Positions 1 through 64,000 are shown, numbered from the stretch's first letter. The stretch: 64,000 nt of DNA from Flavobacteriaceae bacterium (GCA_023264015.1 JALQTJ010000004.1:804-64803); one strand, 5' to 3'. The notes: generated by a model not told the origin, from the sequence alone. Made by a program: numbers and translations.

Positions 1-878
1 CGCAAGGCACTCATGTATTGATTTCGAGCATTGTGCTTTTCAGTGTTAACGTAAGACGAAAAGGCCACGGTTTGCACCACACCCCCATTTTCTTTCATCC
101 ACAACAATTGCTCGTCATCGAGATTTCTTGAATGATCGCATAGGGCGCGAGCTGAAGAATGCGATGCAATGATCGGAGCCTTGGTGATTTCTATCATTTG
201 TCTCATCGCCTCTTTAGACGGATGCGAGACATCAACCATAATGCCCAATCGATTCATTTCAACTACGGCCTGCTTACCGAGTTCGCTTAAACCGTTGTGT
301 AAAAAGCCATCCTGTTCACCTGTATTCGAGTCAGAGAACTGACTATGTCCATTGTGTGCTAGAGAAACGTAACGCGCTCCGAGTGCGTGATATTTCTCAA
401 AATTTGAAAGGTCTTCTCCCATCGGATAGGCGTTTTCGACCCCTATCATAGCTACCTTCTTTCCTGATGCCACCGCCGCTCTCACCTCAGCTGATGAGGT
501 CGCCAACTCGATTTGGTCTGGAGCAAAATCGGTAGTTAGACGATGAATCGCCTCAAACTTAGACAATGCATTTTCTTCGGCAGCCTGATAGCCTTCTGGG
601 GTAAGTGGCCCTTGGCCAGTGTAGACAATAAGCCATGAGACGTCGAGACTCCCTTCGGTCATCTTCGGCAGATTCACCTGAGTGTTTAATCTTTGGGTGT
701 AGTTCAGGCTATCGGTGAAGTTGGCCACATTAATGTCGTCGTGGGTGTCAATCGTAATCACCGCATCGTGAATACGTGCCGCCTTATCTTCTAAAGATTC
801 TGCCTCAGCCTTATTGGCATTTGAAGCACATGAGGCCAGCACATACAATGCTGCCGTAGCGTAGATTATTCCTTTCAT
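1..878 (-). CDS. membrane dipeptidase (peptidase M19 family) lipoprotein; C-terminal part lies outside the window
   Basis: Not in the ORF track because it runs off the window edge. The reverse complement from the ATG at 876-878 reads MKGIIYATAALYVLASCASN (lipobox LASC). It continues with ITIDTHDD, VSLAHNGHSQFSDS, VDVSHPS and APIIASHSSARAL, the conserved metal-ligand blocks of renal-dipeptidase-type M19 enzymes. Confidence 0.8.
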   Translation of the reverse strand, partial: MKGIIYATAALYVLASCASNANKAEAESLEDKAARIHDAVITIDTHDDINVANFTDSLNYTQRLNTQVNLPKMTEGSLDVSWLIVYTGQGPLTPEGYQAAEENALSKFEAIHRLTTDFAPDQIELATSSAEVRAAVASGKKVAMIGVENAYPMGEDLSNFEKYHALGARYVSLAHNGHSQFSDSNTGEQDGFLHNGLSELGKQAVVEMNRLGIMVDVSHPSKEAMRQMIEITKAPIIASHSSARALCDHSRNLDDEQLLWMKENGGVVQTVAFSSYVNTEKHNARNQYMSAL

Positions 879-887
879 TCGTTTCCT

Positions 888-2315
888 TTAGTTTTGAATG
901 GGTGGTGGTCCGTCGATCATCGGCTCGTATACCACATCTCCTTTGCGTTCTTTAAACTCTTGTTTGATTTCATTGACCGCTTTCGGGTTTTGAAAGAGAT
1001 CAACCATGGTCATCCCCATGGCCTTTGCGGCGTGTATCATTCCTTTATGCCCTATACTCATTCCGCCACAAGCAACGACGGCCCATGAATGCCAAGGCGT
1101 GTCTTTTGGGGCAACCGTAACGCTCAAATTGATGTTAGGTACGTTCCAGCTTACATCCCCCACATCTGTAGAGCCTCCACCTGGATTCTCGCGAGTAGGT
1201 AATAACGGATGAATGGCACTGTCCATTCCGACTTGAGGTTTTCCTGTGGCCTCTTGAATCGCCTTTCCGAAGGCTTCTTCTTCAGCGGTATAGGTGATAG
1301 GGCCCAAAAGTTCAAGATTGTTTTGCATGAGCTCTCCCCCTCTTCGGTTCACGAGCACCTCATAAATTCCTGAAATCAGCGATATTTTATAATCCACGTT
1401 AGCCATGATAGCCGCTCCTTCGGCCATCTCTCGAACACGGTCGTAGACGGGTTTCATTCCTTCTCGCTTTGAATCGCGTACTCTGACCCAAAGCTTTGAA
1501 TAATCAGGAACCACATTCACAACCTGACCTCCGTCTTGAATGTGATAATGTATACGAACACTAGGTTTGATATGCTCTCTGTAATAATTGATTCCAGTGG
1601 TGTAAAGCTCTAGGGCATCAGAGGCAGATCGTCCGTTCCATGGGTCTGAAGAAGCGTGCGCCGCTTGCCCAAAAAACTCGACCTTAAAGTCAACCAAAGC
1701 CAGTGTACTTTGCACATCTGCCTCGGTATTTGGTCCGGGGTGCCAGCTGACATTCACATCTACACCGTCCCATATTCCTTCTTTAACCATCCAAATTTTA
1801 CCAAAAAACTTCTCTTCAGAAGGTGTTCCGATAAACTTCACCGTTCCTTTAAGACGCCCGGCTTCGATCTGTTCTTTGATCGCTATTGCCGCACCTAATG
1901 AAGCAGCTCCAAAGAGGTTGTGTCCGCATCCGTGTCCTGCAGCACCTTCATTCAAAGGCGCTTTGATCGGAGAAGCTTTTTGCGAAATCCCTGGCAAGGC
2001 ATCAAACTCTCCCAACACTGAAATCACCGGCGATCCGCTGCCGTAAGTTGCTACAAATGCAGTTGGAATTCCGGCCACTCCGCGTTCTACCTGTAGCCCT
2101 TGAGCCTCGGCATAGTCAGCCAAAATACGTGCCGATTCGTGCTCTTCAAAGGCGGTCTCTGCAAGCGCCCAGATTGAGTCACTAATCGCGATCAATGCCT
2201 GTTCATGAGCCTGTACCGAAGCCATGATGGCTTTCTTTTCACGGTTGAGTTTTTGAGAAAAACTTGAGGCACTAAATGTTAATGCAACAAGAGAAAGAAG
2301 GATAGATTTTTTCAT
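888..2315 (-). CDS. M20-family amidohydrolase (AbgB-like), secreted
   Basis: 475-aa ORF with signal peptide MKKSILLSLVALTFSASSFSQ. Blocks HGCGHNLFG, GGSTDVGDVSW and TPWHSW are typical of AbgB-type M20 amidohydrolases. It lies 9 nt upstream of the M19 dipeptidase on the same strand. Confidence 0.8.
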   Translation of the reverse strand: MKKSILLSLVALTFSASSFSQKLNREKKAIMASVQAHEQALIAISDSIWALAETAFEEHESARILADYAEAQGLQVERGVAGIPTAFVATYGSGSPVISVLGEFDALPGISQKASPIKAPLNEGAAGHGCGHNLFGAASLGAAIAIKEQIEAGRLKGTVKFIGTPSEEKFFGKIWMVKEGIWDGVDVNVSWHPGPNTEADVQSTLALVDFKVEFFGQAAHASSDPWNGRSASDALELYTTGINYYREHIKPSVRIHYHIQDGGQVVNVVPDYSKLWVRVRDSKREGMKPVYDRVREMAEGAAIMANVDYKISLISGIYEVLVNRRGGELMQNNLELLGPITYTAEEEAFGKAIQEATGKPQVGMDSAIHPLLPTRENPGGGSTDVGDVSWNVPNINLSVTVAPKDTPWHSWAVVACGGMSIGHKGMIHAAKAMGMTMVDLFQNPKAVNEIKQEFKERKGDVVYEPMIDGPPPIQN

Positions 2316-2352
2316 AAAAACGATTTGATGAAAGATACAAATTCAGCGTCGA

Positions 2353-3348
2353 TCAGCGCAGTGATTCTATGTATTCCTGACGAACGACTTTGGCAGTTTT
2401 GTGATGGCCTTCATGGCTCCAACCCGGTGGCATTACGATATAGGCAAGTTTGTTAACGATACCCGGAGCGTTCCAGACGTCTTTCGCTAAGGCAATGATT
2501 TCGCCGAAATAGACATCCACAAAACTTCCGCTATTGATCGGTCGAGTAATTCCGTATTCGGGCTTTTGTGCCATATCTTCTTCTTGATAAGTCTTGAACA
2601 CGCGGTCCCAGATGTTTAATAGATTACAAAAGTTAGTATCCATATAAAGCGGATTACGTGCATGATGCACCCGGTGATGTGATGGGGTCAAAATAAAGTG
2701 ATTAAGCCATCCAAACCGAGCGTCTTTGATCAGGTTTTCACCCACGTGTATAAAGGCGCCATAGGTTCCGTCAATAAACATGATCATAAAAAGTAGTTCA
2801 GGACGGACCCCCAAAAGTATACAGATGGTGGTGCGGATGGTATCCGCATAGGGAGCCTCTAAAAAGAAGTGTGCGTGTGTGACAGACAAGTTCATGTCTT
2901 CAGGCGAATGGTGGGTGGCATGCAAGCACCAAAAAAGGCGCACCTTATGGCCTAAGTAGTGATAGATGAAATGGGCAAATTCCCAAACAATATACCCGTA
3001 GATAAACCAATACCAGGTGCCTGAGGTCTGAAAAGGGGCAAGGGGTTGTACCCATCCGATGATAAAACCGACCATCCCAATAGCCAAGAAGCGACCGACA
3101 ATACGATTGAAAACGTAAATCAGAAAATTGACTTTGTAAACCTTTGTCTGTGGCTTCTTGTAGACGAGTCCGAGCACAAACTCTAAAACTATGAGCAACG
3201 GAATAATCGGATAAATGAGCGAAAGCACCCCCTCATAGGTCTTGAGGGCCTCATAATTACCTGCACTTAAAATCTCCCAGAGCGATCGAATGCCAAGAAA
3301 TCCAACGATTTCTTGATAAAGGGTTTCAAGAAATTCCATAAAAACCAA
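2353..3348 (-). CDS. sterol desaturase / fatty-acid hydroxylase family membrane protein
   Basis: 331-aa ORF with several TM helices and histidine boxes HFIYHYLGH, HATHH and HHRVHH, as in the FA_hydroxylase superfamily. Confidence 0.75.
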   Translation of the reverse strand: MVFMEFLETLYQEIVGFLGIRSLWEILSAGNYEALKTYEGVLSLIYPIIPLLIVLEFVLGLVYKKPQTKVYKVNFLIYVFNRIVGRFLAIGMVGFIIGWVQPLAPFQTSGTWYWFIYGYIVWEFAHFIYHYLGHKVRLFWCLHATHHSPEDMNLSVTHAHFFLEAPYADTIRTTICILLGVRPELLFMIMFIDGTYGAFIHVGENLIKDARFGWLNHFILTPSHHRVHHARNPLYMDTNFCNLLNIWDRVFKTYQEEDMAQKPEYGITRPINSGSFVDVYFGEIIALAKDVWNAPGIVNKLAYIVMPPGWSHEGHHKTAKVVRQEYIESLR

Positions 3349-3409
3349 TTTATGTTTAGTTAGGCTTATCTATCTTAAGCACTTAAAAGCTAACGAATTC
3401 TGTCGTCTT

Positions 3410-4900
3410 ATGCTAAAGTCATCTGACGGGGCCACTCCTAGCCTAAAAAGACAAATGGGCCTTTTTGCGGTAATTGCCACAGGAGTTTCTTCTATGGTTG
3501 GGGCTTCAATCAATGTCGTGCCTGTCATGATTCACCGTAGCGTACCTGAAATAGGACCCTACGTGATACACGCCTTTTTATTTGCTGCCCTACCTGCTTT
3601 GTTAGCCGGACTCGCCTATGCCATCTTAGGCTCTGCCATGCCTAGAGCCGGAGGAAGCTACCTCTACGCCAGCCGTGGACTTAGCCCTTATTGGGGGTTC
3701 ATCGCCAGCTTTTCACAATGGTTTGGGCTCTCTATAGTCATAGGAGTGATTGCCTACATCAGCATTCCATTTATCAGAGACATCGCCTACAATGCCGGAT
3801 GGCAGGATCTCGCTACACTACTCGATCGCTCGTGGGTGCGCGTAGTGCTAGGGTTAAGCCTCATCTGGGGCTTTGTTTGGGTCAATATACGGGGCGTGAA
3901 ATCCTACACCCGTTGGCTACTTCCGATGGTGATTATGATTTTCACTCTCGGTTCTATTGTTGTTTTTTCTGGACTCTTTTACGACAGTACCGACTTTTTG
4001 AATGCATTGGCTGAAAAAGAGGCAGTAGTATTCACACCCATAGAAGACAAGCCCTTTCAATGGCCCGTATTTCTATCGGCGGCTGCCGTACTCTTTTCGA
4101 GTTTTATCGGTTTTGATGCTATAGCCCAAACCGGAAGCGAGGCGGTTAACGCCTCAAAAAATATACCGCTGGCTATACTTATTGCCATTCTCGGTGTAGG
4201 AACCTTTTACGTGCTCTTCACCTTGTCGGTGTATCACATCGTACCCTGGAGCTATATCGCCGAGCAAGCCCAACTAAAAGATGTAACCGCCCCAGGACTA
4301 TTGAGCCTGGTACTCCCTAAAGGAGTTGATCTATTGATTTTAGCCGGAGCCGCTATCGCATTAATCAATGACCTTCCGGCCATGTTGTTATCGGTTTCGC
4401 GCTTGATGTTTGCATGGGCAAAGGACTTTATTTTTCCGCAAGCCATTACAAAGGTGCATCCGCGCTATTTCAGTCCACATATCGCCCTTATCACCGCAGG
4501 AGGAATGGCCTCTATTGGTGTACTGGGATCCCACTTTGCAGGAGATTTCTTTTTAGGAATAGATATCATGGTTACCTCCATGCTGGTCAATTTCTTACTG
4601 ATGTGTTTGACGGTGCTCACTTTACCCCGAGTCAATGAAAAGCTAGCCAAAGAAGTGTCGGTATTCACCTCAAGAAAGATCCAATGTACGATCGGCCTGT
4701 TTGGTGTACTCTTTATTTTTGCTTTTTTGGTGATTCACGTCTATAAAGATCTCTCTCAGCAAGAGATTCCCTGGTATTTTCACTCGACCTACATATGGCT
4801 CATTGTGATGGCTCTGGGTAGCTTGCTTTTTGCGCTATCTTATTTCCGTTCAACCTCATTGAGAGCAGCAGACCACTTTAAAACATTACCACAAGAATAA
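3410..4900 (+). CDS. APC-family amino acid/polyamine permease
   Basis: 496-aa ORF, about 12-13 TM helices. The N-terminal block LKRQMGLFAVIATGVSSMVGASI and the block MPRAGGSYLYASR are typical of the APC superfamily. Confidence 0.8.
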   Translation: MLKSSDGATPSLKRQMGLFAVIATGVSSMVGASINVVPVMIHRSVPEIGPYVIHAFLFAALPALLAGLAYAILGSAMPRAGGSYLYASRGLSPYWGFIASFSQWFGLSIVIGVIAYISIPFIRDIAYNAGWQDLATLLDRSWVRVVLGLSLIWGFVWVNIRGVKSYTRWLLPMVIMIFTLGSIVVFSGLFYDSTDFLNALAEKEAVVFTPIEDKPFQWPVFLSAAAVLFSSFIGFDAIAQTGSEAVNASKNIPLAILIAILGVGTFYVLFTLSVYHIVPWSYIAEQAQLKDVTAPGLLSLVLPKGVDLLILAGAAIALINDLPAMLLSVSRLMFAWAKDFIFPQAITKVHPRYFSPHIALITAGGMASIGVLGSHFAGDFFLGIDIMVTSMLVNFLLMCLTVLTLPRVNEKLAKEVSVFTSRKIQCTIGLFGVLFIFAFLVIHVYKDLSQQEIPWYFHSTYIWLIVMALGSLLFALSYFRSTSLRAADHFKTLPQE

Positions 4901-4903
4901 GCT

Positions 4904-6358
4904 ATGAAAGAATTTGTAGAACTATCTCCTTCGATGCGCATACCCCGAATGCTTATAGGCCTTTGGCAAATCGCAGACATTGAACGCAAACAGGGTGTGC
5001 TTGATCCTAAGGTGGCATCAACCTTTATGCAACCCTATGTAGAGAACGGATTCTACGCCTTCGACATGGCGGATCATTACGGTTCAAGCGAGATCATCAC
5101 GGGGACCTTCAAAAACAACTACAGCAATCCACAGAAGGTTAAACTCTTTACTAAATGGGTTCCTGAACCCGGAAAAGTAAGCCGTGAAGTGGTACGTACC
5201 GCCGTTCAGCGGGCCTTAGACCGCATGCAACAATCAAGCATTGATTTAATGCAGTTTCACGCCTGGCATTATCCAGATCCAAGTTACCTCGATGCCCTAT
5301 TTTATCTCGACGAACTCCGACAAGAGGGGTTAATTGAGCACTTAGGGCTTACCAATTTTGACGCGGCCCACTTGCGCGTAGTGGCCTCTTCTGGCATAGC
5401 TGTGGTGAGCAATCAGGTTTCACATTCTGTTATCGATCAACGCGCCAATCATGCCATGCGAGAGGTCTGCGAGGACTATAATATTAAGCTCTTGGCCTAC
5501 GGAACACTTGCTGGTGGATTCTTGTCAAACAAATGGCTCGACGTCCCTGAACCCACTGAGAAAGAACTGAGCACATGGTCTCAAATGAAATATAAGCGAT
5601 TCATTGATCAGGCCGGATCATGGGCTGACTTTCAAAGACTATTAAAGAGTCTCAATGAGGTGGCTCAGAAGCACAAGACCAGTATTGCGAATGTCGCCAG
5701 TAGATACGTCTTAGAAAATCCAGTGGTTGGTGCCGTCATTGTGGGTGCCAGACTCGGAGAAAATGCACACATTGAAGAGCATAAAGCCTGCCTTTCGATA
5801 TCGCTTGATCAAGAAGACTTGAATTGCATCCAAGACGCACAGCAAAGATTGCGACCTATACCCGGAGATTGCGGAGACGAATACCGAAAACCTCCGTTCT
5901 TGACCGCCTCAGGAGACCTCAGTCACCACCTCGAGAGCATCCCGAACGCCTTTGAACCCGTGACCGTAGAAGAGGGGCATCAAAAAGTCTATAGTGGAAC
6001 GGTTTGGGAAGGGTTTGCGGGCTACTGCCGAGCCGTTCGAAAAGGAAACACTATTCACGTTTCAGGAACCACCGCAACTCATGAAAACCATCAAATAGGT
6101 AAAGGAGATGCCGCGGCTCAAACCCATTTTATCATCGATAAAATCGAAGCTTCAATCACCGCCTTAGGCGGAACATTAAGCGACGTAGTTCGCACTCGAA
6201 TCTTTGTTAATGAACTTGACGATTGGGAACCCGTAGCACGCGCTCACGGAGTTCGATTTAAAGGAATTGACCCTGCCAACACTCTTGTTGAGGCTAGACT
6301 CGTTGGCGAAGGATACAAGGTAGAAATCGAGGCCGAGGCTATAGTGCTTCCAAAGTAG
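4904..6358 (+). CDS. aldo/keto reductase fused to a C-terminal RidA/YjgF (L-PSP) domain
   Basis: 484-aa ORF starting 3 nt after the permease stop. Residues about 1-330 form an AKR fold (DMADHYGSSE, KLFTKW, MQFHAW). Residues about 360-484 form a YjgF/RidA-like fold (GNTIHVSGTTA ... VRTRIFV ... VEIEAEAIV). Confidence 0.75.
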   Translation: MKEFVELSPSMRIPRMLIGLWQIADIERKQGVLDPKVASTFMQPYVENGFYAFDMADHYGSSEIITGTFKNNYSNPQKVKLFTKWVPEPGKVSREVVRTAVQRALDRMQQSSIDLMQFHAWHYPDPSYLDALFYLDELRQEGLIEHLGLTNFDAAHLRVVASSGIAVVSNQVSHSVIDQRANHAMREVCEDYNIKLLAYGTLAGGFLSNKWLDVPEPTEKELSTWSQMKYKRFIDQAGSWADFQRLLKSLNEVAQKHKTSIANVASRYVLENPVVGAVIVGARLGENAHIEEHKACLSISLDQEDLNCIQDAQQRLRPIPGDCGDEYRKPPFLTASGDLSHHLESIPNAFEPVTVEEGHQKVYSGTVWEGFAGYCRAVRKGNTIHVSGTTATHENHQIGKGDAAAQTHFIIDKIEASITALGGTLSDVVRTRIFVNELDDWEPVARAHGVRFKGIDPANTLVEARLVGEGYKVEIEAEAIVLPK

Positions 6359-9344
6359 CAGCGACCATTTCTTCGTACTGATCAAGCTGTTGCGTTGCAT
6401 CCTTCAGACGCATCTTTTCTTGTTCAGATAAAGGTTTAGTGCGCGCCATGGCTACTTTCAAAAGTCCACTCAAAACAGAATGAGGGGTCTGCTTATTGCT
6501 TTGCCACGCCCCCACTTGACGATCGACAGGACGGTCTCGACCTGCCAATTTAAGGGCTTTAATCTTCGCTTCTTTGACCGGATCTTCGGCGTATTGTTCC
6601 TCAAGGATCGTCAATGATTCATACACCTCAGCGAAACGTTTCACTAACGCATCGAGCTCTTTTCTGAAATGGTAGAGCTCCACCTCAACGCTTTGCGGAA
6701 TCTCAAAACGAGGGTCATCAATGATCTTGACCTTAGTCGTTGCAACGACACCCTTGTATCTACTTTGAACGTTATAGGTGCCTGATAACACAGGTATACC
6801 TCTAGTCTCTTCGTTCATCCATGCGCCTGGCAAGTAATGTGCCTTCTCATCGAGCTTCCATGGAATGTAATTTAGTCCTCGATCAAGATCTCCCACTTTA
6901 TACTCGTGAATGCGTTCATCTTTAGCATTAGTGATTTGAATGCTTATACTGTCTTTGGCGGTTGGCTCATCTGAGAGATACAATGGAATCTCAGCACGTT
7001 GAAACACCCTGTTTTCACCTTCAAAGGTGGTGTGAAATCCTGTCCAAATATTTCCTGGTGGGTTGATAAATAGGCCCTTCACCTGTACCACTTCATTCAT
7101 GGGTAAAGCAGTGAGCGGCTCGGTAAATTGTTGGGAGGCCAATGCACGCAAACTCAGTAAATCGTCGAGTACCCATATAGCCCGACCGAATGTTCCGACA
7201 ATCAATGCAGATTCAGGTTCTTGAATCTTGAGGTCTCGGGTCGAAACGCTAGGAAATCCGTTTTTGAATTGCGTCCAATGGGCTCCTCCATCACTGCTGA
7301 TCCACAGGCCATGTTCTGTACCTAGAAACTGCAGATTTGCGACTTCAGGATCTTGAATAAAAGAGAGTGTATATCCGCGAACACCACTATCCTCTACCAC
7401 ATTCTTCCATGTTTTTCCGAAATCTTCGGTCTTGAAGAGATACGGCGCAAAGTCTCCCTTTCTATAGTTATTGGCCACCACCCAGGCGGTTCCTAAATGA
7501 TGGGCAGAGGCATGAATGCGGGCAATCCAAGCGCCTTTTGGTAAGCCTTTAATCCGCTTGGTAAGGTTCTTCCATTGCTTTCCGCCATCGGTAGTGAGGT
7601 GTAGTACACCATCATCGCTTCCGGCCCAAATCACCAAAGAATCAAGGCGGCTCGGTTCAATTGCTAGCAAGCTATTGTAATTCTCAGCCCCTGATATATC
7701 TAGTGTAAGACCACCGTAATCTCTTTGCTGGTGGGCTGGATTGTCAGTGGTTAAATCGGGTGAAATGATGTGCCAAGTCGAACCCTTATCGATTGACTTG
7801 TGAACGAATTGAGATCCGTAGTATAGCGCATCTGGGTTAAAGGGATCCTTCGAAAAAGCGGCATTCCAATTGAATCTAAGCAGTGATTCTGCCTCAAGTG
7901 CTGAAGGTTTAATGCTTTGGTAGTATCCGGTTAGTTTATCGTATCGATACAGCTCGCCATTTTGTGAAGTGCCATAACCGAATCGCGGATTGTCTAAGTC
8001 TGGGGCAATATAAAATCCGTCGCCTCCGACGAGGTATTGCCAATACAAGGTTCTGATTCCTCCCCTTTTCCAGGTGTAGGCAGGCCCTGACCAGTTTCCA
8101 TTGTCTTGCATCCCTCCGTACACGTTGAACGGGCGCTCGTGATCCACTCCAATTTGATAAAATTGAGCGACCGGAATCGTTTCAGGAAAGTACCAACTCT
8201 TTCCGTGATCGTAGGTGATTCCGAGGCCGCCATCCCCTCCAATAACAAAGTGTTTAGGGTCTTTTGGATTGACCCACATCGCATGAAAATCGGCGTGAAT
8301 ACCCTTGGTTTCATCCGCCGGAATCATCGGAACAGGATCAAAAGTCACCCCTCCATCATAGCTCACTGAAAGCGGCTGATAAATATTATACAGCCGGTCA
8401 GGATCTTCAGTATCAACGGCTAAATCTTGAAAGTAAAAAGGACGATTGTTCGTGAATCTTGGATTCTCATTGATCAACTGCCACGACACCCCCCCGTCAT
8501 CACTTCGGTATAAGGCGTTCTTCTGGGCTTCAATTTTAGCGTACATGCGATCAGGATTCGACAGTGCAATAGCTAACCCAATACGCCCCAATGTTCCAGA
8601 CGGTAATCCTTCTTTATCACTCAAGCGTGTCCAGGTGACTCCGGCGTCTTCGGTTGCAAACAGGCCTGATCCGGGACCGCCAGAAACGAATGAATAAGGG
8701 GTTCTTCTATGGTCATACAGTGCGACAAAGAGTCGATTCGGATTCGTCGGATGCATCACCATATCGGCCACACCACTGGTCTCATTGGTGAAGAGTATGC
8801 GCTCAAAATGGGCCCCACCATCCGTTGTTTTATAAAATCCTCTTGAAGCAGACGGAGTGAAAGGATCTCCATGTGCTCCGACATAAACGGTCTGTGGATC
8901 GTTGGGATCAATGAGTATACGATGTATAGATTTGGTGGCCTCAAGACCTAAATGCTTCCAGGTTTTTCCGCCATCTTCACTTTTAAATAGGCCCATTCCA
9001 AGATTCACTGAGTTTCGCGGATTTCCCTCACCGGTTCCAACCCAAATCACATCAGGGTTATCGTTTTGAATGGCTACCGCACCAATATTTTGCGTGGGTT
9101 GCTCATCGAAAATAGGCTCCCAAGCCGTTCCTCCGTTCTCTGACTTCCACACCCCACCTGAGGCCGCACCAACAACCATGATCTTAGGCGCTACCTCTGA
9201 GACAGCGATAGCCGTGATGCGTCCGCTCATGTTCGCAGGACCCACATTGCGAATTTTTAAATTTTTAAGACTTTCGAAATCGAGTTGTTGGGCACTGAGC
9301 ATCAATGGCATCATAGCCCAAAAACAAAAGAGTTTTCTCCACAT
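6339..9344 (-). CDS. secreted BNR/Asp-box repeat (VPS10/sortilin-like double beta-propeller) protein
   Basis: 1001-aa ORF with signal peptide MWRKLFCFWAMMPLMLSAQQ. It has eleven Asp-box motifs: SENGGTAW, SEDGGKTW, TTDGGAHF, TEDAGVTW, SDDGGVSW, SYDGGVTF, TYDHGKSW, SIDKGSTW, TTDGGKQW, TEDFGKTW and SSDGGAHW. The C-terminal ~150 aa look helical. Confidence 0.75.
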   Translation of the reverse strand: MWRKLFCFWAMMPLMLSAQQLDFESLKNLKIRNVGPANMSGRITAIAVSEVAPKIMVVGAASGGVWKSENGGTAWEPIFDEQPTQNIGAVAIQNDNPDVIWVGTGEGNPRNSVNLGMGLFKSEDGGKTWKHLGLEATKSIHRILIDPNDPQTVYVGAHGDPFTPSASRGFYKTTDGGAHFERILFTNETSGVADMVMHPTNPNRLFVALYDHRRTPYSFVSGGPGSGLFATEDAGVTWTRLSDKEGLPSGTLGRIGLAIALSNPDRMYAKIEAQKNALYRSDDGGVSWQLINENPRFTNNRPFYFQDLAVDTEDPDRLYNIYQPLSVSYDGGVTFDPVPMIPADETKGIHADFHAMWVNPKDPKHFVIGGDGGLGITYDHGKSWYFPETIPVAQFYQIGVDHERPFNVYGGMQDNGNWSGPAYTWKRGGIRTLYWQYLVGGDGFYIAPDLDNPRFGYGTSQNGELYRYDKLTGYYQSIKPSALEAESLLRFNWNAAFSKDPFNPDALYYGSQFVHKSIDKGSTWHIISPDLTTDNPAHQQRDYGGLTLDISGAENYNSLLAIEPSRLDSLVIWAGSDDGVLHLTTDGGKQWKNLTKRIKGLPKGAWIARIHASAHHLGTAWVVANNYRKGDFAPYLFKTEDFGKTWKNVVEDSGVRGYTLSFIQDPEVANLQFLGTEHGLWISSDGGAHWTQFKNGFPSVSTRDLKIQEPESALIVGTFGRAIWVLDDLLSLRALASQQFTEPLTALPMNEVVQVKGLFINPPGNIWTGFHTTFEGENRVFQRAEIPLYLSDEPTAKDSISIQITNAKDERIHEYKVGDLDRGLNYIPWKLDEKAHYLPGAWMNEETRGIPVLSGTYNVQSRYKGVVATTKVKIIDDPRFEIPQSVEVELYHFRKELDALVKRFAEVYESLTILEEQYAEDPVKEAKIKALKLAGRDRPVDRQVGAWQSNKQTPHSVLSGLLKVAMARTKPLSEQEKMRLKDATQQLDQYEEMVAATLEAL

Positions 9345-9415
9345 AGATAAGTGACTTACGCTTTTACAATGTAAGTGAAAATTTGTTTCTTTAAGAAGAT
9401 ACTAGCGTTGAAACC

Positions 9416-11080
9416 ATGAACCAAAATAGCCCCATAACCTTGCTGTTATTTGCAGTTTGTAGCCTGCTGATTTCTCAAAAAAGTTTTGGACAACGTCCTG
9501 AGCTGCTCACTCTTTTCAAGGAGTGGCGCGCCTTTGAGGTGCCCGTGAATACCACAGGAAACATCGACTACTCAAAAGCACACTTAGAGGCGCGATGGCC
9601 TCACTATGAGGAGCTGCGCGAAAGACTCATGCAACTTGATCACAAAAATTGGGAAGTTTCTGAACAGGTCGATTGGACCTTATTGTGGGCTGAAATGAAC
9701 GGATACGCATTCAATCATTATGTGTTAAAACCATGGGAGCGCGACCCAGCATTCTACAAAGTACTCTGGACCGAACAAAGCGACGTACCCGCACACGAAG
9801 GCCCAACGAATCACGCCGTGATTGAATGGTGGCAGTACCAACAACCCTTGAATAAAGAAGCGCAAGAAGATCTGATCGCTAAGTTGGACTTCATTCCCCA
9901 ATTTTACACCCAAGCAAAGAAGAACCTTAGCGGAAATGCCAGAGAATTATGGATAGCAGGTACTAGAGATATTGCGAGACAGGCACAAGCACTAGAATCG
10001 CTTGCGGGTGACCCGCAATTTCAGAAGAATCGAAAGGTTCAAAGGTCTATTAGTGCGGCTATCAAGGCCACCCTTGAGCTCAAAGAATGGCTAGAGACTG
10101 AAGCACCTAATAAAACAGCTGCGTCGGGAGTGGGTAAAGCGCTCTACAGCTGGTATCAAAGAAACGTTCATTTGGTTCCCTTAGACTGGCAAGATGAAGT
10201 AATGCTACTTAAGCACGAACTAGCACGGGCCTGGTCATCATTAGCTTTAGAAGAACACAAAAATCGTGAGCTACCCCCTCTTAAGGCAGCGAGCTCTCAA
10301 GAAGAATACCTGAAGCAAGCCAGAGAAGCAGCAGATGAATTAATAACATTTCTCGATACCAATGATATTGTAAACGTAAAGGAGTATTATAGACCCGCCC
10401 TTGAGCCCCATCTCGGACGTTTCATTCCTGCAGATCGCAGAAACTTCTTTTGGATTACCGCCCACCTTGACCCCAAACCGCTTTACTCGCATTTCTACCA
10501 CTGGTTTGAATTGGCGCGTATGCGTGTTGAACCTCATCAAAATGAGATGAGAAGGGGTTCTCCCCTTTACAACATCTTTGACTCTCGCAATGAAGGTATG
10601 GCTACGGCCGTAGAAGAATTTTTCATGCAAGCCGGGCTCTACGAGAACAGCCCCAGATCAAGAGAGATCGTTTACATCCTCATCGCTCAAAGAGCGGCTC
10701 GAGGACTGGGTTCGTTATATGCCCATGCCAATCTTCAAACCATGGAAGAAGCTGGAGTAATTCATTCTGAATATACCCCAAGAGGTTGGATGAAAACCGA
10801 AAAAGAACTACTTCTTTTTGAACAGCATTTGTATATGCGTCAACCCGGATACGGCACCAGTTATATCACTGGTAAGTATCTTATGGAACACGCGCTAATG
10901 GCTTATGCCAAGTCTCGAGAAGGATCTGGAACAGGGCTCATCAAATCGTATTTCGACGGTATGAATGCCATCGGAAGTATGCCCGCTTCATTGGGCGAGT
11001 GGGAGCTCACCGGATCGTCTGTATTAATTGATGAAATCTTTGACTCCTACGTACCCCTTGAAACATTGCTAGAGGAGTAG
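9416..11080 (+). CDS. secreted hypothetical protein, possibly DUF885-like
   Basis: 554-aa ORF with an N-terminal signal peptide. The NEGMATAVEEFFMQ block and overall size only weakly recall DUF885 proteins, so the family assignment is tentative. Confidence 0.4.
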   Translation: MNQNSPITLLLFAVCSLLISQKSFGQRPELLTLFKEWRAFEVPVNTTGNIDYSKAHLEARWPHYEELRERLMQLDHKNWEVSEQVDWTLLWAEMNGYAFNHYVLKPWERDPAFYKVLWTEQSDVPAHEGPTNHAVIEWWQYQQPLNKEAQEDLIAKLDFIPQFYTQAKKNLSGNARELWIAGTRDIARQAQALESLAGDPQFQKNRKVQRSISAAIKATLELKEWLETEAPNKTAASGVGKALYSWYQRNVHLVPLDWQDEVMLLKHELARAWSSLALEEHKNRELPPLKAASSQEEYLKQAREAADELITFLDTNDIVNVKEYYRPALEPHLGRFIPADRRNFFWITAHLDPKPLYSHFYHWFELARMRVEPHQNEMRRGSPLYNIFDSRNEGMATAVEEFFMQAGLYENSPRSREIVYILIAQRAARGLGSLYAHANLQTMEEAGVIHSEYTPRGWMKTEKELLLFEQHLYMRQPGYGTSYITGKYLMEHALMAYAKSREGSGTGLIKSYFDGMNAIGSMPASLGEWELTGSSVLIDEIFDSYVPLETLLEE

Positions 11081-11141
11081 GTATAAAAAAGAGCCCCACA
11101 ATGGAGGCCCTCTTTCGACTTAAACAAATAGTGGTGTTAGT

Positions 11142-12095
11142 TTAGTCTTTAGGCACCGAAATGGTTAGGTTTCGGTATTCGATAGGACCGTGGTCTCCTT
11201 GTAATAGAATAGGACCCGGCTCACCTTCTTTTGAATCTAAGGCTCCACCCGTGATACCCGGAATAAGTGCATCAGTAATCACTGATTTGCCATTGAGCAC
11301 TACGGTTACTCTTCGCCCTACTAAAGTAATGTCATAGGTTTGCCATTCACCGGCGGGTTTGGCCGCATTCTGGTTAGGCGTTAAAAAGCCATAAAGCCCT
11401 CCGATGTAATGAGAATTCGGAACACGACCGTAGTTATCCTCTACCTGAACTTCATAACGACCGCGCAAATAAACTCCTGAATTTGAGCCTTCTGGATAAC
11501 GGAATTCAAGGTGTAATTTAAAATCATCGTATACTTCTTCAGTCATCAAATTTACCCCTGACTCTGGGTTAGTCAATACACCGTCAACGGCCTTCCACTG
11601 ATTCGAACGATTGGTTGTCTGTGGCTTCCATCCCTCTAAATTTTCACCGTTAAATAGGGGTTGAGGCTTGGTCCATTTTTTAGGTGCCTCTCTCTCTAGT
11701 GAAGGGGCACGTACCCCGGTAAATGTGACGGCCTCTCCGGTATTCATGATGATATTTCCCGTGAGGGTGTCTCCGTCTCGGGTTCCACTGAGATGCATGT
11801 ATTGATGACCCATCCATTGAGGAGGAATACTAAAATTAAAACGGTCTCCACTTTCGAAAACTTCTGCAATGGGTCGCGCAGATCCGGCAAAGCTTACATA
11901 GCGGCCTATTAGCGTTCGGGTACCCGAAAACTCGACCTCAAGCCATGAAGGCAGGGTCATTCCTCGGTATTCAATTTCAAGGTCCCAAGACCCGATTAGT
12001 TCTGAATTTGATTGTGCATTGAGGGAGGCTGTGGCACCTAAAAAAAGTAATGCGATCAGACTTATTCCTCTTTGGAAATTCATAAAAACGCGCAT
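11142..12095 (-). CDS. DUF1080 (3-keto-disaccharide hydrolase family, PF06439) domain protein, secreted
   Basis: 317-aa ORF with a signal peptide. The C-terminal half has LHLEFRYPEGSNSGVYLRGRYEVQVEDNYG and GPILLQGDHGPIEYRNLTI, hallmark blocks of DUF1080. Confidence 0.75.
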   Translation of the reverse strand: MRVFMNFQRGISLIALLFLGATASLNAQSNSELIGSWDLEIEYRGMTLPSWLEVEFSGTRTLIGRYVSFAGSARPIAEVFESGDRFNFSIPPQWMGHQYMHLSGTRDGDTLTGNIIMNTGEAVTFTGVRAPSLEREAPKKWTKPQPLFNGENLEGWKPQTTNRSNQWKAVDGVLTNPESGVNLMTEEVYDDFKLHLEFRYPEGSNSGVYLRGRYEVQVEDNYGRVPNSHYIGGLYGFLTPNQNAAKPAGEWQTYDITLVGRRVTVVLNGKSVITDALIPGITGGALDSKEGEPGPILLQGDHGPIEYRNLTISVPKD

Positions 12096-12202
12096 AGTGT
12101 TGGTTTAATTGTTCGAAAAAATATAGGTAAAAACAGCTTCCGATGGTTTAAAGAACTGCTATTTTAGGCGAAATGACCTAGTTTTAACACTCTTAAAGCC
12201 AT

Positions 12203-13315
12203 ATGTTAAGTTACTGGGAAAAGTCTTCGCTCATTGAATACGATCTCGTCGTAGTTGGCGGAGGTCTTGTGGGTTCTTTCGCTGCTTTAACCTATCGCAA
12301 ACATCACCCCAAAGCACGGATTGCCCTCTTAGAAAGAGGAATATTACCAAGTGGTGCGAGCACAAAAAACGCAGGATTTGCTTGTTTCGGGTCTATCTCA
12401 GAATTACAAGAAGACCTCAACGATTGCAACCTTGATGAATTGGTTGCGCTTACCGAAAAGAGATTTAAGGGTATTGAATATTTAAGGGCTAATTTGAGCG
12501 ATACCTCAATCGGATACGAAGCTGTAAAAGGTTATGAATTGGTCTTTAAAACGGTGGAAAGCGATCAGCTCGCATTTTTTAACGACGCACTCTCTACTGT
12601 TTTTGGGAAAAACCCTTTTAGCGACCAAACCGCTTCCCTTAACGCCTACCCTTTCGGAAGCAAAGTAAGAGGCCTAATAGAGCATGCCTTTGAAGGCACC
12701 GTTCACACCGGGATGCTGATGAAAGCCTTGCATCAAAAACTTCAAGAAGAGGGTATCTCTTGCTTTACCGGAAGTGAACTCGTCGAATTCGAAGAAACCC
12801 CAAGTGGGGTGTCACTTTGGGTAGCGTCTTCAAAGCAAAAACTCCAATTTAAATCTCAACAGCTGGTATTTTGTACCAATGCTTTTACCCAACACTTCTT
12901 TCCTGAATTAGACATTACTCCAGGAAGGGGACTGGTTGTAGTGACGCATCCGATCGAGAACTTTAGGCTCTCAGGATCGTTTCACTACCACAGTGGTTAC
13001 AACTATTTTCGCTGCGTTAATAACCGCATCTTACTTGGTGGAGCACGTCATCTGGATAAATCGAGCGAAACCACAACCGCATTCGGAGTAAACGAAAAGA
13101 TTCAAAACCAACTCATCGAAGATCTCCATACCATTATTGCCCCCGATTACAAGTTAGAAGTCGATTATAGCTGGTCAGGAATAATGGCTTTCGGAAAAAA
13201 CAAACAACCCATTGTCCGTAAAATGTCTGATCGCATTGCGGTGGCGGCACGCCTAGGCGGTATGGGGGTGGCGCTTGGCTCATTAGTAGGCAAAGAGGTG
13301 GCAGAGCTACTTTAA
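12203..13315 (+). CDS. FAD-dependent oxidoreductase (DAO family)
   Basis: 370-aa ORF with an N-terminal dinucleotide-binding motif DLVVVGGGLVGS. Length and C-terminal region are typical of the DAO/glycine-oxidase-like family. Confidence 0.7.
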   Translation: MLSYWEKSSLIEYDLVVVGGGLVGSFAALTYRKHHPKARIALLERGILPSGASTKNAGFACFGSISELQEDLNDCNLDELVALTEKRFKGIEYLRANLSDTSIGYEAVKGYELVFKTVESDQLAFFNDALSTVFGKNPFSDQTASLNAYPFGSKVRGLIEHAFEGTVHTGMLMKALHQKLQEEGISCFTGSELVEFEETPSGVSLWVASSKQKLQFKSQQLVFCTNAFTQHFFPELDITPGRGLVVVTHPIENFRLSGSFHYHSGYNYFRCVNNRILLGGARHLDKSSETTTAFGVNEKIQNQLIEDLHTIIAPDYKLEVDYSWSGIMAFGKNKQPIVRKMSDRIAVAARLGGMGVALGSLVGKEVAELL

Positions 13316-13393
13316 AAACCTCCGGCTTTTTTAGAGAAGACAGCGATTATTTCTATTTTAATCCGATCGTGCTCTTTTTAGCTGATGTGACCC

Positions 13394-14347
13394 ATGAAAG
13401 TTTCTCCCAAAGTCTTGTTTGACCAGTGTTACCAGTCTTATGGTATTGCAGCGGTCAATGTATTTACCATGGAGCAAGTCATTGGGCTGTTCGAAGCTGC
13501 CTCAATCGCAAAAGCACCTTTTATCGTTCAACTTACACCTGCTGCACGAAATTATGCTGATTCTCGAATGCTTTTGGCCATGATTTCAGCCGCCGCAGCA
13601 CGTTTTCCACAAGCGGTTTATTCGATTCATTTAGATCACGGTACAGAAGCACATATTCTGGACGCACTCTCTGCCTCGGGATACGACTCAGTGATGATTG
13701 ACGCATCACATGATCCATTTGAAGAAAATGTGAGAAGAACGAAAAGTATCGTAGAAAAAGCCCATTCTAAAGAAGTGTTTGTCGAAGCCGAACTAGGGGT
13801 GCTGAGCGGAGTAGAAGACGATCTTGTCATTGATGGTAAGCATGCAAAATACACCGATCCTGATCAAGCTTTAGCATTTGTAAAACAAACTAAATGTGAC
13901 AGCCTAGCTATCGCGGTCGGAACCAGTCATGGGGCGTATAAATTCTCAGGTGCTCAGCGCATTCGGCTCGATTTATTGCAAGCTATAAAAGAGAGGCTTC
14001 CCCGCTATCCGCTAGTACTTCATGGAGGGTCGGCGGTAAATACCTCAGAAATTGAACTCATTAATCGATTTGGTGGAAGCTTAGGTACCCATGCTGCGGG
14101 GGTTTCAGACGATGACATCAGGGCTGCCATTGAATTAGGTGTCTGCAAAATCAATATCGCCACTGACATACGCTTATTATGGACACGCACCCATAGAACA
14201 TTCTTTGCTACGCAACCTGATCAGTTCGATCCGACCATTCCTGGAAAAGAATTCATTCAGGCGTTTAAAGAATTCATGATCCGCAAATTTGAACTTTTTA
14301 ACGCTCAAGAAAAGAGCCTTATATTTTTAGAATCATTAACCCCATAG
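13394..14347 (+). CDS. iolJ: class II ketose-bisphosphate aldolase; by context 6-phospho-5-dehydro-2-deoxy-D-gluconate aldolase
   Basis: 317-aa ORF with class II aldolase blocks IHLDHG, VEAELG, GTSHGAYKF and LVLHGGS. It is the first gene of the iol operon. Confidence 0.75.
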   Translation: MKVSPKVLFDQCYQSYGIAAVNVFTMEQVIGLFEAASIAKAPFIVQLTPAARNYADSRMLLAMISAAAARFPQAVYSIHLDHGTEAHILDALSASGYDSVMIDASHDPFEENVRRTKSIVEKAHSKEVFVEAELGVLSGVEDDLVIDGKHAKYTDPDQALAFVKQTKCDSLAIAVGTSHGAYKFSGAQRIRLDLLQAIKERLPRYPLVLHGGSAVNTSEIELINRFGGSLGTHAAGVSDDDIRAAIELGVCKINIATDIRLLWTRTHRTFFATQPDQFDPTIPGKEFIQAFKEFMIRKFELFNAQEKSLIFLESLTP

Positions 14348-14350
14348 CTC

Positions 14351-15226
14351 ATGTCTCATCTTTGTATACACCCGCACCCCTCCGATTCCGTCTACCATCG
14401 AGTCAACCCAAAATCTGCTGGCTGGAATTATTTAAATTTTGAGGCTAGACGGCTAAGCAAGGGAGAATCTTGGGAGCATGAAACCCACAATTGCGAAATG
14501 GTAATCGTATTGCTTTCAGGGAATTACACGGTAAATAGCAACCATGGAAAATTTGAAACGATCAATGGCAGAAAGGACGTTTTTAGTGGAGTAGCACATA
14601 CCTTATACCTGCCTATACATTCAAGGTTTTCCTTGAAGGCAGAAAGCGCGCTTTTAGATATCGCCTATGCATGGTGTGAGGTAGAGGAGGCCTTCCCTGC
14701 AAAATTTGTGCGTCCTGCAGAAACGCCCACGGTACTATTTGGAGGAGACAATGCCTCAAGGCAATTTAATGATTTAGTGCCTCCAGGATTTGGGTGCAGC
14801 AGGATTGTTTCAAGAGAGGTCTATACTCCATCGGGAAATTGGAGCTCTTTTCCGGCACACAAGCACGATGAGCGCAGACTTTCAGAAAATGGGGTATTGC
14901 TCGAACCTGTACAAGAGGAAACTTACTTTTACAAATTTCAAAAAAAAGAAGCATACGCCATTCAGCAAGTCTACACGAAGGACGGTAGTCTTGATGAGAT
15001 CGTTAGGCCAAGGCACGACGATGTGGTTTTGATTCCTAAAGGCTACCATCCTGTTGTTGCTGAACACGGTTTTCATTGTTACTATCTCAATTTCTTGGCA
15101 GGGACAGATCAAAGTTTGGCAAACACCACCGACCCAGATCACGAATGGATTTACAATTCATGGACAGCGATAGACCCTAGATTGCCTCTAGTGACCGCTG
15201 AAATGAATGAAACAAACACCATATGA
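14351..15226 (+). CDS. iolB: 5-deoxy-glucuronate isomerase
   Basis: 291-aa cupin-type ORF of the KduI/IolB family, starting 3 nt after iolJ. Its end overlaps the iolC start by 4 nt. Confidence 0.75.
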   Translation: MSHLCIHPHPSDSVYHRVNPKSAGWNYLNFEARRLSKGESWEHETHNCEMVIVLLSGNYTVNSNHGKFETINGRKDVFSGVAHTLYLPIHSRFSLKAESALLDIAYAWCEVEEAFPAKFVRPAETPTVLFGGDNASRQFNDLVPPGFGCSRIVSREVYTPSGNWSSFPAHKHDERRLSENGVLLEPVQEETYFYKFQKKEAYAIQQVYTKDGSLDEIVRPRHDDVVLIPKGYHPVVAEHGFHCYYLNFLAGTDQSLANTTDPDHEWIYNSWTAIDPRLPLVTAEMNETNTI

Positions 15227-16233
15227 AAACACATCCGCAGGTTCTAACTATTGGGAGGTCTTCTATTGATCTCTACTCTCAAAATATTGGAGCAGCCTTT
15301 GAAGAAATTCAAGGATTCGATGCATTTGTGGGTGGCTCTCCTTTAAATATTGCGGTAGGCTGTTCGAGATTAGGAATTAAAACAAGTCTCTTAACTGCTG
15401 TCGGTGAAGACAAGGTGGGAAGCTTTATTTTGAACTTTCTGAATCGCGAAAATATTGACACTTCTTTAATCCCCATTAAGGCGAATGCACGCAGCAGTGC
15501 GGTGGTTTTGGGTATTGAACCACCCGATCGTTTTCCACTGGTCTTTTATCGAGACAATGCAGCCGACAGCCAAATAAACATTGATGATGTACTTCGTGCC
15601 CAGGTAGAACGCTATGAAATCGTATTGCTCAATGGCACTGCCCTCAATAAAGAGCCAAGCAAAAGTGCCTGTTTTTTAGCGGCTGAAATAGCATCAAAAT
15701 CCAAAGCCCAAACCTTACTTGATCTTGACTTCAGAGCCGATCAATGGCATGATTATCGGGCTTTCGGTATCACCATTCGAAGTTTGCTCTCTCGAATTGA
15801 TATTGCGATTGGAACAGAAGAAGAGATCTTAGCCGCCACCTTGAGAGACAAAGAAGCTGTAAGTATCACGCACCAACAAATTTCTTCACCAAAAATTAAG
15901 GGAAACCTGCATGCCGCGATTGATGAATTACTAACTCTCGGACCCAAGGTGCTCATTGTTAAGAGAGGTGCTCGTGGCGCAAGCTTTTATTGTAAGGGAG
16001 AAGATCCTATTGAAGTGCCCGGATTCCCCGTTAAAATACTGAATACCTTAGGTGCCGGAGATGCTTTTGCAAGCGGATTCATTTACGGACTTCTACAACA
16101 ATGGGATTGGTATAAGTCATGTCGTATGGGCAATGCAAGCGGAGCACAAGTGGTATTGCAAAAGGGCTGTGCGAATTTCATGCCCACATTGAAGGAGTCT
16201 CTTGAATTTATTAAAACACATGGAGGATTTTAA
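15223..16233 (+). CDS. iolC: 5-dehydro-2-deoxygluconokinase (PfkB family)
   Basis: 336-aa ORF with PfkB signatures (GGSPLNIAVG near the N-terminus, TLGAGDAFASGFIYG near the C-terminus). Sits in the iol operon. Confidence 0.8.
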   Translation: MKTHPQVLTIGRSSIDLYSQNIGAAFEEIQGFDAFVGGSPLNIAVGCSRLGIKTSLLTAVGEDKVGSFILNFLNRENIDTSLIPIKANARSSAVVLGIEPPDRFPLVFYRDNAADSQINIDDVLRAQVERYEIVLLNGTALNKEPSKSACFLAAEIASKSKAQTLLDLDFRADQWHDYRAFGITIRSLLSRIDIAIGTEEEILAATLRDKEAVSITHQQISSPKIKGNLHAAIDELLTLGPKVLIVKRGARGASFYCKGEDPIEVPGFPVKILNTLGAGDAFASGFIYGLLQQWDWYKSCRMGNASGAQVVLQKGCANFMPTLKESLEFIKTHGGF

Positions 16234-16236
16234 ATT

Positions 16237-17712
16237 ATGGAACCACTTAAGGTCTTTATAAACGGAACCTGGAAGCAGAGTCATTCAACCACTTACCTCG
16301 AGGTGCTCAATCCGGCCAATCAAGAATGCTTGGCGCAGGTTCCAGTTGGCCCTGATACATTTAAAGATGTCAGTGCAGCCGCTGAGGCAGCGCAGAATGC
16401 CTATTTGCAGTGGAAAAAGGTGCCTGTAATGAAAAGGGCTCAATGCCTTTATCAACTCAAACAGCTTTTGGAAACTCATAAAGAATCGCTTGCTATCTCT
16501 ATCACCAATGAATGTGGAAAGACAAAAGACGAGTCTTTAGGGGAGTTGCAACGTGCTATAGAAAACGTTGAGGTAGCCTGTGGCACCCCCATGCTCATCT
16601 CGGGCGATATCATAGAAGATATAGCCAGTGGTATTGATGAAATGATGATTCGTCAACCTTTAGGGATTACAGCCTGTATTACTCCTTTTAATTTTCCGGC
16701 GATGATCGTATTCTGGTTTTTGCCTTATGCCATTGCCACGGGTAACGCCTGTATTGTAAAACCTTCAGAAAAGGCACCTAAAACAATGAATTTGCTGTTT
16801 GAATTAATTCAACAGCTCGATATTCCAGACGGCCTAATTAGTCTGGTACATGGAGGCAAAGAAAGTGTGGATGCGCTTATCCAACACCCATATATTAAAG
16901 CCATTAGTTTTGTAGGTAGCACCAACGTTGCCCGTTATATCTACTCTGAATGCGGAAAATATGGAAAAAGGGTGCAGGCCCAAGGAGGTGCCAAGAATCC
17001 TATCATCGTATTGCCCGATGCAGAACTAGACCTCACTGCAAAGATTGTAGCTGATTCGGTTTATGGTTGTGCAGGCCAACGATGTCTTGCCGCCTCAGTA
17101 GTGATTCGTGTTGGGGATGAAAAGAATACAGTCAAAGAAGCCCTCGTTGAGACCGTAAAATCCAAAATCGTTGGATACGGATTGAACGAAGGAGTCAGTA
17201 TGGGACCTGTAATTTCTCAAGAGAGCAAACAGCGTATCACAGGGCTAATCCAGCAAGGAATCGAAGAAGGAGCATCATTATTGCTTGACGGACGAAAGAT
17301 CACTGTACCTCAATACGAACGTGGAAACTTCATTGGGCCTACCATTTTAGAAGATGTGCCGGTAGACCAGTCACTCATAAAAACTGAGATTTTTGGTCCA
17401 GTCATGAGTCTGATTGCGATGCCCACTATTGAAGAAGCCATAGCTTTTATAAATAAAGGAGCCTATGGCAATATGGCTTGCCTTTTCACCAGTAACGGGG
17501 CCCATGCAAGAGCCTTTAGAAATGAGGCTCAGGCGGGAAACATTGGCATCAACATTGGGGTAGCCGCACCTATGGCCCAGTTTCCGTTTAGCGGTTGGAA
17601 GGACAGTTTCTTTGGAGACCTTCACGGTCAAGGTAAGCATGCCATTGAATTCTTTACCCAAACCAAAGTGGTGATTGAACGATGGCCTAACGAATGGTCA
17701 AGAAAATTTTAA
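16237..17712 (+). CDS. iolA: CoA-acylating methylmalonate/malonate-semialdehyde dehydrogenase
   Basis: 491-aa aldehyde dehydrogenase with the catalytic block GCAGQRCLA, the GSTNVARYIY block and the C-terminal FTQTKVVIERW typical of MmsA/IolA. Confidence 0.85.
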   Translation: MEPLKVFINGTWKQSHSTTYLEVLNPANQECLAQVPVGPDTFKDVSAAAEAAQNAYLQWKKVPVMKRAQCLYQLKQLLETHKESLAISITNECGKTKDESLGELQRAIENVEVACGTPMLISGDIIEDIASGIDEMMIRQPLGITACITPFNFPAMIVFWFLPYAIATGNACIVKPSEKAPKTMNLLFELIQQLDIPDGLISLVHGGKESVDALIQHPYIKAISFVGSTNVARYIYSECGKYGKRVQAQGGAKNPIIVLPDAELDLTAKIVADSVYGCAGQRCLAASVVIRVGDEKNTVKEALVETVKSKIVGYGLNEGVSMGPVISQESKQRITGLIQQGIEEGASLLLDGRKITVPQYERGNFIGPTILEDVPVDQSLIKTEIFGPVMSLIAMPTIEEAIAFINKGAYGNMACLFTSNGAHARAFRNEAQAGNIGINIGVAAPMAQFPFSGWKDSFFGDLHGQGKHAIEFFTQTKVVIERWPNEWSRKF

Positions 17713-17716
17713 CCTT

Positions 17717-18622
17717 ATGATACACATCGCAAATGCTCCATGTTCTTGGGGGGCGTTAGAATTCGATTTAGAACAGAAATCAGCGCCTATTGGTTACGCT
17801 CAAGTTCTCGACGAAATGACCCAAACGAAGTATCAAGGCACCGAACTAGGAGATTGGGGTTTCATGCCAACAGATCCGGCTGCACTTAGATCGAATCTAG
17901 TCAAGCGAAATCTCGAATTGGTAGGCGCTTTTGTTCCTGTCAATTTAAAGGATAAAGCAAGTCATTCGAGGGGTGTTGAGCACGCGCTTAAGGTGGCAAG
18001 GCTCATGCATGAAGCTGGGTATTCAAACGCATTTATTGTTTTAGCCGATGAGAATGGGACAGATAGCGTTCGTACTCTTAACGCCGGAAGAATAAAGAAG
18101 GATATGCAACTGAGTGATGTGCAGTGGAATGTTTTTGCTGAAGGATGCATGCGCATTTCAGAAAAGGTGCAATCCGCCTATCAGATGCGAACTGTTTTTC
18201 ATCACCACTGTGCGGGCTTTATTGAAACCCCAGAAGAGATAGCAAAACTCATGCATCTCACAGATCCCTCACTATTGGGATTGTGCTTTGACACTGGTCA
18301 TTACGCCTTTGGCGGAGGCCATCCCACTGAAGGTCTTCAGCAATTTCAATCGCGCATTTGGCATGTGCACTTCAAAGACTTTGATCCGAAAATTGCACAG
18401 CTTTCAAGTGCTGCGAATGGAGATTATTTTGATGCCATTTCTAAAGGGGTTTTCTGTGAATTAGGAAAGGGTGCCGTTGATTTTTCAGAGGTGAAAAACA
18501 TTTTGGATCATCAGCAGTACGAAGGATGGATTGTTGTAGAACAAGACGTTTTACCCGGCATGGGAGATCCAAAGGCGTGTGCAGCATCAAATCGAAATTT
18601 TTTAACCTCAATCGGACTCTAA
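17717..18622 (+). CDS. iolE: inosose (2-keto-myo-inositol) dehydratase, xylose-isomerase-like TIM barrel
   Basis: The region VFHHHCAGFIETPEEIAKLMHLTDPSLLGLCFDTGHYAF ... IWHVHFKDF ... GWIVVEQD aligns block for block with B. subtilis IolE as I recall it. I moved the start to the ATG at 17717 (MIHIANAPCSWG), because the track start at 17675 would overlap iolA by 38 nt. Confidence 0.75.
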   Translation: MIHIANAPCSWGALEFDLEQKSAPIGYAQVLDEMTQTKYQGTELGDWGFMPTDPAALRSNLVKRNLELVGAFVPVNLKDKASHSRGVEHALKVARLMHEAGYSNAFIVLADENGTDSVRTLNAGRIKKDMQLSDVQWNVFAEGCMRISEKVQSAYQMRTVFHHHCAGFIETPEEIAKLMHLTDPSLLGLCFDTGHYAFGGGHPTEGLQQFQSRIWHVHFKDFDPKIAQLSSAANGDYFDAISKGVFCELGKGAVDFSEVKNILDHQQYEGWIVVEQDVLPGMGDPKACAASNRNFLTSIGL

Positions 18623-18626
18623 TTAT

Positions 18627-19631
18627 ATGACACTTAAAATAGCACTTGCAGGTCTAGGAAGAATCGGTCAGATTCACCTCGAGAATTTATTGCAACTTAA
18701 AGAAGTACAAGTAGTAGGGGCCACAGACCCGATTCAAGCTTCTTTAAAATTCGCGGAAAGTAGGGGAGTGAAGTGCTATAATTCTTTTGATTCACTTCTC
18801 GATGAAAGTGGCTGTGAGGCGGTAGTCATTTGTTCACCTACCGATACGCACGCAGACTACACCATTCGCGCCGCCGAAAAAGGCAAACACATCTTCTGCG
18901 AGAAACCCCTTGACCTCTCACTTGAAAAGGTCAATGAAGTCATAGCGGTAATTGAGCGCACTCAAACCAAGCTCATGCTAGGATTCAATCGTCGTTTTGA
19001 CAAAGAGTTCATGAGCGTAAAAGAACAGGTACTTAACGGCGCTATTGGAGACCTGCATATTGTGAGAATAACAAGCAGAGACCCCAAGGCACCTCCAGCA
19101 ACTTACATTGCGCATTCGGGTGGTATTTTTCTTGACATGAGTATTCATGATTTCGATATGGCCCGATTCATTGTAGGCAAGGAAGTTGTTCAGGTATATG
19201 CTCAGGGTGCGGTTCGAATCGACCCTGAAATAGGCGCAGCTGGAGACTTGGATACGGCCGTTATTCAGCTTACCTTCAGTGATCAAACCATCGCTGTCAT
19301 CGATAATAGTCGTCAAGCCGTCTATGGCTACGATCAAAGACTCGAGGCTTTTGGTTCTTCAGGAATGATTCGAGCCGAAAATAGGACGACAGATTGCCAC
19401 GAGTTATTTACTACGAAAGGAGTGCACAGTGCCTTACCCGAGTACTTCTTTCTTGAACGCTATGCCGAAGCCTACAAGACCGAATTGAAATCATTTGTCG
19501 AGCATTTAATCCAAGGTACTGCCATAAGCCCTAATGCTCATGACGGATTGGCGTCTTTAAAAATTGGCCTCGCGGCAAAACGTTCAATTGAAGAACAACG
19601 TCCGGTCCATTTAGATGAATTTAAGTCCTAA
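18627..19631 (+). CDS. iolG: inositol 2-dehydrogenase (Gfo/Idh/MocA family)
   Basis: 334-aa ORF with Rossmann N-terminus KIALAGLGRIGQIH, the EKP motif (FCEKPL) and the GFNRRFD block typical of IolG. Confidence 0.8.
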   Translation: MTLKIALAGLGRIGQIHLENLLQLKEVQVVGATDPIQASLKFAESRGVKCYNSFDSLLDESGCEAVVICSPTDTHADYTIRAAEKGKHIFCEKPLDLSLEKVNEVIAVIERTQTKLMLGFNRRFDKEFMSVKEQVLNGAIGDLHIVRITSRDPKAPPATYIAHSGGIFLDMSIHDFDMARFIVGKEVVQVYAQGAVRIDPEIGAAGDLDTAVIQLTFSDQTIAVIDNSRQAVYGYDQRLEAFGSSGMIRAENRTTDCHELFTTKGVHSALPEYFFLERYAEAYKTELKSFVEHLIQGTAISPNAHDGLASLKIGLAAKRSIEEQRPVHLDEFKS

Positions 19632-19642
19632 TTAAACCGCCA

Positions 19643-21520
19643 ATGAAAACGATACAACTCACCACCGCACAGGCCATTGTTCGTTATCTCGGAGTTCAAT
19701 ACAGTGAACGCGACCAAAAAAGTCAACGCCTATTTGCAGGATGCTTTGGTATTCTTGGCCACGGCAATATTGCTGGAATGGGCCAAGCATTAGACCAAGA
19801 AAAGACGCTCACCTATTACCAGAGTCGCAATGAACAGTCCATGGTTCATGCAGCAGCAGCCTATGCGAAGGTCAGTAATCGTTTGAGCACCATGGCCTGT
19901 ACTTCATCTATCGGACCTGGTGCAACCAATATGATCACGGCTGCCGCAGCAGCGACTATAAATCGATTACCTGTTTTACTATTACCTGGAGATTTATTCG
20001 CAAAACGACAGGTTGCACCCGTACTGCAGCAACTAGAATCATCGTATTCACAAGACATTTCGGTTAATGACTGTTTTAAACCCATCTCAGCCTATTGGGA
20101 CCGGATTAATCGTCCTGAACAATTACTAACGGCATTGCCTGAAGCAATGCGAGTGCTCACCTGCCCAATTCAAACTGGCGCCGTCACCATATCCTTACCT
20201 CAAGACGTGCAAATAGAGGCTTTCGAATTTCCTCTATCGTTCTTTGAAGAAACACAATGGACCATTTCTCGATCCAGGCCTGATAAATCGCTTTTGGCAA
20301 AAGCCATAGCGGCTATAAAGCAGTCTGAGAAACCGCTCCTCATTCTTGGGGGTGGGGCCCATTATAGCGAGGCACTTGAAGTTATAAGAGTGCTGGTAGA
20401 TCAAACTGGAATTCCGGTTGCTGAGACCTTTGCAGGCAAAGGAGGGCTTCCTTATAACCACGAGAGTAATTTAGGGGCCCTAGGTGTGACCGGGACCCCC
20501 GGAGCAAATTTAATTGCACAAGAGGCTGATCTCATCATAGGCGTTGGAACACGGTACTCTGATTTTACAACGTCCTCTAAATCCTTATTTCAAAACGAAA
20601 AGGTTCGCTTCATAAACATCAACGTTGCACCCTTTGACGCCGCCAAGCATCATGGATTAATGCTAGCCGGAGATGCCAAAGTAACGGTAGAAGAACTTCT
20701 CACAGGCCTATCAGATTTCAAGGTGTCACCTACTTACAGTTCCAAGGTAAAATCGCTTTGCAAAGTATGGGATAAAAAGGTGTCAGAAGTCTATAACTAC
20801 AGACACCATCCTCAAATGAGTCAAGGTGAAATCATCGGAGCCGTAAATGATTTAGCGTCAGACGACGCCATAATGGTGGCAGCCGCCGGAAGTTTGCCTG
20901 GAGATCTGCACAAATTATGGAGAACCAAAAACTCCAAAGGCTTTCATCTCGAATACGGCTATTCCTGTATGGGCTATGAAATCGCCGGTGGACTGGGCGC
21001 TAAAATGGCATGCCCAGAAAGAGAGGTATTCGTGCTGGTCGGAGACGCAAGTTACCTCATGCTTGCCCAAGAGATCGTAACCTCTGTGCAAGAAGGACTT
21101 AAACTAATCATTATTCTTATAGACAACAACGGATACAAGAGTATTGGATCTCTTTCACGCAGTATTGGCAGCAATGGCTTTGGAACTCGATTCTTATTCA
21201 GAGACTCGAAATCAGGACAAGTCGAGGGCGATCTGACCTCCGAAGCTTCATATTTGCCCGTGAATTTGGCAGAAAACGCACGAAGTCTAGGAGCTCATGT
21301 GATTGAATGCACCAATTACGACTCCTTAACTAAAGGTATAAAAGAAGCACAAGCCCATCCCAAAACAACGGTCATTTACACTACCTGTGACCGCTATCAC
21401 AGTGTCGAAGGATATGGATGGTGGGATGTGCCTATTGCTCAGGTGAGCACTTCGAAAGAAGTAAATGAAGCGAGAGAGGCCAATAAACCTCAACAAGCCA
21501 ATCAACGTTTTTATTACTAA
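19643..21520 (+). CDS. iolD: 3D-(3,5/4)-trihydroxycyclohexane-1,2-dione acylhydrolase (ThDP-dependent)
   Basis: 625-aa ThDP enzyme. It has the N-terminal LTTAQAIVRYL block, the ThDP-binding GDASYLM ... NNGY motif, and IolD-typical length and C-terminus. Confidence 0.85.
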   Translation: MKTIQLTTAQAIVRYLGVQYSERDQKSQRLFAGCFGILGHGNIAGMGQALDQEKTLTYYQSRNEQSMVHAAAAYAKVSNRLSTMACTSSIGPGATNMITAAAAATINRLPVLLLPGDLFAKRQVAPVLQQLESSYSQDISVNDCFKPISAYWDRINRPEQLLTALPEAMRVLTCPIQTGAVTISLPQDVQIEAFEFPLSFFEETQWTISRSRPDKSLLAKAIAAIKQSEKPLLILGGGAHYSEALEVIRVLVDQTGIPVAETFAGKGGLPYNHESNLGALGVTGTPGANLIAQEADLIIGVGTRYSDFTTSSKSLFQNEKVRFININVAPFDAAKHHGLMLAGDAKVTVEELLTGLSDFKVSPTYSSKVKSLCKVWDKKVSEVYNYRHHPQMSQGEIIGAVNDLASDDAIMVAAAGSLPGDLHKLWRTKNSKGFHLEYGYSCMGYEIAGGLGAKMACPEREVFVLVGDASYLMLAQEIVTSVQEGLKLIIILIDNNGYKSIGSLSRSIGSNGFGTRFLFRDSKSGQVEGDLTSEASYLPVNLAENARSLGAHVIECTNYDSLTKGIKEAQAHPKTTVIYTTCDRYHSVEGYGWWDVPIAQVSTSKEVNEAREANKPQQANQRFYY

Positions 21521-21529
21521 TTTAAAAGG

Positions 21530-23110
21530 ATGCAAACCGCCCTCACCTTTATCGCTTTTACCGCATTTGTGGCCTTCTTTTCATGGTACCGATTAAGAAA
21601 AGAATCGTTAAGCTCTCAAGAAGGTTATTTTTTAGGGGGGCGGAGTCTAAGCGGTTTAGTAATCGCGGGTTCAATGATTCTGACGAACATTTCGACAGAG
21701 CACCTGATTGGAATGAATGGATCATCGTATCGCAATGGGTTTGTCATTATTGGATGGGAAGTGACCTCGGCTCTTGCCTTGGTGGTGGCTGCACTATTCT
21801 TCGTTCCGAAGTACCTAAAAATGGGACTAACCACCATTCCCGAGTTTTTAGAATACCGGTTTGATGCCACCACACGTACCTTGGTTGCGGCGTTTCTTAT
21901 GATCTCGTTTGTGGTTACGCTTTTACCTATTGTTCTATACACCGGAGCGATCAATTTAGAAAGCATCTTCTCTGTTTCTGAGCGATTAAGCGTCTCACAT
22001 GAAACAGGTTTGTGGATCACCGTTTTTGGGATCGGAATCATCGGCTCTGTTTATGCCATTTTTGGAGGGCTAAAGGCGGTAGCATTTTCAGATTCGATTA
22101 ATGGAATAGGTTTATTGCTAGGCGGTACGGCTATTCCGCTCATTGCGCTCTATCAAATTGGAGACGGTCATATTCTAGAAGGACTATCGGCTGTGATTGA
22201 TCATGCCCCCGAAAAATTTAATGTGATTGGGAGCAAAGAGTCCGTATTGCCTTTCGAGGTGCTTTTCACCGGATTAATGATCAATCAATTGTATTTCTGG
22301 GGAATGAATCAAACCATCATTCAAAGAGCCTTAGGAGCAAAAAATCTGAAAGAGGCACAAAAAGGATTGCTGTATACCGGGGTGCTTAAAATCCTAGTTC
22401 CGATAATAATCATTCTTCCAGGAGTGATCGGCTTCTATTATTATGGTGACTCCCTCTATGAAAACCAAGATTTAATTTATCCTGAGCTCATTAAAAAATT
22501 GCTTCCAGGTAGCTTTGTGGGCGTCTTTGCGGCGATCATCATGGGGGCTGTTTTAAGCACCTTCAATAGCGTACTCAACAGCGCGGCTACCATTTTTAGC
22601 TTAGACATTTACAAAAAACACCTTAATGCGGCTGCTAACGAGAAACAATTGGTGAGGGCAGGAAAATTAACCTCTACCCTACTTGCACTTTTTGCGATGT
22701 TGGTTGCGCCTCTCGTAGTGAATGCTCCTGAAGGCTTGTATCAGCTGTTACAGCAATTAAACGGAATCTTTTTTATTCCAATTGCCTCAATTATGATTGC
22801 CGGATTTTTCATGCGTTCTATTACTGCAAAGGCAGCAAAAGTTGCATTAATATTCGGACTGATTTTCTATATAGCCACCACCTTCATCTTTAAGGTCAAC
22901 CTTCATTTTGTGCACCTTTGGGGCATTGAGTTTGTGCTCAATATGATTCTCATGTTTGCCGTATCCCAGGGATCTAAAACCCCACTCACCAAGTTTCCCG
23001 AAACTGATATGCCCCTTCTTGATATGCAACCATGGAGGCATACCAAGATCCTATCTTTCATTCTTTGTGCGGTCACTGTTTTTATCTACATTCTTTTAGG
23101 TCAGTTCTAA
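21530..23110 (+). CDS. sodium:solute symporter (SSS/SGLT family); by context a candidate Na+/inositol transporter
   Basis: 526-aa ORF, about 13-14 TM helices, with the SSS N-terminal motif EGYFLGGRSLSG. It is the last gene of the iol operon, 9 nt after iolD. Confidence 0.8.
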   Translation: MQTALTFIAFTAFVAFFSWYRLRKESLSSQEGYFLGGRSLSGLVIAGSMILTNISTEHLIGMNGSSYRNGFVIIGWEVTSALALVVAALFFVPKYLKMGLTTIPEFLEYRFDATTRTLVAAFLMISFVVTLLPIVLYTGAINLESIFSVSERLSVSHETGLWITVFGIGIIGSVYAIFGGLKAVAFSDSINGIGLLLGGTAIPLIALYQIGDGHILEGLSAVIDHAPEKFNVIGSKESVLPFEVLFTGLMINQLYFWGMNQTIIQRALGAKNLKEAQKGLLYTGVLKILVPIIIILPGVIGFYYYGDSLYENQDLIYPELIKKLLPGSFVGVFAAIIMGAVLSTFNSVLNSAATIFSLDIYKKHLNAAANEKQLVRAGKLTSTLLALFAMLVAPLVVNAPEGLYQLLQQLNGIFFIPIASIMIAGFFMRSITAKAAKVALIFGLIFYIATTFIFKVNLHFVHLWGIEFVLNMILMFAVSQGSKTPLTKFPETDMPLLDMQPWRHTKILSFILCAVTVFIYILLGQF

Positions 23111-23131
23111 AAGAATAGGGCTAATAAAACA

Positions 23132-24547
23132 TTAGCGCGTTCCCATAGGCATTGGTGATTGATAGGCTTCAAAAGGATAGCGGTCTGGAAGCACTAAGGT
23201 CCCCGTAGTAAAAATCAACGAGGACTCGAGTCCACTTTTAAAAGTTACTTCAATCAAAGAAGCCGTATATCCCTCAGCACTTTCTGGCGCCTCAATAGCA
23301 TATATTCCGTCGTCATTTTTGGGAATTAGGGTCTTTTGCCAATTTTGTCCGACCTCCCAAATTCTAAAATCTCTTGCGTTTAGATTGTTAATAGACCACA
23401 GAGCGATTTCATAGTCGGATTCTGCGTCTTTGATTAGAACTTCAAAACGATCAGAGTTAATGCTCCACTCCCATTGCGGAATCGACTGCTCATGCGCTAA
23501 GGCATCAAAAAAAGAGAAGACATTTGAGGTATTGTAAGAACCGGCAAGCCCATGATTGCCATTGGGTACGTATTGCAATTGCTTGTATCCCGGTAATTCG
23601 TCGAAATAGAACTTCCATGAATCGGTAACAAAAAATTCATCGATCGTTCCATTAACAATCAGTTTAGGCATCTCAAAACGCTCTTTAAACTCAAAAGGCT
23701 CTACAAATTCAAGTAGCCTGTCAAATTCCTCTGAACCGATCCATTCCATGATTCCATAATTGACATAATCCTGGACGGCAGGTGACCAATCTCCATAAAC
23801 TCGGTAGTGATGCTCAAATGACTCCTCGAGATTAAGCAGATCAATTACTAGTGGTGCCATCCCCATGACCCGATCATCAACTGCTGCAGTGGTCCAAGTC
23901 GTCCATCCTCTTTTAGAAGCCCCTGAAATAAAGAACTCTTGCACCGGCAAACTGCTCTTTGAAGTTACCGCTTGAACGACATCCATGGCCCTTGAAACCG
24001 CTCTTGTCATTGGAAATCGAGCCAACCATTCGGCCTGATCATCAGTCGCACCACGGGTTAAAAACTGCTTCCATCCGTAGGCGATTAAATCATCTTCATA
24101 GCGGTCAATGGTATCGCTAGTTCCAAAATGCATCGGTTGAAAAGGAACATTACTCACGTGAGCAATTACAGCTCTGGTTGATATGGCTTTTTCTACATTG
24201 AGGGTATCAAGCTGCCAAACCTCATCTGCTGAACTGCCCCCACCAATAAACAACAAAGCCTTATCGGTATCTATTTCATTCGGAACAGCAATGTCTACCC
24301 AATGCCACCATTCTGAAGGGGTCGTTTGTTCTTCAGCCATCCATTCTCCTGAAATCATTTTTGCCCTGTAAACTTTAGCTTCCATGTAATCGAGAGAATC
24401 CACGACAGAAAAACTGTAACCCGTGTTGTTTTTGACATAGGCCTGTAATTGCTCAATGGGCTGCAGCGTAACAGCTTGTTCGGCAGAAGTACTGCAAGAA
24501 TAGAGACCGATCAGTATAAGCGTGAACGCCAAGTAGAATTTCTTCAT
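23132..24547 (-). CDS. PhoPQ-activated pathogenicity-related (PqaA-type, alpha/beta-hydrolase-like) family protein, lipoprotein
   Basis: 471-aa ORF with lipobox LYSCS. The blocks LLFIGGGSSADE and ISGASKRGWTTWTTAA match what I recall of the PhoPQ_related family. Confidence 0.6.
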   Translation of the reverse strand: MKKFYLAFTLILIGLYSCSTSAEQAVTLQPIEQLQAYVKNNTGYSFSVVDSLDYMEAKVYRAKMISGEWMAEEQTTPSEWWHWVDIAVPNEIDTDKALLFIGGGSSADEVWQLDTLNVEKAISTRAVIAHVSNVPFQPMHFGTSDTIDRYEDDLIAYGWKQFLTRGATDDQAEWLARFPMTRAVSRAMDVVQAVTSKSSLPVQEFFISGASKRGWTTWTTAAVDDRVMGMAPLVIDLLNLEESFEHHYRVYGDWSPAVQDYVNYGIMEWIGSEEFDRLLEFVEPFEFKERFEMPKLIVNGTIDEFFVTDSWKFYFDELPGYKQLQYVPNGNHGLAGSYNTSNVFSFFDALAHEQSIPQWEWSINSDRFEVLIKDAESDYEIALWSINNLNARDFRIWEVGQNWQKTLIPKNDDGIYAIEAPESAEGYTASLIEVTFKSGLESSLIFTTGTLVLPDRYPFEAYQSPMPMGTR

Positions 24548-24604
24548 CTATCATTTGATTTTGATGTAAATTACTTATTTTAAAAGACTTACAAATACAT
24601 CTCA

Positions 24605-27124
24605 ATGGCATTTGCTCGGTATACTTTCATCGTCATAGTCTTTTTGCTTTGTTCGTGTAATCGAACTTCAGAAGGTAAACTAGAGCTGCATTATGTTATT
24701 CAATCTATCGATACGGTTCAAGAAAGAATGAATGTCACCTTCGAGTTGATTAACCATTCTTCTACAGCTTTCGAAGACGCTTCATGGGAGCTTCATTGGA
24801 ACCAGATGAAAGGCAGAATTGTTGCTTCGAGTCTGCCCGATGGCATTCAATACACGCATATTAACGGAGACAATTACATGAAGCTGCAATTCGACAGTCG
24901 CTGGGCTTTAAGACCAAAAGACACTTTAATCTTTGAATTGCAGCAGCAAGGAGTTATGGATCGATTAGCTATGGGTCCTATTGGTGTGTTTATTGCTCAA
25001 AACGACCTGATACGCGATGTTGAAACTACCATCATTTGGCAGAAGGCGAGGGGGTTATCAGAATTGGAGATTCCCACCCCAGAAAATCGTTTTGAACGAT
25101 TAGAAGGCATCTTTCTTCTGGCAAAGGACTCCATTCTTACCCTGGTTCCACAACCCCTTACTTTATCAATTACTGAAAACAAACGACACGCAGATACCCA
25201 CTGGTCCATTGATCTTGATTCCAACTTAAACGAGTATCGCCCTCAATTGATTTCGCTTATGAACGATCTATTCGAGCAGGGCCTAGATTTTGAAACGAAT
25301 AGACCGTCGAATTTTTTCATCCGCTACAATCCATCTCTCGACAGTGAGGCCTATCGCCTTGATATTACCCTAGGGTATATTACCCTTGAGAGTGCCTCAT
25401 ACCCAGGATTGGTCTATGGCCTTCAATCGCTGCATCAATTGATCGACAGCGCTGATCTTGAAGGTTCCACCTGGCCAATAGCACAGATCGAAGATGCCCC
25501 TCGCTTTGGTTATAGAGGATTTTTACTCGATATCGCGAGAAATTTCTACGGATTACCTAAGCTAAAGCAGATCGTAGACCTGATGAGTCGAATGAAATTG
25601 AATCACTTAGACTTGAGATTGACAGATGATGAAGGATGGCGGCTTGAGATCGACGGGCTACCTGAGTTGACCTCGGTTGCCTCAAATAGAGGATATACTA
25701 CCGATGAACGAGATCGACTAATTCCAATGTATGGGTCCGGAGCCACAGGTACGCCTCAAAGTAATGGCTACCTCACCGCATTAGAGTTCGAAGAACTTCT
25801 ATCCTATGCAAAGGTGCGAAATGTTCAAATCATACCTCAAATCAGCTTTCCTTCACATGCACGAGCAGCTGTAAAGGCAATGGAGAGTCGCTATTATCGC
25901 TATATGCAATTAAACGAACCCGAAAAGGCAAAAGAGTTTCTTCTCAGCGACTTCAAAGATAAAAGCAACTACAGATCTGCTCAAAATTATAACGACAATA
26001 TTGCTTGTATTTGCCTAGAAAGCGCGTATGCGTTTTATGAAAAAGTAATTTCTTCAGTAGAACAGAATTATAAAAATGCAGAGGTTCCACTTACTAAATT
26101 TAGCATTGGTGCCGATGAAGTTCCTTACGGGGCCTGGCAAGAATCTCCCATTTGCGCTAAGTATTTAAAAGAACAAGACACGAGTATTTCTTCTATATCC
26201 TCACTCTATACAAGCAACCTAAAACGCCTAAAAAATCTTTTTGATGCACGGGGTATCACTATGACAGGATGGGAAGATATTTTACTTGATCACTCTGAGA
26301 AAAGCCAGGGAGAAACACAAATAGCTTCAGAAACTTTAGAGTTCGAGGTGATCCCATATGTTTGGAACACCAGTTGGGGTGAAGGCCGAGAAGACATGAT
26401 TTACAAAATGGCAAATGCAGGATTCACCCCTGTGATGAGTAACTCATCGGCCTTTTACTTTGATATGACCGATGATAAAGACATCGAAAATTACGGACTA
26501 AACTGGTCTGGATATGTCGACTATTATGATACATGGGCGATTGATCCATTGAATGTATTTTCAAATCTGACATTGACCGAAAAACATGGTCTAACATCAT
26601 CCTACATCGCAGAACGTGTTAAGCTTGATCCCAAAAAGCAGGCAAACTTTCTAGGCATACAAGGACAGCTTTGGACTGAAACTGCCTTTAATGAAGACAT
26701 ACTCGATGAACTGCTCATGCCTAACCTCATCGTATTCTCAGAAAGAGCATGGGCCTCGTCACCCGAATGGCATCAAGAAGCCGATGCAGTGTTGCAAAAA
26801 GAAAGGAGCTTGAACGAATGGAATATATTCAGTAATACATTAGGCCAGCGATTGCTACCGTTAATAAGCCACTGGTATCCTACCCTCAACTATCACTTAC
26901 CCAAACCAGGAGCAAAAATTATAGAAGGCAAATGGCAGGTACGCTCCCATTTTCCAGGATTAGAAGTGCATTATAATTTTACTGATCGAGAACCAACCGT
27001 TTCAGATCCGATCTTTACAGCTGCCATTGACTCAACTAAGGGGCCACAGATTCATCTGCGCGTATTTGCCCCTAACGGTCGCGGAGGAAGATCTATTCAC
27101 ACCAAATCTCATTTGTCCTACTGA
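24605..27124 (+). CDS. GH20 beta-N-acetylhexosaminidase (chitobiase-like, with N-terminal accessory domains)
   Basis: 839-aa ORF with lipoprotein-like signal LLCSC. GH20 blocks are PRFGYRGFLLDIARNFYG, LNHLDLRLTDDEGWRLEI and the catalytic D-E pair in FSIGADEVPYGAW. Confidence 0.85.
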   Translation: MAFARYTFIVIVFLLCSCNRTSEGKLELHYVIQSIDTVQERMNVTFELINHSSTAFEDASWELHWNQMKGRIVASSLPDGIQYTHINGDNYMKLQFDSRWALRPKDTLIFELQQQGVMDRLAMGPIGVFIAQNDLIRDVETTIIWQKARGLSELEIPTPENRFERLEGIFLLAKDSILTLVPQPLTLSITENKRHADTHWSIDLDSNLNEYRPQLISLMNDLFEQGLDFETNRPSNFFIRYNPSLDSEAYRLDITLGYITLESASYPGLVYGLQSLHQLIDSADLEGSTWPIAQIEDAPRFGYRGFLLDIARNFYGLPKLKQIVDLMSRMKLNHLDLRLTDDEGWRLEIDGLPELTSVASNRGYTTDERDRLIPMYGSGATGTPQSNGYLTALEFEELLSYAKVRNVQIIPQISFPSHARAAVKAMESRYYRYMQLNEPEKAKEFLLSDFKDKSNYRSAQNYNDNIACICLESAYAFYEKVISSVEQNYKNAEVPLTKFSIGADEVPYGAWQESPICAKYLKEQDTSISSISSLYTSNLKRLKNLFDARGITMTGWEDILLDHSEKSQGETQIASETLEFEVIPYVWNTSWGEGREDMIYKMANAGFTPVMSNSSAFYFDMTDDKDIENYGLNWSGYVDYYDTWAIDPLNVFSNLTLTEKHGLTSSYIAERVKLDPKKQANFLGIQGQLWTETAFNEDILDELLMPNLIVFSERAWASSPEWHQEADAVLQKERSLNEWNIFSNTLGQRLLPLISHWYPTLNYHLPKPGAKIIEGKWQVRSHFPGLEVHYNFTDREPTVSDPIFTAAIDSTKGPQIHLRVFAPNGRGGRSIHTKSHLSY

Positions 27125-27127
27125 ACC

Positions 27128-27847
27128 ATGTCCTACCCTTATCACACCGCAGTAAATCATCTTCTAGACGCCATTGTTCAATCCAATAAAGAGTCCATAG
27201 CACAGGCCATTGATTGGTTTGCCGAAACCTTAATCACCGATCACTTGATTCATACCTTTGGCACAGGCCATTCACACATGATCGGATTAGAGCTCTTCGT
27301 TAGAGCTGGCGGATTGGCTAATGTGAACGCCATGCTCGATTCTACTGTAATGACCTCTGAAGGAGCTCGAAGGTCAGCCGAGATCGAACGGATCAGTGGT
27401 TTTTCAAAAGTGATCTGGAATCAGCATCAGATAGCTAAAGAAGATCTATTTATAATCATCTCCAATTCTGGACGCAACGCTATGCCTATAGAAATGGCTC
27501 AATTAGCTAAAGAAAATGGAAATAAAGTGATCGCGATCACCTCGCTCACTCAATCTAAAACGTTTCCTTCTAGAATTGCGAATCAACCCAAGTTGTATGA
27601 GATTGCTGATCTCGTTTTAGATAACAATGTGCCAACCGGTGACGGATTATTGAACATAGGAGCAGACCTAACAGGCGCAGCTTCTACGATTGCAGGCTGT
27701 TTTCTGGTCAACCTGATCGCCACCGAGGCGATGAAAAAAGCGCATTCACAAGGATTTCAACTGCCGATATATTACAGTCAAAATGTAGACGGATTTAGTA
27801 ATGAAGATCTATACAAACGTTTTAGTAGTCGAATCAAACACCTCTAA
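27128..27847 (+). CDS. single SIS-domain protein (UPF0309-like sugar-phosphate isomerase/binding family), no HTH
   Basis: 239-aa ORF starting 3 nt after the GH20 stop. The blocks FGTGHSHMIGLELFVRAGGL and IIISNSGRNAMPIE ... VIAITS are the SIS-fold signatures of the UPF0309 group. Confidence 0.65.
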   Translation: MSYPYHTAVNHLLDAIVQSNKESIAQAIDWFAETLITDHLIHTFGTGHSHMIGLELFVRAGGLANVNAMLDSTVMTSEGARRSAEIERISGFSKVIWNQHQIAKEDLFIIISNSGRNAMPIEMAQLAKENGNKVIAITSLTQSKTFPSRIANQPKLYEIADLVLDNNVPTGDGLLNIGADLTGAASTIAGCFLVNLIATEAMKKAHSQGFQLPIYYSQNVDGFSNEDLYKRFSSRIKHL

Positions 27848-29479
27848 CTATTTTATTTCTCGAACCCTCCTCTTCACAATTGGTATCTGTGAAGGTGCCA
27901 TGCTTAAAGATGATATACCTATATCAAGGAATTCTTCAGTAAAATCAGTATCAGCCGCCAATTCTCCGCATATACTAACCGCTTTCCCAAGTCTTTTTGC
28001 ATGGCTATTAAACTTCTCTATAATAGCAATTAATGTGGGCTTGACATCTTCAAAATAGATAGAAAGATTAACATTCGATCGATCTGCTGCCATTAAAAAT
28101 TGGGCCAAATCGTTAGTTCCAAAAGAGAAGAAATCAGCCAAGTCAACAAATTTTGTAGGATTGACGGCTACGTTAGGAACCTCAACCATAATTCCAAAAG
28201 GAGGCATTTTTAACTCCTTATACCCTTTTGTTTTCAAGTCCTTGAGTTCGTATTGTATTAAACTTTTAATCTCAATGCAATCCTTCTCTGTTGCAATCAT
28301 TGGACATAATATTCTTATCGAAAATTCTTTAGATATCCTTAATAAGGCTCTAATCTGAGGTTTAAGCAATAAATCATAATTTTTTAATCCCAATCGCAAA
28401 GCTCTGAGCCCCATAGCCGGATTTTCTTCATTGGCTACCGGCAAATAACTCAAGGGTTTATCTGAACCAAAGTCTAATAGGCGAATGGTGTGGGTAACCG
28501 CGTCGTATCCTTCTAATATAGAAACATAAACATCGTAGTGATCTTGCTCAGAGAGTGGTGTTTTTTGCTGCAAAAAGGCCAATTCAGTCCTAAACAACCC
28601 GATTCCATCCGCACCGTTCACTTTGGCCTGCTCAACCTCCAATAAACTTCCAACATTGGCCTCGATAGAAATTAATCTGCCACTCTTTGTAACGGCTTTC
28701 TCGACAGCCTTCAAACGCGCTTGTTCAAAGCGCTCTTGTAACACTCTTAATTTTTCCTGTGCGTTTTGAATCTGTTTTGTATTCGGATCCACTACAAACT
28801 CCCCCGCCTCGAGATCGAGCAAAGTTGGAGTTTCATTTTGAATTTCTAAGACCTGCTCACTCACTCCGATGAGTAATGGGATACTTAATGCCTGAGCGAG
28901 TATGGCGGTGTGATCGGTGAGCCCGCCTTCAATCAAAACAATACCGGCAATCGTATCGCTATTCATAGAAGACAACTGTTGAGGGGTCAACTGCCGCGAC
29001 ACGATTACGGCTTTATCTGTCCATGTGAGCTCTTGAATCTCCTGGCCAGATAACAGTCGTATCACAAGATCAGCAAGCATTCGAATGTCTTCTGAACGCG
29101 CACTGAGGTAGGGGTCGTTTAGCGCAATCAGGGTAGTGGCGTAGTCTTCTGTCACTCGAAAAAAACAATACGCTGCGTTTTTCGAACTGCTCTTTATTAG
29201 ATCTTTCGTTTGAACAACAAGCTCTGGGTCTTGTAGCATCTCATCATAGGCCTCGTATAATTCTAAGGCCTCTCCTTCAAGACGGCCAGTCATCGCAGCC
29301 TTCCATTGCCTTACATAATCGCGAGCCCCCGCTAAAGCCTTGTCGAATAGGGATTGTTCGTGTTTAAGGTCTTTGATACCGTGATCAGGAACAACAAGTT
29401 TGGGGGGTAATGCTACCTTTCGGGCAGGAGCAATGGCTATGCCTTTAGAAACTACTTTTCCGGTATACACCTCAGTCAT
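27848..29479 (-). CDS. ptsI: phosphoenolpyruvate-protein phosphotransferase (PTS Enzyme I)
   Basis: 543-aa ORF with the active-site His block GGLTDHTAILAQALSIP, the PEP-binding blocks GLFRTE, NPAMGLRA and FFSFGTNDL, and the Cys block ICGELAAD. Confidence 0.9.
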   Translation of the reverse strand: MTEVYTGKVVSKGIAIAPARKVALPPKLVVPDHGIKDLKHEQSLFDKALAGARDYVRQWKAAMTGRLEGEALELYEAYDEMLQDPELVVQTKDLIKSSSKNAAYCFFRVTEDYATTLIALNDPYLSARSEDIRMLADLVIRLLSGQEIQELTWTDKAVIVSRQLTPQQLSSMNSDTIAGIVLIEGGLTDHTAILAQALSIPLLIGVSEQVLEIQNETPTLLDLEAGEFVVDPNTKQIQNAQEKLRVLQERFEQARLKAVEKAVTKSGRLISIEANVGSLLEVEQAKVNGADGIGLFRTELAFLQQKTPLSEQDHYDVYVSILEGYDAVTHTIRLLDFGSDKPLSYLPVANEENPAMGLRALRLGLKNYDLLLKPQIRALLRISKEFSIRILCPMIATEKDCIEIKSLIQYELKDLKTKGYKELKMPPFGIMVEVPNVAVNPTKFVDLADFFSFGTNDLAQFLMAADRSNVNLSIYFEDVKPTLIAIIEKFNSHAKRLGKAVSICGELAADTDFTEEFLDIGISSLSMAPSQIPIVKRRVREIK

Positions 29480-29748
29480 TACGTACTCGCTGTGAAATTG
29501 GATGAAACCAGATTTTTTAAGCGGTCCAATGCCATATCTTCATCGGCCCCTGAAGCCTCAATGCGGATCTCTTGCTTTGATTTTACTCCGAGAGTCATAA
29601 GAGAAAGCATACTCTTACCATTAGCTTTCTTCTCATTGAAATACACCGAGATCTCAGATTCAAAAGAAGCAGCTGTCTTGGCGAAGAGTGATGCCGTTCT
29701 TGCGTGAAATCCAATAGGGTCATTTAATATGAGGGTGTGCTGTGTCAT
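29479..29748 (-). CDS. ptsH: phosphocarrier protein HPr
   Basis: 89-aa ORF with the His15 context GFHARTAS and the Ser46 context NGKSMLSLMTLGV. Its stop overlaps the ptsI start (TAATG). Confidence 0.9.
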   Translation of the reverse strand: MTQHTLILNDPIGFHARTASLFAKTAASFESEISVYFNEKKANGKSMLSLMTLGVKSKQEIRIEASGADEDMALDRLKNLVSSNFTAST

Positions 29749-30059
29749 GACAATGGTAGGAGTTGTTCAGCTTGATCCATGATGAGTGAAGGGTCTCGTA
29801 CCGCCTTGTTTACGCTTACATCAAGTATAGGCTTACCCTCAAATCGGTTTTTGCCTGAGATTGTCACCATTTTAGCAATAATGACAACATCGGCCTCATC
29901 GATCTGTTCGGCAGTAAGTTTGGTAGGAATTTTATGTCCTCCTTGTTCTTCTACAGCAATTGAATGTCCTCTTTTTTGAGCTTCTTTTGTCAAAGCCACA
30001 GCCGCCATCTTACTGTGCGCGACTCCGGCCAAACATGAAGTGACTAATGCAATTTTCAT
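29745..30059 (-). CDS. PTS fructose-family EIIB component
   Basis: MKIALVTSCLAGVAHSKMAA carries the phospho-Cys motif of Fru-type IIB (compare CPTGIAHTFMAA). I set the start at the ATG at 30057-30059 rather than the track start. The ATGA overlap links it to ptsH. Confidence 0.85.
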   Translation of the reverse strand: MKIALVTSCLAGVAHSKMAAVALTKEAQKRGHSIAVEEQGGHKIPTKLTAEQIDEADVVIIAKMVTISGKNRFEGKPILDVSVNKAVRDPSLIMDQAEQLLPLS

Positions 30060-30072
30060 AGGTTCAAATTCA

Positions 30073-31128
30073 TTATTCGTTTTCAGCATCTGCAGCCTCA
30101 ATCGCTGCGATATCTCTATTACTAAACTGTTTTAATATATTCGCGGTCAAGGCAGTAACTACTGAACCCACGACTACGGCAAGTACAAATACGAGGGGTT
30201 TGTTATAAAAAAACCACTGTGCGATTCCTAGCACTGGCGTGCTCAATTCGAGTAAAAAGATTCCGGCAATTAGACCTGCCGTTGTTGATCCGGCAACCGT
30301 AGCAATAGTAACTCTCAACAAGTCTCCTGCCGCTAATGGAATGACGATTTCGGTGAAGCCTCCGACTATGGCGTAGATCCATGAACTCTTAGCATAATTG
30401 CGTTCGGTTTTCGTGTACAACGACGGCTTCAAAAACGTAGCCAAGCACATTCCAAGTGGCGGAACGGTTACGATTGCGCCGCAAATACCTAATGGAACAT
30501 ACAATTCTAAGTCCATGACCGCAGTAGCAAAGGTGCTCTGCGTTTTACTAAAGGGTCCACCGTAATCTACCCCTCCGAGAAACCCCATTACAGCACCCAT
30601 AATCGCTGATCCTTGCTCACCTAGATTGGACAATATTTGAGATAAAAACACCATAAGTGCTGCAATCGGAGGGCCTAATAGGTATACCATAAATAGCACC
30701 ACCACCAAAGTGCTCAACACCGGAGCCAAAAATCCCCAGGTACTTTGAAGTATCGAAGGCAACTCTACCTTCAATAGCATGTACGTCACGTATCCAACTA
30801 AAATACCGCCAACTAGGGCACCCAGATATCCAGTGTCAATCTGTTGAGCTAGAATACCGATGATAAATCCTGGAGCTATACCTGGAGTTTCTGAAATACT
30901 ATATGCAGTATAGGCCGCCATGATAGGAACAAAAAAAGTAAGTCCGATAGTACCTACATCCTTGAAGACCTTCCAAATTGAATCATCTGCAACGTTGGTT
31001 CCTCCTAGGACCGCGAGACTTCCGACCATACCTCCGATGAGTAGTATGGGTAGCATATACGAAACCCCAGTGCGAAAATGCACCCCGGTGTTTCTGAATA
31101 TCTCTTTCGTTTCACTCCAAAAATTCAT
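30073..31128 (-). CDS. PTS fructose-family EIIC permease
   Basis: 351-aa polytopic membrane ORF with the hallmark Fru-family N-terminal block TGVSYMLPILLIGG. Confidence 0.85.
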   Translation of the reverse strand: MNFWSETKEIFRNTGVHFRTGVSYMLPILLIGGMVGSLAVLGGTNVADDSIWKVFKDVGTIGLTFFVPIMAAYTAYSISETPGIAPGFIIGILAQQIDTGYLGALVGGILVGYVTYMLLKVELPSILQSTWGFLAPVLSTLVVVLFMVYLLGPPIAALMVFLSQILSNLGEQGSAIMGAVMGFLGGVDYGGPFSKTQSTFATAVMDLELYVPLGICGAIVTVPPLGMCLATFLKPSLYTKTERNYAKSSWIYAIVGGFTEIVIPLAAGDLLRVTIATVAGSTTAGLIAGIFLLELSTPVLGIAQWFFYNKPLVFVLAVVVGSVVTALTANILKQFSNRDIAAIEAADAENE

Positions 31129-31138
31129 AAGCTAAGAG

Positions 31139-31576
31139 TTAATGATTCGCAAAAGACGCTTGAATTTCTTGTTCGGTTTGAGCTTTTTCCCAGACCGCTC
31201 TAACCTCTTCTTCTAAAGCTAATGTGGCAATTTGAGACATGAGCTCAATGTGATTGTTATCTTCACCTTCATTCGCATCAGGAATAGCCAAAGCGAGAAT
31301 AAAACGTACCGGATCATCGTCTTGATCCCAGGTTAAGTCGGTAGTGCGTGCAAATGCAAAACCAGGTGCTATAACAGTATTTGAAGCCGCATGAGGAATG
31401 GCAATACCATAACCACAATAGGTCGAAAGCGTCGCCTCTCGGGCCAAAACTTCAGCAGCATAAACTTGCGCATCGCGAATAACCCCTGATTGAGCCAAAC
31501 CTTGTGCGATAGCTTGAATCGCTGCCTGTTTGGAGTCGACTTGAAGCGAAAGATTTATATAAGCTGGGGCTGGCAT
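31139..31576 (-). CDS. PTS EIIA component (fructose/mannitol type, PTS_EIIA_2)
   Basis: 145-aa ORF with the phospho-His block GYGIAIPHA and a length typical of a stand-alone IIA(Fru/Mtl/Ntr). Confidence 0.8.
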   Translation of the reverse strand: MPAPAYINLSLQVDSKQAAIQAIAQGLAQSGVIRDAQVYAAEVLAREATLSTYCGYGIAIPHAASNTVIAPGFAFARTTDLTWDQDDDPVRFILALAIPDANEGEDNNHIELMSQIATLALEEEVRAVWEKAQTEQEIQASFANH

Positions 31577-31581
31577 AGCAT

Positions 31582-32292
31582 TTAGTTAGAGGGTTGTTGG
31601 GCTTTTTGAATAGCGGTTGCGCATCTCTTTAATCCAGCAGTAATACCCTCAGGATCTTTGAAAATAGCAGAGGATAAGACCACCACATCAGGTTCACATT
31701 CGATGAGGGGCGCTAAATTATCAGCTCGAATTCCGCCGTCGATCGCAATCTCACATTTTGGATTTTTCTCATCCACTAACTTTCGGGCACGTCTCAAGAG
31801 ATCAAGACATGAGCGTCTCCAACCCCAATTGTCCTTTCCGTCAGTCTCATCTACCCCATGCACAACGATATGCAATCGATCTATATCGTATATCGACTCT
31901 TCGACAAATGATAAAGGAGTGTAAAGACCAATGGTCAATCCAATTTTCATCTTGCGTTCGCGACACCAATTGATGATGTAAGCGAGAGGCGCTCCAATAA
32001 AATGTTCAGCTGGAATGATCAGCATATTAGTGCCTACCTGAGCCAACTTTTCTATGAATAGCAAGTCACAGGTCTCTGTATAAATATGACACTCAATTGG
32101 CTTATCTGTATAGGGACGGATCCCTTCAATAATTTGGTGCCCCCCCATCAACTGCATGTTCTTCAGGTCATGCATATCAGCAGCGTCAGAGTGAATGTAA
32201 TCTGCTCCGGCCTCTGTAGCTTCTTTAACAATATCAGCTAGGTGCCCGTAATCTACGTGGGCTAATCCCGCTGCAATTTTAATATCTCTCAT
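31582..32292 (-). CDS. ribulose-phosphate 3-epimerase-like (RPE/AlsE superfamily) sugar-phosphate epimerase, divergent
   Basis: 236-aa ORF. GADYIHSDAADMHD aligns to the RPE motif GAD-x-H-x-D-x-M-D-G-H, IECHIY aligns to D-V/C-H-L-M, and EIAIDGGI aligns to E-V-D-G-G. The metal and acid-base positions are kept, but the conserved Met positions are Ala and Tyr. Confidence 0.65.
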   Translation of the reverse strand: MRDIKIAAGLAHVDYGHLADIVKEATEAGADYIHSDAADMHDLKNMQLMGGHQIIEGIRPYTDKPIECHIYTETCDLLFIEKLAQVGTNMLIIPAEHFIGAPLAYIINWCRERKMKIGLTIGLYTPLSFVEESIYDIDRLHIVVHGVDETDGKDNWGWRRSCLDLLRRARKLVDEKNPKCEIAIDGGIRADNLAPLIECEPDVVVLSSAIFKDPEGITAGLKRCATAIQKAQQPSN

Positions 32293-32372
32293 TGTTAGTA
32301 GTTAAGGTGTTGTAATGCGAAATGCATCACTGCTAGATTGAATGGGTTGAATAAAAGTTAGATCTTTTTAAA

Positions 32373-32388
32373 TGTAACACTTTTTACA
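32373..32388. promoter_or_regulatory. inverted repeat TGTAA-N6-TTACA (CRP/FNR-family-like operator candidate) upstream of the PTS operon
   Basis: The sequence tgtaacactttttaca lies 81-96 nt upstream of the ATG at 32292. Its 5-6-5 geometry matches the CRP site TGTGA-N6-TCACA. The half-sites are short, so it could be a chance occurrence. Confidence 0.25.
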
Positions 32389-32429
32389 ACCCTCTCCTTA
32401 TTCATCCTTTTTAACCTGTATAGGGCCAT

Positions 32430-32461
32430 AAAAAAAGTCGCCCCTAAAGGGCGACTTTTTT
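32430..32461 (-). terminator. rho-independent terminator (bidirectional architecture) after the 131-aa lipoprotein gene
   Basis: The sequence is aaaaaaa-GTCGCCC-ctaaa-GGGCGAC-tttttt: a perfect 7-bp GC-rich stem with a 5-nt loop, flanked by A7 and T6. It lies 24 nt downstream of the stop at 32485. Confidence 0.8.
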
Positions 32462-32484
32462 CACAAAAAGATTTATGACTTCGT

Positions 32485-32880
32485 TTAGCGTTTTGTGGTA
32501 ATAATAATCACTCCGCCGGCTCCCATGAATCCGTATTGTGCGAGGTCTTGAGGATTTTTCAAAACACGTATTCTATCGATTTCAAGTGGATTGATCGTTG
32601 AGGCCGCCTGAGAAAAATCTCCAACCTGTGTGCCGTCAATGATAAAGAGTGCCTGCTTAGGATTATTTACACTACTCACTCCACGCAAAAATACTTGAGC
32701 GCTCGAACCGTTTCCGCGAATCTGTAAACCTGATTGCTGACGCAAGCGATCAAGCAAACTCAAATTTCCTAGATTTTGAGATTCAGTTTCTTTTGCAGCC
32801 GCTGTTGTGGTTTTCGTGCTTGAGCAGCTTGCTAGAAGCACTACGGCAAACAAGGCAACGAGGATTCTATGTGTTTTCAT
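32485..32880 (-). CDS. small lipoprotein consisting of a stand-alone TonB-dependent-receptor plug-like segment
   Basis: 131-aa ORF with lipobox LLASCSS. LQIRGNGSS ... FIIDGTQVGD ... IDRIRVLKNPQDLAQYGFMGAGGVIIITTKR matches the N-terminal plug motifs of SusC/TonB receptors. No beta-barrel follows. Confidence 0.6.
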   Translation of the reverse strand: MKTHRILVALFAVVLLASCSSTKTTTAAAKETESQNLGNLSLLDRLRQQSGLQIRGNGSSAQVFLRGVSSVNNPKQALFIIDGTQVGDFSQAASTINPLEIDRIRVLKNPQDLAQYGFMGAGGVIIITTKR

Positions 32881-32940
32881 AATGAGTTTATCTACTAATT
32901 GAGGTGAAAAGGTAGGTTTTAAAAAACATATTTAAGGCTT

Positions 32941-32959
32941 AGACACTGTTAAAGTGTCT
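32941..32959. promoter_or_regulatory. perfect 7-5-7 inverted repeat AGACACT-gttaa-AGTGTCT in a divergent promoter region
   Basis: Read directly from the DNA. It lies between the divergent starts at 32880 (-) and 33036 (+). No upstream gene could terminate here, so an operator or 5' leader structure is more likely than a terminator. Confidence 0.3.
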
Positions 32960-33035
32960 CTGTTTGAGTGTTAAAATGGTCGCGATTAACGGTTTGCTCT
33001 TTGACACTATGAGAGACTATCTTATCTTTTCATCT

Positions 33036-34103
33036 ATGACCATGCCAAAAACACTTAACGTCCTCATTGTAGGGTGTGGTAATATGGGAGCTTCTCACGC
33101 AAAGGCCTACGAAGAGCATCCTGGATACCAAATATGCGGTCTGGTATCACGCGGCAAAAGTAAAGAGCTTCTCAATGCTGAGCTGCAAGGCGACTATCAA
33201 TGCTTTGACGATTATGCAGATGCCTTAGCGCAAAGCAAGCCTGAAGTCGTATGCATTTCAACCTACCCCGAAACCCACGAACCTTTCACGCTAATGGCGC
33301 TTGAAGAAGGCTGCCATGTCTTTCTTGAAAAACCAATTGCGACGACGGTTGAAGGCGGTAGACGTATCGTAGAAGCTGCAAATTTGGCCAAAAAGAAAGT
33401 AGTCGTCGGATACATCTTAAGACACCATATCATCTGGAAACGGTTTATTGAAGAGGCTCAAAAAATGGGGAAACCCTTGGTAATGCGAATGAACCTGAAT
33501 CAACAGAGCCAAGGTTATATGTGGGATGTACACCGCAGTCTTATGAACTCTTTAAGCCCGATTGTAGATTGTGGAGTTCACTATTTAGACGTTATGTGTC
33601 AAATGACCCAAGCCAAGCCGATCAGTGTCTCGGCAATCGGAGCGCGCTTGACCGATGACATTCCTGCAGATAATTACAATTACGGTCAACTACAGATTCG
33701 TTTTGACGACGGATCGGTGGGCTGGTACGAGGCCGGATGGGGACCAATGGTAAGTGAAACCGCCTTTTTTGTCAAGGACGTATTCGGTCCAAAAGGAAGT
33801 GTCTCGCTCACCCAAGATCAACAGCGGTCAGACTGTGTAGACGGGCATTCTAAGGCTGATCTTATGCTCATACATCACGCTGATATCGACAGCAACAACA
33901 CCTTTTTGAAGAAAGACGAGTATATTCGATTCGAGCACAGTCCAGAGCACCAAGAATTGTGTGACAACGAGCAGGCCTTTTTGTATGAAGCTATCATAGA
34001 AGATCGTGACTTGAGCAGCCACCTGAATGACGCGATTACAAGCCTTCAAATAGCCCTAGCTTGCGACCAATCCGTAAAAGAAGAACGAACTATTTTGCTT
34101 TAA
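33036..34103 (+). CDS. Gfo/Idh/MocA-family NAD(P)-dependent oxidoreductase (cytoplasmic)
   Basis: Rossmann motif LNVLIVGCGNMGASH and EKP motif (FLEKPI). I moved the start to the ATG at 33036 (MTMPKTLNV); the track start at 32964 is a TTG extension with no homology signal. Confidence 0.75.
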   Translation: MTMPKTLNVLIVGCGNMGASHAKAYEEHPGYQICGLVSRGKSKELLNAELQGDYQCFDDYADALAQSKPEVVCISTYPETHEPFTLMALEEGCHVFLEKPIATTVEGGRRIVEAANLAKKKVVVGYILRHHIIWKRFIEEAQKMGKPLVMRMNLNQQSQGYMWDVHRSLMNSLSPIVDCGVHYLDVMCQMTQAKPISVSAIGARLTDDIPADNYNYGQLQIRFDDGSVGWYEAGWGPMVSETAFFVKDVFGPKGSVSLTQDQQRSDCVDGHSKADLMLIHHADIDSNNTFLKKDEYIRFEHSPEHQELCDNEQAFLYEAIIEDRDLSSHLNDAITSLQIALACDQSVKEERTILL

Positions 34104-34111
34104 TACTAATT

Positions 34112-35587
34112 ATGAAAAACCTTTTTACCCTTTGCGCTCTGTCTATAGCCGCCCTGAGCATGGCACAGCGAAGCCTTCCGTCAGACACCTTGAGCATCAA
34201 AAACGATCGCATTAGAGTCGGATCAGAATGGCTAGATTACTCGGTTGAAGTCGGAACACAACCGGTTTGGGACACCGATGGCAGTGAAATTGCCTACTTA
34301 CAGTACACCTACTACAAACGCTCTGGTGTCAACAGCGAAACCCGACCACTGATCATGAGCTTTAATGGCGGACCCGGATCTGGTTCTGTTTGGATGCACT
34401 TGGCCTATACAGGTCCTAAAGTGTTGCGGGTAGACGATGAAGGGTTTCCTATCCAACCCTATGGAGTAAAAGACAACCCCAATACCGTACTCACTGATGC
34501 AGATATCGTATACATCAATCCTGTGAATACCGGTTACTCAAGAACCATCCCATTAAGCGGTAAAGAAGTCGATCGAAAAAAGTTCTTCGGTATTGACGCT
34601 GACATTACCTATCTCGCCGAATGGCTCAACACCTTCGTCACACGTCACAACAAATGGCGCGCACCGAAATACATTATTGGAGAAAGCTACGGAGGTACCC
34701 GAGTGATGGGCCTCGCCCTTACACTCCAAGAATCACAATGGATGTACCTCAACGGGGTCATTATGGTGAGCCCGGCCGATTATCAGGTATTACGCGTAGG
34801 AGGTCCTGTTTCAGAGGCACTCAACGTCCCTTATTATTCAGCAGCAGCCTGGTACCACCAGCAGCTTTCAAGTGACCTTCAGCAACTGTCTTTAGAAAAA
34901 CTACTCGAGATCACCGAAGCTTTCACGGTAGATACCTTATTGCCTGCACTCGCTAAAGGCGGATCTCTATCACCGGGAGACCGCGATCAAATCGCCTCAG
35001 ATATGGCGCGTTATACTGGGCTCAGCAAATCGGATATTCTGGCGCTCAACCTCTCGGTTCCGACCGGCTATTTCTGGAAGAACTTACTCAAAGACGAAGG
35101 CTATACGGTGGGCCGCCTAGACAGCCGTTACAAAGGGGTCGACAAGGTAGGTGTAGGAACGCGTCCTGAATACAATTCAGAACTCACCTCGTGGCTCCAT
35201 AGCTTCACCCCTGCCATCAATTACTACTACAACGAAGTACTCGGGTTCAGAACTGATGTGAAGTATAACATGTTTGGCCCTGTTAGACCCTGGGAAGATG
35301 ACCGCGTCAACACCCGTGAAGACCTGAGAGCAGCGATGGCCGAAAACCCTTATTTACACGTTTTGAATCAATCAGGCTATTTCGACGGTGCAACCACCTA
35401 TTTCAATGCCAAATACACGCTGTGGCAGATTGATCCTAGTGGTAAATTCAATGACCGTCTTCAATTTAAAGGATACGAATCAGGGCATATGATGTACCTG
35501 CGCGCAGAAGACCTTAAGGCCGCCAATGAAGACCTAAAGCGCTTCATTCAACAAACCCAAACTAAAGGAAATCCCGCTAAGTACTAG
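34112..35587 (+). CDS. peptidase S10 (serine carboxypeptidase) family protein, secreted
   Basis: FNGGPGSGSVW and the catalytic-Ser block IIGESYGG, plus a C-terminal GYESGHMMY His block. Signal peptide MKNLFTLCALSIAALSMAQ from the ATG at 34112; the track start at 34061 overlaps the previous gene. Confidence 0.75.
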   Translation: MKNLFTLCALSIAALSMAQRSLPSDTLSIKNDRIRVGSEWLDYSVEVGTQPVWDTDGSEIAYLQYTYYKRSGVNSETRPLIMSFNGGPGSGSVWMHLAYTGPKVLRVDDEGFPIQPYGVKDNPNTVLTDADIVYINPVNTGYSRTIPLSGKEVDRKKFFGIDADITYLAEWLNTFVTRHNKWRAPKYIIGESYGGTRVMGLALTLQESQWMYLNGVIMVSPADYQVLRVGGPVSEALNVPYYSAAAWYHQQLSSDLQQLSLEKLLEITEAFTVDTLLPALAKGGSLSPGDRDQIASDMARYTGLSKSDILALNLSVPTGYFWKNLLKDEGYTVGRLDSRYKGVDKVGVGTRPEYNSELTSWLHSFTPAINYYYNEVLGFRTDVKYNMFGPVRPWEDDRVNTREDLRAAMAENPYLHVLNQSGYFDGATTYFNAKYTLWQIDPSGKFNDRLQFKGYESGHMMYLRAEDLKAANEDLKRFIQQTQTKGNPAKY

Positions 35588-35602
35588 CGGGATTTTCCCT
35601 TT
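35569..35602 (+). terminator. candidate intrinsic terminator overlapping the S10 peptidase stop codon
   Basis: The sequence is AAATCCCGCTA-agtac-TAGCGGGATTT: a perfect 11-bp stem with a 5-nt loop, followed by tcccttt. The T tract is interrupted, hence moderate confidence. Confidence 0.45.
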
Positions 35603-35628
35603 AAAAACAACCTAACACCGCCACCCAA

Positions 35629-37794
35629 ATGCAAAGAATACCCCTGCTATTCGCCCTGTTATTCTCTGGTATTTCGATTCAACTAAGCGCACAAGTAAAC
35701 GCTAAAGATTACCGCCTAGCCATTGAAAAGATCAGTGAAAAAATAGTCATTGATGGGGTTCTAGACGAGCCTGCATGGGATCGTGCACAAGTAGCCAAAG
35801 ACTTTTTCATGATCACCCCGGTAGATACAGGAAGGGCGCGTCAGCACTCAGAGGCGCGCGTTGCATTCGACGATGAATACCTCTATATCTCGGTAATTTT
35901 TTTCAATAATGCGGTGAAAGGGCCTTACGTGGTAGAGTCATTTAAGCGTGATTTTTCATTCGGAAAAAACGACAATCTCTTGATCGCCATAGATCCGTTT
36001 GACAATCAAACTACAGGCTTCTCTTTTGGTCTCAACGCCTACGGTGCACAATGGGACGGCACCATGTTCGAAGGAAAAGGAGTAGACCTTAACTGGGACA
36101 CCAAGTGGTACTCAGAGGTGCGCTTCGATGAAGATAAATGGGTCGGTGAAATGGCTATCCCATTTAAATCGATACGCTACGATGAAACCATCAAAGAGTG
36201 GGGTATCAACTTCGGTCGCCTTGATCTAAAGGCCAGCGAAAAATCGAGCTGGGCTCCTGTTCCACGACAATTTCCGTCCGTATCCTTGGCTTTTGCAGGG
36301 CGATTGGTGTGGGACACTCCACCACCGAAACAAGGGGTAAATGCATCTATCATTCCTTATGTGTCAAGTATCTCAGAAGGAACCCACCTGACCGAGGACG
36401 ACAGCAAGGCGAAGGTCGGTGCTGACCTCAAATACACCCTTACCACGGCTTTGAATCTCGATGTCACCCTCAATCCAGATTTCTCTCAGGCCGAGGTCGA
36501 TCAACAAGTGACTAACCTCGATCGCTTCGAGCTGTTCTTTCCTGAAAGACGTCAATTCTTCCTTGAAAACGCAGACCTTTTTTCGAATTTCGGGTACCGA
36601 ACTATCCGTCCTTTTTTCTCGAGGCGGATTGGGCTTAATGTTCCCATTGTGGCCGGTGCTCGCCTCAGTGGAAACCTCGATGAGAACTGGCGCGTGGGGC
36701 TGATGAATATCCAAACTAAGGCAGACGAGCTCCAGGGGCTAGGAGCCGAAAACTACGGAGTGATCAGTCTTCAACGGAAGGTTCAAGAACGCTCAAACAT
36801 CAACTTTTTACTCGTCAATAAAGAGGCGCCAAATACAGACCCATCGGTTTCAGAGCGCTACCACCGAAACGCCGGGGTCGAATACAATTACTTCTCTGAA
36901 AACAATCAATACAACGGAAAAGTAATGGCCCTTCGTTCGATCAATCCAGATCCGGCAAAAACAGGAACAGTTATCGCCTCTCACTTAGAACATCAATCGA
37001 TCAGATGGAACTGGCGGGTGCAACAAGAATACGTTTCAAATACCTTTAGTGCAGACGTCGGCTTTGTACCGCGAACCAACTATCACAAGTTCGAAGGATC
37101 ACTCGGGCATCTCGTCTACACCGCTTCTAAAACCAATCCGCTACTTTCTCACGGACCAAGCTACACCCGTACGTATTTCTTTGATCTCGATGGGCACAAG
37201 ACCGATCAGATCGACACCTTTAGTTATATTTTCAACTTTCAAAATCGCAGTCGATTTATTGTGGCCGGAGCGCGCAGTTCCATTGATTTATTGAGTGATT
37301 TTGATCCGCTTCGAAACGGCATTGGGGTGCTCAAGGCAGGAACAAATCACGAATGGACCAATCTTCGTTTATCATACGATTCAAAACCGCAAAACCTATT
37401 CACCTATTCACTCGATGCCATTCTTGGAGGCTATTATGCCCAAGGAAAACGCAATGCCTTTATAGGCGAATTTGGATACAGAGTTCAGCCGATTTTAGAG
37501 CTGAGTTCGGTGATCAATTACAATCAATTCGATCTCCCTCAACCCTGGAAAGAGCAGTCTTTTTGGCTTGTCGGATTAAAAGCCAACCTCACCCTTACCG
37601 ACAATTTATTCTTCTCAAACCTCTACCAATACAACGAGCAAGTTGACCTTTGGAACTTCAACTCTAGATTGCAATGGCGCTACAAACCAGCGTCTGATAT
37701 TTTCTTAGTTTTCAATAGTAACGAAGTGACCATCCCCAGCTTCTCAAGCGGATGGAATCTCACCTTCAAGATCAACTATTGGCTCAACCTATAA
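35629..37794 (+). CDS. CBM9-like carbohydrate-binding domain plus DUF5916 (putative outer-membrane beta-barrel) protein
   Basis: 721-aa ORF with a signal peptide. The N-terminal IDGVLDEPAWDRAQVAKDFFMITPVDTG ... AFDDEYLYISV block is typical of CBM9/DUF5916 proteins. The long C-terminal region has alternating beta-strand-like sequence. Confidence 0.6.
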   Translation: MQRIPLLFALLFSGISIQLSAQVNAKDYRLAIEKISEKIVIDGVLDEPAWDRAQVAKDFFMITPVDTGRARQHSEARVAFDDEYLYISVIFFNNAVKGPYVVESFKRDFSFGKNDNLLIAIDPFDNQTTGFSFGLNAYGAQWDGTMFEGKGVDLNWDTKWYSEVRFDEDKWVGEMAIPFKSIRYDETIKEWGINFGRLDLKASEKSSWAPVPRQFPSVSLAFAGRLVWDTPPPKQGVNASIIPYVSSISEGTHLTEDDSKAKVGADLKYTLTTALNLDVTLNPDFSQAEVDQQVTNLDRFELFFPERRQFFLENADLFSNFGYRTIRPFFSRRIGLNVPIVAGARLSGNLDENWRVGLMNIQTKADELQGLGAENYGVISLQRKVQERSNINFLLVNKEAPNTDPSVSERYHRNAGVEYNYFSENNQYNGKVMALRSINPDPAKTGTVIASHLEHQSIRWNWRVQQEYVSNTFSADVGFVPRTNYHKFEGSLGHLVYTASKTNPLLSHGPSYTRTYFFDLDGHKTDQIDTFSYIFNFQNRSRFIVAGARSSIDLLSDFDPLRNGIGVLKAGTNHEWTNLRLSYDSKPQNLFTYSLDAILGGYYAQGKRNAFIGEFGYRVQPILELSSVINYNQFDLPQPWKEQSFWLVGLKANLTLTDNLFFSNLYQYNEQVDLWNFNSRLQWRYKPASDIFLVFNSNEVTIPSFSSGWNLTFKINYWLNL

Positions 37795-37803
37795 GCCGTT
37801 CTT

Positions 37804-40407
37804 ATGAAACAATTTGGCGCATTTTTTTTCGTTCTTTTCTGCACCTTTTTCTCGCAAGGTCTCGAGGCTCAAGAGATCGATTGGCGCTTTCAAGATCCTG
37901 AGCTCGACTTCGAGACGCGAACAGAGATTCTGGTTCAACAACTCACCCTAGAAGAAAAGGTGAGTCAACTGGTACATGAGGCTCCAGCCATTGAGCGACT
38001 TAATATCCCTTCGTACAATTGGTGGAACGAGGCGCTTCACGGCGTGGCAAGAAGCGGGTACGCCACAGTCTTTCCGCAGTCCATTTCGGTAGCCGCTTCT
38101 TTCGACAAAGACCTCCTCGAGCGAATAGGCACAGTAACCTCTGATGAAGCGCGTGCGAAGCATCATGACTTTATTCGAAAAGGCAAGCGCGGCATTTACA
38201 CCGGCCTGACCTTTTGGTCTCCAAACATTAATATCTTTAGAGATCCGCGCTGGGGACGTGGTCACGAGACTTATGGCGAAGATCCTTACCTGACCGGTAA
38301 ACTCGCTTCTTCTTTCATTAAAGGTCTGCAAGGTGACGATCCGAAATACCTCAAGACCATTGCCACTTCAAAGCATTTCGCCGTGCACTCAGGACCAGAG
38401 TCTTTACGTCACGGCTTCGATGTCGACGTTTCTGATGTCGATCTCTATGAAACCTACCTTGAGGCTTTTCGAATGACCGTCGTTGACGCCAATGTACAGT
38501 CGATCATGAGCGCCTACAACCGCTTCAGGGGAGCTCCTGCATCGGCGAGTTCATTTTTGTTAGACGAAGTGCTTAGAGCGCGTTGGGGGTTTGAGGGCTA
38601 TGTCGTCTCAGACTGCGGAGCCATAGGAGATATCTTGTACAATCACAAGATAGTAGAGAGCAAGGCAGAGGCTGCTCGTATCTCGCTTGAAGGCGGATGT
38701 GACCTCAACTGCGGGTCAACCTATCTCAGCCTTTTATCACTTGCAGAGCAAGGCTTAGTGAATCAAGAGGCCTTAGACAAGGCAGTGTCTCGCCTCTTCT
38801 TGAGTCGTTTTAGATTGGGAATGTTCGATCCAGAAGAACAGGTTCCTTTTAGCGGTCTTTCGGTGGATATTGTAGGGGCCGAAACCCATCTAGATCTCGC
38901 CAGAGAAGCTGCGCAAAAGAGCATTGTACTTCTCAAAAACGAGAACAATATATTACCCTTAGACAAGCACGCACTCCAGAAAATAGCCGTCATCGGACCA
39001 AATGCTGACAACTGGGAATCTTTAGTCGGAAACTACCACGGCACTCCCATTGAGCCCGTGACCTTTCTAAAGGGGTTGCAACGAAAATTGAGTCCTGCCG
39101 TAGAGGTAGCGTATGCAAGAGGATCGCATTTCAGTGATGAAGTCTATGCACTCGAACCGATCCCATCCGTTTATTTTGAAACGGCTGATGGGCGCCAAGG
39201 GTTAGATGCCGAATATTACGACAATATGAATTGGGAGGATACACCCGTTTTAAAGCGTATAGACGATGCCATTGACTTTTGGTGGGAACACGACCCCATT
39301 TCGAAAGAACTTTCAGACTTCTTCTCGGTCAAATGGACTGGGTATCTTATTCCACCGGCAACAGGCGAGTACGAATTAGCCACCTTCGCTAAGATGGGGA
39401 TGAGTCTCAAAATTGACGGCCTAGAAATCAGCAATGGAAAAGGCATGGTGCACGAGACTACCTATGCAAGAGAAAAGTTACGTCTAGAAAAAGGCAAGCG
39501 CTATCCTATTGAGGTGCGCTATTTCAGTGACGACTCCAATGCAGAATGCCGTTTACTCTGGACGCGCACCGACACTAATCTTCAATCAGACGCCGTAAAA
39601 CTTGCCCGTGAATCTGACCTAAGCATAGTGGTATTAGGCCTCAGTCAGCGCTTAGAAGGTGAAGGTGGAGATCGCGAAGATATTGCACTGCCCAAGGTGC
39701 AAACTGATCTTCTCAAAGCGATTCACGCCACCGGAAAACCCGTGATTGTAGTACTCAATGCCGGATCAGCCTTAGCGGTGAATTGGGCCAAAGAACATGT
39801 AGACGCGCTCCTAAGCGTCGGATATCCGGGAGAGCAAGGGGGTAATGCCTTGGCTGACGTACTCTTTGGTGATTACAATCCGGCCGGAAGGCTACCGATT
39901 ACTTATTATACTGCCTTAGACGAATTACCTGCCTTTGAAGATTATGCCATGAGCGATCGCACCTATAAATACTACAAAGGTGAGCCCCTATTTCCGTTTG
40001 GATTTGGTTTGAGCTACACACGGTTCAGCTACAGCAACTTAAACGCTACTTCAAGCCTGAAGGCAGGAGATAACCTTACCGTTCGCGTTACCTTGACCAA
40101 TACGGGTGATCGTGCGGGAGATGAAGTAGTGCAGGTGTACCTCAGCGATCTCAAGGCCAGCACTCCAAGACCGCAGCATCAGTTGGTTGCCTTTGAACGG
40201 GTTTACCTTAGACCCAATGAGCAGCGTGAGCTCACCTTCGAAATTGATGCTCGCGCCTTTTCACTTATAAACTCACAAGGCAAACGAGTGATCGAATCAG
40301 GTGCATTTGAGCTTTATGTAGGAGGAGGCCAGCCTCAATTTACCGAGAAAGATCAACAGGTACATAAACGCATCATAGTTAAAGGTCAGAGCAACCTAGG
40401 CTTATAA
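37804..40407 (+). CDS. GH3 beta-glucosidase/beta-xylosidase with inserted PA14 domain, secreted
   Basis: 867-aa ORF with a signal peptide. GH3 blocks are NWWNEALHGV, KHFAVHSGPE and the nucleophile context GYVVSDCGAI. The PA14-like insert is GLDAEYYDNMNWEDTPV ... FSVKWTGYL. Confidence 0.85.
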   Translation: MKQFGAFFFVLFCTFFSQGLEAQEIDWRFQDPELDFETRTEILVQQLTLEEKVSQLVHEAPAIERLNIPSYNWWNEALHGVARSGYATVFPQSISVAASFDKDLLERIGTVTSDEARAKHHDFIRKGKRGIYTGLTFWSPNINIFRDPRWGRGHETYGEDPYLTGKLASSFIKGLQGDDPKYLKTIATSKHFAVHSGPESLRHGFDVDVSDVDLYETYLEAFRMTVVDANVQSIMSAYNRFRGAPASASSFLLDEVLRARWGFEGYVVSDCGAIGDILYNHKIVESKAEAARISLEGGCDLNCGSTYLSLLSLAEQGLVNQEALDKAVSRLFLSRFRLGMFDPEEQVPFSGLSVDIVGAETHLDLAREAAQKSIVLLKNENNILPLDKHALQKIAVIGPNADNWESLVGNYHGTPIEPVTFLKGLQRKLSPAVEVAYARGSHFSDEVYALEPIPSVYFETADGRQGLDAEYYDNMNWEDTPVLKRIDDAIDFWWEHDPISKELSDFFSVKWTGYLIPPATGEYELATFAKMGMSLKIDGLEISNGKGMVHETTYAREKLRLEKGKRYPIEVRYFSDDSNAECRLLWTRTDTNLQSDAVKLARESDLSIVVLGLSQRLEGEGGDREDIALPKVQTDLLKAIHATGKPVIVVLNAGSALAVNWAKEHVDALLSVGYPGEQGGNALADVLFGDYNPAGRLPITYYTALDELPAFEDYAMSDRTYKYYKGEPLFPFGFGLSYTRFSYSNLNATSSLKAGDNLTVRVTLTNTGDRAGDEVVQVYLSDLKASTPRPQHQLVAFERVYLRPNEQRELTFEIDARAFSLINSQGKRVIESGAFELYVGGGQPQFTEKDQQVHKRIIVKGQSNLGL

Positions 40408-40447
40408 GCGAAAGAATAACTATCTTAAAGTATTGATAAACAGAAAG

Positions 40448-41563
40448 ATGAAACTACTTAAAGGCCTCTTTTTGGGCAGTCTACTCAGCGGACTCTTCTT
40501 ATCGAGTACGCTAGCCCAGTCTTCACAAGACAAGACCAAACTTAAATTAGGAATCATAGGGCTCGTTCACGATCACGTGCATTGGATCTTCAATCGAGAC
40601 AATAATGACCTAGAGGTTGTAGGTATTGTAGAAACCAATCCAGCCGCGATCGCAAAGTTCAAAGAGCGCTACCAATTAGAGGATGCCATATTCTTTTCTA
40701 GCTACGAAGACCTAATGCGCGAGGCCCAGCCAGAGGCTGTTTCGGCCTTCAACGAAACCGCAGAACACCTCGATGTAGCTTCGTTCTTTTTGCCAAAAAA
40801 TATCCCTGTAATGGTAGAAAAGCCATTAGCTACTTCCTACGCAGATGCCCAAGAGATGGTGCGACTCTCTGAAAAACACCAGACTCCCTTACTGGTCAAT
40901 TACGAGACTTCGTGGTACGAAAGCACCTACGAGACCAAGGCATTGATTGAGGATGGGGCCTTGGGTAAGCCCAAAAAACTCGTGTTCAATACCGGGCACA
41001 TGGGACCGGTAGAGATTGGGTGTTCTCCTGAATTCTTGGCTTGGCTCACCGATCCGGTGCTTAACGGAGGAGGGGCCGTCACCGATTTTGGCTGTTACGG
41101 CGCCAATATCAGCACCTGGCTGCTCGAAGGCAGAACTCCTGAGCGCGTCACAGCGGTATTGAAACAAACCAAACCCTCAATCTATACAAAGGTTGATGAC
41201 GACACCACCATCATACTTGATTATGACGATTTACAAGTGGTCATACAGGCCTCGTGGAACTGGACACACCATCGCAAAGACATGGAGGTATACCTCGATA
41301 AAGCCTCAATCTATGCGCTTGATGCTACCCGCATGCGTATTTTAGAATACGACTCAGGCAAAGAACAAACGCACGAGCCTGCATCTATTGAAGCCTACCA
41401 AAAAGATCCTTTTCGCCTATTGGTCGAAGTGGTTAAGCAAGGCAGAAAAGTCGATAGTCATTCGCTTTACGGCACCTCAAATAATCTCACCGTAGTTAAA
41501 CTTTTAGAACTCGCCAAAAGATCGGCTGACCTAGAGCGCACCGTCGAGTGGACAGAACTGTAA
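40448..41563 (+). CDS. Gfo/Idh/MocA-family oxidoreductase with N-terminal signal peptide (periplasmic)
   Basis: MKLLKGLFLGSLLSGLFLSSTLAQ signal, then LKLGIIGLVHDHVHW and the EKP motif (MVEKPL). The start is set at the ATG at 40448; the track start is a TTG five codons upstream. Confidence 0.7.
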   Translation: MKLLKGLFLGSLLSGLFLSSTLAQSSQDKTKLKLGIIGLVHDHVHWIFNRDNNDLEVVGIVETNPAAIAKFKERYQLEDAIFFSSYEDLMREAQPEAVSAFNETAEHLDVASFFLPKNIPVMVEKPLATSYADAQEMVRLSEKHQTPLLVNYETSWYESTYETKALIEDGALGKPKKLVFNTGHMGPVEIGCSPEFLAWLTDPVLNGGGAVTDFGCYGANISTWLLEGRTPERVTAVLKQTKPSIYTKVDDDTTIILDYDDLQVVIQASWNWTHHRKDMEVYLDKASIYALDATRMRILEYDSGKEQTHEPASIEAYQKDPFRLLVEVVKQGRKVDSHSLYGTSNNLTVVKLLELAKRSADLERTVEWTEL

Positions 41564-42232
41564 TTAGAAGTCGAAATAGGTATCCAGAAAAGGCTCATTG
41601 ACTAGGGTGTAATGCCACCACTCTTGGGCATAGTTTTTAAAGCCAAAATGCGACATCACTTCATAAAGCAACTTCCTATTGGTTTTCTGCTCTTCAGAAA
41701 GGGCGTCGTAAAAGGTAGCCGATTCAGGGCCAAAAAAGTCAAAGGGTGTGCCCATATCGAGCTCCTCGCCCTTTCGAACCCCTACAGTATAGATCACGGT
41801 AAGATCAACCGTGCTTCCTCGAGAATGACCTGAGCGTTTTGCAATATATCCCTGCTCGAATAATTGGTCTTTAGGGATTGTGGGGTAATAAGCTGCCTTC
41901 ATAGTGGTGTCCGTTGCACGTTCGGCCCATTCAACAAAGAAATTCACCGCGCGCTGCGGACGGTATCCGTCAAACAACTTCAATCCCAATCCTCTGGTTC
42001 TTAAAGAGTCTTGAACCTTTTTTAACGCATTAAGAGTGCCTAGGGTCAGTACTCTTTTGGCCGGGTTGTAGCCTCGAACCACAGATCCGGTAAAGTTCGC
42101 CGTACTGGCATAGCGCAGCTCAACCGTTAGATCTGGTACGACCCTATCTATTTTTGCAAAGCCATCAGGGATCTGCTGCGCACGCATTGGAGCAAACATT
42201 ACCGTTAGCAGCAAGAATAAAGAATGCTTCAT
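41564..42232 (-). CDS. D-alanyl-D-alanine dipeptidase (VanX/DdpX-like, peptidase M15D), secreted
   Basis: 222-aa ORF with signal peptide MKHSLFLLLTVMFAPMRAQ. Zn-ligand and catalytic blocks FDGYRP, SGHSRGSTVDLT and EWWHYT. Its start overlaps the TonB receptor stop by 4 nt. Confidence 0.8.
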   Translation of the reverse strand: MKHSLFLLLTVMFAPMRAQQIPDGFAKIDRVVPDLTVELRYASTANFTGSVVRGYNPAKRVLTLGTLNALKKVQDSLRTRGLGLKLFDGYRPQRAVNFFVEWAERATDTTMKAAYYPTIPKDQLFEQGYIAKRSGHSRGSTVDLTVIYTVGVRKGEELDMGTPFDFFGPESATFYDALSEEQKTNRKLLYEVMSHFGFKNYAQEWWHYTLVNEPFLDTYFDF

Positions 42233-44280
42233 AGGCTCATTTTGATTCCGATGTAAACCTGACGGGGTAATCCGAGTTCATAGTAACGCGACCCAAAGGC
42301 ATTGATTCGAATGTTATCGGCATAACGCACATTCGCAATATTTTGAACACCCATCGTGGCAGCAAGACTCAGTGAGGTTAAAGTCCACTTTTTCTGAAGG
42401 CTAAAATGATCTAACCAGAAGCCCTCAACCCGGTTAAGATTTTCATCATCAGCATATAAGGCACCTCGTCGAACCCGTTGGTAATTGAGACGTATCGATT
42501 CAGCGGCCTGGTAGGAGAGTTGCAAACTGCCCGATTGCCATGGCACACCCGGCAGATGTCGGTTTGCCACTTCTGGCGCACTATCCTCGGCAAACCTAAG
42601 GTCTAAATAGGCGTACACCAGATCAAGATTAAACCTATTGAATTGCCTTTGGTAGGCAAGCTCGATACCCGAGCGCTTGGTCTGGCCGGCGTTACGGTAA
42701 AAGCTACGCCCAGGAAATGCCGCTAACTCATAAGGAACAATATCGTTGATAGTCTTACCGGTAAAAAGCACCACCTCCCAATTCGAGTAAGAGGCACGCC
42801 TGTTCACTCCCAGCTCGAGCATCTCAGTCTCTTGAACACCCAAGTCTTGATTAAAACCTGAGGTGCTATACGGAGGAGTGATCAATTCACTGAGTGCTGG
42901 CGTTTCGTAAGCCTTTGACCCGTTAGCAAAGACCGATAGTTCAGGATGGAGCTGATATGAAAATCCCATTTGAGGGCTCATCGCATTGAGATTTATGGCA
43001 TCAGAATCATCGACTCCGTCAGCCCGAAAGAAGTCTTCAAGTTCAAGTTTATTGCGATCAAAACGCAGTCCTCCTTGAAACAATAGACGCTTGCTTTTGA
43101 GCTCATAAAGCAGGTACGACCCCAGACTTGAAAAACCCTCATCTTGATCGAGACTAAGTGCCCCTCGTGAACCCGATAGGTTTTCATAGCGTCTTCTGTG
43201 GTCACGCTGATAAGCCCAATCGTATCCCACTATCAAATCGTGTTTCACCTTGACCTCTTTTGAAAAAGTCCACCTTAGAGAAGACCCCTGGCCCGCATAA
43301 AACCGATCTAAAACAACTGCGCCACCATTTGCAAAGGGTAGAAAGCCTTCAAAATTTCGTCCAGAGAAAAACCCATAAGTGGTAAGCTCATAGGCAGCGC
43401 TGCGGTGATTCAATGAACTTCCTACTTTGTAATGACGAATAGATTCTCCCGCACCATAAGCAACGTTTTGACTTCTGGCTTGAAAAGGATCTGCATTGAA
43501 GTCTTCAAGATCAATGGCTCCTGGATCGTCAGCCATTGGGCTATCGGCATAATTCGCTTGAATTACCCATTTCGAATCCTTTGAAAAGCGTCTCACATAT
43601 TTCAGGTTGGCTAGTGAAGTCTTAGTGCGGCTATGCGCCCTATACCCTTCAATGTCCTGATGTGAAAGATGAAGTAACAATCCACCCTTATTGAGTTGAA
43701 GCGCTGAGGTATACGTGAATTGTGTTTGCCCAAAAGCCCCAATACGCATGGTCAATCGATGCCTATCAGCGGTCAGGTTTTCACGGGTGTCAATACTGAT
43801 TACCCCTCCTGAAGCATTGCCGTATCGCAGAGAAGACGGACCTCTCAGCACAGCTATTGTTTCAATGAGGTCTAGCGGAAGGTTATCGAGCTGTCCTTGC
43901 CCGTCTGGTGTGGTCTCTGGAATATTATCGACCACCAATTTAATGCCACGGATACCGAAGGCTGCCCTTGCACCAAAGCCTCGGATTGAAATGCGCAAGT
44001 CTTGTGCGTAATTTGAACTGTTCAGTGCGATGAGTCCAGGAACCTGATACAGATACTCCTGAAGCGATCGCTGCGCACCCTGATAATCTGACGAAAAAGA
44101 GCTAATGCTTAAGGCCGCAGGTACCCTTTCTAATGCAATGCGTTGCCTCAAAGCTGTATCGGCAACTTCTTCAAGCTCAATCTCTGCAATAGAGTCGTTG
44201 CTGCTTTGAGCACGCAAAATAGGAGTTGCAAAAAGCGGTACGAGACCAAATAAAACAATCCGTAACCGGGCTTTACACAC
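42229..44280 (-). CDS. TonB-dependent outer-membrane receptor
   Basis: 683-aa ORF with a signal peptide. The plug blocks are LRISIRGFG, VVDNIPETTPDGQ and IAVLRGPSSLRYGNASGGVISI, followed by a long beta-barrel region. Confidence 0.85.
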   Translation of the reverse strand: MCKARLRIVLFGLVPLFATPILRAQSSNDSIAEIELEEVADTALRQRIALERVPAALSISSFSSDYQGAQRSLQEYLYQVPGLIALNSSNYAQDLRISIRGFGARAAFGIRGIKLVVDNIPETTPDGQGQLDNLPLDLIETIAVLRGPSSLRYGNASGGVISIDTRENLTADRHRLTMRIGAFGQTQFTYTSALQLNKGGLLLHLSHQDIEGYRAHSRTKTSLANLKYVRRFSKDSKWVIQANYADSPMADDPGAIDLEDFNADPFQARSQNVAYGAGESIRHYKVGSSLNHRSAAYELTTYGFFSGRNFEGFLPFANGGAVVLDRFYAGQGSSLRWTFSKEVKVKHDLIVGYDWAYQRDHRRRYENLSGSRGALSLDQDEGFSSLGSYLLYELKSKRLLFQGGLRFDRNKLELEDFFRADGVDDSDAINLNAMSPQMGFSYQLHPELSVFANGSKAYETPALSELITPPYSTSGFNQDLGVQETEMLELGVNRRASYSNWEVVLFTGKTINDIVPYELAAFPGRSFYRNAGQTKRSGIELAYQRQFNRFNLDLVYAYLDLRFAEDSAPEVANRHLPGVPWQSGSLQLSYQAAESIRLNYQRVRRGALYADDENLNRVEGFWLDHFSLQKKWTLTSLSLAATMGVQNIANVRYADNIRINAFGSRYYELGLPRQVYIGIKMSL

Positions 44281-44704
44281 GGTGGTAGTCGCCTTTCCAG
44301 TTTTTGATTTTCGCCTTAATCTCTTTAGCCAGAAGCTTGTCTTTTACTGCCTGATCAACTAAATCAAGATATTCTTCGTCAGAAGCAAACCTCAACGCAA
44401 TAATCTGAGAGAGTCTCAACGATGAGGGTAGTGGCTTTTGGGTAAGAAGGTAATGTCTAAAATTCTCTTCTGCCCGTATAGCACGGTCTTGTGCCTTAAG
44501 TGCAAACGTTCTCGTAAACCACATCAAAAGAATCAAAATTGGAGCGAGAAGTACGAGCAATGAAGCGAGATAATAGTTGTCTGCTGAAGCGCTAGCCCAG
44601 TAATTTAATGCCCCCCCGAAAAAGAGGACGATAAGAACAAAGAGGGCTCCGTGAAAGCCTTTTACTATTCTAGTGTGATTCTTAAAATTTTGAGCCTGTG
44701 CCAT
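44273..44704 (-). CDS. conserved 2-TM membrane protein (DUF6526-like)
   Basis: 143-aa ORF with two hydrophobic helices, then the block ALKAQDRAIRAEENFRHYLL ... IIALRFASDEEY ... IKNWKGDYHRV, which I recognise as a Bacteroidota-conserved family of unknown function. It overlaps the receptor start by 8 nt. Confidence 0.55.
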   Translation of the reverse strand: MAQAQNFKNHTRIVKGFHGALFVLIVLFFGGALNYWASASADNYYLASLLVLLAPILILLMWFTRTFALKAQDRAIRAEENFRHYLLTQKPLPSSLRLSQIIALRFASDEEYLDLVDQAVKDKLLAKEIKAKIKNWKGDYHRV

Positions 44705-44775
44705 AATCGAGTAGGTTTAATTCCTTAATAGACCAAATTAACGCTAATTTTAATCACACCATAATCCCAACCCTG

Positions 44776-45522
44776 ATGAAGAAAAGTATCCTGATTACAC
44801 TAATGGCTTTACTAGGTCTTACTTCAATGAATGGCCAAGTAGCTTCTACTTCGAAAGAACTCGTAGAACTAAGAACCTATGAGGTAAAGACTGGCGCGAA
44901 TATGAATGTACTGGTCGATTATTTAAAAGAGGTCCTAACTCCCACACTTAAATCTAAAGGAGCTTCAGAAGTAGCCCTTTTCAATGAATATGGAAATTCA
45001 GAGCCTCGAAAACTTTATTTGATGGTGGCTTATCCGAATAGCGAGGCCTTTATCAAAAGCCAAGAACTTCACAAAGACATGGCCTATAACCAAGCGGCGG
45101 CCTCTTACAATAGCATCGGCATTGAGAACACTTTATACAACCGCATAACATCAATGTTACTTCTTTCTTTTGACGCCCTACCAAAAATGGATCCGCTCAA
45201 GCCTGATTCAACGCTTTTTGAGCTTCGCACCTACGAAAGCTATAGTGAGGATGCCAACAGAAGAAAAATCGACATGTTTAACAATGAAGAGTTAGAACTC
45301 TTTTATGAGGTCGGGCTTCATCCTGTATTTTTCGGAGAACAAATTATCGGAGCGCAGCGCCCTTGTTTGACCTACATGATTCAGTTCAAAGACATGGAAG
45401 AGCACGATGCCAATTGGAAAAAATTCATCGACGCTCCTGCTTGGAAAGAGATGTCTTCAAAAGAGATTTATGCGGACACCGCCACAAAAATTCACAAGGT
45501 GTTCTTAAACAGGGTATTTTAA
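44776..45522 (+). CDS. NIPSNAP-family protein (two NIPSNAP repeats), secreted
   Basis: 248-aa ORF with a signal peptide and two ELRTYE-type repeats (VELRTYEVKTG and FELRTYESYSE). Confidence 0.7.
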   Translation: MKKSILITLMALLGLTSMNGQVASTSKELVELRTYEVKTGANMNVLVDYLKEVLTPTLKSKGASEVALFNEYGNSEPRKLYLMVAYPNSEAFIKSQELHKDMAYNQAAASYNSIGIENTLYNRITSMLLLSFDALPKMDPLKPDSTLFELRTYESYSEDANRRKIDMFNNEELELFYEVGLHPVFFGEQIIGAQRPCLTYMIQFKDMEEHDANWKKFIDAPAWKEMSSKEIYADTATKIHKVFLNRVF

Positions 45523-45525
45523 ATA

Positions 45526-45554
45526 GAAAAAGCCGCTTGTAGCGGCTTTTTTTG
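45526..45554. terminator. bidirectional rho-independent terminator between convergent genes
   Basis: The sequence is aaaa-AGCCGCT-tgt-AGCGGCT-tttttt: a 7-bp stem, extendable through the A/T arms, 4 nt after the stop at 45522 and 23 nt from the stop at 45577. Confidence 0.8.
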
Positions 45555-45576
45555 TTTATCACAGAAACGCTCGGCC

Positions 45577-46086
45577 TTACATGGCGGGTTGAATTTTAGC
45601 CGAAGCTCTCCCGTATTCCCAGCGTACCTCGAATCCGTCAGGATTCACCTCGTATACCAAACGCTCTTCAAAGGTGCTTCCTTGACCTCCGTAGACGTTG
45701 ACTCGAAGTTGGTCTTCTTCTGCATTGTAATTAAAAGCTCCCCATTGGTCAGCCACTTTGTTGAAAATAAAGGTTGACTGATACTCATTCGGAATAATAA
45801 AGAAGCTGTAAGTTCCGGCAGGTAAACGCTTTCCTTCAATAAGAATGTCTTTCTCTGTGGTAAATCTTGTCGCCTCATTGGCTCCAGCACGCCATACTTG
45901 ACCAAGTGGAACAAGATCTCCCCAGATCATTCGTCCCTTAACTGCTGGTGAAGAATAGTTAATCGTTATGGAACTGCCCCCGGCTACTCCCTCAGCCACA
46001 CGAGCTGGGCTCGCCTTTTCTTGTGCGAATGAAAAAGCTGTCAGAAGTACAGCTGCTAGTGATAAAATAAAATTTCTTTTTCTCAT
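45577..46086 (-). CDS. DUF2911 domain protein, secreted
   Basis: Signal peptide from MRKRNFILSLAAVLLTAFSFAQ (ATG at 46084-46086). The VWRAGANEATRFT and LPAGTYSFFIIP blocks are typical of DUF2911. Confidence 0.7.
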   Translation of the reverse strand: MRKRNFILSLAAVLLTAFSFAQEKASPARVAEGVAGGSSITINYSSPAVKGRMIWGDLVPLGQVWRAGANEATRFTTEKDILIEGKRLPAGTYSFFIIPNEYQSTFIFNKVADQWGAFNYNAEEDQLRVNVYGGQGSTFEERLVYEVNPDGFEVRWEYGRASAKIQPAM

Positions 46087-46149
46087 GATAGGTGTTTTTA
46101 AGACTATGAAGTTAACCAAAACTAAGATGTACTTGTGACCTATGTTACA

Positions 46150-46178
46150 TTGTCTGCGTTAGGATAATGGTAATTTTG
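46150..46178 (+). promoter_or_regulatory. Bacteroidota-type sigma-A promoter candidate (TTG - 18 nt - TAATTTTG) for the thioredoxin gene
   Basis: TTG at 46150-46152 and TAATTTTG at 46171-46178 fit the -33 TTG / -7 TAnnTTTG consensus described for Bacteroides and Flavobacterium. The ATG is 17 nt downstream. Confidence 0.45.
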
Positions 46179-46195
46179 TACTAAACTAAAGAATC

Positions 46196-46558
46196 ATGCC
46201 AACCGTAAAGCTGACTACTCAGAAATTCAAAGACGAGATCTTCGATTATACGCAAGAACGCGAATGGAACTACAAAGGAAACAAACCTGCCATTATCGAC
46301 TTTTATGCCGATTGGTGTGGCCCATGTAAAATGGTGGCTCCAATTCTTGAAGAGTTAAGTGACGAAAATCCTGAAATCATCATCTACAAAGTAGATACTG
46401 AAGTTGAGCAAGAACTCTCGGCAGTATTTCAAATCAGAAGCATTCCGAGTATTCTGTTCATCCCTAAAGACAATCGTCAACCTATGATGCAACCTGGGGC
46501 ACTTCCGAAAAATGCGCTTCAAGAAATTATAGACAAAGAACTCGTTCAGTCTGCCTAA
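46196..46558 (+). CDS. thioredoxin
   Basis: 120-aa ORF with the active site DFYADWCGPCKM and the cis-Pro context IRSIPSILF. Confidence 0.9.
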   Translation: MPTVKLTTQKFKDEIFDYTQEREWNYKGNKPAIIDFYADWCGPCKMVAPILEELSDENPEIIIYKVDTEVEQELSAVFQIRSIPSILFIPKDNRQPMMQPGALPKNALQEIIDKELVQSA

Positions 46559-47529
46559 AGTGCGGCTGAAGCCTTGATCAAAAGATCTCTGGTCGCTTTT
46601 ATTCCTTCGATTTCAGAGAGGCGACTGCCTTCATATTCTACCCCAATGAATCCGTCGTATCCGTTTTCTTTGGCGATCTGAAGCATACGCGTGTAATCGA
46701 TAAAGGTTTCGTTTCCGTTCTCATCAAAGTCATTTGATTTGGCGCTCAATGCCATGGCTTTTGGCATCATTTCAGAAACCCCTTGGTAGATGTCATAGAC
46801 CTCGGCGCAGCTTCCGTCAAACACAGAACCGTAACCTTCTTCGGCAATACAGAAGTTTCCGAAATCAGGCAACGTGCCACAATTTTCTGCATCAACTCCA
46901 TTGATTACCTCCATAAGTGCAGCGGCATTTGAGCTGATACGTCCGTGATTTTCTACCAATACATTGATCCCTTTTGGAGCTGCGTAAGCCGAAAGTGCTG
47001 AAAGGCTTGCAATAGAATTGGCCTTCCATAGCTCGGGATCTTTTTCTCCGTATAAGTTAAGACGTACAGCAGAGCAACCCATATCAGAGGCAGCATCAAT
47101 CCAGAGTTTATGATTTTCTATGGCTTCAGCTCTGGCATCGGCATCTGAGGTAGAAAGTGCGCCCTCACCATCGATCATAATCAGTACATTGGTTAATCCG
47201 TATTCAGCTGCTAGTGCATTATTTTTAGCCACAAATTCAGCGACTGCAGCAGGCTTGTCTTCGGCTCTAACCACATCGGTGTAGAGTTGATTCACATACT
47301 CTAGGCCCGAAAACCCGAGTTCGTGTGCCTGCTTTGCAAAGTCGTAAGGAGACATCTCTCCAGAGCGTATGGCCTTGTGCAACGACCATTGAGCAAGTGA
47401 AAGTTTTACTTCGCTTTTCGATTCAGTTGCTGCGGCGGTTTCAGCCGACTGTTTTGGAGCTTGATTGCAGCTTAGCAGTATTATTGAGGCCGCTACAAAC
47501 GCTACCCCTTTTAGATTGAATGTTCGCAT
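46555..47529 (-). CDS. xylose-isomerase-like TIM-barrel protein (sugar phosphate isomerase/epimerase family), lipoprotein
   Basis: 324-aa ORF with lipobox ILLSCNQ. LSLAQWSLHKAI, VRLNLYGE, VLVENHG and IGVEYEG are the metal-ligand strand ends of the AP-endonuclease-2/TIM family. Confidence 0.7.
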   Translation of the reverse strand: MRTFNLKGVAFVAASIILLSCNQAPKQSAETAAATESKSEVKLSLAQWSLHKAIRSGEMSPYDFAKQAHELGFSGLEYVNQLYTDVVRAEDKPAAVAEFVAKNNALAAEYGLTNVLIMIDGEGALSTSDADARAEAIENHKLWIDAASDMGCSAVRLNLYGEKDPELWKANSIASLSALSAYAAPKGINVLVENHGRISSNAAALMEVINGVDAENCGTLPDFGNFCIAEEGYGSVFDGSCAEVYDIYQGVSEMMPKAMALSAKSNDFDENGNETFIDYTRMLQIAKENGYDGFIGVEYEGSRLSEIEGIKATRDLLIKASAAL

Positions 47530-47567
47530 AGTTTACCTTTTTTTGGATCAAAAAATTACGGAATATT

Positions 47568-49778
47568 TTAAAGCGCTCTAGCGAGCTCTCCAAGAAAATC
47601 AATCATTGCATTGTAATCTGAGACACGATACTGTGCGGCGGTTGCCTTGGCCCCTACTTTAATACTCACACTGCTAGAGGGCAGGTAGGTGAACATGTCT
47701 TCATCGGTGACGTCATCTCCGGCAGCGAGCACAAAATCATAACTTGAGCTGTTGTAGCGTTCTATAGATGCGGTACCCTTGTTGACACTGCTACTAACCA
47801 CCTCAATGATCTTATCGCCATTCATCAAGTGAACCTCATTCGAGACCATACTTCTCAACGTCGTTTTAAGCTCTTCTGACTTAATGATTCCGAGTTCAGG
47901 ATCTGTTTTTCGATAATGCCACACCAACGCATTTTTCTTCACCTCAACAAAGGTTCCTGGGGTATTATCTGCAAACTGTTGCATCACCGGTAGCACATGC
48001 GCGATCCACTCATCGCTACTCATGTTTTTCTCTTTCCATTCTGCGCCGCCCTTGAGACGTGTCAAATGCCCGTGTTCAGCAATAAGGTCTATGGGGAGGT
48101 GCCCAAAATGTTTTTCTAAAAAATCAGGCGGACGCCCGCTGATTACAGCAATATGTGTTGCAGGGTCTTCACTTAGCTTTTGAAGAATAGAAAGCACTTC
48201 TGCACTCGGAATAGCTTTTTGGTGATTGACATGAAATCCGGTCAATGTGCCATCATAATCCAAGAGCAACAGGCGTTCCTTTGAAGCCTTAAAGGCTTGA
48301 ATAAGCTGTTCTTTTTGTTTGGTTCTAATGCGTACCGTGTGTTCTTCTGGGGCGCGATCTGCGATGCGATTGAGCTCTTCCATAAAACGCTTTGACCACT
48401 CGTGTACATCATAGCGGCGAATCCGTTCACGCATGGGGCGGTTGCGTTCGATCTGTTCTTCTTCACTCATCTCGACCGCCTCGTGAATGGCTTCAGATAG
48501 CGCAAAAGTATCGAACGGATTCACCAATAGAGCGTGATGCAGTTCTTTTGAGGCTCCGGCTAATTCGCTTAGAATAAGAACGCCTTTTGAATCGAGTTTG
48601 GTGGCCAAGAATTCTTTGGCTACTAGATTCATTCCATCTCTCAGCGGGGTGACCATAGCCACCTCACAGCCTTTGTACAAATCAATGAGGTCGTCAAAAT
48701 CGAAAGAGCGGTAATAATACCATATGGGCGTCCAGTTCACTGTTGAATACATACCATTGACTCGTCCGATACTTTCATCTGTCTTTTTCTTGAGCGCCTT
48801 GTAGTGCGACACTTCGGATCGAGAAGGAACGATAACCATAACCAGTCTGATCTTTTCGTGGTATGCTGGATAGCGCTTGAGAAAGAGTTCAAAAGCTTCA
48901 ATGCGATTAAGGATTCCTTTGGTGTAATCAAGGCGATCAATCGAAAGGATGAGTTTTCCATTGGACTGGGCGCGGTGCGAGGTAAACTGCTTACGCATCT
49001 CTGAGAAATCACTTGGGTGCTTTTCATCGTGCTCTTTAGACACTGCCTCAAACTTCTCGGTGTCAATCCCCATCGGAAAAGTGTTGACGATCACCTCTCG
49101 ACCTCTATCGTTAATCGTATTGAAGTTGACCTCGAGGTGAAGAATACGTTTGACTGAACTCACAAAATGCCGCTGGTAATCGTAGGTGTGAAATCCGATG
49201 AGATCAGCGCCCATAAGTCCGCGCAACACCTCTTGTCGCTTCGGAAATATTCTGAAAATTTCAAACGACGGAAAAGGGATGTGCAAAAAGAACCCAATGG
49301 TGACATCTTGAATCTTTTGGCGGATCAAATCCGGAACCAACAACAATTGATAATCGTGTACCCAAACCGTGTCTCCGGGTTGTACCTCTTCAACCACAGC
49401 CTGAGCAAACTGCTCATTGACCTGCTTGTAGGCCTCCCATTGGTTGTCGTCAAAAACAACATTTTGTTTGAAATAATGAAATAAGGGCCAAATCGATTTG
49501 TTCGAAAGCCCGAGGTAGAAATCTTCTACTTGCTCTTGATCGAGGTGCACAGGCTTAAAGTTCATGTCCCCTAAAGATGCCTTGACCTCGTCTAACTGAG
49601 CAGCCTCAAGCTCTTCTTTTGGAACTCCAGGCCAACCGATCCACAAGGCATTGCCACTTTCGTGAACACTCTTGAGTCCGGTTGCCAATCCGCCACTTGT
49701 AGGGCTAAAAACTATGGATTGTTCATTTTTTTCAACTTTTAGCGGTAATCGGTTCGAAACAATGACAATTTTTTTCAA
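47568..49778 (-). CDS. bifunctional trehalose-6-phosphate synthase (GT20) / trehalose-6-phosphate phosphatase (HAD) fusion
   Basis: 736-aa ORF. The N-terminal part has [21 protein letters not shown] and DGMNLVAKE (OtsA). The C-terminal part has the HAD motifs [10 protein letters not shown] and [11 protein letters not shown] (OtsB). Confidence 0.9.
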
Positions 49779-49809
49779 CTTGGGATAGTACGATTTAAAG
49801 GGTTGGGTT

Positions 49810-51594
49810 ATGCATTCAGATAATTTACATTACGGCATTATAGGTAACGGTGCTTCAGGTGCTCTGATTTCAAAAGAGGGCGCCATTGATTGGCTGTGTC
49901 TTCCTCATTTTGCCTCTCCCTCTGTATTCGGAAGGATCTTAGATCCAAAAGCCGGATGGCTCGGCATTAAAACCGCACAAGATGTCGCAATTCAACAATC
50001 TTACATTGAAAGTACAAATATTTTAAAGACTGTATTTGAGACGGAGGCCTGGGCCTTTGAGCTCTTAGATTTCATGCCGCGCTACCAGAAAGTGTCTGGA
50101 ACGTACTACTATCCGCCTGAACTCACGCGAATCATTAAGCCTCTCAGAGGTGTTCCTGAGATTCAGATTGAATACCATCCGGCCTTAGAGTATGCCAAAG
50201 GACACACCGTAACCCATCACAAAGGCTCACACCTCATCAGCATTCTCGAAAACGACACCCAATACGATGCCTTGTATTGCTATTCAAGCCTTGAACTTCA
50301 TACCATTTTAGATCAAGAAGTTGTTCGCGTAGAAGAAGACTTCTTTCTCACCGTGTCTTATAACGAAAAGCTCGAAAAGCCCACAATAGAAAAAGCTTGG
50401 TACGATTTTGATCTGACTAAGGCCTACTGGTTGAATTGGGTACAGCGGACTAAAGACTACCAAGAATACGCAGAAGAAATTAAAAGGAGTGCCCTAACCC
50501 TTAAGCTGCTCTCTTACGACAAAACCGGCGCTATCATTGCTGCCTTGACTACCTCGCTGCCTGAGACGATCGGAGAAGTTCGCAACTGGGATTACCGCTT
50601 TTGCTGGATCCGCGATTCATCAATGGTGATCAAAGTACTTTCGCAATTAGGTCATCGCAAGATCGTGCGCAGATTTATCGATTACATCATCGATCTCATC
50701 CCTGAAAAAGACGAGAAGCTACAGATCATGTATGGTATTCATGGAGAGCGTATTTTGACCGAAGAAACGCTGGAACATCTCGAAGGCTATCATCAATCGA
50801 AGCCTGTACGCATTGGCAACGATGCCTATCACCAAAAACAGAATGACATCTACGGCATCTTAATGGATGCCATTTATGTAGAACTCGAGCAATTCTCTCT
50901 TGACTTCGAGCGCAAAGAAGAATTGTGGGAGGTGGTAAAAAACATCGTATGGATCGTTGCGCACAACTGGGAGAAGCCTGATAAGGGTATTTGGGAATTT
51001 AGAGGCGAAGACAAGCACTTTACCTTCTCAAAGGTGCTTTGCTGGGTGGCCCTAGACAGAGCTATTAAAATTGCCAAGCTGCTGAATAAAGAGAAACCGA
51101 AATGGAACAGTATAAGAGATCGTATTAAAGAGCAGATCGAAGCACAAGCCTGGAATTCAGAGGTGAATGCCTACACTCAATATTATGGTGCCAAAGCATT
51201 GGATGCTTCTGTCTTACTCATGGAACAATACGGATTCATCGCCCCGAAAGATCCTCGATTCGTTGCCACCGTAAAAGCCACAGAAAAGGAGTTGTTGAGA
51301 GACGGGCTCATGTACCGCTACAAGAACGAAGACGACTTCGGAGAACCCTCTTCATCTTTCACTATCTGTACGTTTTGGTTTATTCGAAGTCTCATTAAGA
51401 TTGGCGAGGTTGAAAAGGCCAAAAGCCACTTTGAGCAACTCTTGTCGTATTCCAATCACCTCGGATTGTTCAGCGAAGACATTGATTTTAACTCAAAGAG
51501 ATTGCTCGGAAACTTTCCTCAAGCTTACTCTCATCTCGCACTGATCGATACCGCGATTCAATTCAATGAAACGTCAAGCAAAGCACCGCATTGA
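49810..51594 (+). CDS. glycoside hydrolase family 15 (glucoamylase/trehalase-like)
   Basis: 594-aa ORF with the N-terminal YGIIGNGASGALISKEGAIDWLCLPHF block, plus WDYRFCWIRDSS and FTICTFWFI blocks characteristic of bacterial GH15. Confidence 0.85.
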   Translation: MHSDNLHYGIIGNGASGALISKEGAIDWLCLPHFASPSVFGRILDPKAGWLGIKTAQDVAIQQSYIESTNILKTVFETEAWAFELLDFMPRYQKVSGTYYYPPELTRIIKPLRGVPEIQIEYHPALEYAKGHTVTHHKGSHLISILENDTQYDALYCYSSLELHTILDQEVVRVEEDFFLTVSYNEKLEKPTIEKAWYDFDLTKAYWLNWVQRTKDYQEYAEEIKRSALTLKLLSYDKTGAIIAALTTSLPETIGEVRNWDYRFCWIRDSSMVIKVLSQLGHRKIVRRFIDYIIDLIPEKDEKLQIMYGIHGERILTEETLEHLEGYHQSKPVRIGNDAYHQKQNDIYGILMDAIYVELEQFSLDFERKEELWEVVKNIVWIVAHNWEKPDKGIWEFRGEDKHFTFSKVLCWVALDRAIKIAKLLNKEKPKWNSIRDRIKEQIEAQAWNSEVNAYTQYYGAKALDASVLLMEQYGFIAPKDPRFVATVKATEKELLRDGLMYRYKNEDDFGEPSSSFTICTFWFIRSLIKIGEVEKAKSHFEQLLSYSNHLGLFSEDIDFNSKRLLGNFPQAYSHLALIDTAIQFNETSSKAPH

Positions 51595-52874
51595 TTGAGG
51601 TATTCTAGCTCGGCTAGTTTCGCAGAAAACTTCGCCTGAACTCCTGTGAGTTCGGCATTGAGCAAGTTGATTTGCGCCTGACGCAATTCAATAGAAGTGA
51701 TTTGACCCAGTTCAAATTGGTTGGTAGAACGTTCAAAATTGTCCTTAGCCGTGACCACATTCTCTTGCTGTAGGCGGTATACCTCTATAGCGTTGCGATA
51801 CGCTCCTTCAGCATTCAATAGGTCTCTTAGTACCTCTTGTTCGATTTGCTTTTCTTGAAGCTCGGTAGATTCAAGCGCGATTTTCGCATTCTTAATTCCG
51901 ACCTGTTGAGCCCCTTGGCCGAACAAGTTCCAATTAAGAGTCAGCCCGGCAGACAAACCCGTGGCCTGACTTGAAGCCAAGAACCCGGTAGCCGGAAATA
52001 CCCCTTCATTATACCCGTATCCTGAACTCACAGAAAGCGTCGGAAATAAAGTAGATCGTTGTGCTTTTAAGTTTAAGGTGTTAATCTTCTCGTTCGAACG
52101 CACCTGAAGAAGTCGAACATTTTTCGAAGCATAAGACTCGCGCTTTTCGCGCAGCACGGCCTCATCTACAAAGCGAACCATAGGGTTCACACTAAAATCG
52201 GTTTCAAGCTCACGCGCCATGATGACATTCAAGTTGCGTTTTGCATTGGTAAGCGACTGACGCTGCTGAATAAGATTAATGCTGTCTGTGTTGAGATCAA
52301 CTTTAGCATTGAGTAGCTCTAAACGCGTTGAAGAACCGAATTCAAAGCGCTTTTCTGCCCGCTGAACTCGACGTTTCGAGTTCTCAAAGGTTTGATTTAA
52401 AATTCGGACTCCTTCTTCTAGTCGTGCCACCTCGTAGTAGGCTGAAAAAAGTTGCAACACGGTTTGCTCAATCGTCTGGCGAACTCCAAGTGATGAAAGG
52501 GCATATTGCTCCTTCAGGCGCTTGTAGTTGTAAAGACGTCCTAGACCGTCAAATAGGGTGACGTTCATATTGATAGAGGCATTGTATCTCGTAGTCTCTG
52601 CGCCGTCAATTACACGGGTTTGTCCGTCTTGAAAGGTAGCCTCTTGATTGTCTATAGCAATGTTAGCCCCAGAGGTTGCCGAGAGGGTCGGAAGAAAGCG
52701 ACTATTTAAAAGTGATGCATTGTTCTTCGCCTGAGCTTCATCATTTTTTGAAACTAGAATGCCAAAATTATTCTCAAGTGTTGTCGCCATCGCATCGTCT
52801 GGCTGTAAAACCTCTTGAGCACTTGCGACACCTGTGGTCAGTGAGATGAAAAGAAGTAAGCGTAATCTATTCAT
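51558..52874 (-). CDS. TolC-family outer-membrane efflux channel
   Basis: Signal peptide from MNRLRLLLFISLTTGVASAQ (ATG at 52872-52874, 8-nt overlap with the RND stop). It has two repeated coiled-coil/beta halves typical of TolC/OprM. Confidence 0.8.
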   Translation of the reverse strand: MNRLRLLLFISLTTGVASAQEVLQPDDAMATTLENNFGILVSKNDEAQAKNNASLLNSRFLPTLSATSGANIAIDNQEATFQDGQTRVIDGAETTRYNASINMNVTLFDGLGRLYNYKRLKEQYALSSLGVRQTIEQTVLQLFSAYYEVARLEEGVRILNQTFENSKRRVQRAEKRFEFGSSTRLELLNAKVDLNTDSINLIQQRQSLTNAKRNLNVIMARELETDFSVNPMVRFVDEAVLREKRESYASKNVRLLQVRSNEKINTLNLKAQRSTLFPTLSVSSGYGYNEGVFPATGFLASSQATGLSAGLTLNWNLFGQGAQQVGIKNAKIALESTELQEKQIEQEVLRDLLNAEGAYRNAIEVYRLQQENVVTAKDNFERSTNQFELGQITSIELRQAQINLLNAELTGVQAKFSAKLAELEYLNQCGALLDVSLN

Positions 52875-55800
52875 GAGATTGTAATTCTTTAACTGCGCGT
52901 TCAACAGATTCACGCGTTGGTTTTACTCCAGTAAGTAGCCATTTCAGCTGAACCTTGAATGAATTGCTAAACATTAAGAAAAGCGGTAGCATCACAAGAG
53001 TGAGTACCGTGGCATAACCGATTCCATAGGCGATAGCGACAGCCATTGGCTTCAGAAACTGAGCCTGCCTACTTTTCTCTAAAAGAAGCGGGGCCAAACC
53101 GGCGATCGTCGTCACCGAGGTCAAGAAAATCGCTCTAAAGCGAGACCTACCGGCTTCAAAGAGTGCCTTTTCGAAACGCATTCCTGACTTCAGATTAGTG
53201 TTGAACTTACCGATGAGTACCAAGCCATCATTCACCATGATCCCGATAAGGGCAATGATTCCGAGCAGCGATAAGATATTCAACGGGAATCCGTGAATCT
53301 TATGACCCCATCCCACCGCTGTAATACTGAACGGAACAAGCATCAGAAGCAAAAAGGGCTGAGAGAAACTTCTAAAGGTAAATGAGATGGTTACGAAGAT
53401 GAGAAAGAGCGCCGTGAACCCAACCAATCTTAGAGAGTCTACCAATTTTCCGGCCTCTCTATTTTGTCCCTCATAAGATGGCGTGACGGTAGGGTAGCGC
53501 GCCGTAATATCAGGCATGACCTCTGAACGTATCCATTCAAGGATCTCGGTGGGCGTAGTCTCATCTGGATTGTCGAGGTCGGCATTAATCTGAATCTCAC
53601 GTTGTCCATCTAGGTGATTAATGGCCACATCTCCGCGTTCGATAGAATAGGTGGCGATTTCTTTAAGCGGAACCTTGTCTCCTGTTGGCGTGCTGATGCG
53701 CATCTCATCTAGGTCTACGATAGACGAACGGTTGTCGCGATCGTAACGCACCCATACGCGAATCTCATCTTGACCGCGTTGAAAACGCAAGGCCTGGGCC
53801 CCAAAGAATCCTGAGCGCACCTGATTCATAATGGTGCGTAGATCCAGCCCCAGCAGATAGGCGCTTTCTTTGAGTTCAAGTCGAATCTCTTTGATTCCTG
53901 AGGGATCATTATCGGCCACATCTTTCAATAAACCATTATCGAGCATTGCGGTCTTCAGTTGCTCTTTAGCCGCCTTTAGCTCTTCGATATTGTTTCCGAG
54001 TAAGGATACACTCACTGGTGATCCTCCGAAGTTTCCTCCAGAACCAAATACAAGACTCTCTACACCTAAAACAGGTCCGACCAGTTCTCGAATTCGGGCC
54101 GTAACCATGTTTGAGCGAATGGCATCAGGCCGTTCTTCTCCGGGTAATAAGTTGATTTGTAAACTCGCAGCCGAAGAACCCGGCCCTACGCGACGAATCG
54201 TGTTTTCGTAGAGCTCTTTACCGGTTCCTTTAAGATACGTTTCTGTAAATTCATCATTGACAATAAGAGCCTTCTGTTCGATCATTCTAATGATCGAGTC
54301 GGTAATCTTTTCATTGGTTCCGTTCGGCATTTGCAGTGTGATGCTCACCTGATCCGAAGCAATCCTAGGAAAGAATGCAGTCTGAATAATTCCTCCACCA
54401 ATCGATCCGAAAGTGGTGATCAATAAGGCAATGAATAGCATTACGGTAAAAAACGAATTGCGCATTGAGAATCTCAAGAAAGGGCTGTAGACTTCATCTC
54501 GCATCCATACCATAGCACGATCTCCCATTTTATTGATGACACGCATTCTAGCGAAACCCTTACCGATTAAACTGGTGGGATCGGTTTGTGGCTTTAACGC
54601 TTTAGAGTGAGCCAAGTGAGACGGGAGAATGATCAAGGCTTCTACCAAAGAAACCACCAAGGTCAAGATCACAATCACTGAAACTTCTGAGAAGAATTCA
54701 CCGATCCGCCCATCTAAAAAGAGTAAGATTCCAAAGGCCAAAACAGTGGTTAAGATCGCAGACACAATAGGCGGAATCACCTCAAGGGTTCCGTCTATAG
54801 CCGCTCTAACCGGGCTTTTTCCTTTTTCATAATGCTGATAAATATTTTCGGCAATCACGATCCCGTCATCGACCAAAATACCGATCACGATGATCATTCC
54901 GAATAAAGAGAGTACGTTGATCGTAACTCCGGCGAATGGGGCCACCACAAACATTCCCAAGAAGGCCACAGGCAGTCCGAAGGCCACCCAAAAGGCCAAT
55001 CTCGTATTCAAGAAAAGCGACAAGAATACCAAAACCAAGATCATTCCCATGATGGCATTCTCGGTGAGTAATTCTGTTCGCTGAACGAGTGTTGTAGATA
55101 AGTCGTTTACCACATCGAGTCTTGCATTCGAAGAGCGGGCGTTAAAGTCTTCGATGTATGCTTTTACAGCCTCAGCAGAACCCAAAAGGTCTTCAGTGTT
55201 GGTTGAGGTCACTGTTACGGTAATCGCTCGATTTTCATTAAAGTAAGTGGCGTTTGGCGTCTCTGAGAAACGATCGCGTACACGTGCAATGTCTGAAAGC
55301 AACAACTTACGGCCGTCAGGAAGCGCTTTGACTACTATAGAAGAAAGTTCATCGGCATAATACAGTCGATTATTGGCGCGGATGAGGTATTCTTCTGAGT
55401 CGGTTTTAATCGTACCTCCTGTAATTAAAAGATTACTAGAAGCCACCTTCTGTGCAACTTCGCTAAAACTTATGTTGTACGCGAGCAGTTGGTCTTCATC
55501 TAAGGCAATTTCAATCTCCTCGTCTGGATAACCTGTCACCTCAATCTGAGAAATGCCAGGGATAGCCCTTAAGTCATTCTCGACTTGTCGGCCGATTTGC
55601 TTTAATACTGATAAAGGAATAGACTCTCCGCTGATGGCAAAACTAATGGTCTGTCTAACCACTTCTTGCTTGGCCACCACAAGAGGCTCCATTCCGGTCG
55701 GATAGTTCGGAACACGGTCTACCGCATTCTTCACTTCGAGCAACATAAAATCAATGTCGCGACCCTTCTCGATCTCTACGTTAATGCTTCCGGAATTTTC

Positions 55801-56058
55801 TCTAGAGGTAGAGGTGACACGGTCAATGCCCTGCAACCCTTTAAGATTGTCTTCAATCTTTAACACTACTCCTTCTTCAATTTCTTGCGGAGAGGCTCCC
55901 GGGTAGACCACCGAGATGAGTATGTTTTTAGACTCAGACAACGGAAAGAAAGACGAGCGCAACGAGAAGGCCCCGATCAACCCAAACAGAACAAAGGCGA
56001 TGATAACGATGTTCACCGCCACCTCGTACTTTATAAAATATTCAATTACTTTCTTCAT
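52867..56058 (-). CDS. RND efflux transporter permease (AcrB-like)
   Basis: 1063-aa ORF with 12 TM helices and two large periplasmic loops. Conserved blocks include GILVDDGIVIAENI and GIMVNDGLVLI in TM4 and TM10. Confidence 0.9.
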   Translation of the reverse strand: MKKVIEYFIKYEVAVNIVIIAFVLFGLIGAFSLRSSFFPLSESKNILISVVYPGASPQEIEEGVVLKIEDNLKGLQGIDRVTSTSRENSGSINVEIEKGRDIDFMLLEVKNAVDRVPNYPTGMEPLVVAKQEVVRQTISFAISGESIPLSVLKQIGRQVENDLRAIPGISQIEVTGYPDEEIEIALDEDQLLAYNISFSEVAQKVASSNLLITGGTIKTDSEEYLIRANNRLYYADELSSIVVKALPDGRKLLLSDIARVRDRFSETPNATYFNENRAITVTVTSTNTEDLLGSAEAVKAYIEDFNARSSNARLDVVNDLSTTLVQRTELLTENAIMGMILVLVFLSLFLNTRLAFWVAFGLPVAFLGMFVVAPFAGVTINVLSLFGMIIVIGILVDDGIVIAENIYQHYEKGKSPVRAAIDGTLEVIPPIVSAILTTVLAFGILLFLDGRIGEFFSEVSVIVILTLVVSLVEALIILPSHLAHSKALKPQTDPTSLIGKGFARMRVINKMGDRAMVWMRDEVYSPFLRFSMRNSFFTVMLFIALLITTFGSIGGGIIQTAFFPRIASDQVSITLQMPNGTNEKITDSIIRMIEQKALIVNDEFTETYLKGTGKELYENTIRRVGPGSSAASLQINLLPGEERPDAIRSNMVTARIRELVGPVLGVESLVFGSGGNFGGSPVSVSLLGNNIEELKAAKEQLKTAMLDNGLLKDVADNDPSGIKEIRLELKESAYLLGLDLRTIMNQVRSGFFGAQALRFQRGQDEIRVWVRYDRDNRSSIVDLDEMRISTPTGDKVPLKEIATYSIERGDVAINHLDGQREIQINADLDNPDETTPTEILEWIRSEVMPDITARYPTVTPSYEGQNREAGKLVDSLRLVGFTALFLIFVTISFTFRSFSQPFLLLMLVPFSITAVGWGHKIHGFPLNILSLLGIIALIGIMVNDGLVLIGKFNTNLKSGMRFEKALFEAGRSRFRAIFLTSVTTIAGLAPLLLEKSRQAQFLKPMAVAIAYGIGYATVLTLVMLPLFLMFSNSFKVQLKWLLTGVKPTRESVERAVKELQSHE

Positions 56059-56071
56059 AAGTGGCTTTCGC

Positions 56072-57184
56072 TTAAGGGGCTATGACTTGAACAGGCATGT
56101 TTTTTTGAGCACCAGGAAGAGGTTTATCTAGTAATACCTCTCCTTCACTCACCCCTTGAACGATGACTGTATTTTCATTAAAGTGAACCGGGTTGACCGA
56201 AACAAGGTCTAATACCCCATCGCGGATGACAAACAATTCGTTTGAGTCTAGCAAGAGGCTTCGATCTACCTCAATTGCTTGCTCAACCGATTGAACTTCC
56301 ATTACGGTTCTCAGATACTGTCCTTCTTTAAGAATATCACTGCTGATAGCGACAAAAACCGAAATCATTTGTGTTTCTTGATCAATGGCCGGATTAACGC
56401 GCACCACTTTTCCTTCAAAATGCTGAGCTTGATCTAGCGTAGATAGCTCAACAGATTTTCCTAATGCTACGAAGGACGCATACGAGGCAGCAATTGGGAT
56501 TTCGATCTCAAACTGTTTCCCCTCGATAAAGGTCCCCAAGTTCTGACCTGATCGAACCAGCGTTCCTTCAGTTACTGTAGCCGCTGATAAGGCTCCGTCA
56601 AAAGGAGCGCGGATCACAAATTTCGAAAGGCGCGTCTCGAGATTCACCACATTGTAATAGGCATTCACAATTCCTCTTCCTGAGATGAAAAAGCGCTCTT
56701 TCTCAGAATCAAAATCCGGAAGTTGAGGGGTGGGCGCATTCAGGTCAAATGAAGAAACATAGGTCTTCCATTTCTCGTATACCTCCGGAAAATCCAAGGC
56801 AATATCGGCCAAGGTAGTACTTAGGGTATTTAAGAAATTACTCTTCGCCGACTGTACTGATGCGCGAAACTCAGTAGCATCTATGGCTATAATGGTGTCG
56901 TTTTTACGGTAGGTTTGTCCTGCTCTAAAGGCACGGTCTTTTAGAAGCAATACTCCCTGCACTTCTGAAAACAATTCAACGCGTCGTTTGGCGACTAGTC
57001 GTCCATTACTCGTAAGCTTAACGGGTAGCGTCTGAAGGTTGGCTTCGCGTGCAAAAACAGATTTAACCGTTTTGGGCACCGTTATTTGAGGCCGCTTGTT
57101 CGAACTGACTAGTTGAGAAGCGAGAAAGATGGCGGCAACCACCAAAACTACTCCTGCGAGCGTCAAAATAATTTTTCGGTTCAT
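56072..57184 (-). CDS. RND efflux periplasmic adaptor (membrane fusion protein)
   Basis: N-terminal anchor MNRKIILTLAGVVLVVAAIFLA (ATG at 57182-57184), followed by lipoyl, beta-barrel and MP domains typical of the HlyD_D23 family. The track start at 57256 adds 24 non-conserved residues and overlaps a promoter-like element. Confidence 0.8.
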   Translation of the reverse strand: MNRKIILTLAGVVLVVAAIFLASQLVSSNKRPQITVPKTVKSVFAREANLQTLPVKLTSNGRLVAKRRVELFSEVQGVLLLKDRAFRAGQTYRKNDTIIAIDATEFRASVQSAKSNFLNTLSTTLADIALDFPEVYEKWKTYVSSFDLNAPTPQLPDFDSEKERFFISGRGIVNAYYNVVNLETRLSKFVIRAPFDGALSAATVTEGTLVRSGQNLGTFIEGKQFEIEIPIAASYASFVALGKSVELSTLDQAQHFEGKVVRVNPAIDQETQMISVFVAISSDILKEGQYLRTVMEVQSVEQAIEVDRSLLLDSNELFVIRDGVLDLVSVNPVHFNENTVIVQGVSEGEVLLDKPLPGAQKNMPVQVIAP

Positions 57185-57250
57185 TCGTGATAGTTTAAAG
57201 GTCTGAAGACGATGAGCGTGGTCATTTTTTTTCTTCCACGCTGCAAAGCT

Positions 57251-57266
57251 AGCCAAAACCGTGCCA
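57251..57266 (-). promoter_or_regulatory. sigma-54 (RpoN) -24/-12 promoter-like element upstream of the RND efflux operon
   Basis: The minus strand reads TTGGCACGGTTTTGGCT, against the consensus YTGGCACGrNNNTTGCW. GG and GC are at the correct 12-nt register with one mismatch. It lies about 67 nt upstream of the ATG at 57184 and just downstream of a terminator. Confidence 0.4.
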
Positions 57267-57296
57267 AACCCGATTTGGTCAACATTAACAGGAATT

Positions 57297-57323
57297 AAAA
57301 AGACACTCGTTATCTCGAGGGTC
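57297..57323 (-). terminator. candidate intrinsic terminator after the TonB receptor gene
   Basis: The minus strand reads GACCCTCG-agataa-CGAGTGTC-TTTTT: an 8-bp stem with one mismatch and a T5 tail, starting 13 nt after the stop at 57336. Confidence 0.5.
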
Positions 57324-57335
57324 TTAAGTGGTAAG

Positions 57336-59174
57336 CTACCAGTTATAGCGCAGTGAGAACCCTATATTTCTGCCAGGCATCGGAATAAAACTCGTCTCCC
57401 AATACGACTGATTGAGTACGTTGTTCAGCGCCAGATTGAGATTCAATGGCCCCCATTGCTGACGCACCGAGGCATCAATAACGGTATACGTTCGACTTGA
57501 GGCGCGCTCAATATAGCGTGCATTGAGCTGAACTTCTGTTTGACTCGATGGTTTCATCCCTGTGCGAACTACCCATTGGTGTTTGAGATCGTTATCAATA
57601 GAATAACGTGAAAACTGAGCCGCCTCATCGCTCAAGTTTTGATTCATGTAAGTATAGCTGAAGCCATAGTGAAAGGTTCGAGCGGTCGATGAAAAACGGT
57701 CAAATGAAAATTCCAATCCTTGCGACACGAGTTGCTGTATGTTCATCGCCTGAAAGCGGTCTTCTTCTCGCTCTTTCACGTAGTCAATAAGATTGTCAGA
57801 TTGACGCGTGAAAAGAACCAATGAAGTCTCAGTCGCGTCTTTGGAGTAACGTATTCCCCAATCTGCAGAGGTAGCACGTTCAGCCACAAGGGCGGCATTG
57901 CCTATTGTCGTCGGATCGCTGTAGTACAGGTCAGTGAAGGTCGGAACCCTAAAGGTGGATCCCCAATTAAGATAGGTTCTTAATGCTTTATTCAAAGGCA
58001 GTCCGACCTCTATACCCGGAAAAACCTGAGTTCCAAATTCAGATATCGAGGTCAAAACAACTCCGGGTGTAAGATCAAAACCTAAGGTTCCGATGGTGAA
58101 GCGATGTTCGAAAAAAACATTCAATAAATCTCTTGAGCGTTCTCCCAAGTTATTACTCTGAATACTTGATCGTGAGAGGTCTATTCCGAATCCCGTTTGT
58201 CCTAGAGAAGAAGTGTGACTGAGATCAACCGCAGCACCAACCTTATGGGTAATATGCATGTTGCGATAGATTTCGGGGCGATTGCGGATATACTCGTACA
58301 TATCTTGCCCTCTACGCCAATACAGGCGCGGAACAATTTTGGTGTTCTCGAGTGTGACCGAACGCGTAAGGGCCAATAATCCGGCCTGGGTTTCTTCGTA
58401 TTGATCAATAGCAGAAGGACTAGCGTAAAAGCCATTTGCACCAAAAGCGCGAGGAGAAAAAAGTCCAAATAGGTGAAATCCATTTGATGCATCGCCGCTG
58501 CGTAATGAAAGGGCAAATTGCTGCTGCCTATAATCTGTATTGTGACGGTACCCGTCAGATTGAGCCGTGGCGGCATAGGCCATGAGCTTTAGTCCTTTAA
58601 AGTGACTAGCGCCATATAGGTCAACCCCAACTGTTCCGTACGATCCTCCGTGAAATTGACCTTGGTAGCCAGATTCAGGATTACGCTTAGTGATAATATT
58701 AATAGCCCCTGCGAAGGCATTCTGACCGAAAATACGGGCGGCTGAACCTCGAATGATCTCAATGCGTTCAATAAGGGCGAGAGGTGGTAAAAAATTAGAA
58801 AGATGATGTCCGGTTTGTGCATCCTCAAGGGCAATACCATCGATAAGTAATAGGGTTTGATCAAAGCTACCTCCTCTAAAATTAAAATCAGCCTGGGTGG
58901 GTCCGACACCTCTTCTACGTACGTCTAGTCCTGCAATACGCTGTAGGTAATCGACTACATGAACTACACCACTGGCCTTCAGCTCGGCGGCGCTGATGAC
59001 CTGAATAGTTTTAGAGCGTTTGCTGTAGGGCTCAGCAATACGACCGCTGACTACTACTTCATCGAGTACTTGAGCAGCTAACAAACTGTCTTGTTGAACG
59101 TCTTGTGCCTGAAGTAGACTCGTTATAAGGAGTATCGAAAAGAATCCAAAAAGGGGTTGCCATCCAAAGCGCAT
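57336..59174 (-). CDS. TonB-dependent outer-membrane receptor (small, BtuB/CirA-size class)
   Basis: 612-aa ORF with a signal peptide. Plug blocks are VVVSGR, DVRRRGVGPTQADFNFRGGSFDQTLLLIDG and IEIIRGSAARIFGQNAFAGAINII. The C-terminus is ...FSLRYNW. Confidence 0.85.
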   Translation of the reverse strand: MRFGWQPLFGFFSILLITSLLQAQDVQQDSLLAAQVLDEVVVSGRIAEPYSKRSKTIQVISAAELKASGVVHVVDYLQRIAGLDVRRRGVGPTQADFNFRGGSFDQTLLLIDGIALEDAQTGHHLSNFLPPLALIERIEIIRGSAARIFGQNAFAGAINIITKRNPESGYQGQFHGGSYGTVGVDLYGASHFKGLKLMAYAATAQSDGYRHNTDYRQQQFALSLRSGDASNGFHLFGLFSPRAFGANGFYASPSAIDQYEETQAGLLALTRSVTLENTKIVPRLYWRRGQDMYEYIRNRPEIYRNMHITHKVGAAVDLSHTSSLGQTGFGIDLSRSSIQSNNLGERSRDLLNVFFEHRFTIGTLGFDLTPGVVLTSISEFGTQVFPGIEVGLPLNKALRTYLNWGSTFRVPTFTDLYYSDPTTIGNAALVAERATSADWGIRYSKDATETSLVLFTRQSDNLIDYVKEREEDRFQAMNIQQLVSQGLEFSFDRFSSTARTFHYGFSYTYMNQNLSDEAAQFSRYSIDNDLKHQWVVRTGMKPSSQTEVQLNARYIERASSRTYTVIDASVRQQWGPLNLNLALNNVLNQSYWETSFIPMPGRNIGFSLRYNW

Positions 59175-59228
59175 ATTACCACTTTAATTTGGCGCAAAAG
59201 TACTGCGATTCTAAGAAAATAAGGGGTA

Positions 59229-60302
59229 CTACTCTAATTCAATGGGGCAACCGAAGCCTGATTCGGTTTTTGATTTTAAGCCTAGAAGCATTCGAACCGT
59301 CGGCGCCACCTGATTCGTGAAGAGCTGTTCTTGCTCTTTTATTTCACCTTTCGCAGCTACCCCCGCGCCAAAAATTATAAGCCAGGTTTGGTCGGCCCCA
59401 GAGACATCGGAGCCATGCCCGCGCCACAAGTCTAAAGGCTGTGTTCCTCGACCGTGATCTGTAGTAATAATAAACGTTGTTTTACCCCTGTAATAAGGGT
59501 CTCTTTGCGTAAAGTTCCATAGATCCTCGATGAGTTTGTCGGTGTTATGAGCGGCTTTCAAATAAGCTTCGTAATCACCGTCGTGTGCAAAATCATCCGT
59601 CTCTCCGTAAGCAATGTAAATCAAATCCGGATGGTGTTTTTTAAGATACTCTTTCGCGTATTGATGTGTGAATCCATCAAGTCTCACGCTGCTCCACGGG
59701 CTTGGAATTTGAGGTTGAAGCTCATTCAATAGCGCTTCGCGTTCGGTGAGCGGATGATCTGATGAAAGGTCAAATCCGCTATTGGTATACACTTTGGAGC
59801 GCGGCTCGTTTACAATAAAATCGAACACATCCCAGCTACCGAAAGCGGCTACTTTATGAGGGGTAGCTCGTTCTCGCGCGAATTGCTCCAAAACGGTGAC
59901 GTTGGGGTTGGGGATTTTATCGTTGCTTCTGATACGCTGATCGTCTGCGCTTCCGGTGAGAATTTCATTATACCCCGGATACGAGAACCACATCGAATTC
60001 GTGAGGTTTACCTTGCTCCCTAACAAACGGTTGCCGTGAAGTTGGCCCTGACCGCTTATGGTAGTCCAAATAAATGGGGTAAGCAAAACACGACGTTGCG
60101 CTGCGCTTTCAGACCAGAACCTTTCGGCAAGCTCATCAGCACGATCAACATAATTCGCATTGCCTATGAGTGCTGGATCGGCCCCGGTGAAAAGCTCTTG
60201 CCATCTGTAACCGTCAAGGGTGATTAGAACCACCTTGTTCGCCTCTTGAGCACGCAAACCAACCACTGTTATCAGGGTAAAAAAGAGTATCTTATAGTTC
60301 AT
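59229..60302 (-). CDS. alkaline-phosphatase-superfamily enzyme (type I phosphodiesterase/nucleotide pyrophosphatase-like), secreted
   Basis: 357-aa ORF with a signal peptide. VVLITLDGYRWQELF, FSYPGYNEILTG (nucleophile loop, compare TFPNHYSIVTG), ETDDFAHDGDY and ITTDHGRG match the NPP/AP metal-site blocks. Confidence 0.65.
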   Translation of the reverse strand: MNYKILFFTLITVVGLRAQEANKVVLITLDGYRWQELFTGADPALIGNANYVDRADELAERFWSESAAQRRVLLTPFIWTTISGQGQLHGNRLLGSKVNLTNSMWFSYPGYNEILTGSADDQRIRSNDKIPNPNVTVLEQFARERATPHKVAAFGSWDVFDFIVNEPRSKVYTNSGFDLSSDHPLTEREALLNELQPQIPSPWSSVRLDGFTHQYAKEYLKKHHPDLIYIAYGETDDFAHDGDYEAYLKAAHNTDKLIEDLWNFTQRDPYYRGKTTFIITTDHGRGTQPLDLWRGHGSDVSGADQTWLIIFGAGVAAKGEIKEQEQLFTNQVAPTVRMLLGLKSKTESGFGCPIELE

Positions 60303-60330
60303 TTGAACTAAAGATATACGGTAATATTCA

Positions 60331-61521
60331 ATGAAACTAGCTTATCGCTCACTATTGGTCCTTATGACTCTTTTCACGCTCTCGAATTGCACTGAATCAA
60401 CACCTCTTGAGAAGGCCCTATCAAGTCGTGAGTTGCAAGACCTCATCACTAATCCTGACTATGAGGTTCAAATTCGATACACCCAAATTGATCGAAGTTC
60501 AGAGGGAGAACCCATGTTCACTACCCATAGTGTCGGAGAAGACAGTGATGCTTATTTCTATCCGGCAAGCACCGCAAAACTTCCTATAACGGTATTGGCC
60601 CTTCAACGCTTAAAGGAGCTAAGAGCAAGCGGATATAACATTGACGCCAATACCCCCTTTCATATTTATACTCCTGACCTAACCGCCCCCATCGCACTGC
60701 AAGACAGCACCAAAATTGACCACAAGCTAACCATTGCTCACCTGATCAAAAAGGTCTTTTTGGTCAGTGATAACGATGCTTATAATTACCTCTTTGATTT
60801 TCTGGGAAAAGACTACATCAACAAAGAATTGCAGAAAAAAGGACTCTCTCACACGCAGATTCAGCATAAGTTTCTTTTCGGTGCCGACAACGAAAATACC
60901 TGGCATTATGTCTTCCTAAACGCGCAAGACACCGTATATGTGCAGCCCTCGATTCACAGTGAGATCACTATTAAAAACTCGGCTACCAAAGGGGTGAAAA
61001 AAGGGGTGGGTTATCAAGCAAACGATAGCATCATCCAAGAAGCCTTCGATTTCTCTCTAAAAAACAGAATCGCATTAAAAGACCTCGAGGGTATCTTGCA
61101 ACGCATTATTTTTCCTGAGGTATTTTCGAGCGAACAGCAATTCAATCTTTGCGATGAAGACTACGCCTTTCTGAACTACTGGATGAGCCGCACCACCATG
61201 GAAAGCACCGACCCCAATTACCAAAATGATGAGGAATATTACGATAGCTACGGGAAGTTCTTTATTTATGGTGACCGAAAAGGAGAGATGACCGATGCAG
61301 TACGGATTTATAATAAGGTAGGTTACGCCTACGGAACACTTACTGATGTAGCATACATTCGAGATGCGCGTTCAGGGGCTGAATTTTTCTTGTCCGCCAG
61401 CATACTCGTCAATAAAAACGGCATTTTCAACGACAATCAGTACGAATACGATGCGATCGGAATTCCCTTTTTAGCAGAGGTCGGAAGAGCGGTGCTCTCT
61501 TATGAGCAATCGAGATATTAA
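60331..61521 (+). CDS. serine hydrolase, class-A-beta-lactamase-related family, lipoprotein
   Basis: 396-aa ORF with lipobox LSNC, the S-x-x-K motif in YPASTAKLPI and the S-D-N motif in LVSDNDAYN. Confidence 0.65.
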   Translation: MKLAYRSLLVLMTLFTLSNCTESTPLEKALSSRELQDLITNPDYEVQIRYTQIDRSSEGEPMFTTHSVGEDSDAYFYPASTAKLPITVLALQRLKELRASGYNIDANTPFHIYTPDLTAPIALQDSTKIDHKLTIAHLIKKVFLVSDNDAYNYLFDFLGKDYINKELQKKGLSHTQIQHKFLFGADNENTWHYVFLNAQDTVYVQPSIHSEITIKNSATKGVKKGVGYQANDSIIQEAFDFSLKNRIALKDLEGILQRIIFPEVFSSEQQFNLCDEDYAFLNYWMSRTTMESTDPNYQNDEEYYDSYGKFFIYGDRKGEMTDAVRIYNKVGYAYGTLTDVAYIRDARSGAEFFLSASILVNKNGIFNDNQYEYDAIGIPFLAEVGRAVLSYEQSRY

Positions 61522-61647
61522 GGCTTTTTTTCTTTTAATGGTGAAGGGTGACAAGCAATGAAATTTTACATGAATAACCGATCAGAGGGTAACGAAACTA
61601 ACAAAAATTTCTGGCTATCTTCAAGGGCTTTAAATGGATTATTTAGC

Positions 61648-63963
61648 ATGAAAAAAGGTATTGTAGTTCTTTTCAGTCTTATGGCGCTATCGGCTAAAGC
61701 CCAGCAAAAACCGATCGATTCATTAATCACTGATCATCAAGTGAGCAAAGGCATGATTAGCACCTATTTCAAACCCGAAAAAGGGAAGCTTTTCCTGGCT
61801 ATTCACGACAGTGTGCTCGAGCGGCCCTTACTTATGGTAACCCGCTATGTAAAGCTCCCTTCAAACTACTCGCCCTATAGAAATGCCGGATCTAAAACAG
61901 CCGAAAGCGTTATTGGTTTTGAACAGAGAGGGTCCAAAATTCTGCTCAAGCAACTCTCTTATGTCAATCTTGCAGACGAATCTGACCCTATCGCTGAAAG
62001 TGTTGTGCAAAATAACCTACCCCCCATTTTAGGTGTCTTTGAAAAGATGAATTCCGAAGACGAGATGCATCTCATAGATGTCTCAGACTTCTTTTCAAAA
62101 GATTCTCCGGGATTCAACGCAGTGGGTGAAACAGACAAGAAAAACTACAAAATCGGATCGCTAGATAGCAAGCGTTCGTTTATTGACGCTGCCAAGAGCT
62201 TTCCGCGAAATACAGAGATTACACACACTTTGACCTATCCGGCTGCGGCCCCACCTAGAGCAAATAGAAGTGAAACACTCAGTTTTCAATTGAATCATTC
62301 GATCATCGCACTACCCGATCATCCCATGCCTTCTCGCAAGGTCGACCAGCGCGTTGGATGGTTCTCTTTAGAGCAATACAACTATTCATCTGAGGCCCTA
62401 AAGTCAGACAATTACCGTATCGCAGCACGCTGGAGGCTAGAGCCTAGCGACAAAGAAGCCTATGCCCGTGGCGAACTTGTCACCCCTGTAAAGCCTATTG
62501 TCTTCTATCTCGATCCTGCGACCCCTTTAAAGTGGAGGCCCTATTTTAAGAAAGGTATTGAAGACTGGAATGGGCCATTTGAAAAAGCCGGATTTAAGAA
62601 TGCGATCATTGCCAAGGATCCTCCGACTAAAGAAGAGGATCCTGATTTTAGCCCTGAGGATGTGCGCTACTCTGTCGTGCGTTATGTCGCTTCGACTACA
62701 AGAAACGCCACAGGGCCAAGCGTGAAAGATCCGCGTACTGGTGAAATTATTGAGAGTGACGTCATCTGGTACCACAACCACCTGCGCTCTTACCGCAATA
62801 GGTATCTCTTAGAGACCGGAGCCGCCAATGAGAAGGCTCGAACCCTGAATACACCTGAAGAAGAAATAGGTGAGATGATGCGGCGCGTCATCGCTCATGA
62901 GGTGGGGCACGCTTTAGGGCTTCCGCATAATATGAAGGCCAGTTCAGCCTATCCGGTAGACTCGTTGCGCTCAGGAAGTTTTACCCAAAAAATGGGAATT
63001 GCCGCAACCATCATGGATTATGCGCGCTACAACTACATTGCCCAACCCGGAGATCAAAATATCAGATTCGTTCGTCAAATGGGGCCTTATGACGACTATG
63101 CCATTGAGTGGGGCTACCGTTATTTCGAATCTGAAGAAGACGAAAAGGCCTGGTTGAAAAAATTCGTTGACAAGCACAGCTTAGACCCGGTGTATCAATT
63201 CGGATCACGCGGAAATGACCCTAATGCTCAAACCGAAAACATTGGAGACGACCCTGTAAAGGCTACTGCATACGGATTGAGCAACCTTAAGATTGTTGCC
63301 GAAAATTTAGAAGCGTGGACTACTGAAAACGGGCAAACCTATGACGATCTTCAAGAACTCTACATGGAACTCATAGGGGTGTATCGCCGCTATATCTATC
63401 ACGTAGTTGCTCTGATTGGCGGAGTCAACGAAACACTAGCGGTAAAAGGCCAAGAGGTGATTCCGTACCAAAACGTCTCTTATCAGAAGCAACGTGAGGC
63501 ATTGGCTTCATTAGATCAAAACTTATGGAAGACCCAATACTGGCTGATAAAACCTGAACTGATTTCTCGATTTGAAAACGAAGGGCACCTTGACCTTATT
63601 GCGAATCTTCAGAAGGCTGCGCTCTACCGCATTTTAAACCAAGAGCGTTTAAATACCATGCTGTCTACTCAGCTTACCCTAATGGGAGAAGGATTAGAGG
63701 CCTCGGCCCTCATCTCATCACTAGCAAATTCAATCGTTCTGAGCAAAAAACAGCCCGATCTACTCGAGCGTCTACTTCAGATAGCATTCATAGAGCGCTC
63801 AAATGAGCTTATCGCTGACGAGAAAACCCATAGCGATGTGCGGGCCGCATTAAATCAAACCAATAGTGAGATTGAACGTTGGCTAGGCAAGCAAAAAAAC
63901 ACCTCTTCTGAAACGCTTAAAAATCATTTCAGATTTGCCTTGTCTATGCTCGAAAAAGAATAG
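61648..63963 (+). CDS. secreted zinc metalloprotease (DUF5117/DUF4953-type)
   Basis: Signal peptide from MKKGIVVLFSLMALSAKAQ (ATG at 61648). Zincin motif VIAHEVGHALGLPHNM. The size and flanking blocks (VVRYVAS, DVIWYHN) are typical of this Bacteroidota protease family. Confidence 0.8.
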   Translation: MKKGIVVLFSLMALSAKAQQKPIDSLITDHQVSKGMISTYFKPEKGKLFLAIHDSVLERPLLMVTRYVKLPSNYSPYRNAGSKTAESVIGFEQRGSKILLKQLSYVNLADESDPIAESVVQNNLPPILGVFEKMNSEDEMHLIDVSDFFSKDSPGFNAVGETDKKNYKIGSLDSKRSFIDAAKSFPRNTEITHTLTYPAAAPPRANRSETLSFQLNHSIIALPDHPMPSRKVDQRVGWFSLEQYNYSSEALKSDNYRIAARWRLEPSDKEAYARGELVTPVKPIVFYLDPATPLKWRPYFKKGIEDWNGPFEKAGFKNAIIAKDPPTKEEDPDFSPEDVRYSVVRYVASTTRNATGPSVKDPRTGEIIESDVIWYHNHLRSYRNRYLLETGAANEKARTLNTPEEEIGEMMRRVIAHEVGHALGLPHNMKASSAYPVDSLRSGSFTQKMGIAATIMDYARYNYIAQPGDQNIRFVRQMGPYDDYAIEWGYRYFESEEDEKAWLKKFVDKHSLDPVYQFGSRGNDPNAQTENIGDDPVKATAYGLSNLKIVAENLEAWTTENGQTYDDLQELYMELIGVYRRYIYHVVALIGGVNETLAVKGQEVIPYQNVSYQKQREALASLDQNLWKTQYWLIKPELISRFENEGHLDLIANLQKAALYRILNQERLNTMLSTQLTLMGEGLEASALISSLANSIVLSKKQPDLLERLLQIAFIERSNELIADEKTHSDVRAALNQTNSEIERWLGKQKNTSSETLKNHFRFALSMLEKE

Positions 63964-64000
63964 GGTTATTTTTTGGCCTGTTTGTACCAGGTTTGGGTGC

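Follow-up and report, generated by a model that had tools for sequence, protein, structure and literature searches.

A fructose-family phosphotransferase operon with an Rpe-like epimerase in a marine flavobacterium, derived by deletion from a widespread eight-gene cluster

The window analysed here, a stretch of 64,000 nucleotides, comes from an uncultured marine member of the Flavobacteriaceae (Bacteroidota). ORF calls identified six tightly packed genes on the minus strand between 27848 and 32292, encoding Enzyme I (EI), HPr, fructose (Fru)-family IIB, IIC and IIA, and an Rpe-like epimerase (Epi). Reading of the sequence showed that the HPr start is overlapped by the IIB stop in ATGA (29748-29745, minus strand), that the EI start at 29479 is overlapped by the HPr stop in TAATG (29481-29477, minus strand), and that the intergenic spacers are 5, 10 and 13 nt, exactly as a first-pass annotation of this DNA had described. 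The 13-nt spacer requires IIB to start at ATG 30059, which is likely to be the correct start rather than TTG 30101, where the mechanical ORF opens; in public gene calls IIB is 104 aa long. No stop codons or frameshifts were found in the operon genes of any compared locus. The locus is an intact operon of the sugar-import phosphotransferase system (PTS) type in a marine flavobacterium, and this type of PTS has long been held to be missing from the phylum. A survey from 2008 stated that PTSs are absent from Bacteroidota (PMC2405797).

EI (543 aa, 27848..29479, minus strand) scored 381 bits against TIGR01417 (cutoff 341.7) and contains all three PEP-utiliser domains (PF05524, PF00391 and PF02896). 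Its phospho-His190 lies within GGLTDHTAILAQ (codon 28912-28910) and its catalytic Cys504 within CGELAAD; these residues align with His189 and Cys502 of E. coli PtsI, and the window protein has TDH where the E. coli protein has TSH. Domains, score, phospho-His and catalytic Cys all place it in TIGR01417. HPr (89 aa, 29479..29748, minus strand) scored 84.8 bits against TIGR01003 (cutoff 47.9), and belongs to that family by its score and by the G-x-H-x-R context of His15, which lies in GFHARTAS; Ser46 lies in KSMLSLM. In an alignment of about 35 homologous loci, distant ones included, all retained the phosphorelay motifs: GGxTDH and CGE in EI, GFHARTA and KSMLSLM in HPr, CLAGVAHS in IIB and IAIPHA in IIA. 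All motifs quoted as canonical in the first-pass annotation were therefore present and conserved, and its view of a complete PTS that is apparently functional agrees with the intact domains, catalytic residues and reading frames.

The three Enzyme II subunits are also encoded on the minus strand. IIB (104 aa, 29745..30059), with phospho-Cys9, matched PF02302 at 62 bits and also PF25554; IIC (351 aa, 30073..31128) is a Fru-family permease with approximately 8-10 hydrophobic segments in a hydropathy plot; and IIA (145 aa, 31139..31576), of the Fru/Mtl/Ntr type with phospho-His62, matched PF00359 at 110 bits. Every Enzyme II Pfam domain passed, and Cys9 and His62 are conserved across loci. IIC scored 192.5 bits against TIGR01427 (cutoff 157.55), which is a subfamily-domain model and not an equivalog. 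Scores against narrower models were lower than their cutoffs: 73.8 bits against TIGR00829 (76.85) and 89 against PRK10474, fructose-like IIB and the best NCBIfam match (135), for IIB; 91.1 against TIGR00848 (103.5) for IIA; and 205 against PRK10478, the best equivalog match (426), for IIC. Identity as canonical FruA was rejected, since PRK10712 gave 157 bits for the IIC part and 60 bits for the IIB part against a cutoff of 793. The window IIC falls in a distinct clade (at least 56% identity), compared with 30-38% identity to other Fru-type IICs. By predicted fold and relay chemistry the Enzyme II is of the Fru family, on a divergent branch.

As the IIA domain family includes PtsN (TIGR01419, 52 bits) and Bacteroidota otherwise lack sugar PTSs, the proteins could in principle form a regulatory phosphorelay like PTS-Ntr, with no transporter. 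The presence of a membrane IIC and of a IIB with conserved Cys, both strongly constrained (dN/dS 0.02-0.05), makes this very improbable; to our knowledge, PTS-Ntr systems contain neither IIB nor IIC.

The sixth gene, Epi (236 aa, 31582..32292, minus strand), encodes a divergent sugar-phosphate 3-epimerase of the Rpe/AlsE family that matches PF00834 over its full length (88 bits). The Rpe catalytic and phosphate-binding residues are retained, with His34, Asp36, His69 and Asp185 as the metal and acid-base residues, and alignment showed that the catalytic residues and a clade-specific loop, VVHGVDETDGKDNWGWRR, are almost unchanged across phyla. Epi is the slowest-evolving gene of the cluster described below (mean p-distance 0.16). 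A housekeeping Rpe identity was rejected (TIGR01163, 92.7 bits against an equivalog cutoff of 212.6), as was AlsE (NF007266, 64.9 bits against 271). The best PDB match was Rpe (1tqj, 75 bits), with AlsE (3ct7) at 46 bits. AlsE, of the D-allulose/psicose pathway, and the Rpe paralogues of PTS operons such as E. coli SgcE are metal-dependent 3-epimerases that convert an unusual ketose phosphate to a central sugar phosphate with no 1-phosphofructokinase. The window Epi resembles them in its conserved catalytic His/Asp and phosphate-binding motifs, but differs from AlsE in the low scores just given and from both in its own invariant loop, VVHGVDETDGKDNWGWR. AlsE has a kinase and an ABC transporter as its partners rather than a PTS.

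Dozens of metagenome contigs, as well as 28 species-level genomes, carry related operons. The 28 genome matches are marine Flavobacteriaceae/Bacteroidota MAGs or SAGs, plus Maribacter, which bears out the assignment of the window to a Bacteroidota-type genome. In relatives the gene set is larger, consisting of a TnaA-type lyase, an iron-dependent alcohol dehydrogenase (Fe-ADH), Epi, IIA, IIC, IIB, HPr and EI. Of the 28 genome loci, 26 carry this eight-gene cluster; counting all loci, the total is about 57, and approximately 40 outgroup Fru-IIC loci lack it. We defined the cluster by a clade-type IIC (at least about 47% identity), the VVHGVDETDGKDNWGWR loop in Epi, EI and HPr genes of its own, and a lyase plus an aldehyde oxidoreductase, the latter being either Fe-ADH or an aldehyde dehydrogenase (ALDH). 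Of these, the window has the IIC, the Epi loop and the dedicated EI and HPr, and is missing the lyase and the aldehyde oxidoreductase; it is a derived, truncated member of the cluster. Whereas the first-pass annotation described the operon as led by the epimerase, the related loci are led by the tryptophanase-type lyase and Fe-ADH. Nor is the operon rare or strain-specific, being common in ocean Flavobacteriaceae. The annotation would have been undermined if close relatives had the operon commonly and it had already been characterised there; it proved common, and no published data on the transport activity of the cluster were found in the literature. The cluster is widespread and uncharacterised. 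The hexosaminidase-SIS pair that had been suggested as a partner does not belong to the system: within the population to which the window belongs it is confined to some strains, as part of a variable island of about 15 kb.

In distant lineages (L029, L030, L031 and L033/34) the same functions are interleaved with the PTS genes in shuffled order. L030 has ALDH in place of ADH, and L035 and L071 have Epi with the PTS and no lyase. Regulator genes also vary: a RusR-like sugar regulator lies beside the cluster in L030 (RusR being a member of a pentose locus), a PAS_6/HTH_22 regulator is found in L031, in L033 a sigma-54-type activator lies upstream of the cluster, and L035 has a PRD regulator. Apart from such distant lineages, no DeoR or PRD regulator was found in some 60 related loci. 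Pairwise distances of the eight cluster genes correlate with one another (r = 0.70-0.95), indicating that they evolve as one unit.

These comparisons bear on whether the operon is an ordinary fructose PTS, importing fructose as fructose-1-P for a FruK encoded elsewhere, with Epi and the lyase and ADH genes as unrelated neighbours. Such a system is what the NCBI, JGI and KEGG names imply ('PTS fructose transporter subunit IIC' or fruA), the Maribacter halichondriae paper takes it as fructose uptake, and IIC does exceed the TIGR01427 cutoff. We regard it as distinctly unlikely, given the FruA equivalog score, the non-equivalog status of TIGR01427 and the low identity of the IIC clade to other Fru-type IICs. 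FruK is also missing from the roughly 60 related cluster loci, and Epi, lyase and ADH remain interleaved with the PTS genes, and co-evolve with them, despite shuffling of the gene order. In the window itself the sole PfkB kinase is IolC (375 bits against a cutoff of 300 in a profile search), inside an inositol operon, and family profiles of the neighbouring genes revealed no regulator adjoining the operon. Lacking both 1-phosphofructokinase and a DeoR or PRD regulator, the window operon was rejected as a canonical fructose PTS operon. The absence of FruK and of a regulator had been noted at first pass, and the suggestion made there of a non-fructose substrate is strengthened by the divergence of IIC from FruA and by its constant association with the divergent Epi.

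The difference between the window and its relatives was traced to a single deletion. A scar of about 40 bp (32317..32356, minus strand) stands in the window for 2,560 bp in relatives (L001 6252-8811), and the missing DNA carries the genes for the tryptophanase-type lyase and Fe-ADH. The blastn break points join window 32316 to L001 8812 and window 32357 to L001 6251. Upstream of the scar, 32357..32429 (minus strand) is conserved with sequence upstream of the lyase gene in L001-L003 and is the kept native 5′ region of the ancestral operon. It probably holds the operon promoter, as judged from a Bacteroidota -7-like box, TAcaTTTA, at 32377-32367 (minus strand); other clades also have TAnnTTTA boxes of this kind ahead of the lyase gene. 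The operon is bounded at its 5′ end by a hairpin, GTCGCCCTTTAGGGGCGAC, followed by TTTTTTT (32430..32455, minus strand), which is the terminator of the upstream Plug-domain gene and has an equivalent in L001-L003. The same deletion junction was found in 14 independent public contigs, and L120 has an identical Epi protein with lyase and ADH still in place. The window operon is therefore a natural deletion derivative of the eight-gene cluster.

Loss of two genes raises the question of decay. If the full pathway needs all eight genes, the window operon would be a non-functional remnant, and the presence of lyase and ADH in essentially all other lineages, in some of them interleaved with the PTS genes, suggests one pathway, so that the cut-down operon might be metabolically incomplete. 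However, all 14 junction contigs keep the six genes intact; the changes among them number 136 synonymous and 27 non-synonymous (pN/pS 0.059), and none introduces a stop codon. This ratio is not strict proof of selection after the deletion, since the haplotype polymorphism may predate the deletion or have been imported by recombination. The excision was also precise, leaving the native upstream region ahead of Epi, and L035 and L071 likewise have Epi and the PTS but no lyase. A decaying remnant thus appears unlikely, though slightly less so than an ordinary fructose PTS. All six window genes are under purifying selection, with dN/dS values relative to L001 of 0.010 for Epi, 0.020 for IIC, 0.05 for IIB, 0.16 for EI, 0.17 for HPr and 0.21 for IIA.

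The lyase lost from the window is a full-length member of the tryptophanase/tyrosine phenol-lyase (TPL) family (NF009709, 679 bits; PDB TnaA 8sbg, 508 bits; TPL 1c7g, 500 bits) with all catalytic residues present. Its specificity residues are tryptophanase-like, with Asp for TPL Thr124, Leu for Arg381 and His for Phe448, but it scored under both TnaA equivalog cutoffs and under the TPL cutoff. It forms a subfamily of its own, 51-79% identical inside the group and 45-53% identical to the solved enzymes, with invariant pocket-adjacent changes T125S, T126F and A187N, and its gene lies inside a PTS operon rather than a tnaCAB-type operon. A conceptual precedent for a PTS with a PLP-dependent elimination enzyme may be the Salmonella dga system for D-glucosaminate, in which an eliminating lyase acts on the phosphorylated product; the sigma-54-type activator upstream of the cluster in L033 adds to this likeness. 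The resemblance would not amount to membership, as dga has a mannose-family PTS, an unrelated PLP enzyme family and a KDPG aldolase.

We consider, with a probability of roughly 0.55, that the region is a self-contained Fru-family PTS for one substrate together with one sugar-phosphate epimerase. Phosphate would pass from PEP to EI His190, HPr His15, IIA His62 and IIB Cys9, and then to a sugar crossing the membrane via IIC. The substrate is probably not fructose; a sugar or sugar moiety resembling a ketose is more likely. Epi, as a metal-dependent Rpe/AlsE-like 3-epimerase, would convert the resulting sugar phosphate to fructose-6-P or a pentose-phosphate-pathway intermediate; with a central sugar phosphate as the product, FruK would not be needed, and because the cluster supplies its own EI and HPr it could work in a phylum otherwise without PTS. 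The lyase and aldehyde oxidoreductase of the full cluster presumably process an indole-type amino-acid part of the natural nutrient, or a co-substrate. In the window haplotype this module has been excised, with Epi and the PTS left under the presumed original promoter. Two points count against the proposal: Fru-family PTSs usually phosphorylate C1 of fructose, and a ketose-1-phosphate product would not reach glycolysis by epimerisation alone; and the replacement of ADH by ALDH in L030 fits no simple sugar route.

The same enzymes could be arranged differently, with the PTS importing a pentitol, Fe-ADH acting as a polyol-phosphate dehydrogenase to give pentulose-5-P, and the Rpe-like enzyme producing xylulose-5-P for transketolase. 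A PTS and an Rpe paralogue also occur together in the sgc operon of E. coli and in the pentitol PTS operons known from Listeria and Lactobacillus. A transketolase gene lies directly upstream of Epi in L029, the RusR-like regulator of L030 recalls a pentose locus, and Epi matches the Rpe family best. This route nevertheless leaves the invariant lyase without explanation, the ALDH of L030 cannot oxidise a polyol phosphate, Fe-ADH resembles short-chain aldehyde and alcohol enzymes, and the window haplotype has kept the PTS and Epi after losing ADH. We therefore judge a pentitol route to be about as improbable as fructose uptake.

Returning to the self-contained PTS with its epimerase, the closest known systems include the E. 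coli Frw/Fry/Frv 'fructose-like' PTSs, which have their own EI/HPr-like proteins, lie beside non-glycolytic enzymes such as peptidases, and have unknown substrates. They share with the window separate IIB and IIC polypeptides of the Fru family, and PRK10474 and PRK10478, named fructose or fructose-like, are the best NCBIfam matches of the window proteins. The scores are far under the equivalog cutoffs, however, IIC is approximately 34% identical to such IICs, the partners are an Rpe-like epimerase and, in the cluster, a TnaA-type lyase and Fe-ADH, and the host is a member of the Bacteroidota.

Horizontal acquisition was one of the options raised at first pass. The base composition of the operon carries no sign of recent transfer, while the patchy distribution in Maribacter and the spread of lineages with cluster functions over GC 0.28-0.60 suggest gain and loss over longer times. 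EI, HPr and IIA are the fastest-evolving cluster genes, a pattern that would follow from their serving a single Enzyme II, with EI the fastest by pairwise distances. dS along the region ranges from 0.02 to 0.85, and a population recombination breakpoint lies in the 3′ part of EI, near 28386.

Six minus-strand open reading frames lie exactly at the coordinates where the first-pass annotation had placed a complete fructose-family PTS. Enzyme I (EI, 27848-29479) matches TIGR01417 with 381 bits (cutoff 342), HPr (29479-29748) matches TIGR01003 with 85 bits (cutoff 48), and the fructose-type IIB (29745-30059) carries PF02302 and PF25554. They are preceded by a fructose-family IIC (30073-31128; TIGR01427, 192 bits, cutoff 158), a IIA (31139-31576; PF00359, 110 bits) and an Rpe-family epimerase (Epi, 31582-32292; PF00834, 88 bits), the last scoring below the equivalog cutoffs of both Rpe (93 against 213 bits) and AlsE (65 against 271). 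Direct reading of the sequence confirmed the ATGA (29748-29745) and TAATG (29481-29477) overlaps and the spacers of 5, 10 and 13 nt. The predicted phosphorylation sites are present (His190 and Cys504 in EI, His15 and Ser46 in HPr, Cys9 in IIB, His62 in IIA), and all of them are kept in every homologous locus aligned. Apparently broken EI genes in three of these loci (L020, L022 and L025) proved to be an artefact of starting each open reading frame at the first ATG; when analysed from stop to stop, every copy was intact. Rfam and tRNA scans of the window gave no match.

Marine Flavobacteriaceae are among the main consumers of organic matter from algae, and the textbook view is that they import sugars by SusC/D systems and secondary transporters rather than by a PTS. 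A scan with the IIC protein, using one genome per GTDB species, yielded 28 loci with 76-99% identity. All 28 come from marine MAGs and SAGs of Flavobacteriaceae or 'Bacteroidetes', among them the MS024-2A lineage, and from Maribacter halichondriae; the assignment of the contig to Bacteroidota is therefore right. The order Epi-IIA-IIC-IIB-HPr-EI, established by tblastn and clustering of open reading frames, is the same in 28/28 loci. Two additional genes on the same strand lie immediately upstream in 26 of them, separated by gaps of 10-21 nt. The first encodes a lyase of the tryptophanase/tyrosine phenol-lyase family (NF009709, 679 bits), which falls under both the TnaA and the TPL equivalog cutoffs, and the second an iron-containing alcohol dehydrogenase (ADH). 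A PTS was not expected in this phylum, and its partnership with these enzymes is unprecedented; the window holds a truncated member of the cluster.

More distant relatives of the IIC are accompanied by the same functions in a different gene order. The order is transketolase-Epi-lyase-ADH-IIA-IIC-IIB-HPr-EI-M28 peptidase in a Bacteroidales MAG (L029), IIA-IIC-IIB-lyase-ALDH-HPr-EI-Epi in locus L030, and ADH-lyase-regulator-Epi-IIA-IIBC-HPr-EI in L031; in L033/34, where genes overlap, it is IIA-Epi-lyase-ADH-IIC-IIB-HPr-EI-GH29-metzincin-like-GH3. A metagenome scan added 79 further loci. Wherever a IIC of this distinct clade was found with sufficient upstream DNA, the lyase, ADH and epimerase were present, the exceptions being L037 and L071/72; among outgroup Fru-type IIC loci the set was found in 0 of approximately 40. 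Pairwise distances of the eight proteins correlate with r = 0.70-0.95, and the eight therefore have one common history. The GC content of the cluster-bearing contigs ranges from 0.28 to 0.60. In searches with the lyase and epimerase proteins the matches listed were near-identical marine sequences, which are informative on abundance but provided no outgroup for comparison. These results show that a self-contained PTS cassette, encoding EI and HPr of its own, is both widespread and abundant among marine Flavobacteriaceae.

Another natural variant of the cassette was seen in L037 (Ga0105099_10002223), a relative of the Bacteroidales-type L029, which has IIA-IIC-IIB-HPr-EI with a 725-aa protein and a sigma-54-type regulator in place of the epimerase, lyase and ADH. 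In the MS024-2A clade the gene immediately upstream of the lyase gene, on the same strand, encodes an indoleamine 2,3-dioxygenase (IDO) homolog (PF01231; L013, 4829-6226; also in L014, L028, L050 and L064). With it, two tryptophan/indole enzymes are associated with the PTS cluster. A protein of approximately 538 aa with the metzincin zinc motif HEIGHNLGLKH adjoins EI in at least 12 loci (for example L020, 4559-6175, and L033, 12026-13642). Copies from a sediment lineage of GC 0.57 and from a marine flavobacterium share 39% identity over 514 aa. It gave no match in NCBIfam or the PDB and a weak one to Reprolysin_3 in Pfam; a RusR-like regulator was considered and dropped, as it has no similarity to the L030 protein. 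Other accessory genes that recur in some lineages encode GH29 and GH3 glycosidases, an M28 peptidase, transketolase, and GMC and TIM-barrel oxidoreductases.

The lyase and ADH genes are missing from the window. In blastn alignments with the close relative L001, window position 32316 corresponds to L001 8812 and position 32357 to L001 6251, so that 2,560 bp containing both genes are exchanged for approximately 40 bp. The region conserved ahead of the lyase gene in L001-L003 is retained and now precedes the epimerase gene; a -7-like box of the Bacteroidota type lies within it, at 32377-32367. Look-ups of exact proteins traced this junction in 14 independent assemblies, which came from several studies, and contig L120 encodes an epimerase identical to that of the window, yet has the lyase and ADH. 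The deletion is therefore real, and the population contains both forms. In the junction-verified contigs, to which the count was restricted, the six genes are free of stop codons and differ by 136 synonymous and 27 non-synonymous changes (pN/pS 0.059). Values of dN/dS relative to L001 were 0.010 for Epi, 0.020 for IIC, 0.05 for IIB, 0.16 for EI, 0.17 for HPr and 0.21 for IIA. That a stable haplotype exists without lyase and ADH argues that Epi plus PTS and lyase plus ADH are separable modules.

Between positions 21000 and 38000, dS relative to the closest genomes (L001 and L002) differs approximately 50-fold between adjacent genes, from 0.017 for GH20 and SIS through 0.17-0.25 for the PTS genes and 0.57 for Epi to 0.85 for a small Plug-domain gene. 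This spread of 0.02-0.85 along the region indicates a recombination mosaic, and part of the haplotype polymorphism may therefore be older than the deletion. The Plug gene (32485-32880, minus strand) encodes a stand-alone, lipoprotein-like product of 131 aa with a SusC/RagA signature and a Plug domain only, without a beta-barrel, and is kept in L001, L003, L052, L058 and L060. It is not a truncated SusC, being complete in relatives (131-132 aa) with its own terminator. Likewise, the 2.7-kb difference from L001 does not represent a lost SusC barrel, since the additional DNA consists of the lyase and ADH genes.

Mean p-distances across the cluster were 0.16 for Epi, 0.24 for lyase, 0.25 for IIC, 0.31 for IIB, 0.42 for ADH, 0.49 for HPr, 0.52 for IIA and 0.57 for EI. 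The general PTS proteins are usually the conserved components; the high variability of EI and HPr here fits with service to a single Enzyme II. As every lineage's cassette has its own EI and HPr, it is predicted to be able to work in a host that otherwise lacks a PTS. EI (27848-29479) is the fastest-evolving gene of the cluster, with 56% identity to its L003 counterpart compared with 97% for IIC and approximately 85% for flanking genes, and its active-site motif reads GGxTDH, whereas that of E. coli is GGRTSH.

The epimerase retains the metal and acid-base residues of Rpe (His34, Asp36, His69 and Asp185) and the DGG and SSAIF phosphate-binding motifs, together with an invariant clade-specific loop. 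In the lyases of relatives the catalytic residues of TnaA/TPL are all present. At the specificity positions, 55-56 of 56 sequences have tryptophanase-like residues (Asp for TPL Thr124, Leu for Arg381 and His for Phe448), with invariant clade-specific substitutions next to the pocket; identity is 51-79% inside the group and 45-53% to solved enzymes. The cluster ADH is similar to short-chain aldehyde/alcohol enzymes, and its replacement by an ALDH in L030 suggests that an aldehyde is processed by the cluster.

The best-supported reading is that the operon is a self-contained Fru-family PTS for one non-fructose, ketose-like sugar, the window holding a derived six-gene form. The epimerase would make the phosphate of the imported sugar metabolisable, and in the full cluster PTS and epimerase would be coupled to an elimination of the tryptophanase type and to the processing of an aldehyde. 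FruK is indeed lacking from the window, as the first-pass annotation had noted: the PfkB kinase in the neighbouring island is IolC (375 bits, cutoff 300). The public annotation 'fructose PTS' is probably wrong. The sole published mention lists PTS genes, tnaA and 'hxlA' as unique to M. halichondriae and reads them as fructose uptake. Nothing else relevant was found in the literature on the cluster, on a PTS in MS024-2A-type flavobacteria or on indole and fructose phenotypes of cultured hosts, nor was any described pathway that pairs a PTS with a tryptophanase-like enzyme, an aldehyde oxidoreductase and an unusual epimerase.

A more specific proposal, which we consider unlikely, is that the eight-gene cluster serves to catabolise, with the help of the PTS, a tryptophan-type amino acid that is glycosylated or ketosylated. 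The substrate could be C-mannosyl-tryptophan, or a different conjugate of sugar and tryptophan, set free from eukaryotic glycoproteins or exudates. The PTS would bring in the conjugate and phosphorylate its sugar moiety, the dedicated tryptophanase-subfamily lyase would split off pyruvate and ammonia, and the aldehyde oxidoreductase and Rpe-like enzyme would handle the sugar-derived fragment; the window haplotype would then be a reduced variant using free sugar. The hints are the tryptophanase-like lyase residues, the IDO homolog beside the lyase in the MS024-2A clade, the recurrent metzincin-like peptidase, M28 aminopeptidase, GH29 fucosidase and GH3 beside the cluster, and the occurrence of the cluster only in the sponge-derived Maribacter among its compared relatives. 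C-mannosyl-tryptophan has been reported from marine sponges and ascidians, and as of 2021 no bacterial pathway for it was known. A sugar-tryptophan conjugate as natural substrate is an attractive, weakly supported idea. If true, it would provide both the first PTS for such a glyco-amino acid and the first functional PTS pathway to be described in Bacteroidota, and might supply the bacterial route for C-mannosyl-tryptophan that has been missing. Knowledge of the substrate would uncover an ocean nutrient at the junction of sugar metabolism and amino-acid (indole) metabolism, and would explain how a PTS gets installed in a PTS-less phylum. Experiments are feasible, since the full cluster is present in two species in culture, M. 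halichondriae and M. algicola, and the natural deletion haplotype offers a ready-made genetic contrast.

The operon does not stand out in GC, GC3 or tetranucleotide composition, and a test that also took in codon usage gave no signal of recent transfer. The adjacent hexosaminidase-SIS pair, pointed out in the first-pass annotation, does not belong to the system; GH20 and SIS were found only in L001, L002, L060 and a part of the window's own population, and because the pair differs between strains it was discarded as an amino-sugar branch of the pathway. The first-pass annotation thus stands as an observation, and its interpretation as an acquired or lineage-restricted PTS for a sugar other than fructose is supported in part: a non-fructose substrate agrees with our preferred reading, but composition shows no sign of recent transfer and the hexosaminidase-SIS pair is no partner.

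Alignment showed that positions ~13300-28385 form a strain-variable island of approximately 15 kb, missing from sister contigs L115, L117, L118, L121 and L122, with one breakpoint within the 3′ part of EI. In the sister contigs EI directly abuts genes for a DAO-family oxidoreductase and a 3-keto-disaccharide hydrolase (window 11142-13315). The island contains the iol operon, a symporter, a PhoPQ-related protein, GH20 and SIS. The myo-inositol operon is complete (13394-23110, plus strand), encoding a class II aldolase (IolJ-like), IolB, IolC, a CoA-acylating MMSDH (IolA), IolE, IolG and IolD, and is followed by the sodium:solute symporter; IolB, IolC, IolD, IolG and MMSDH pass their NCBIfam cutoffs.

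On the other side, beyond the Plug gene (32964-40407 and 40433-41563), are genes for two GFO/IDH/MocA oxidoreductases, an S10 serine carboxypeptidase, a DUF5916/CBM9 protein and a GH3 with PA14. This block, conserved in L001-L003 too, may constitute a glycan-utilisation group of its own. Farther along, at 47568-51594, a minus-strand gene for a fused trehalose-6-phosphate synthase/phosphatase (GT20 and Trehalose_PPase) is next to a plus-strand GH15 trehalase-like gene, forming a divergent synthesis and breakdown pair.
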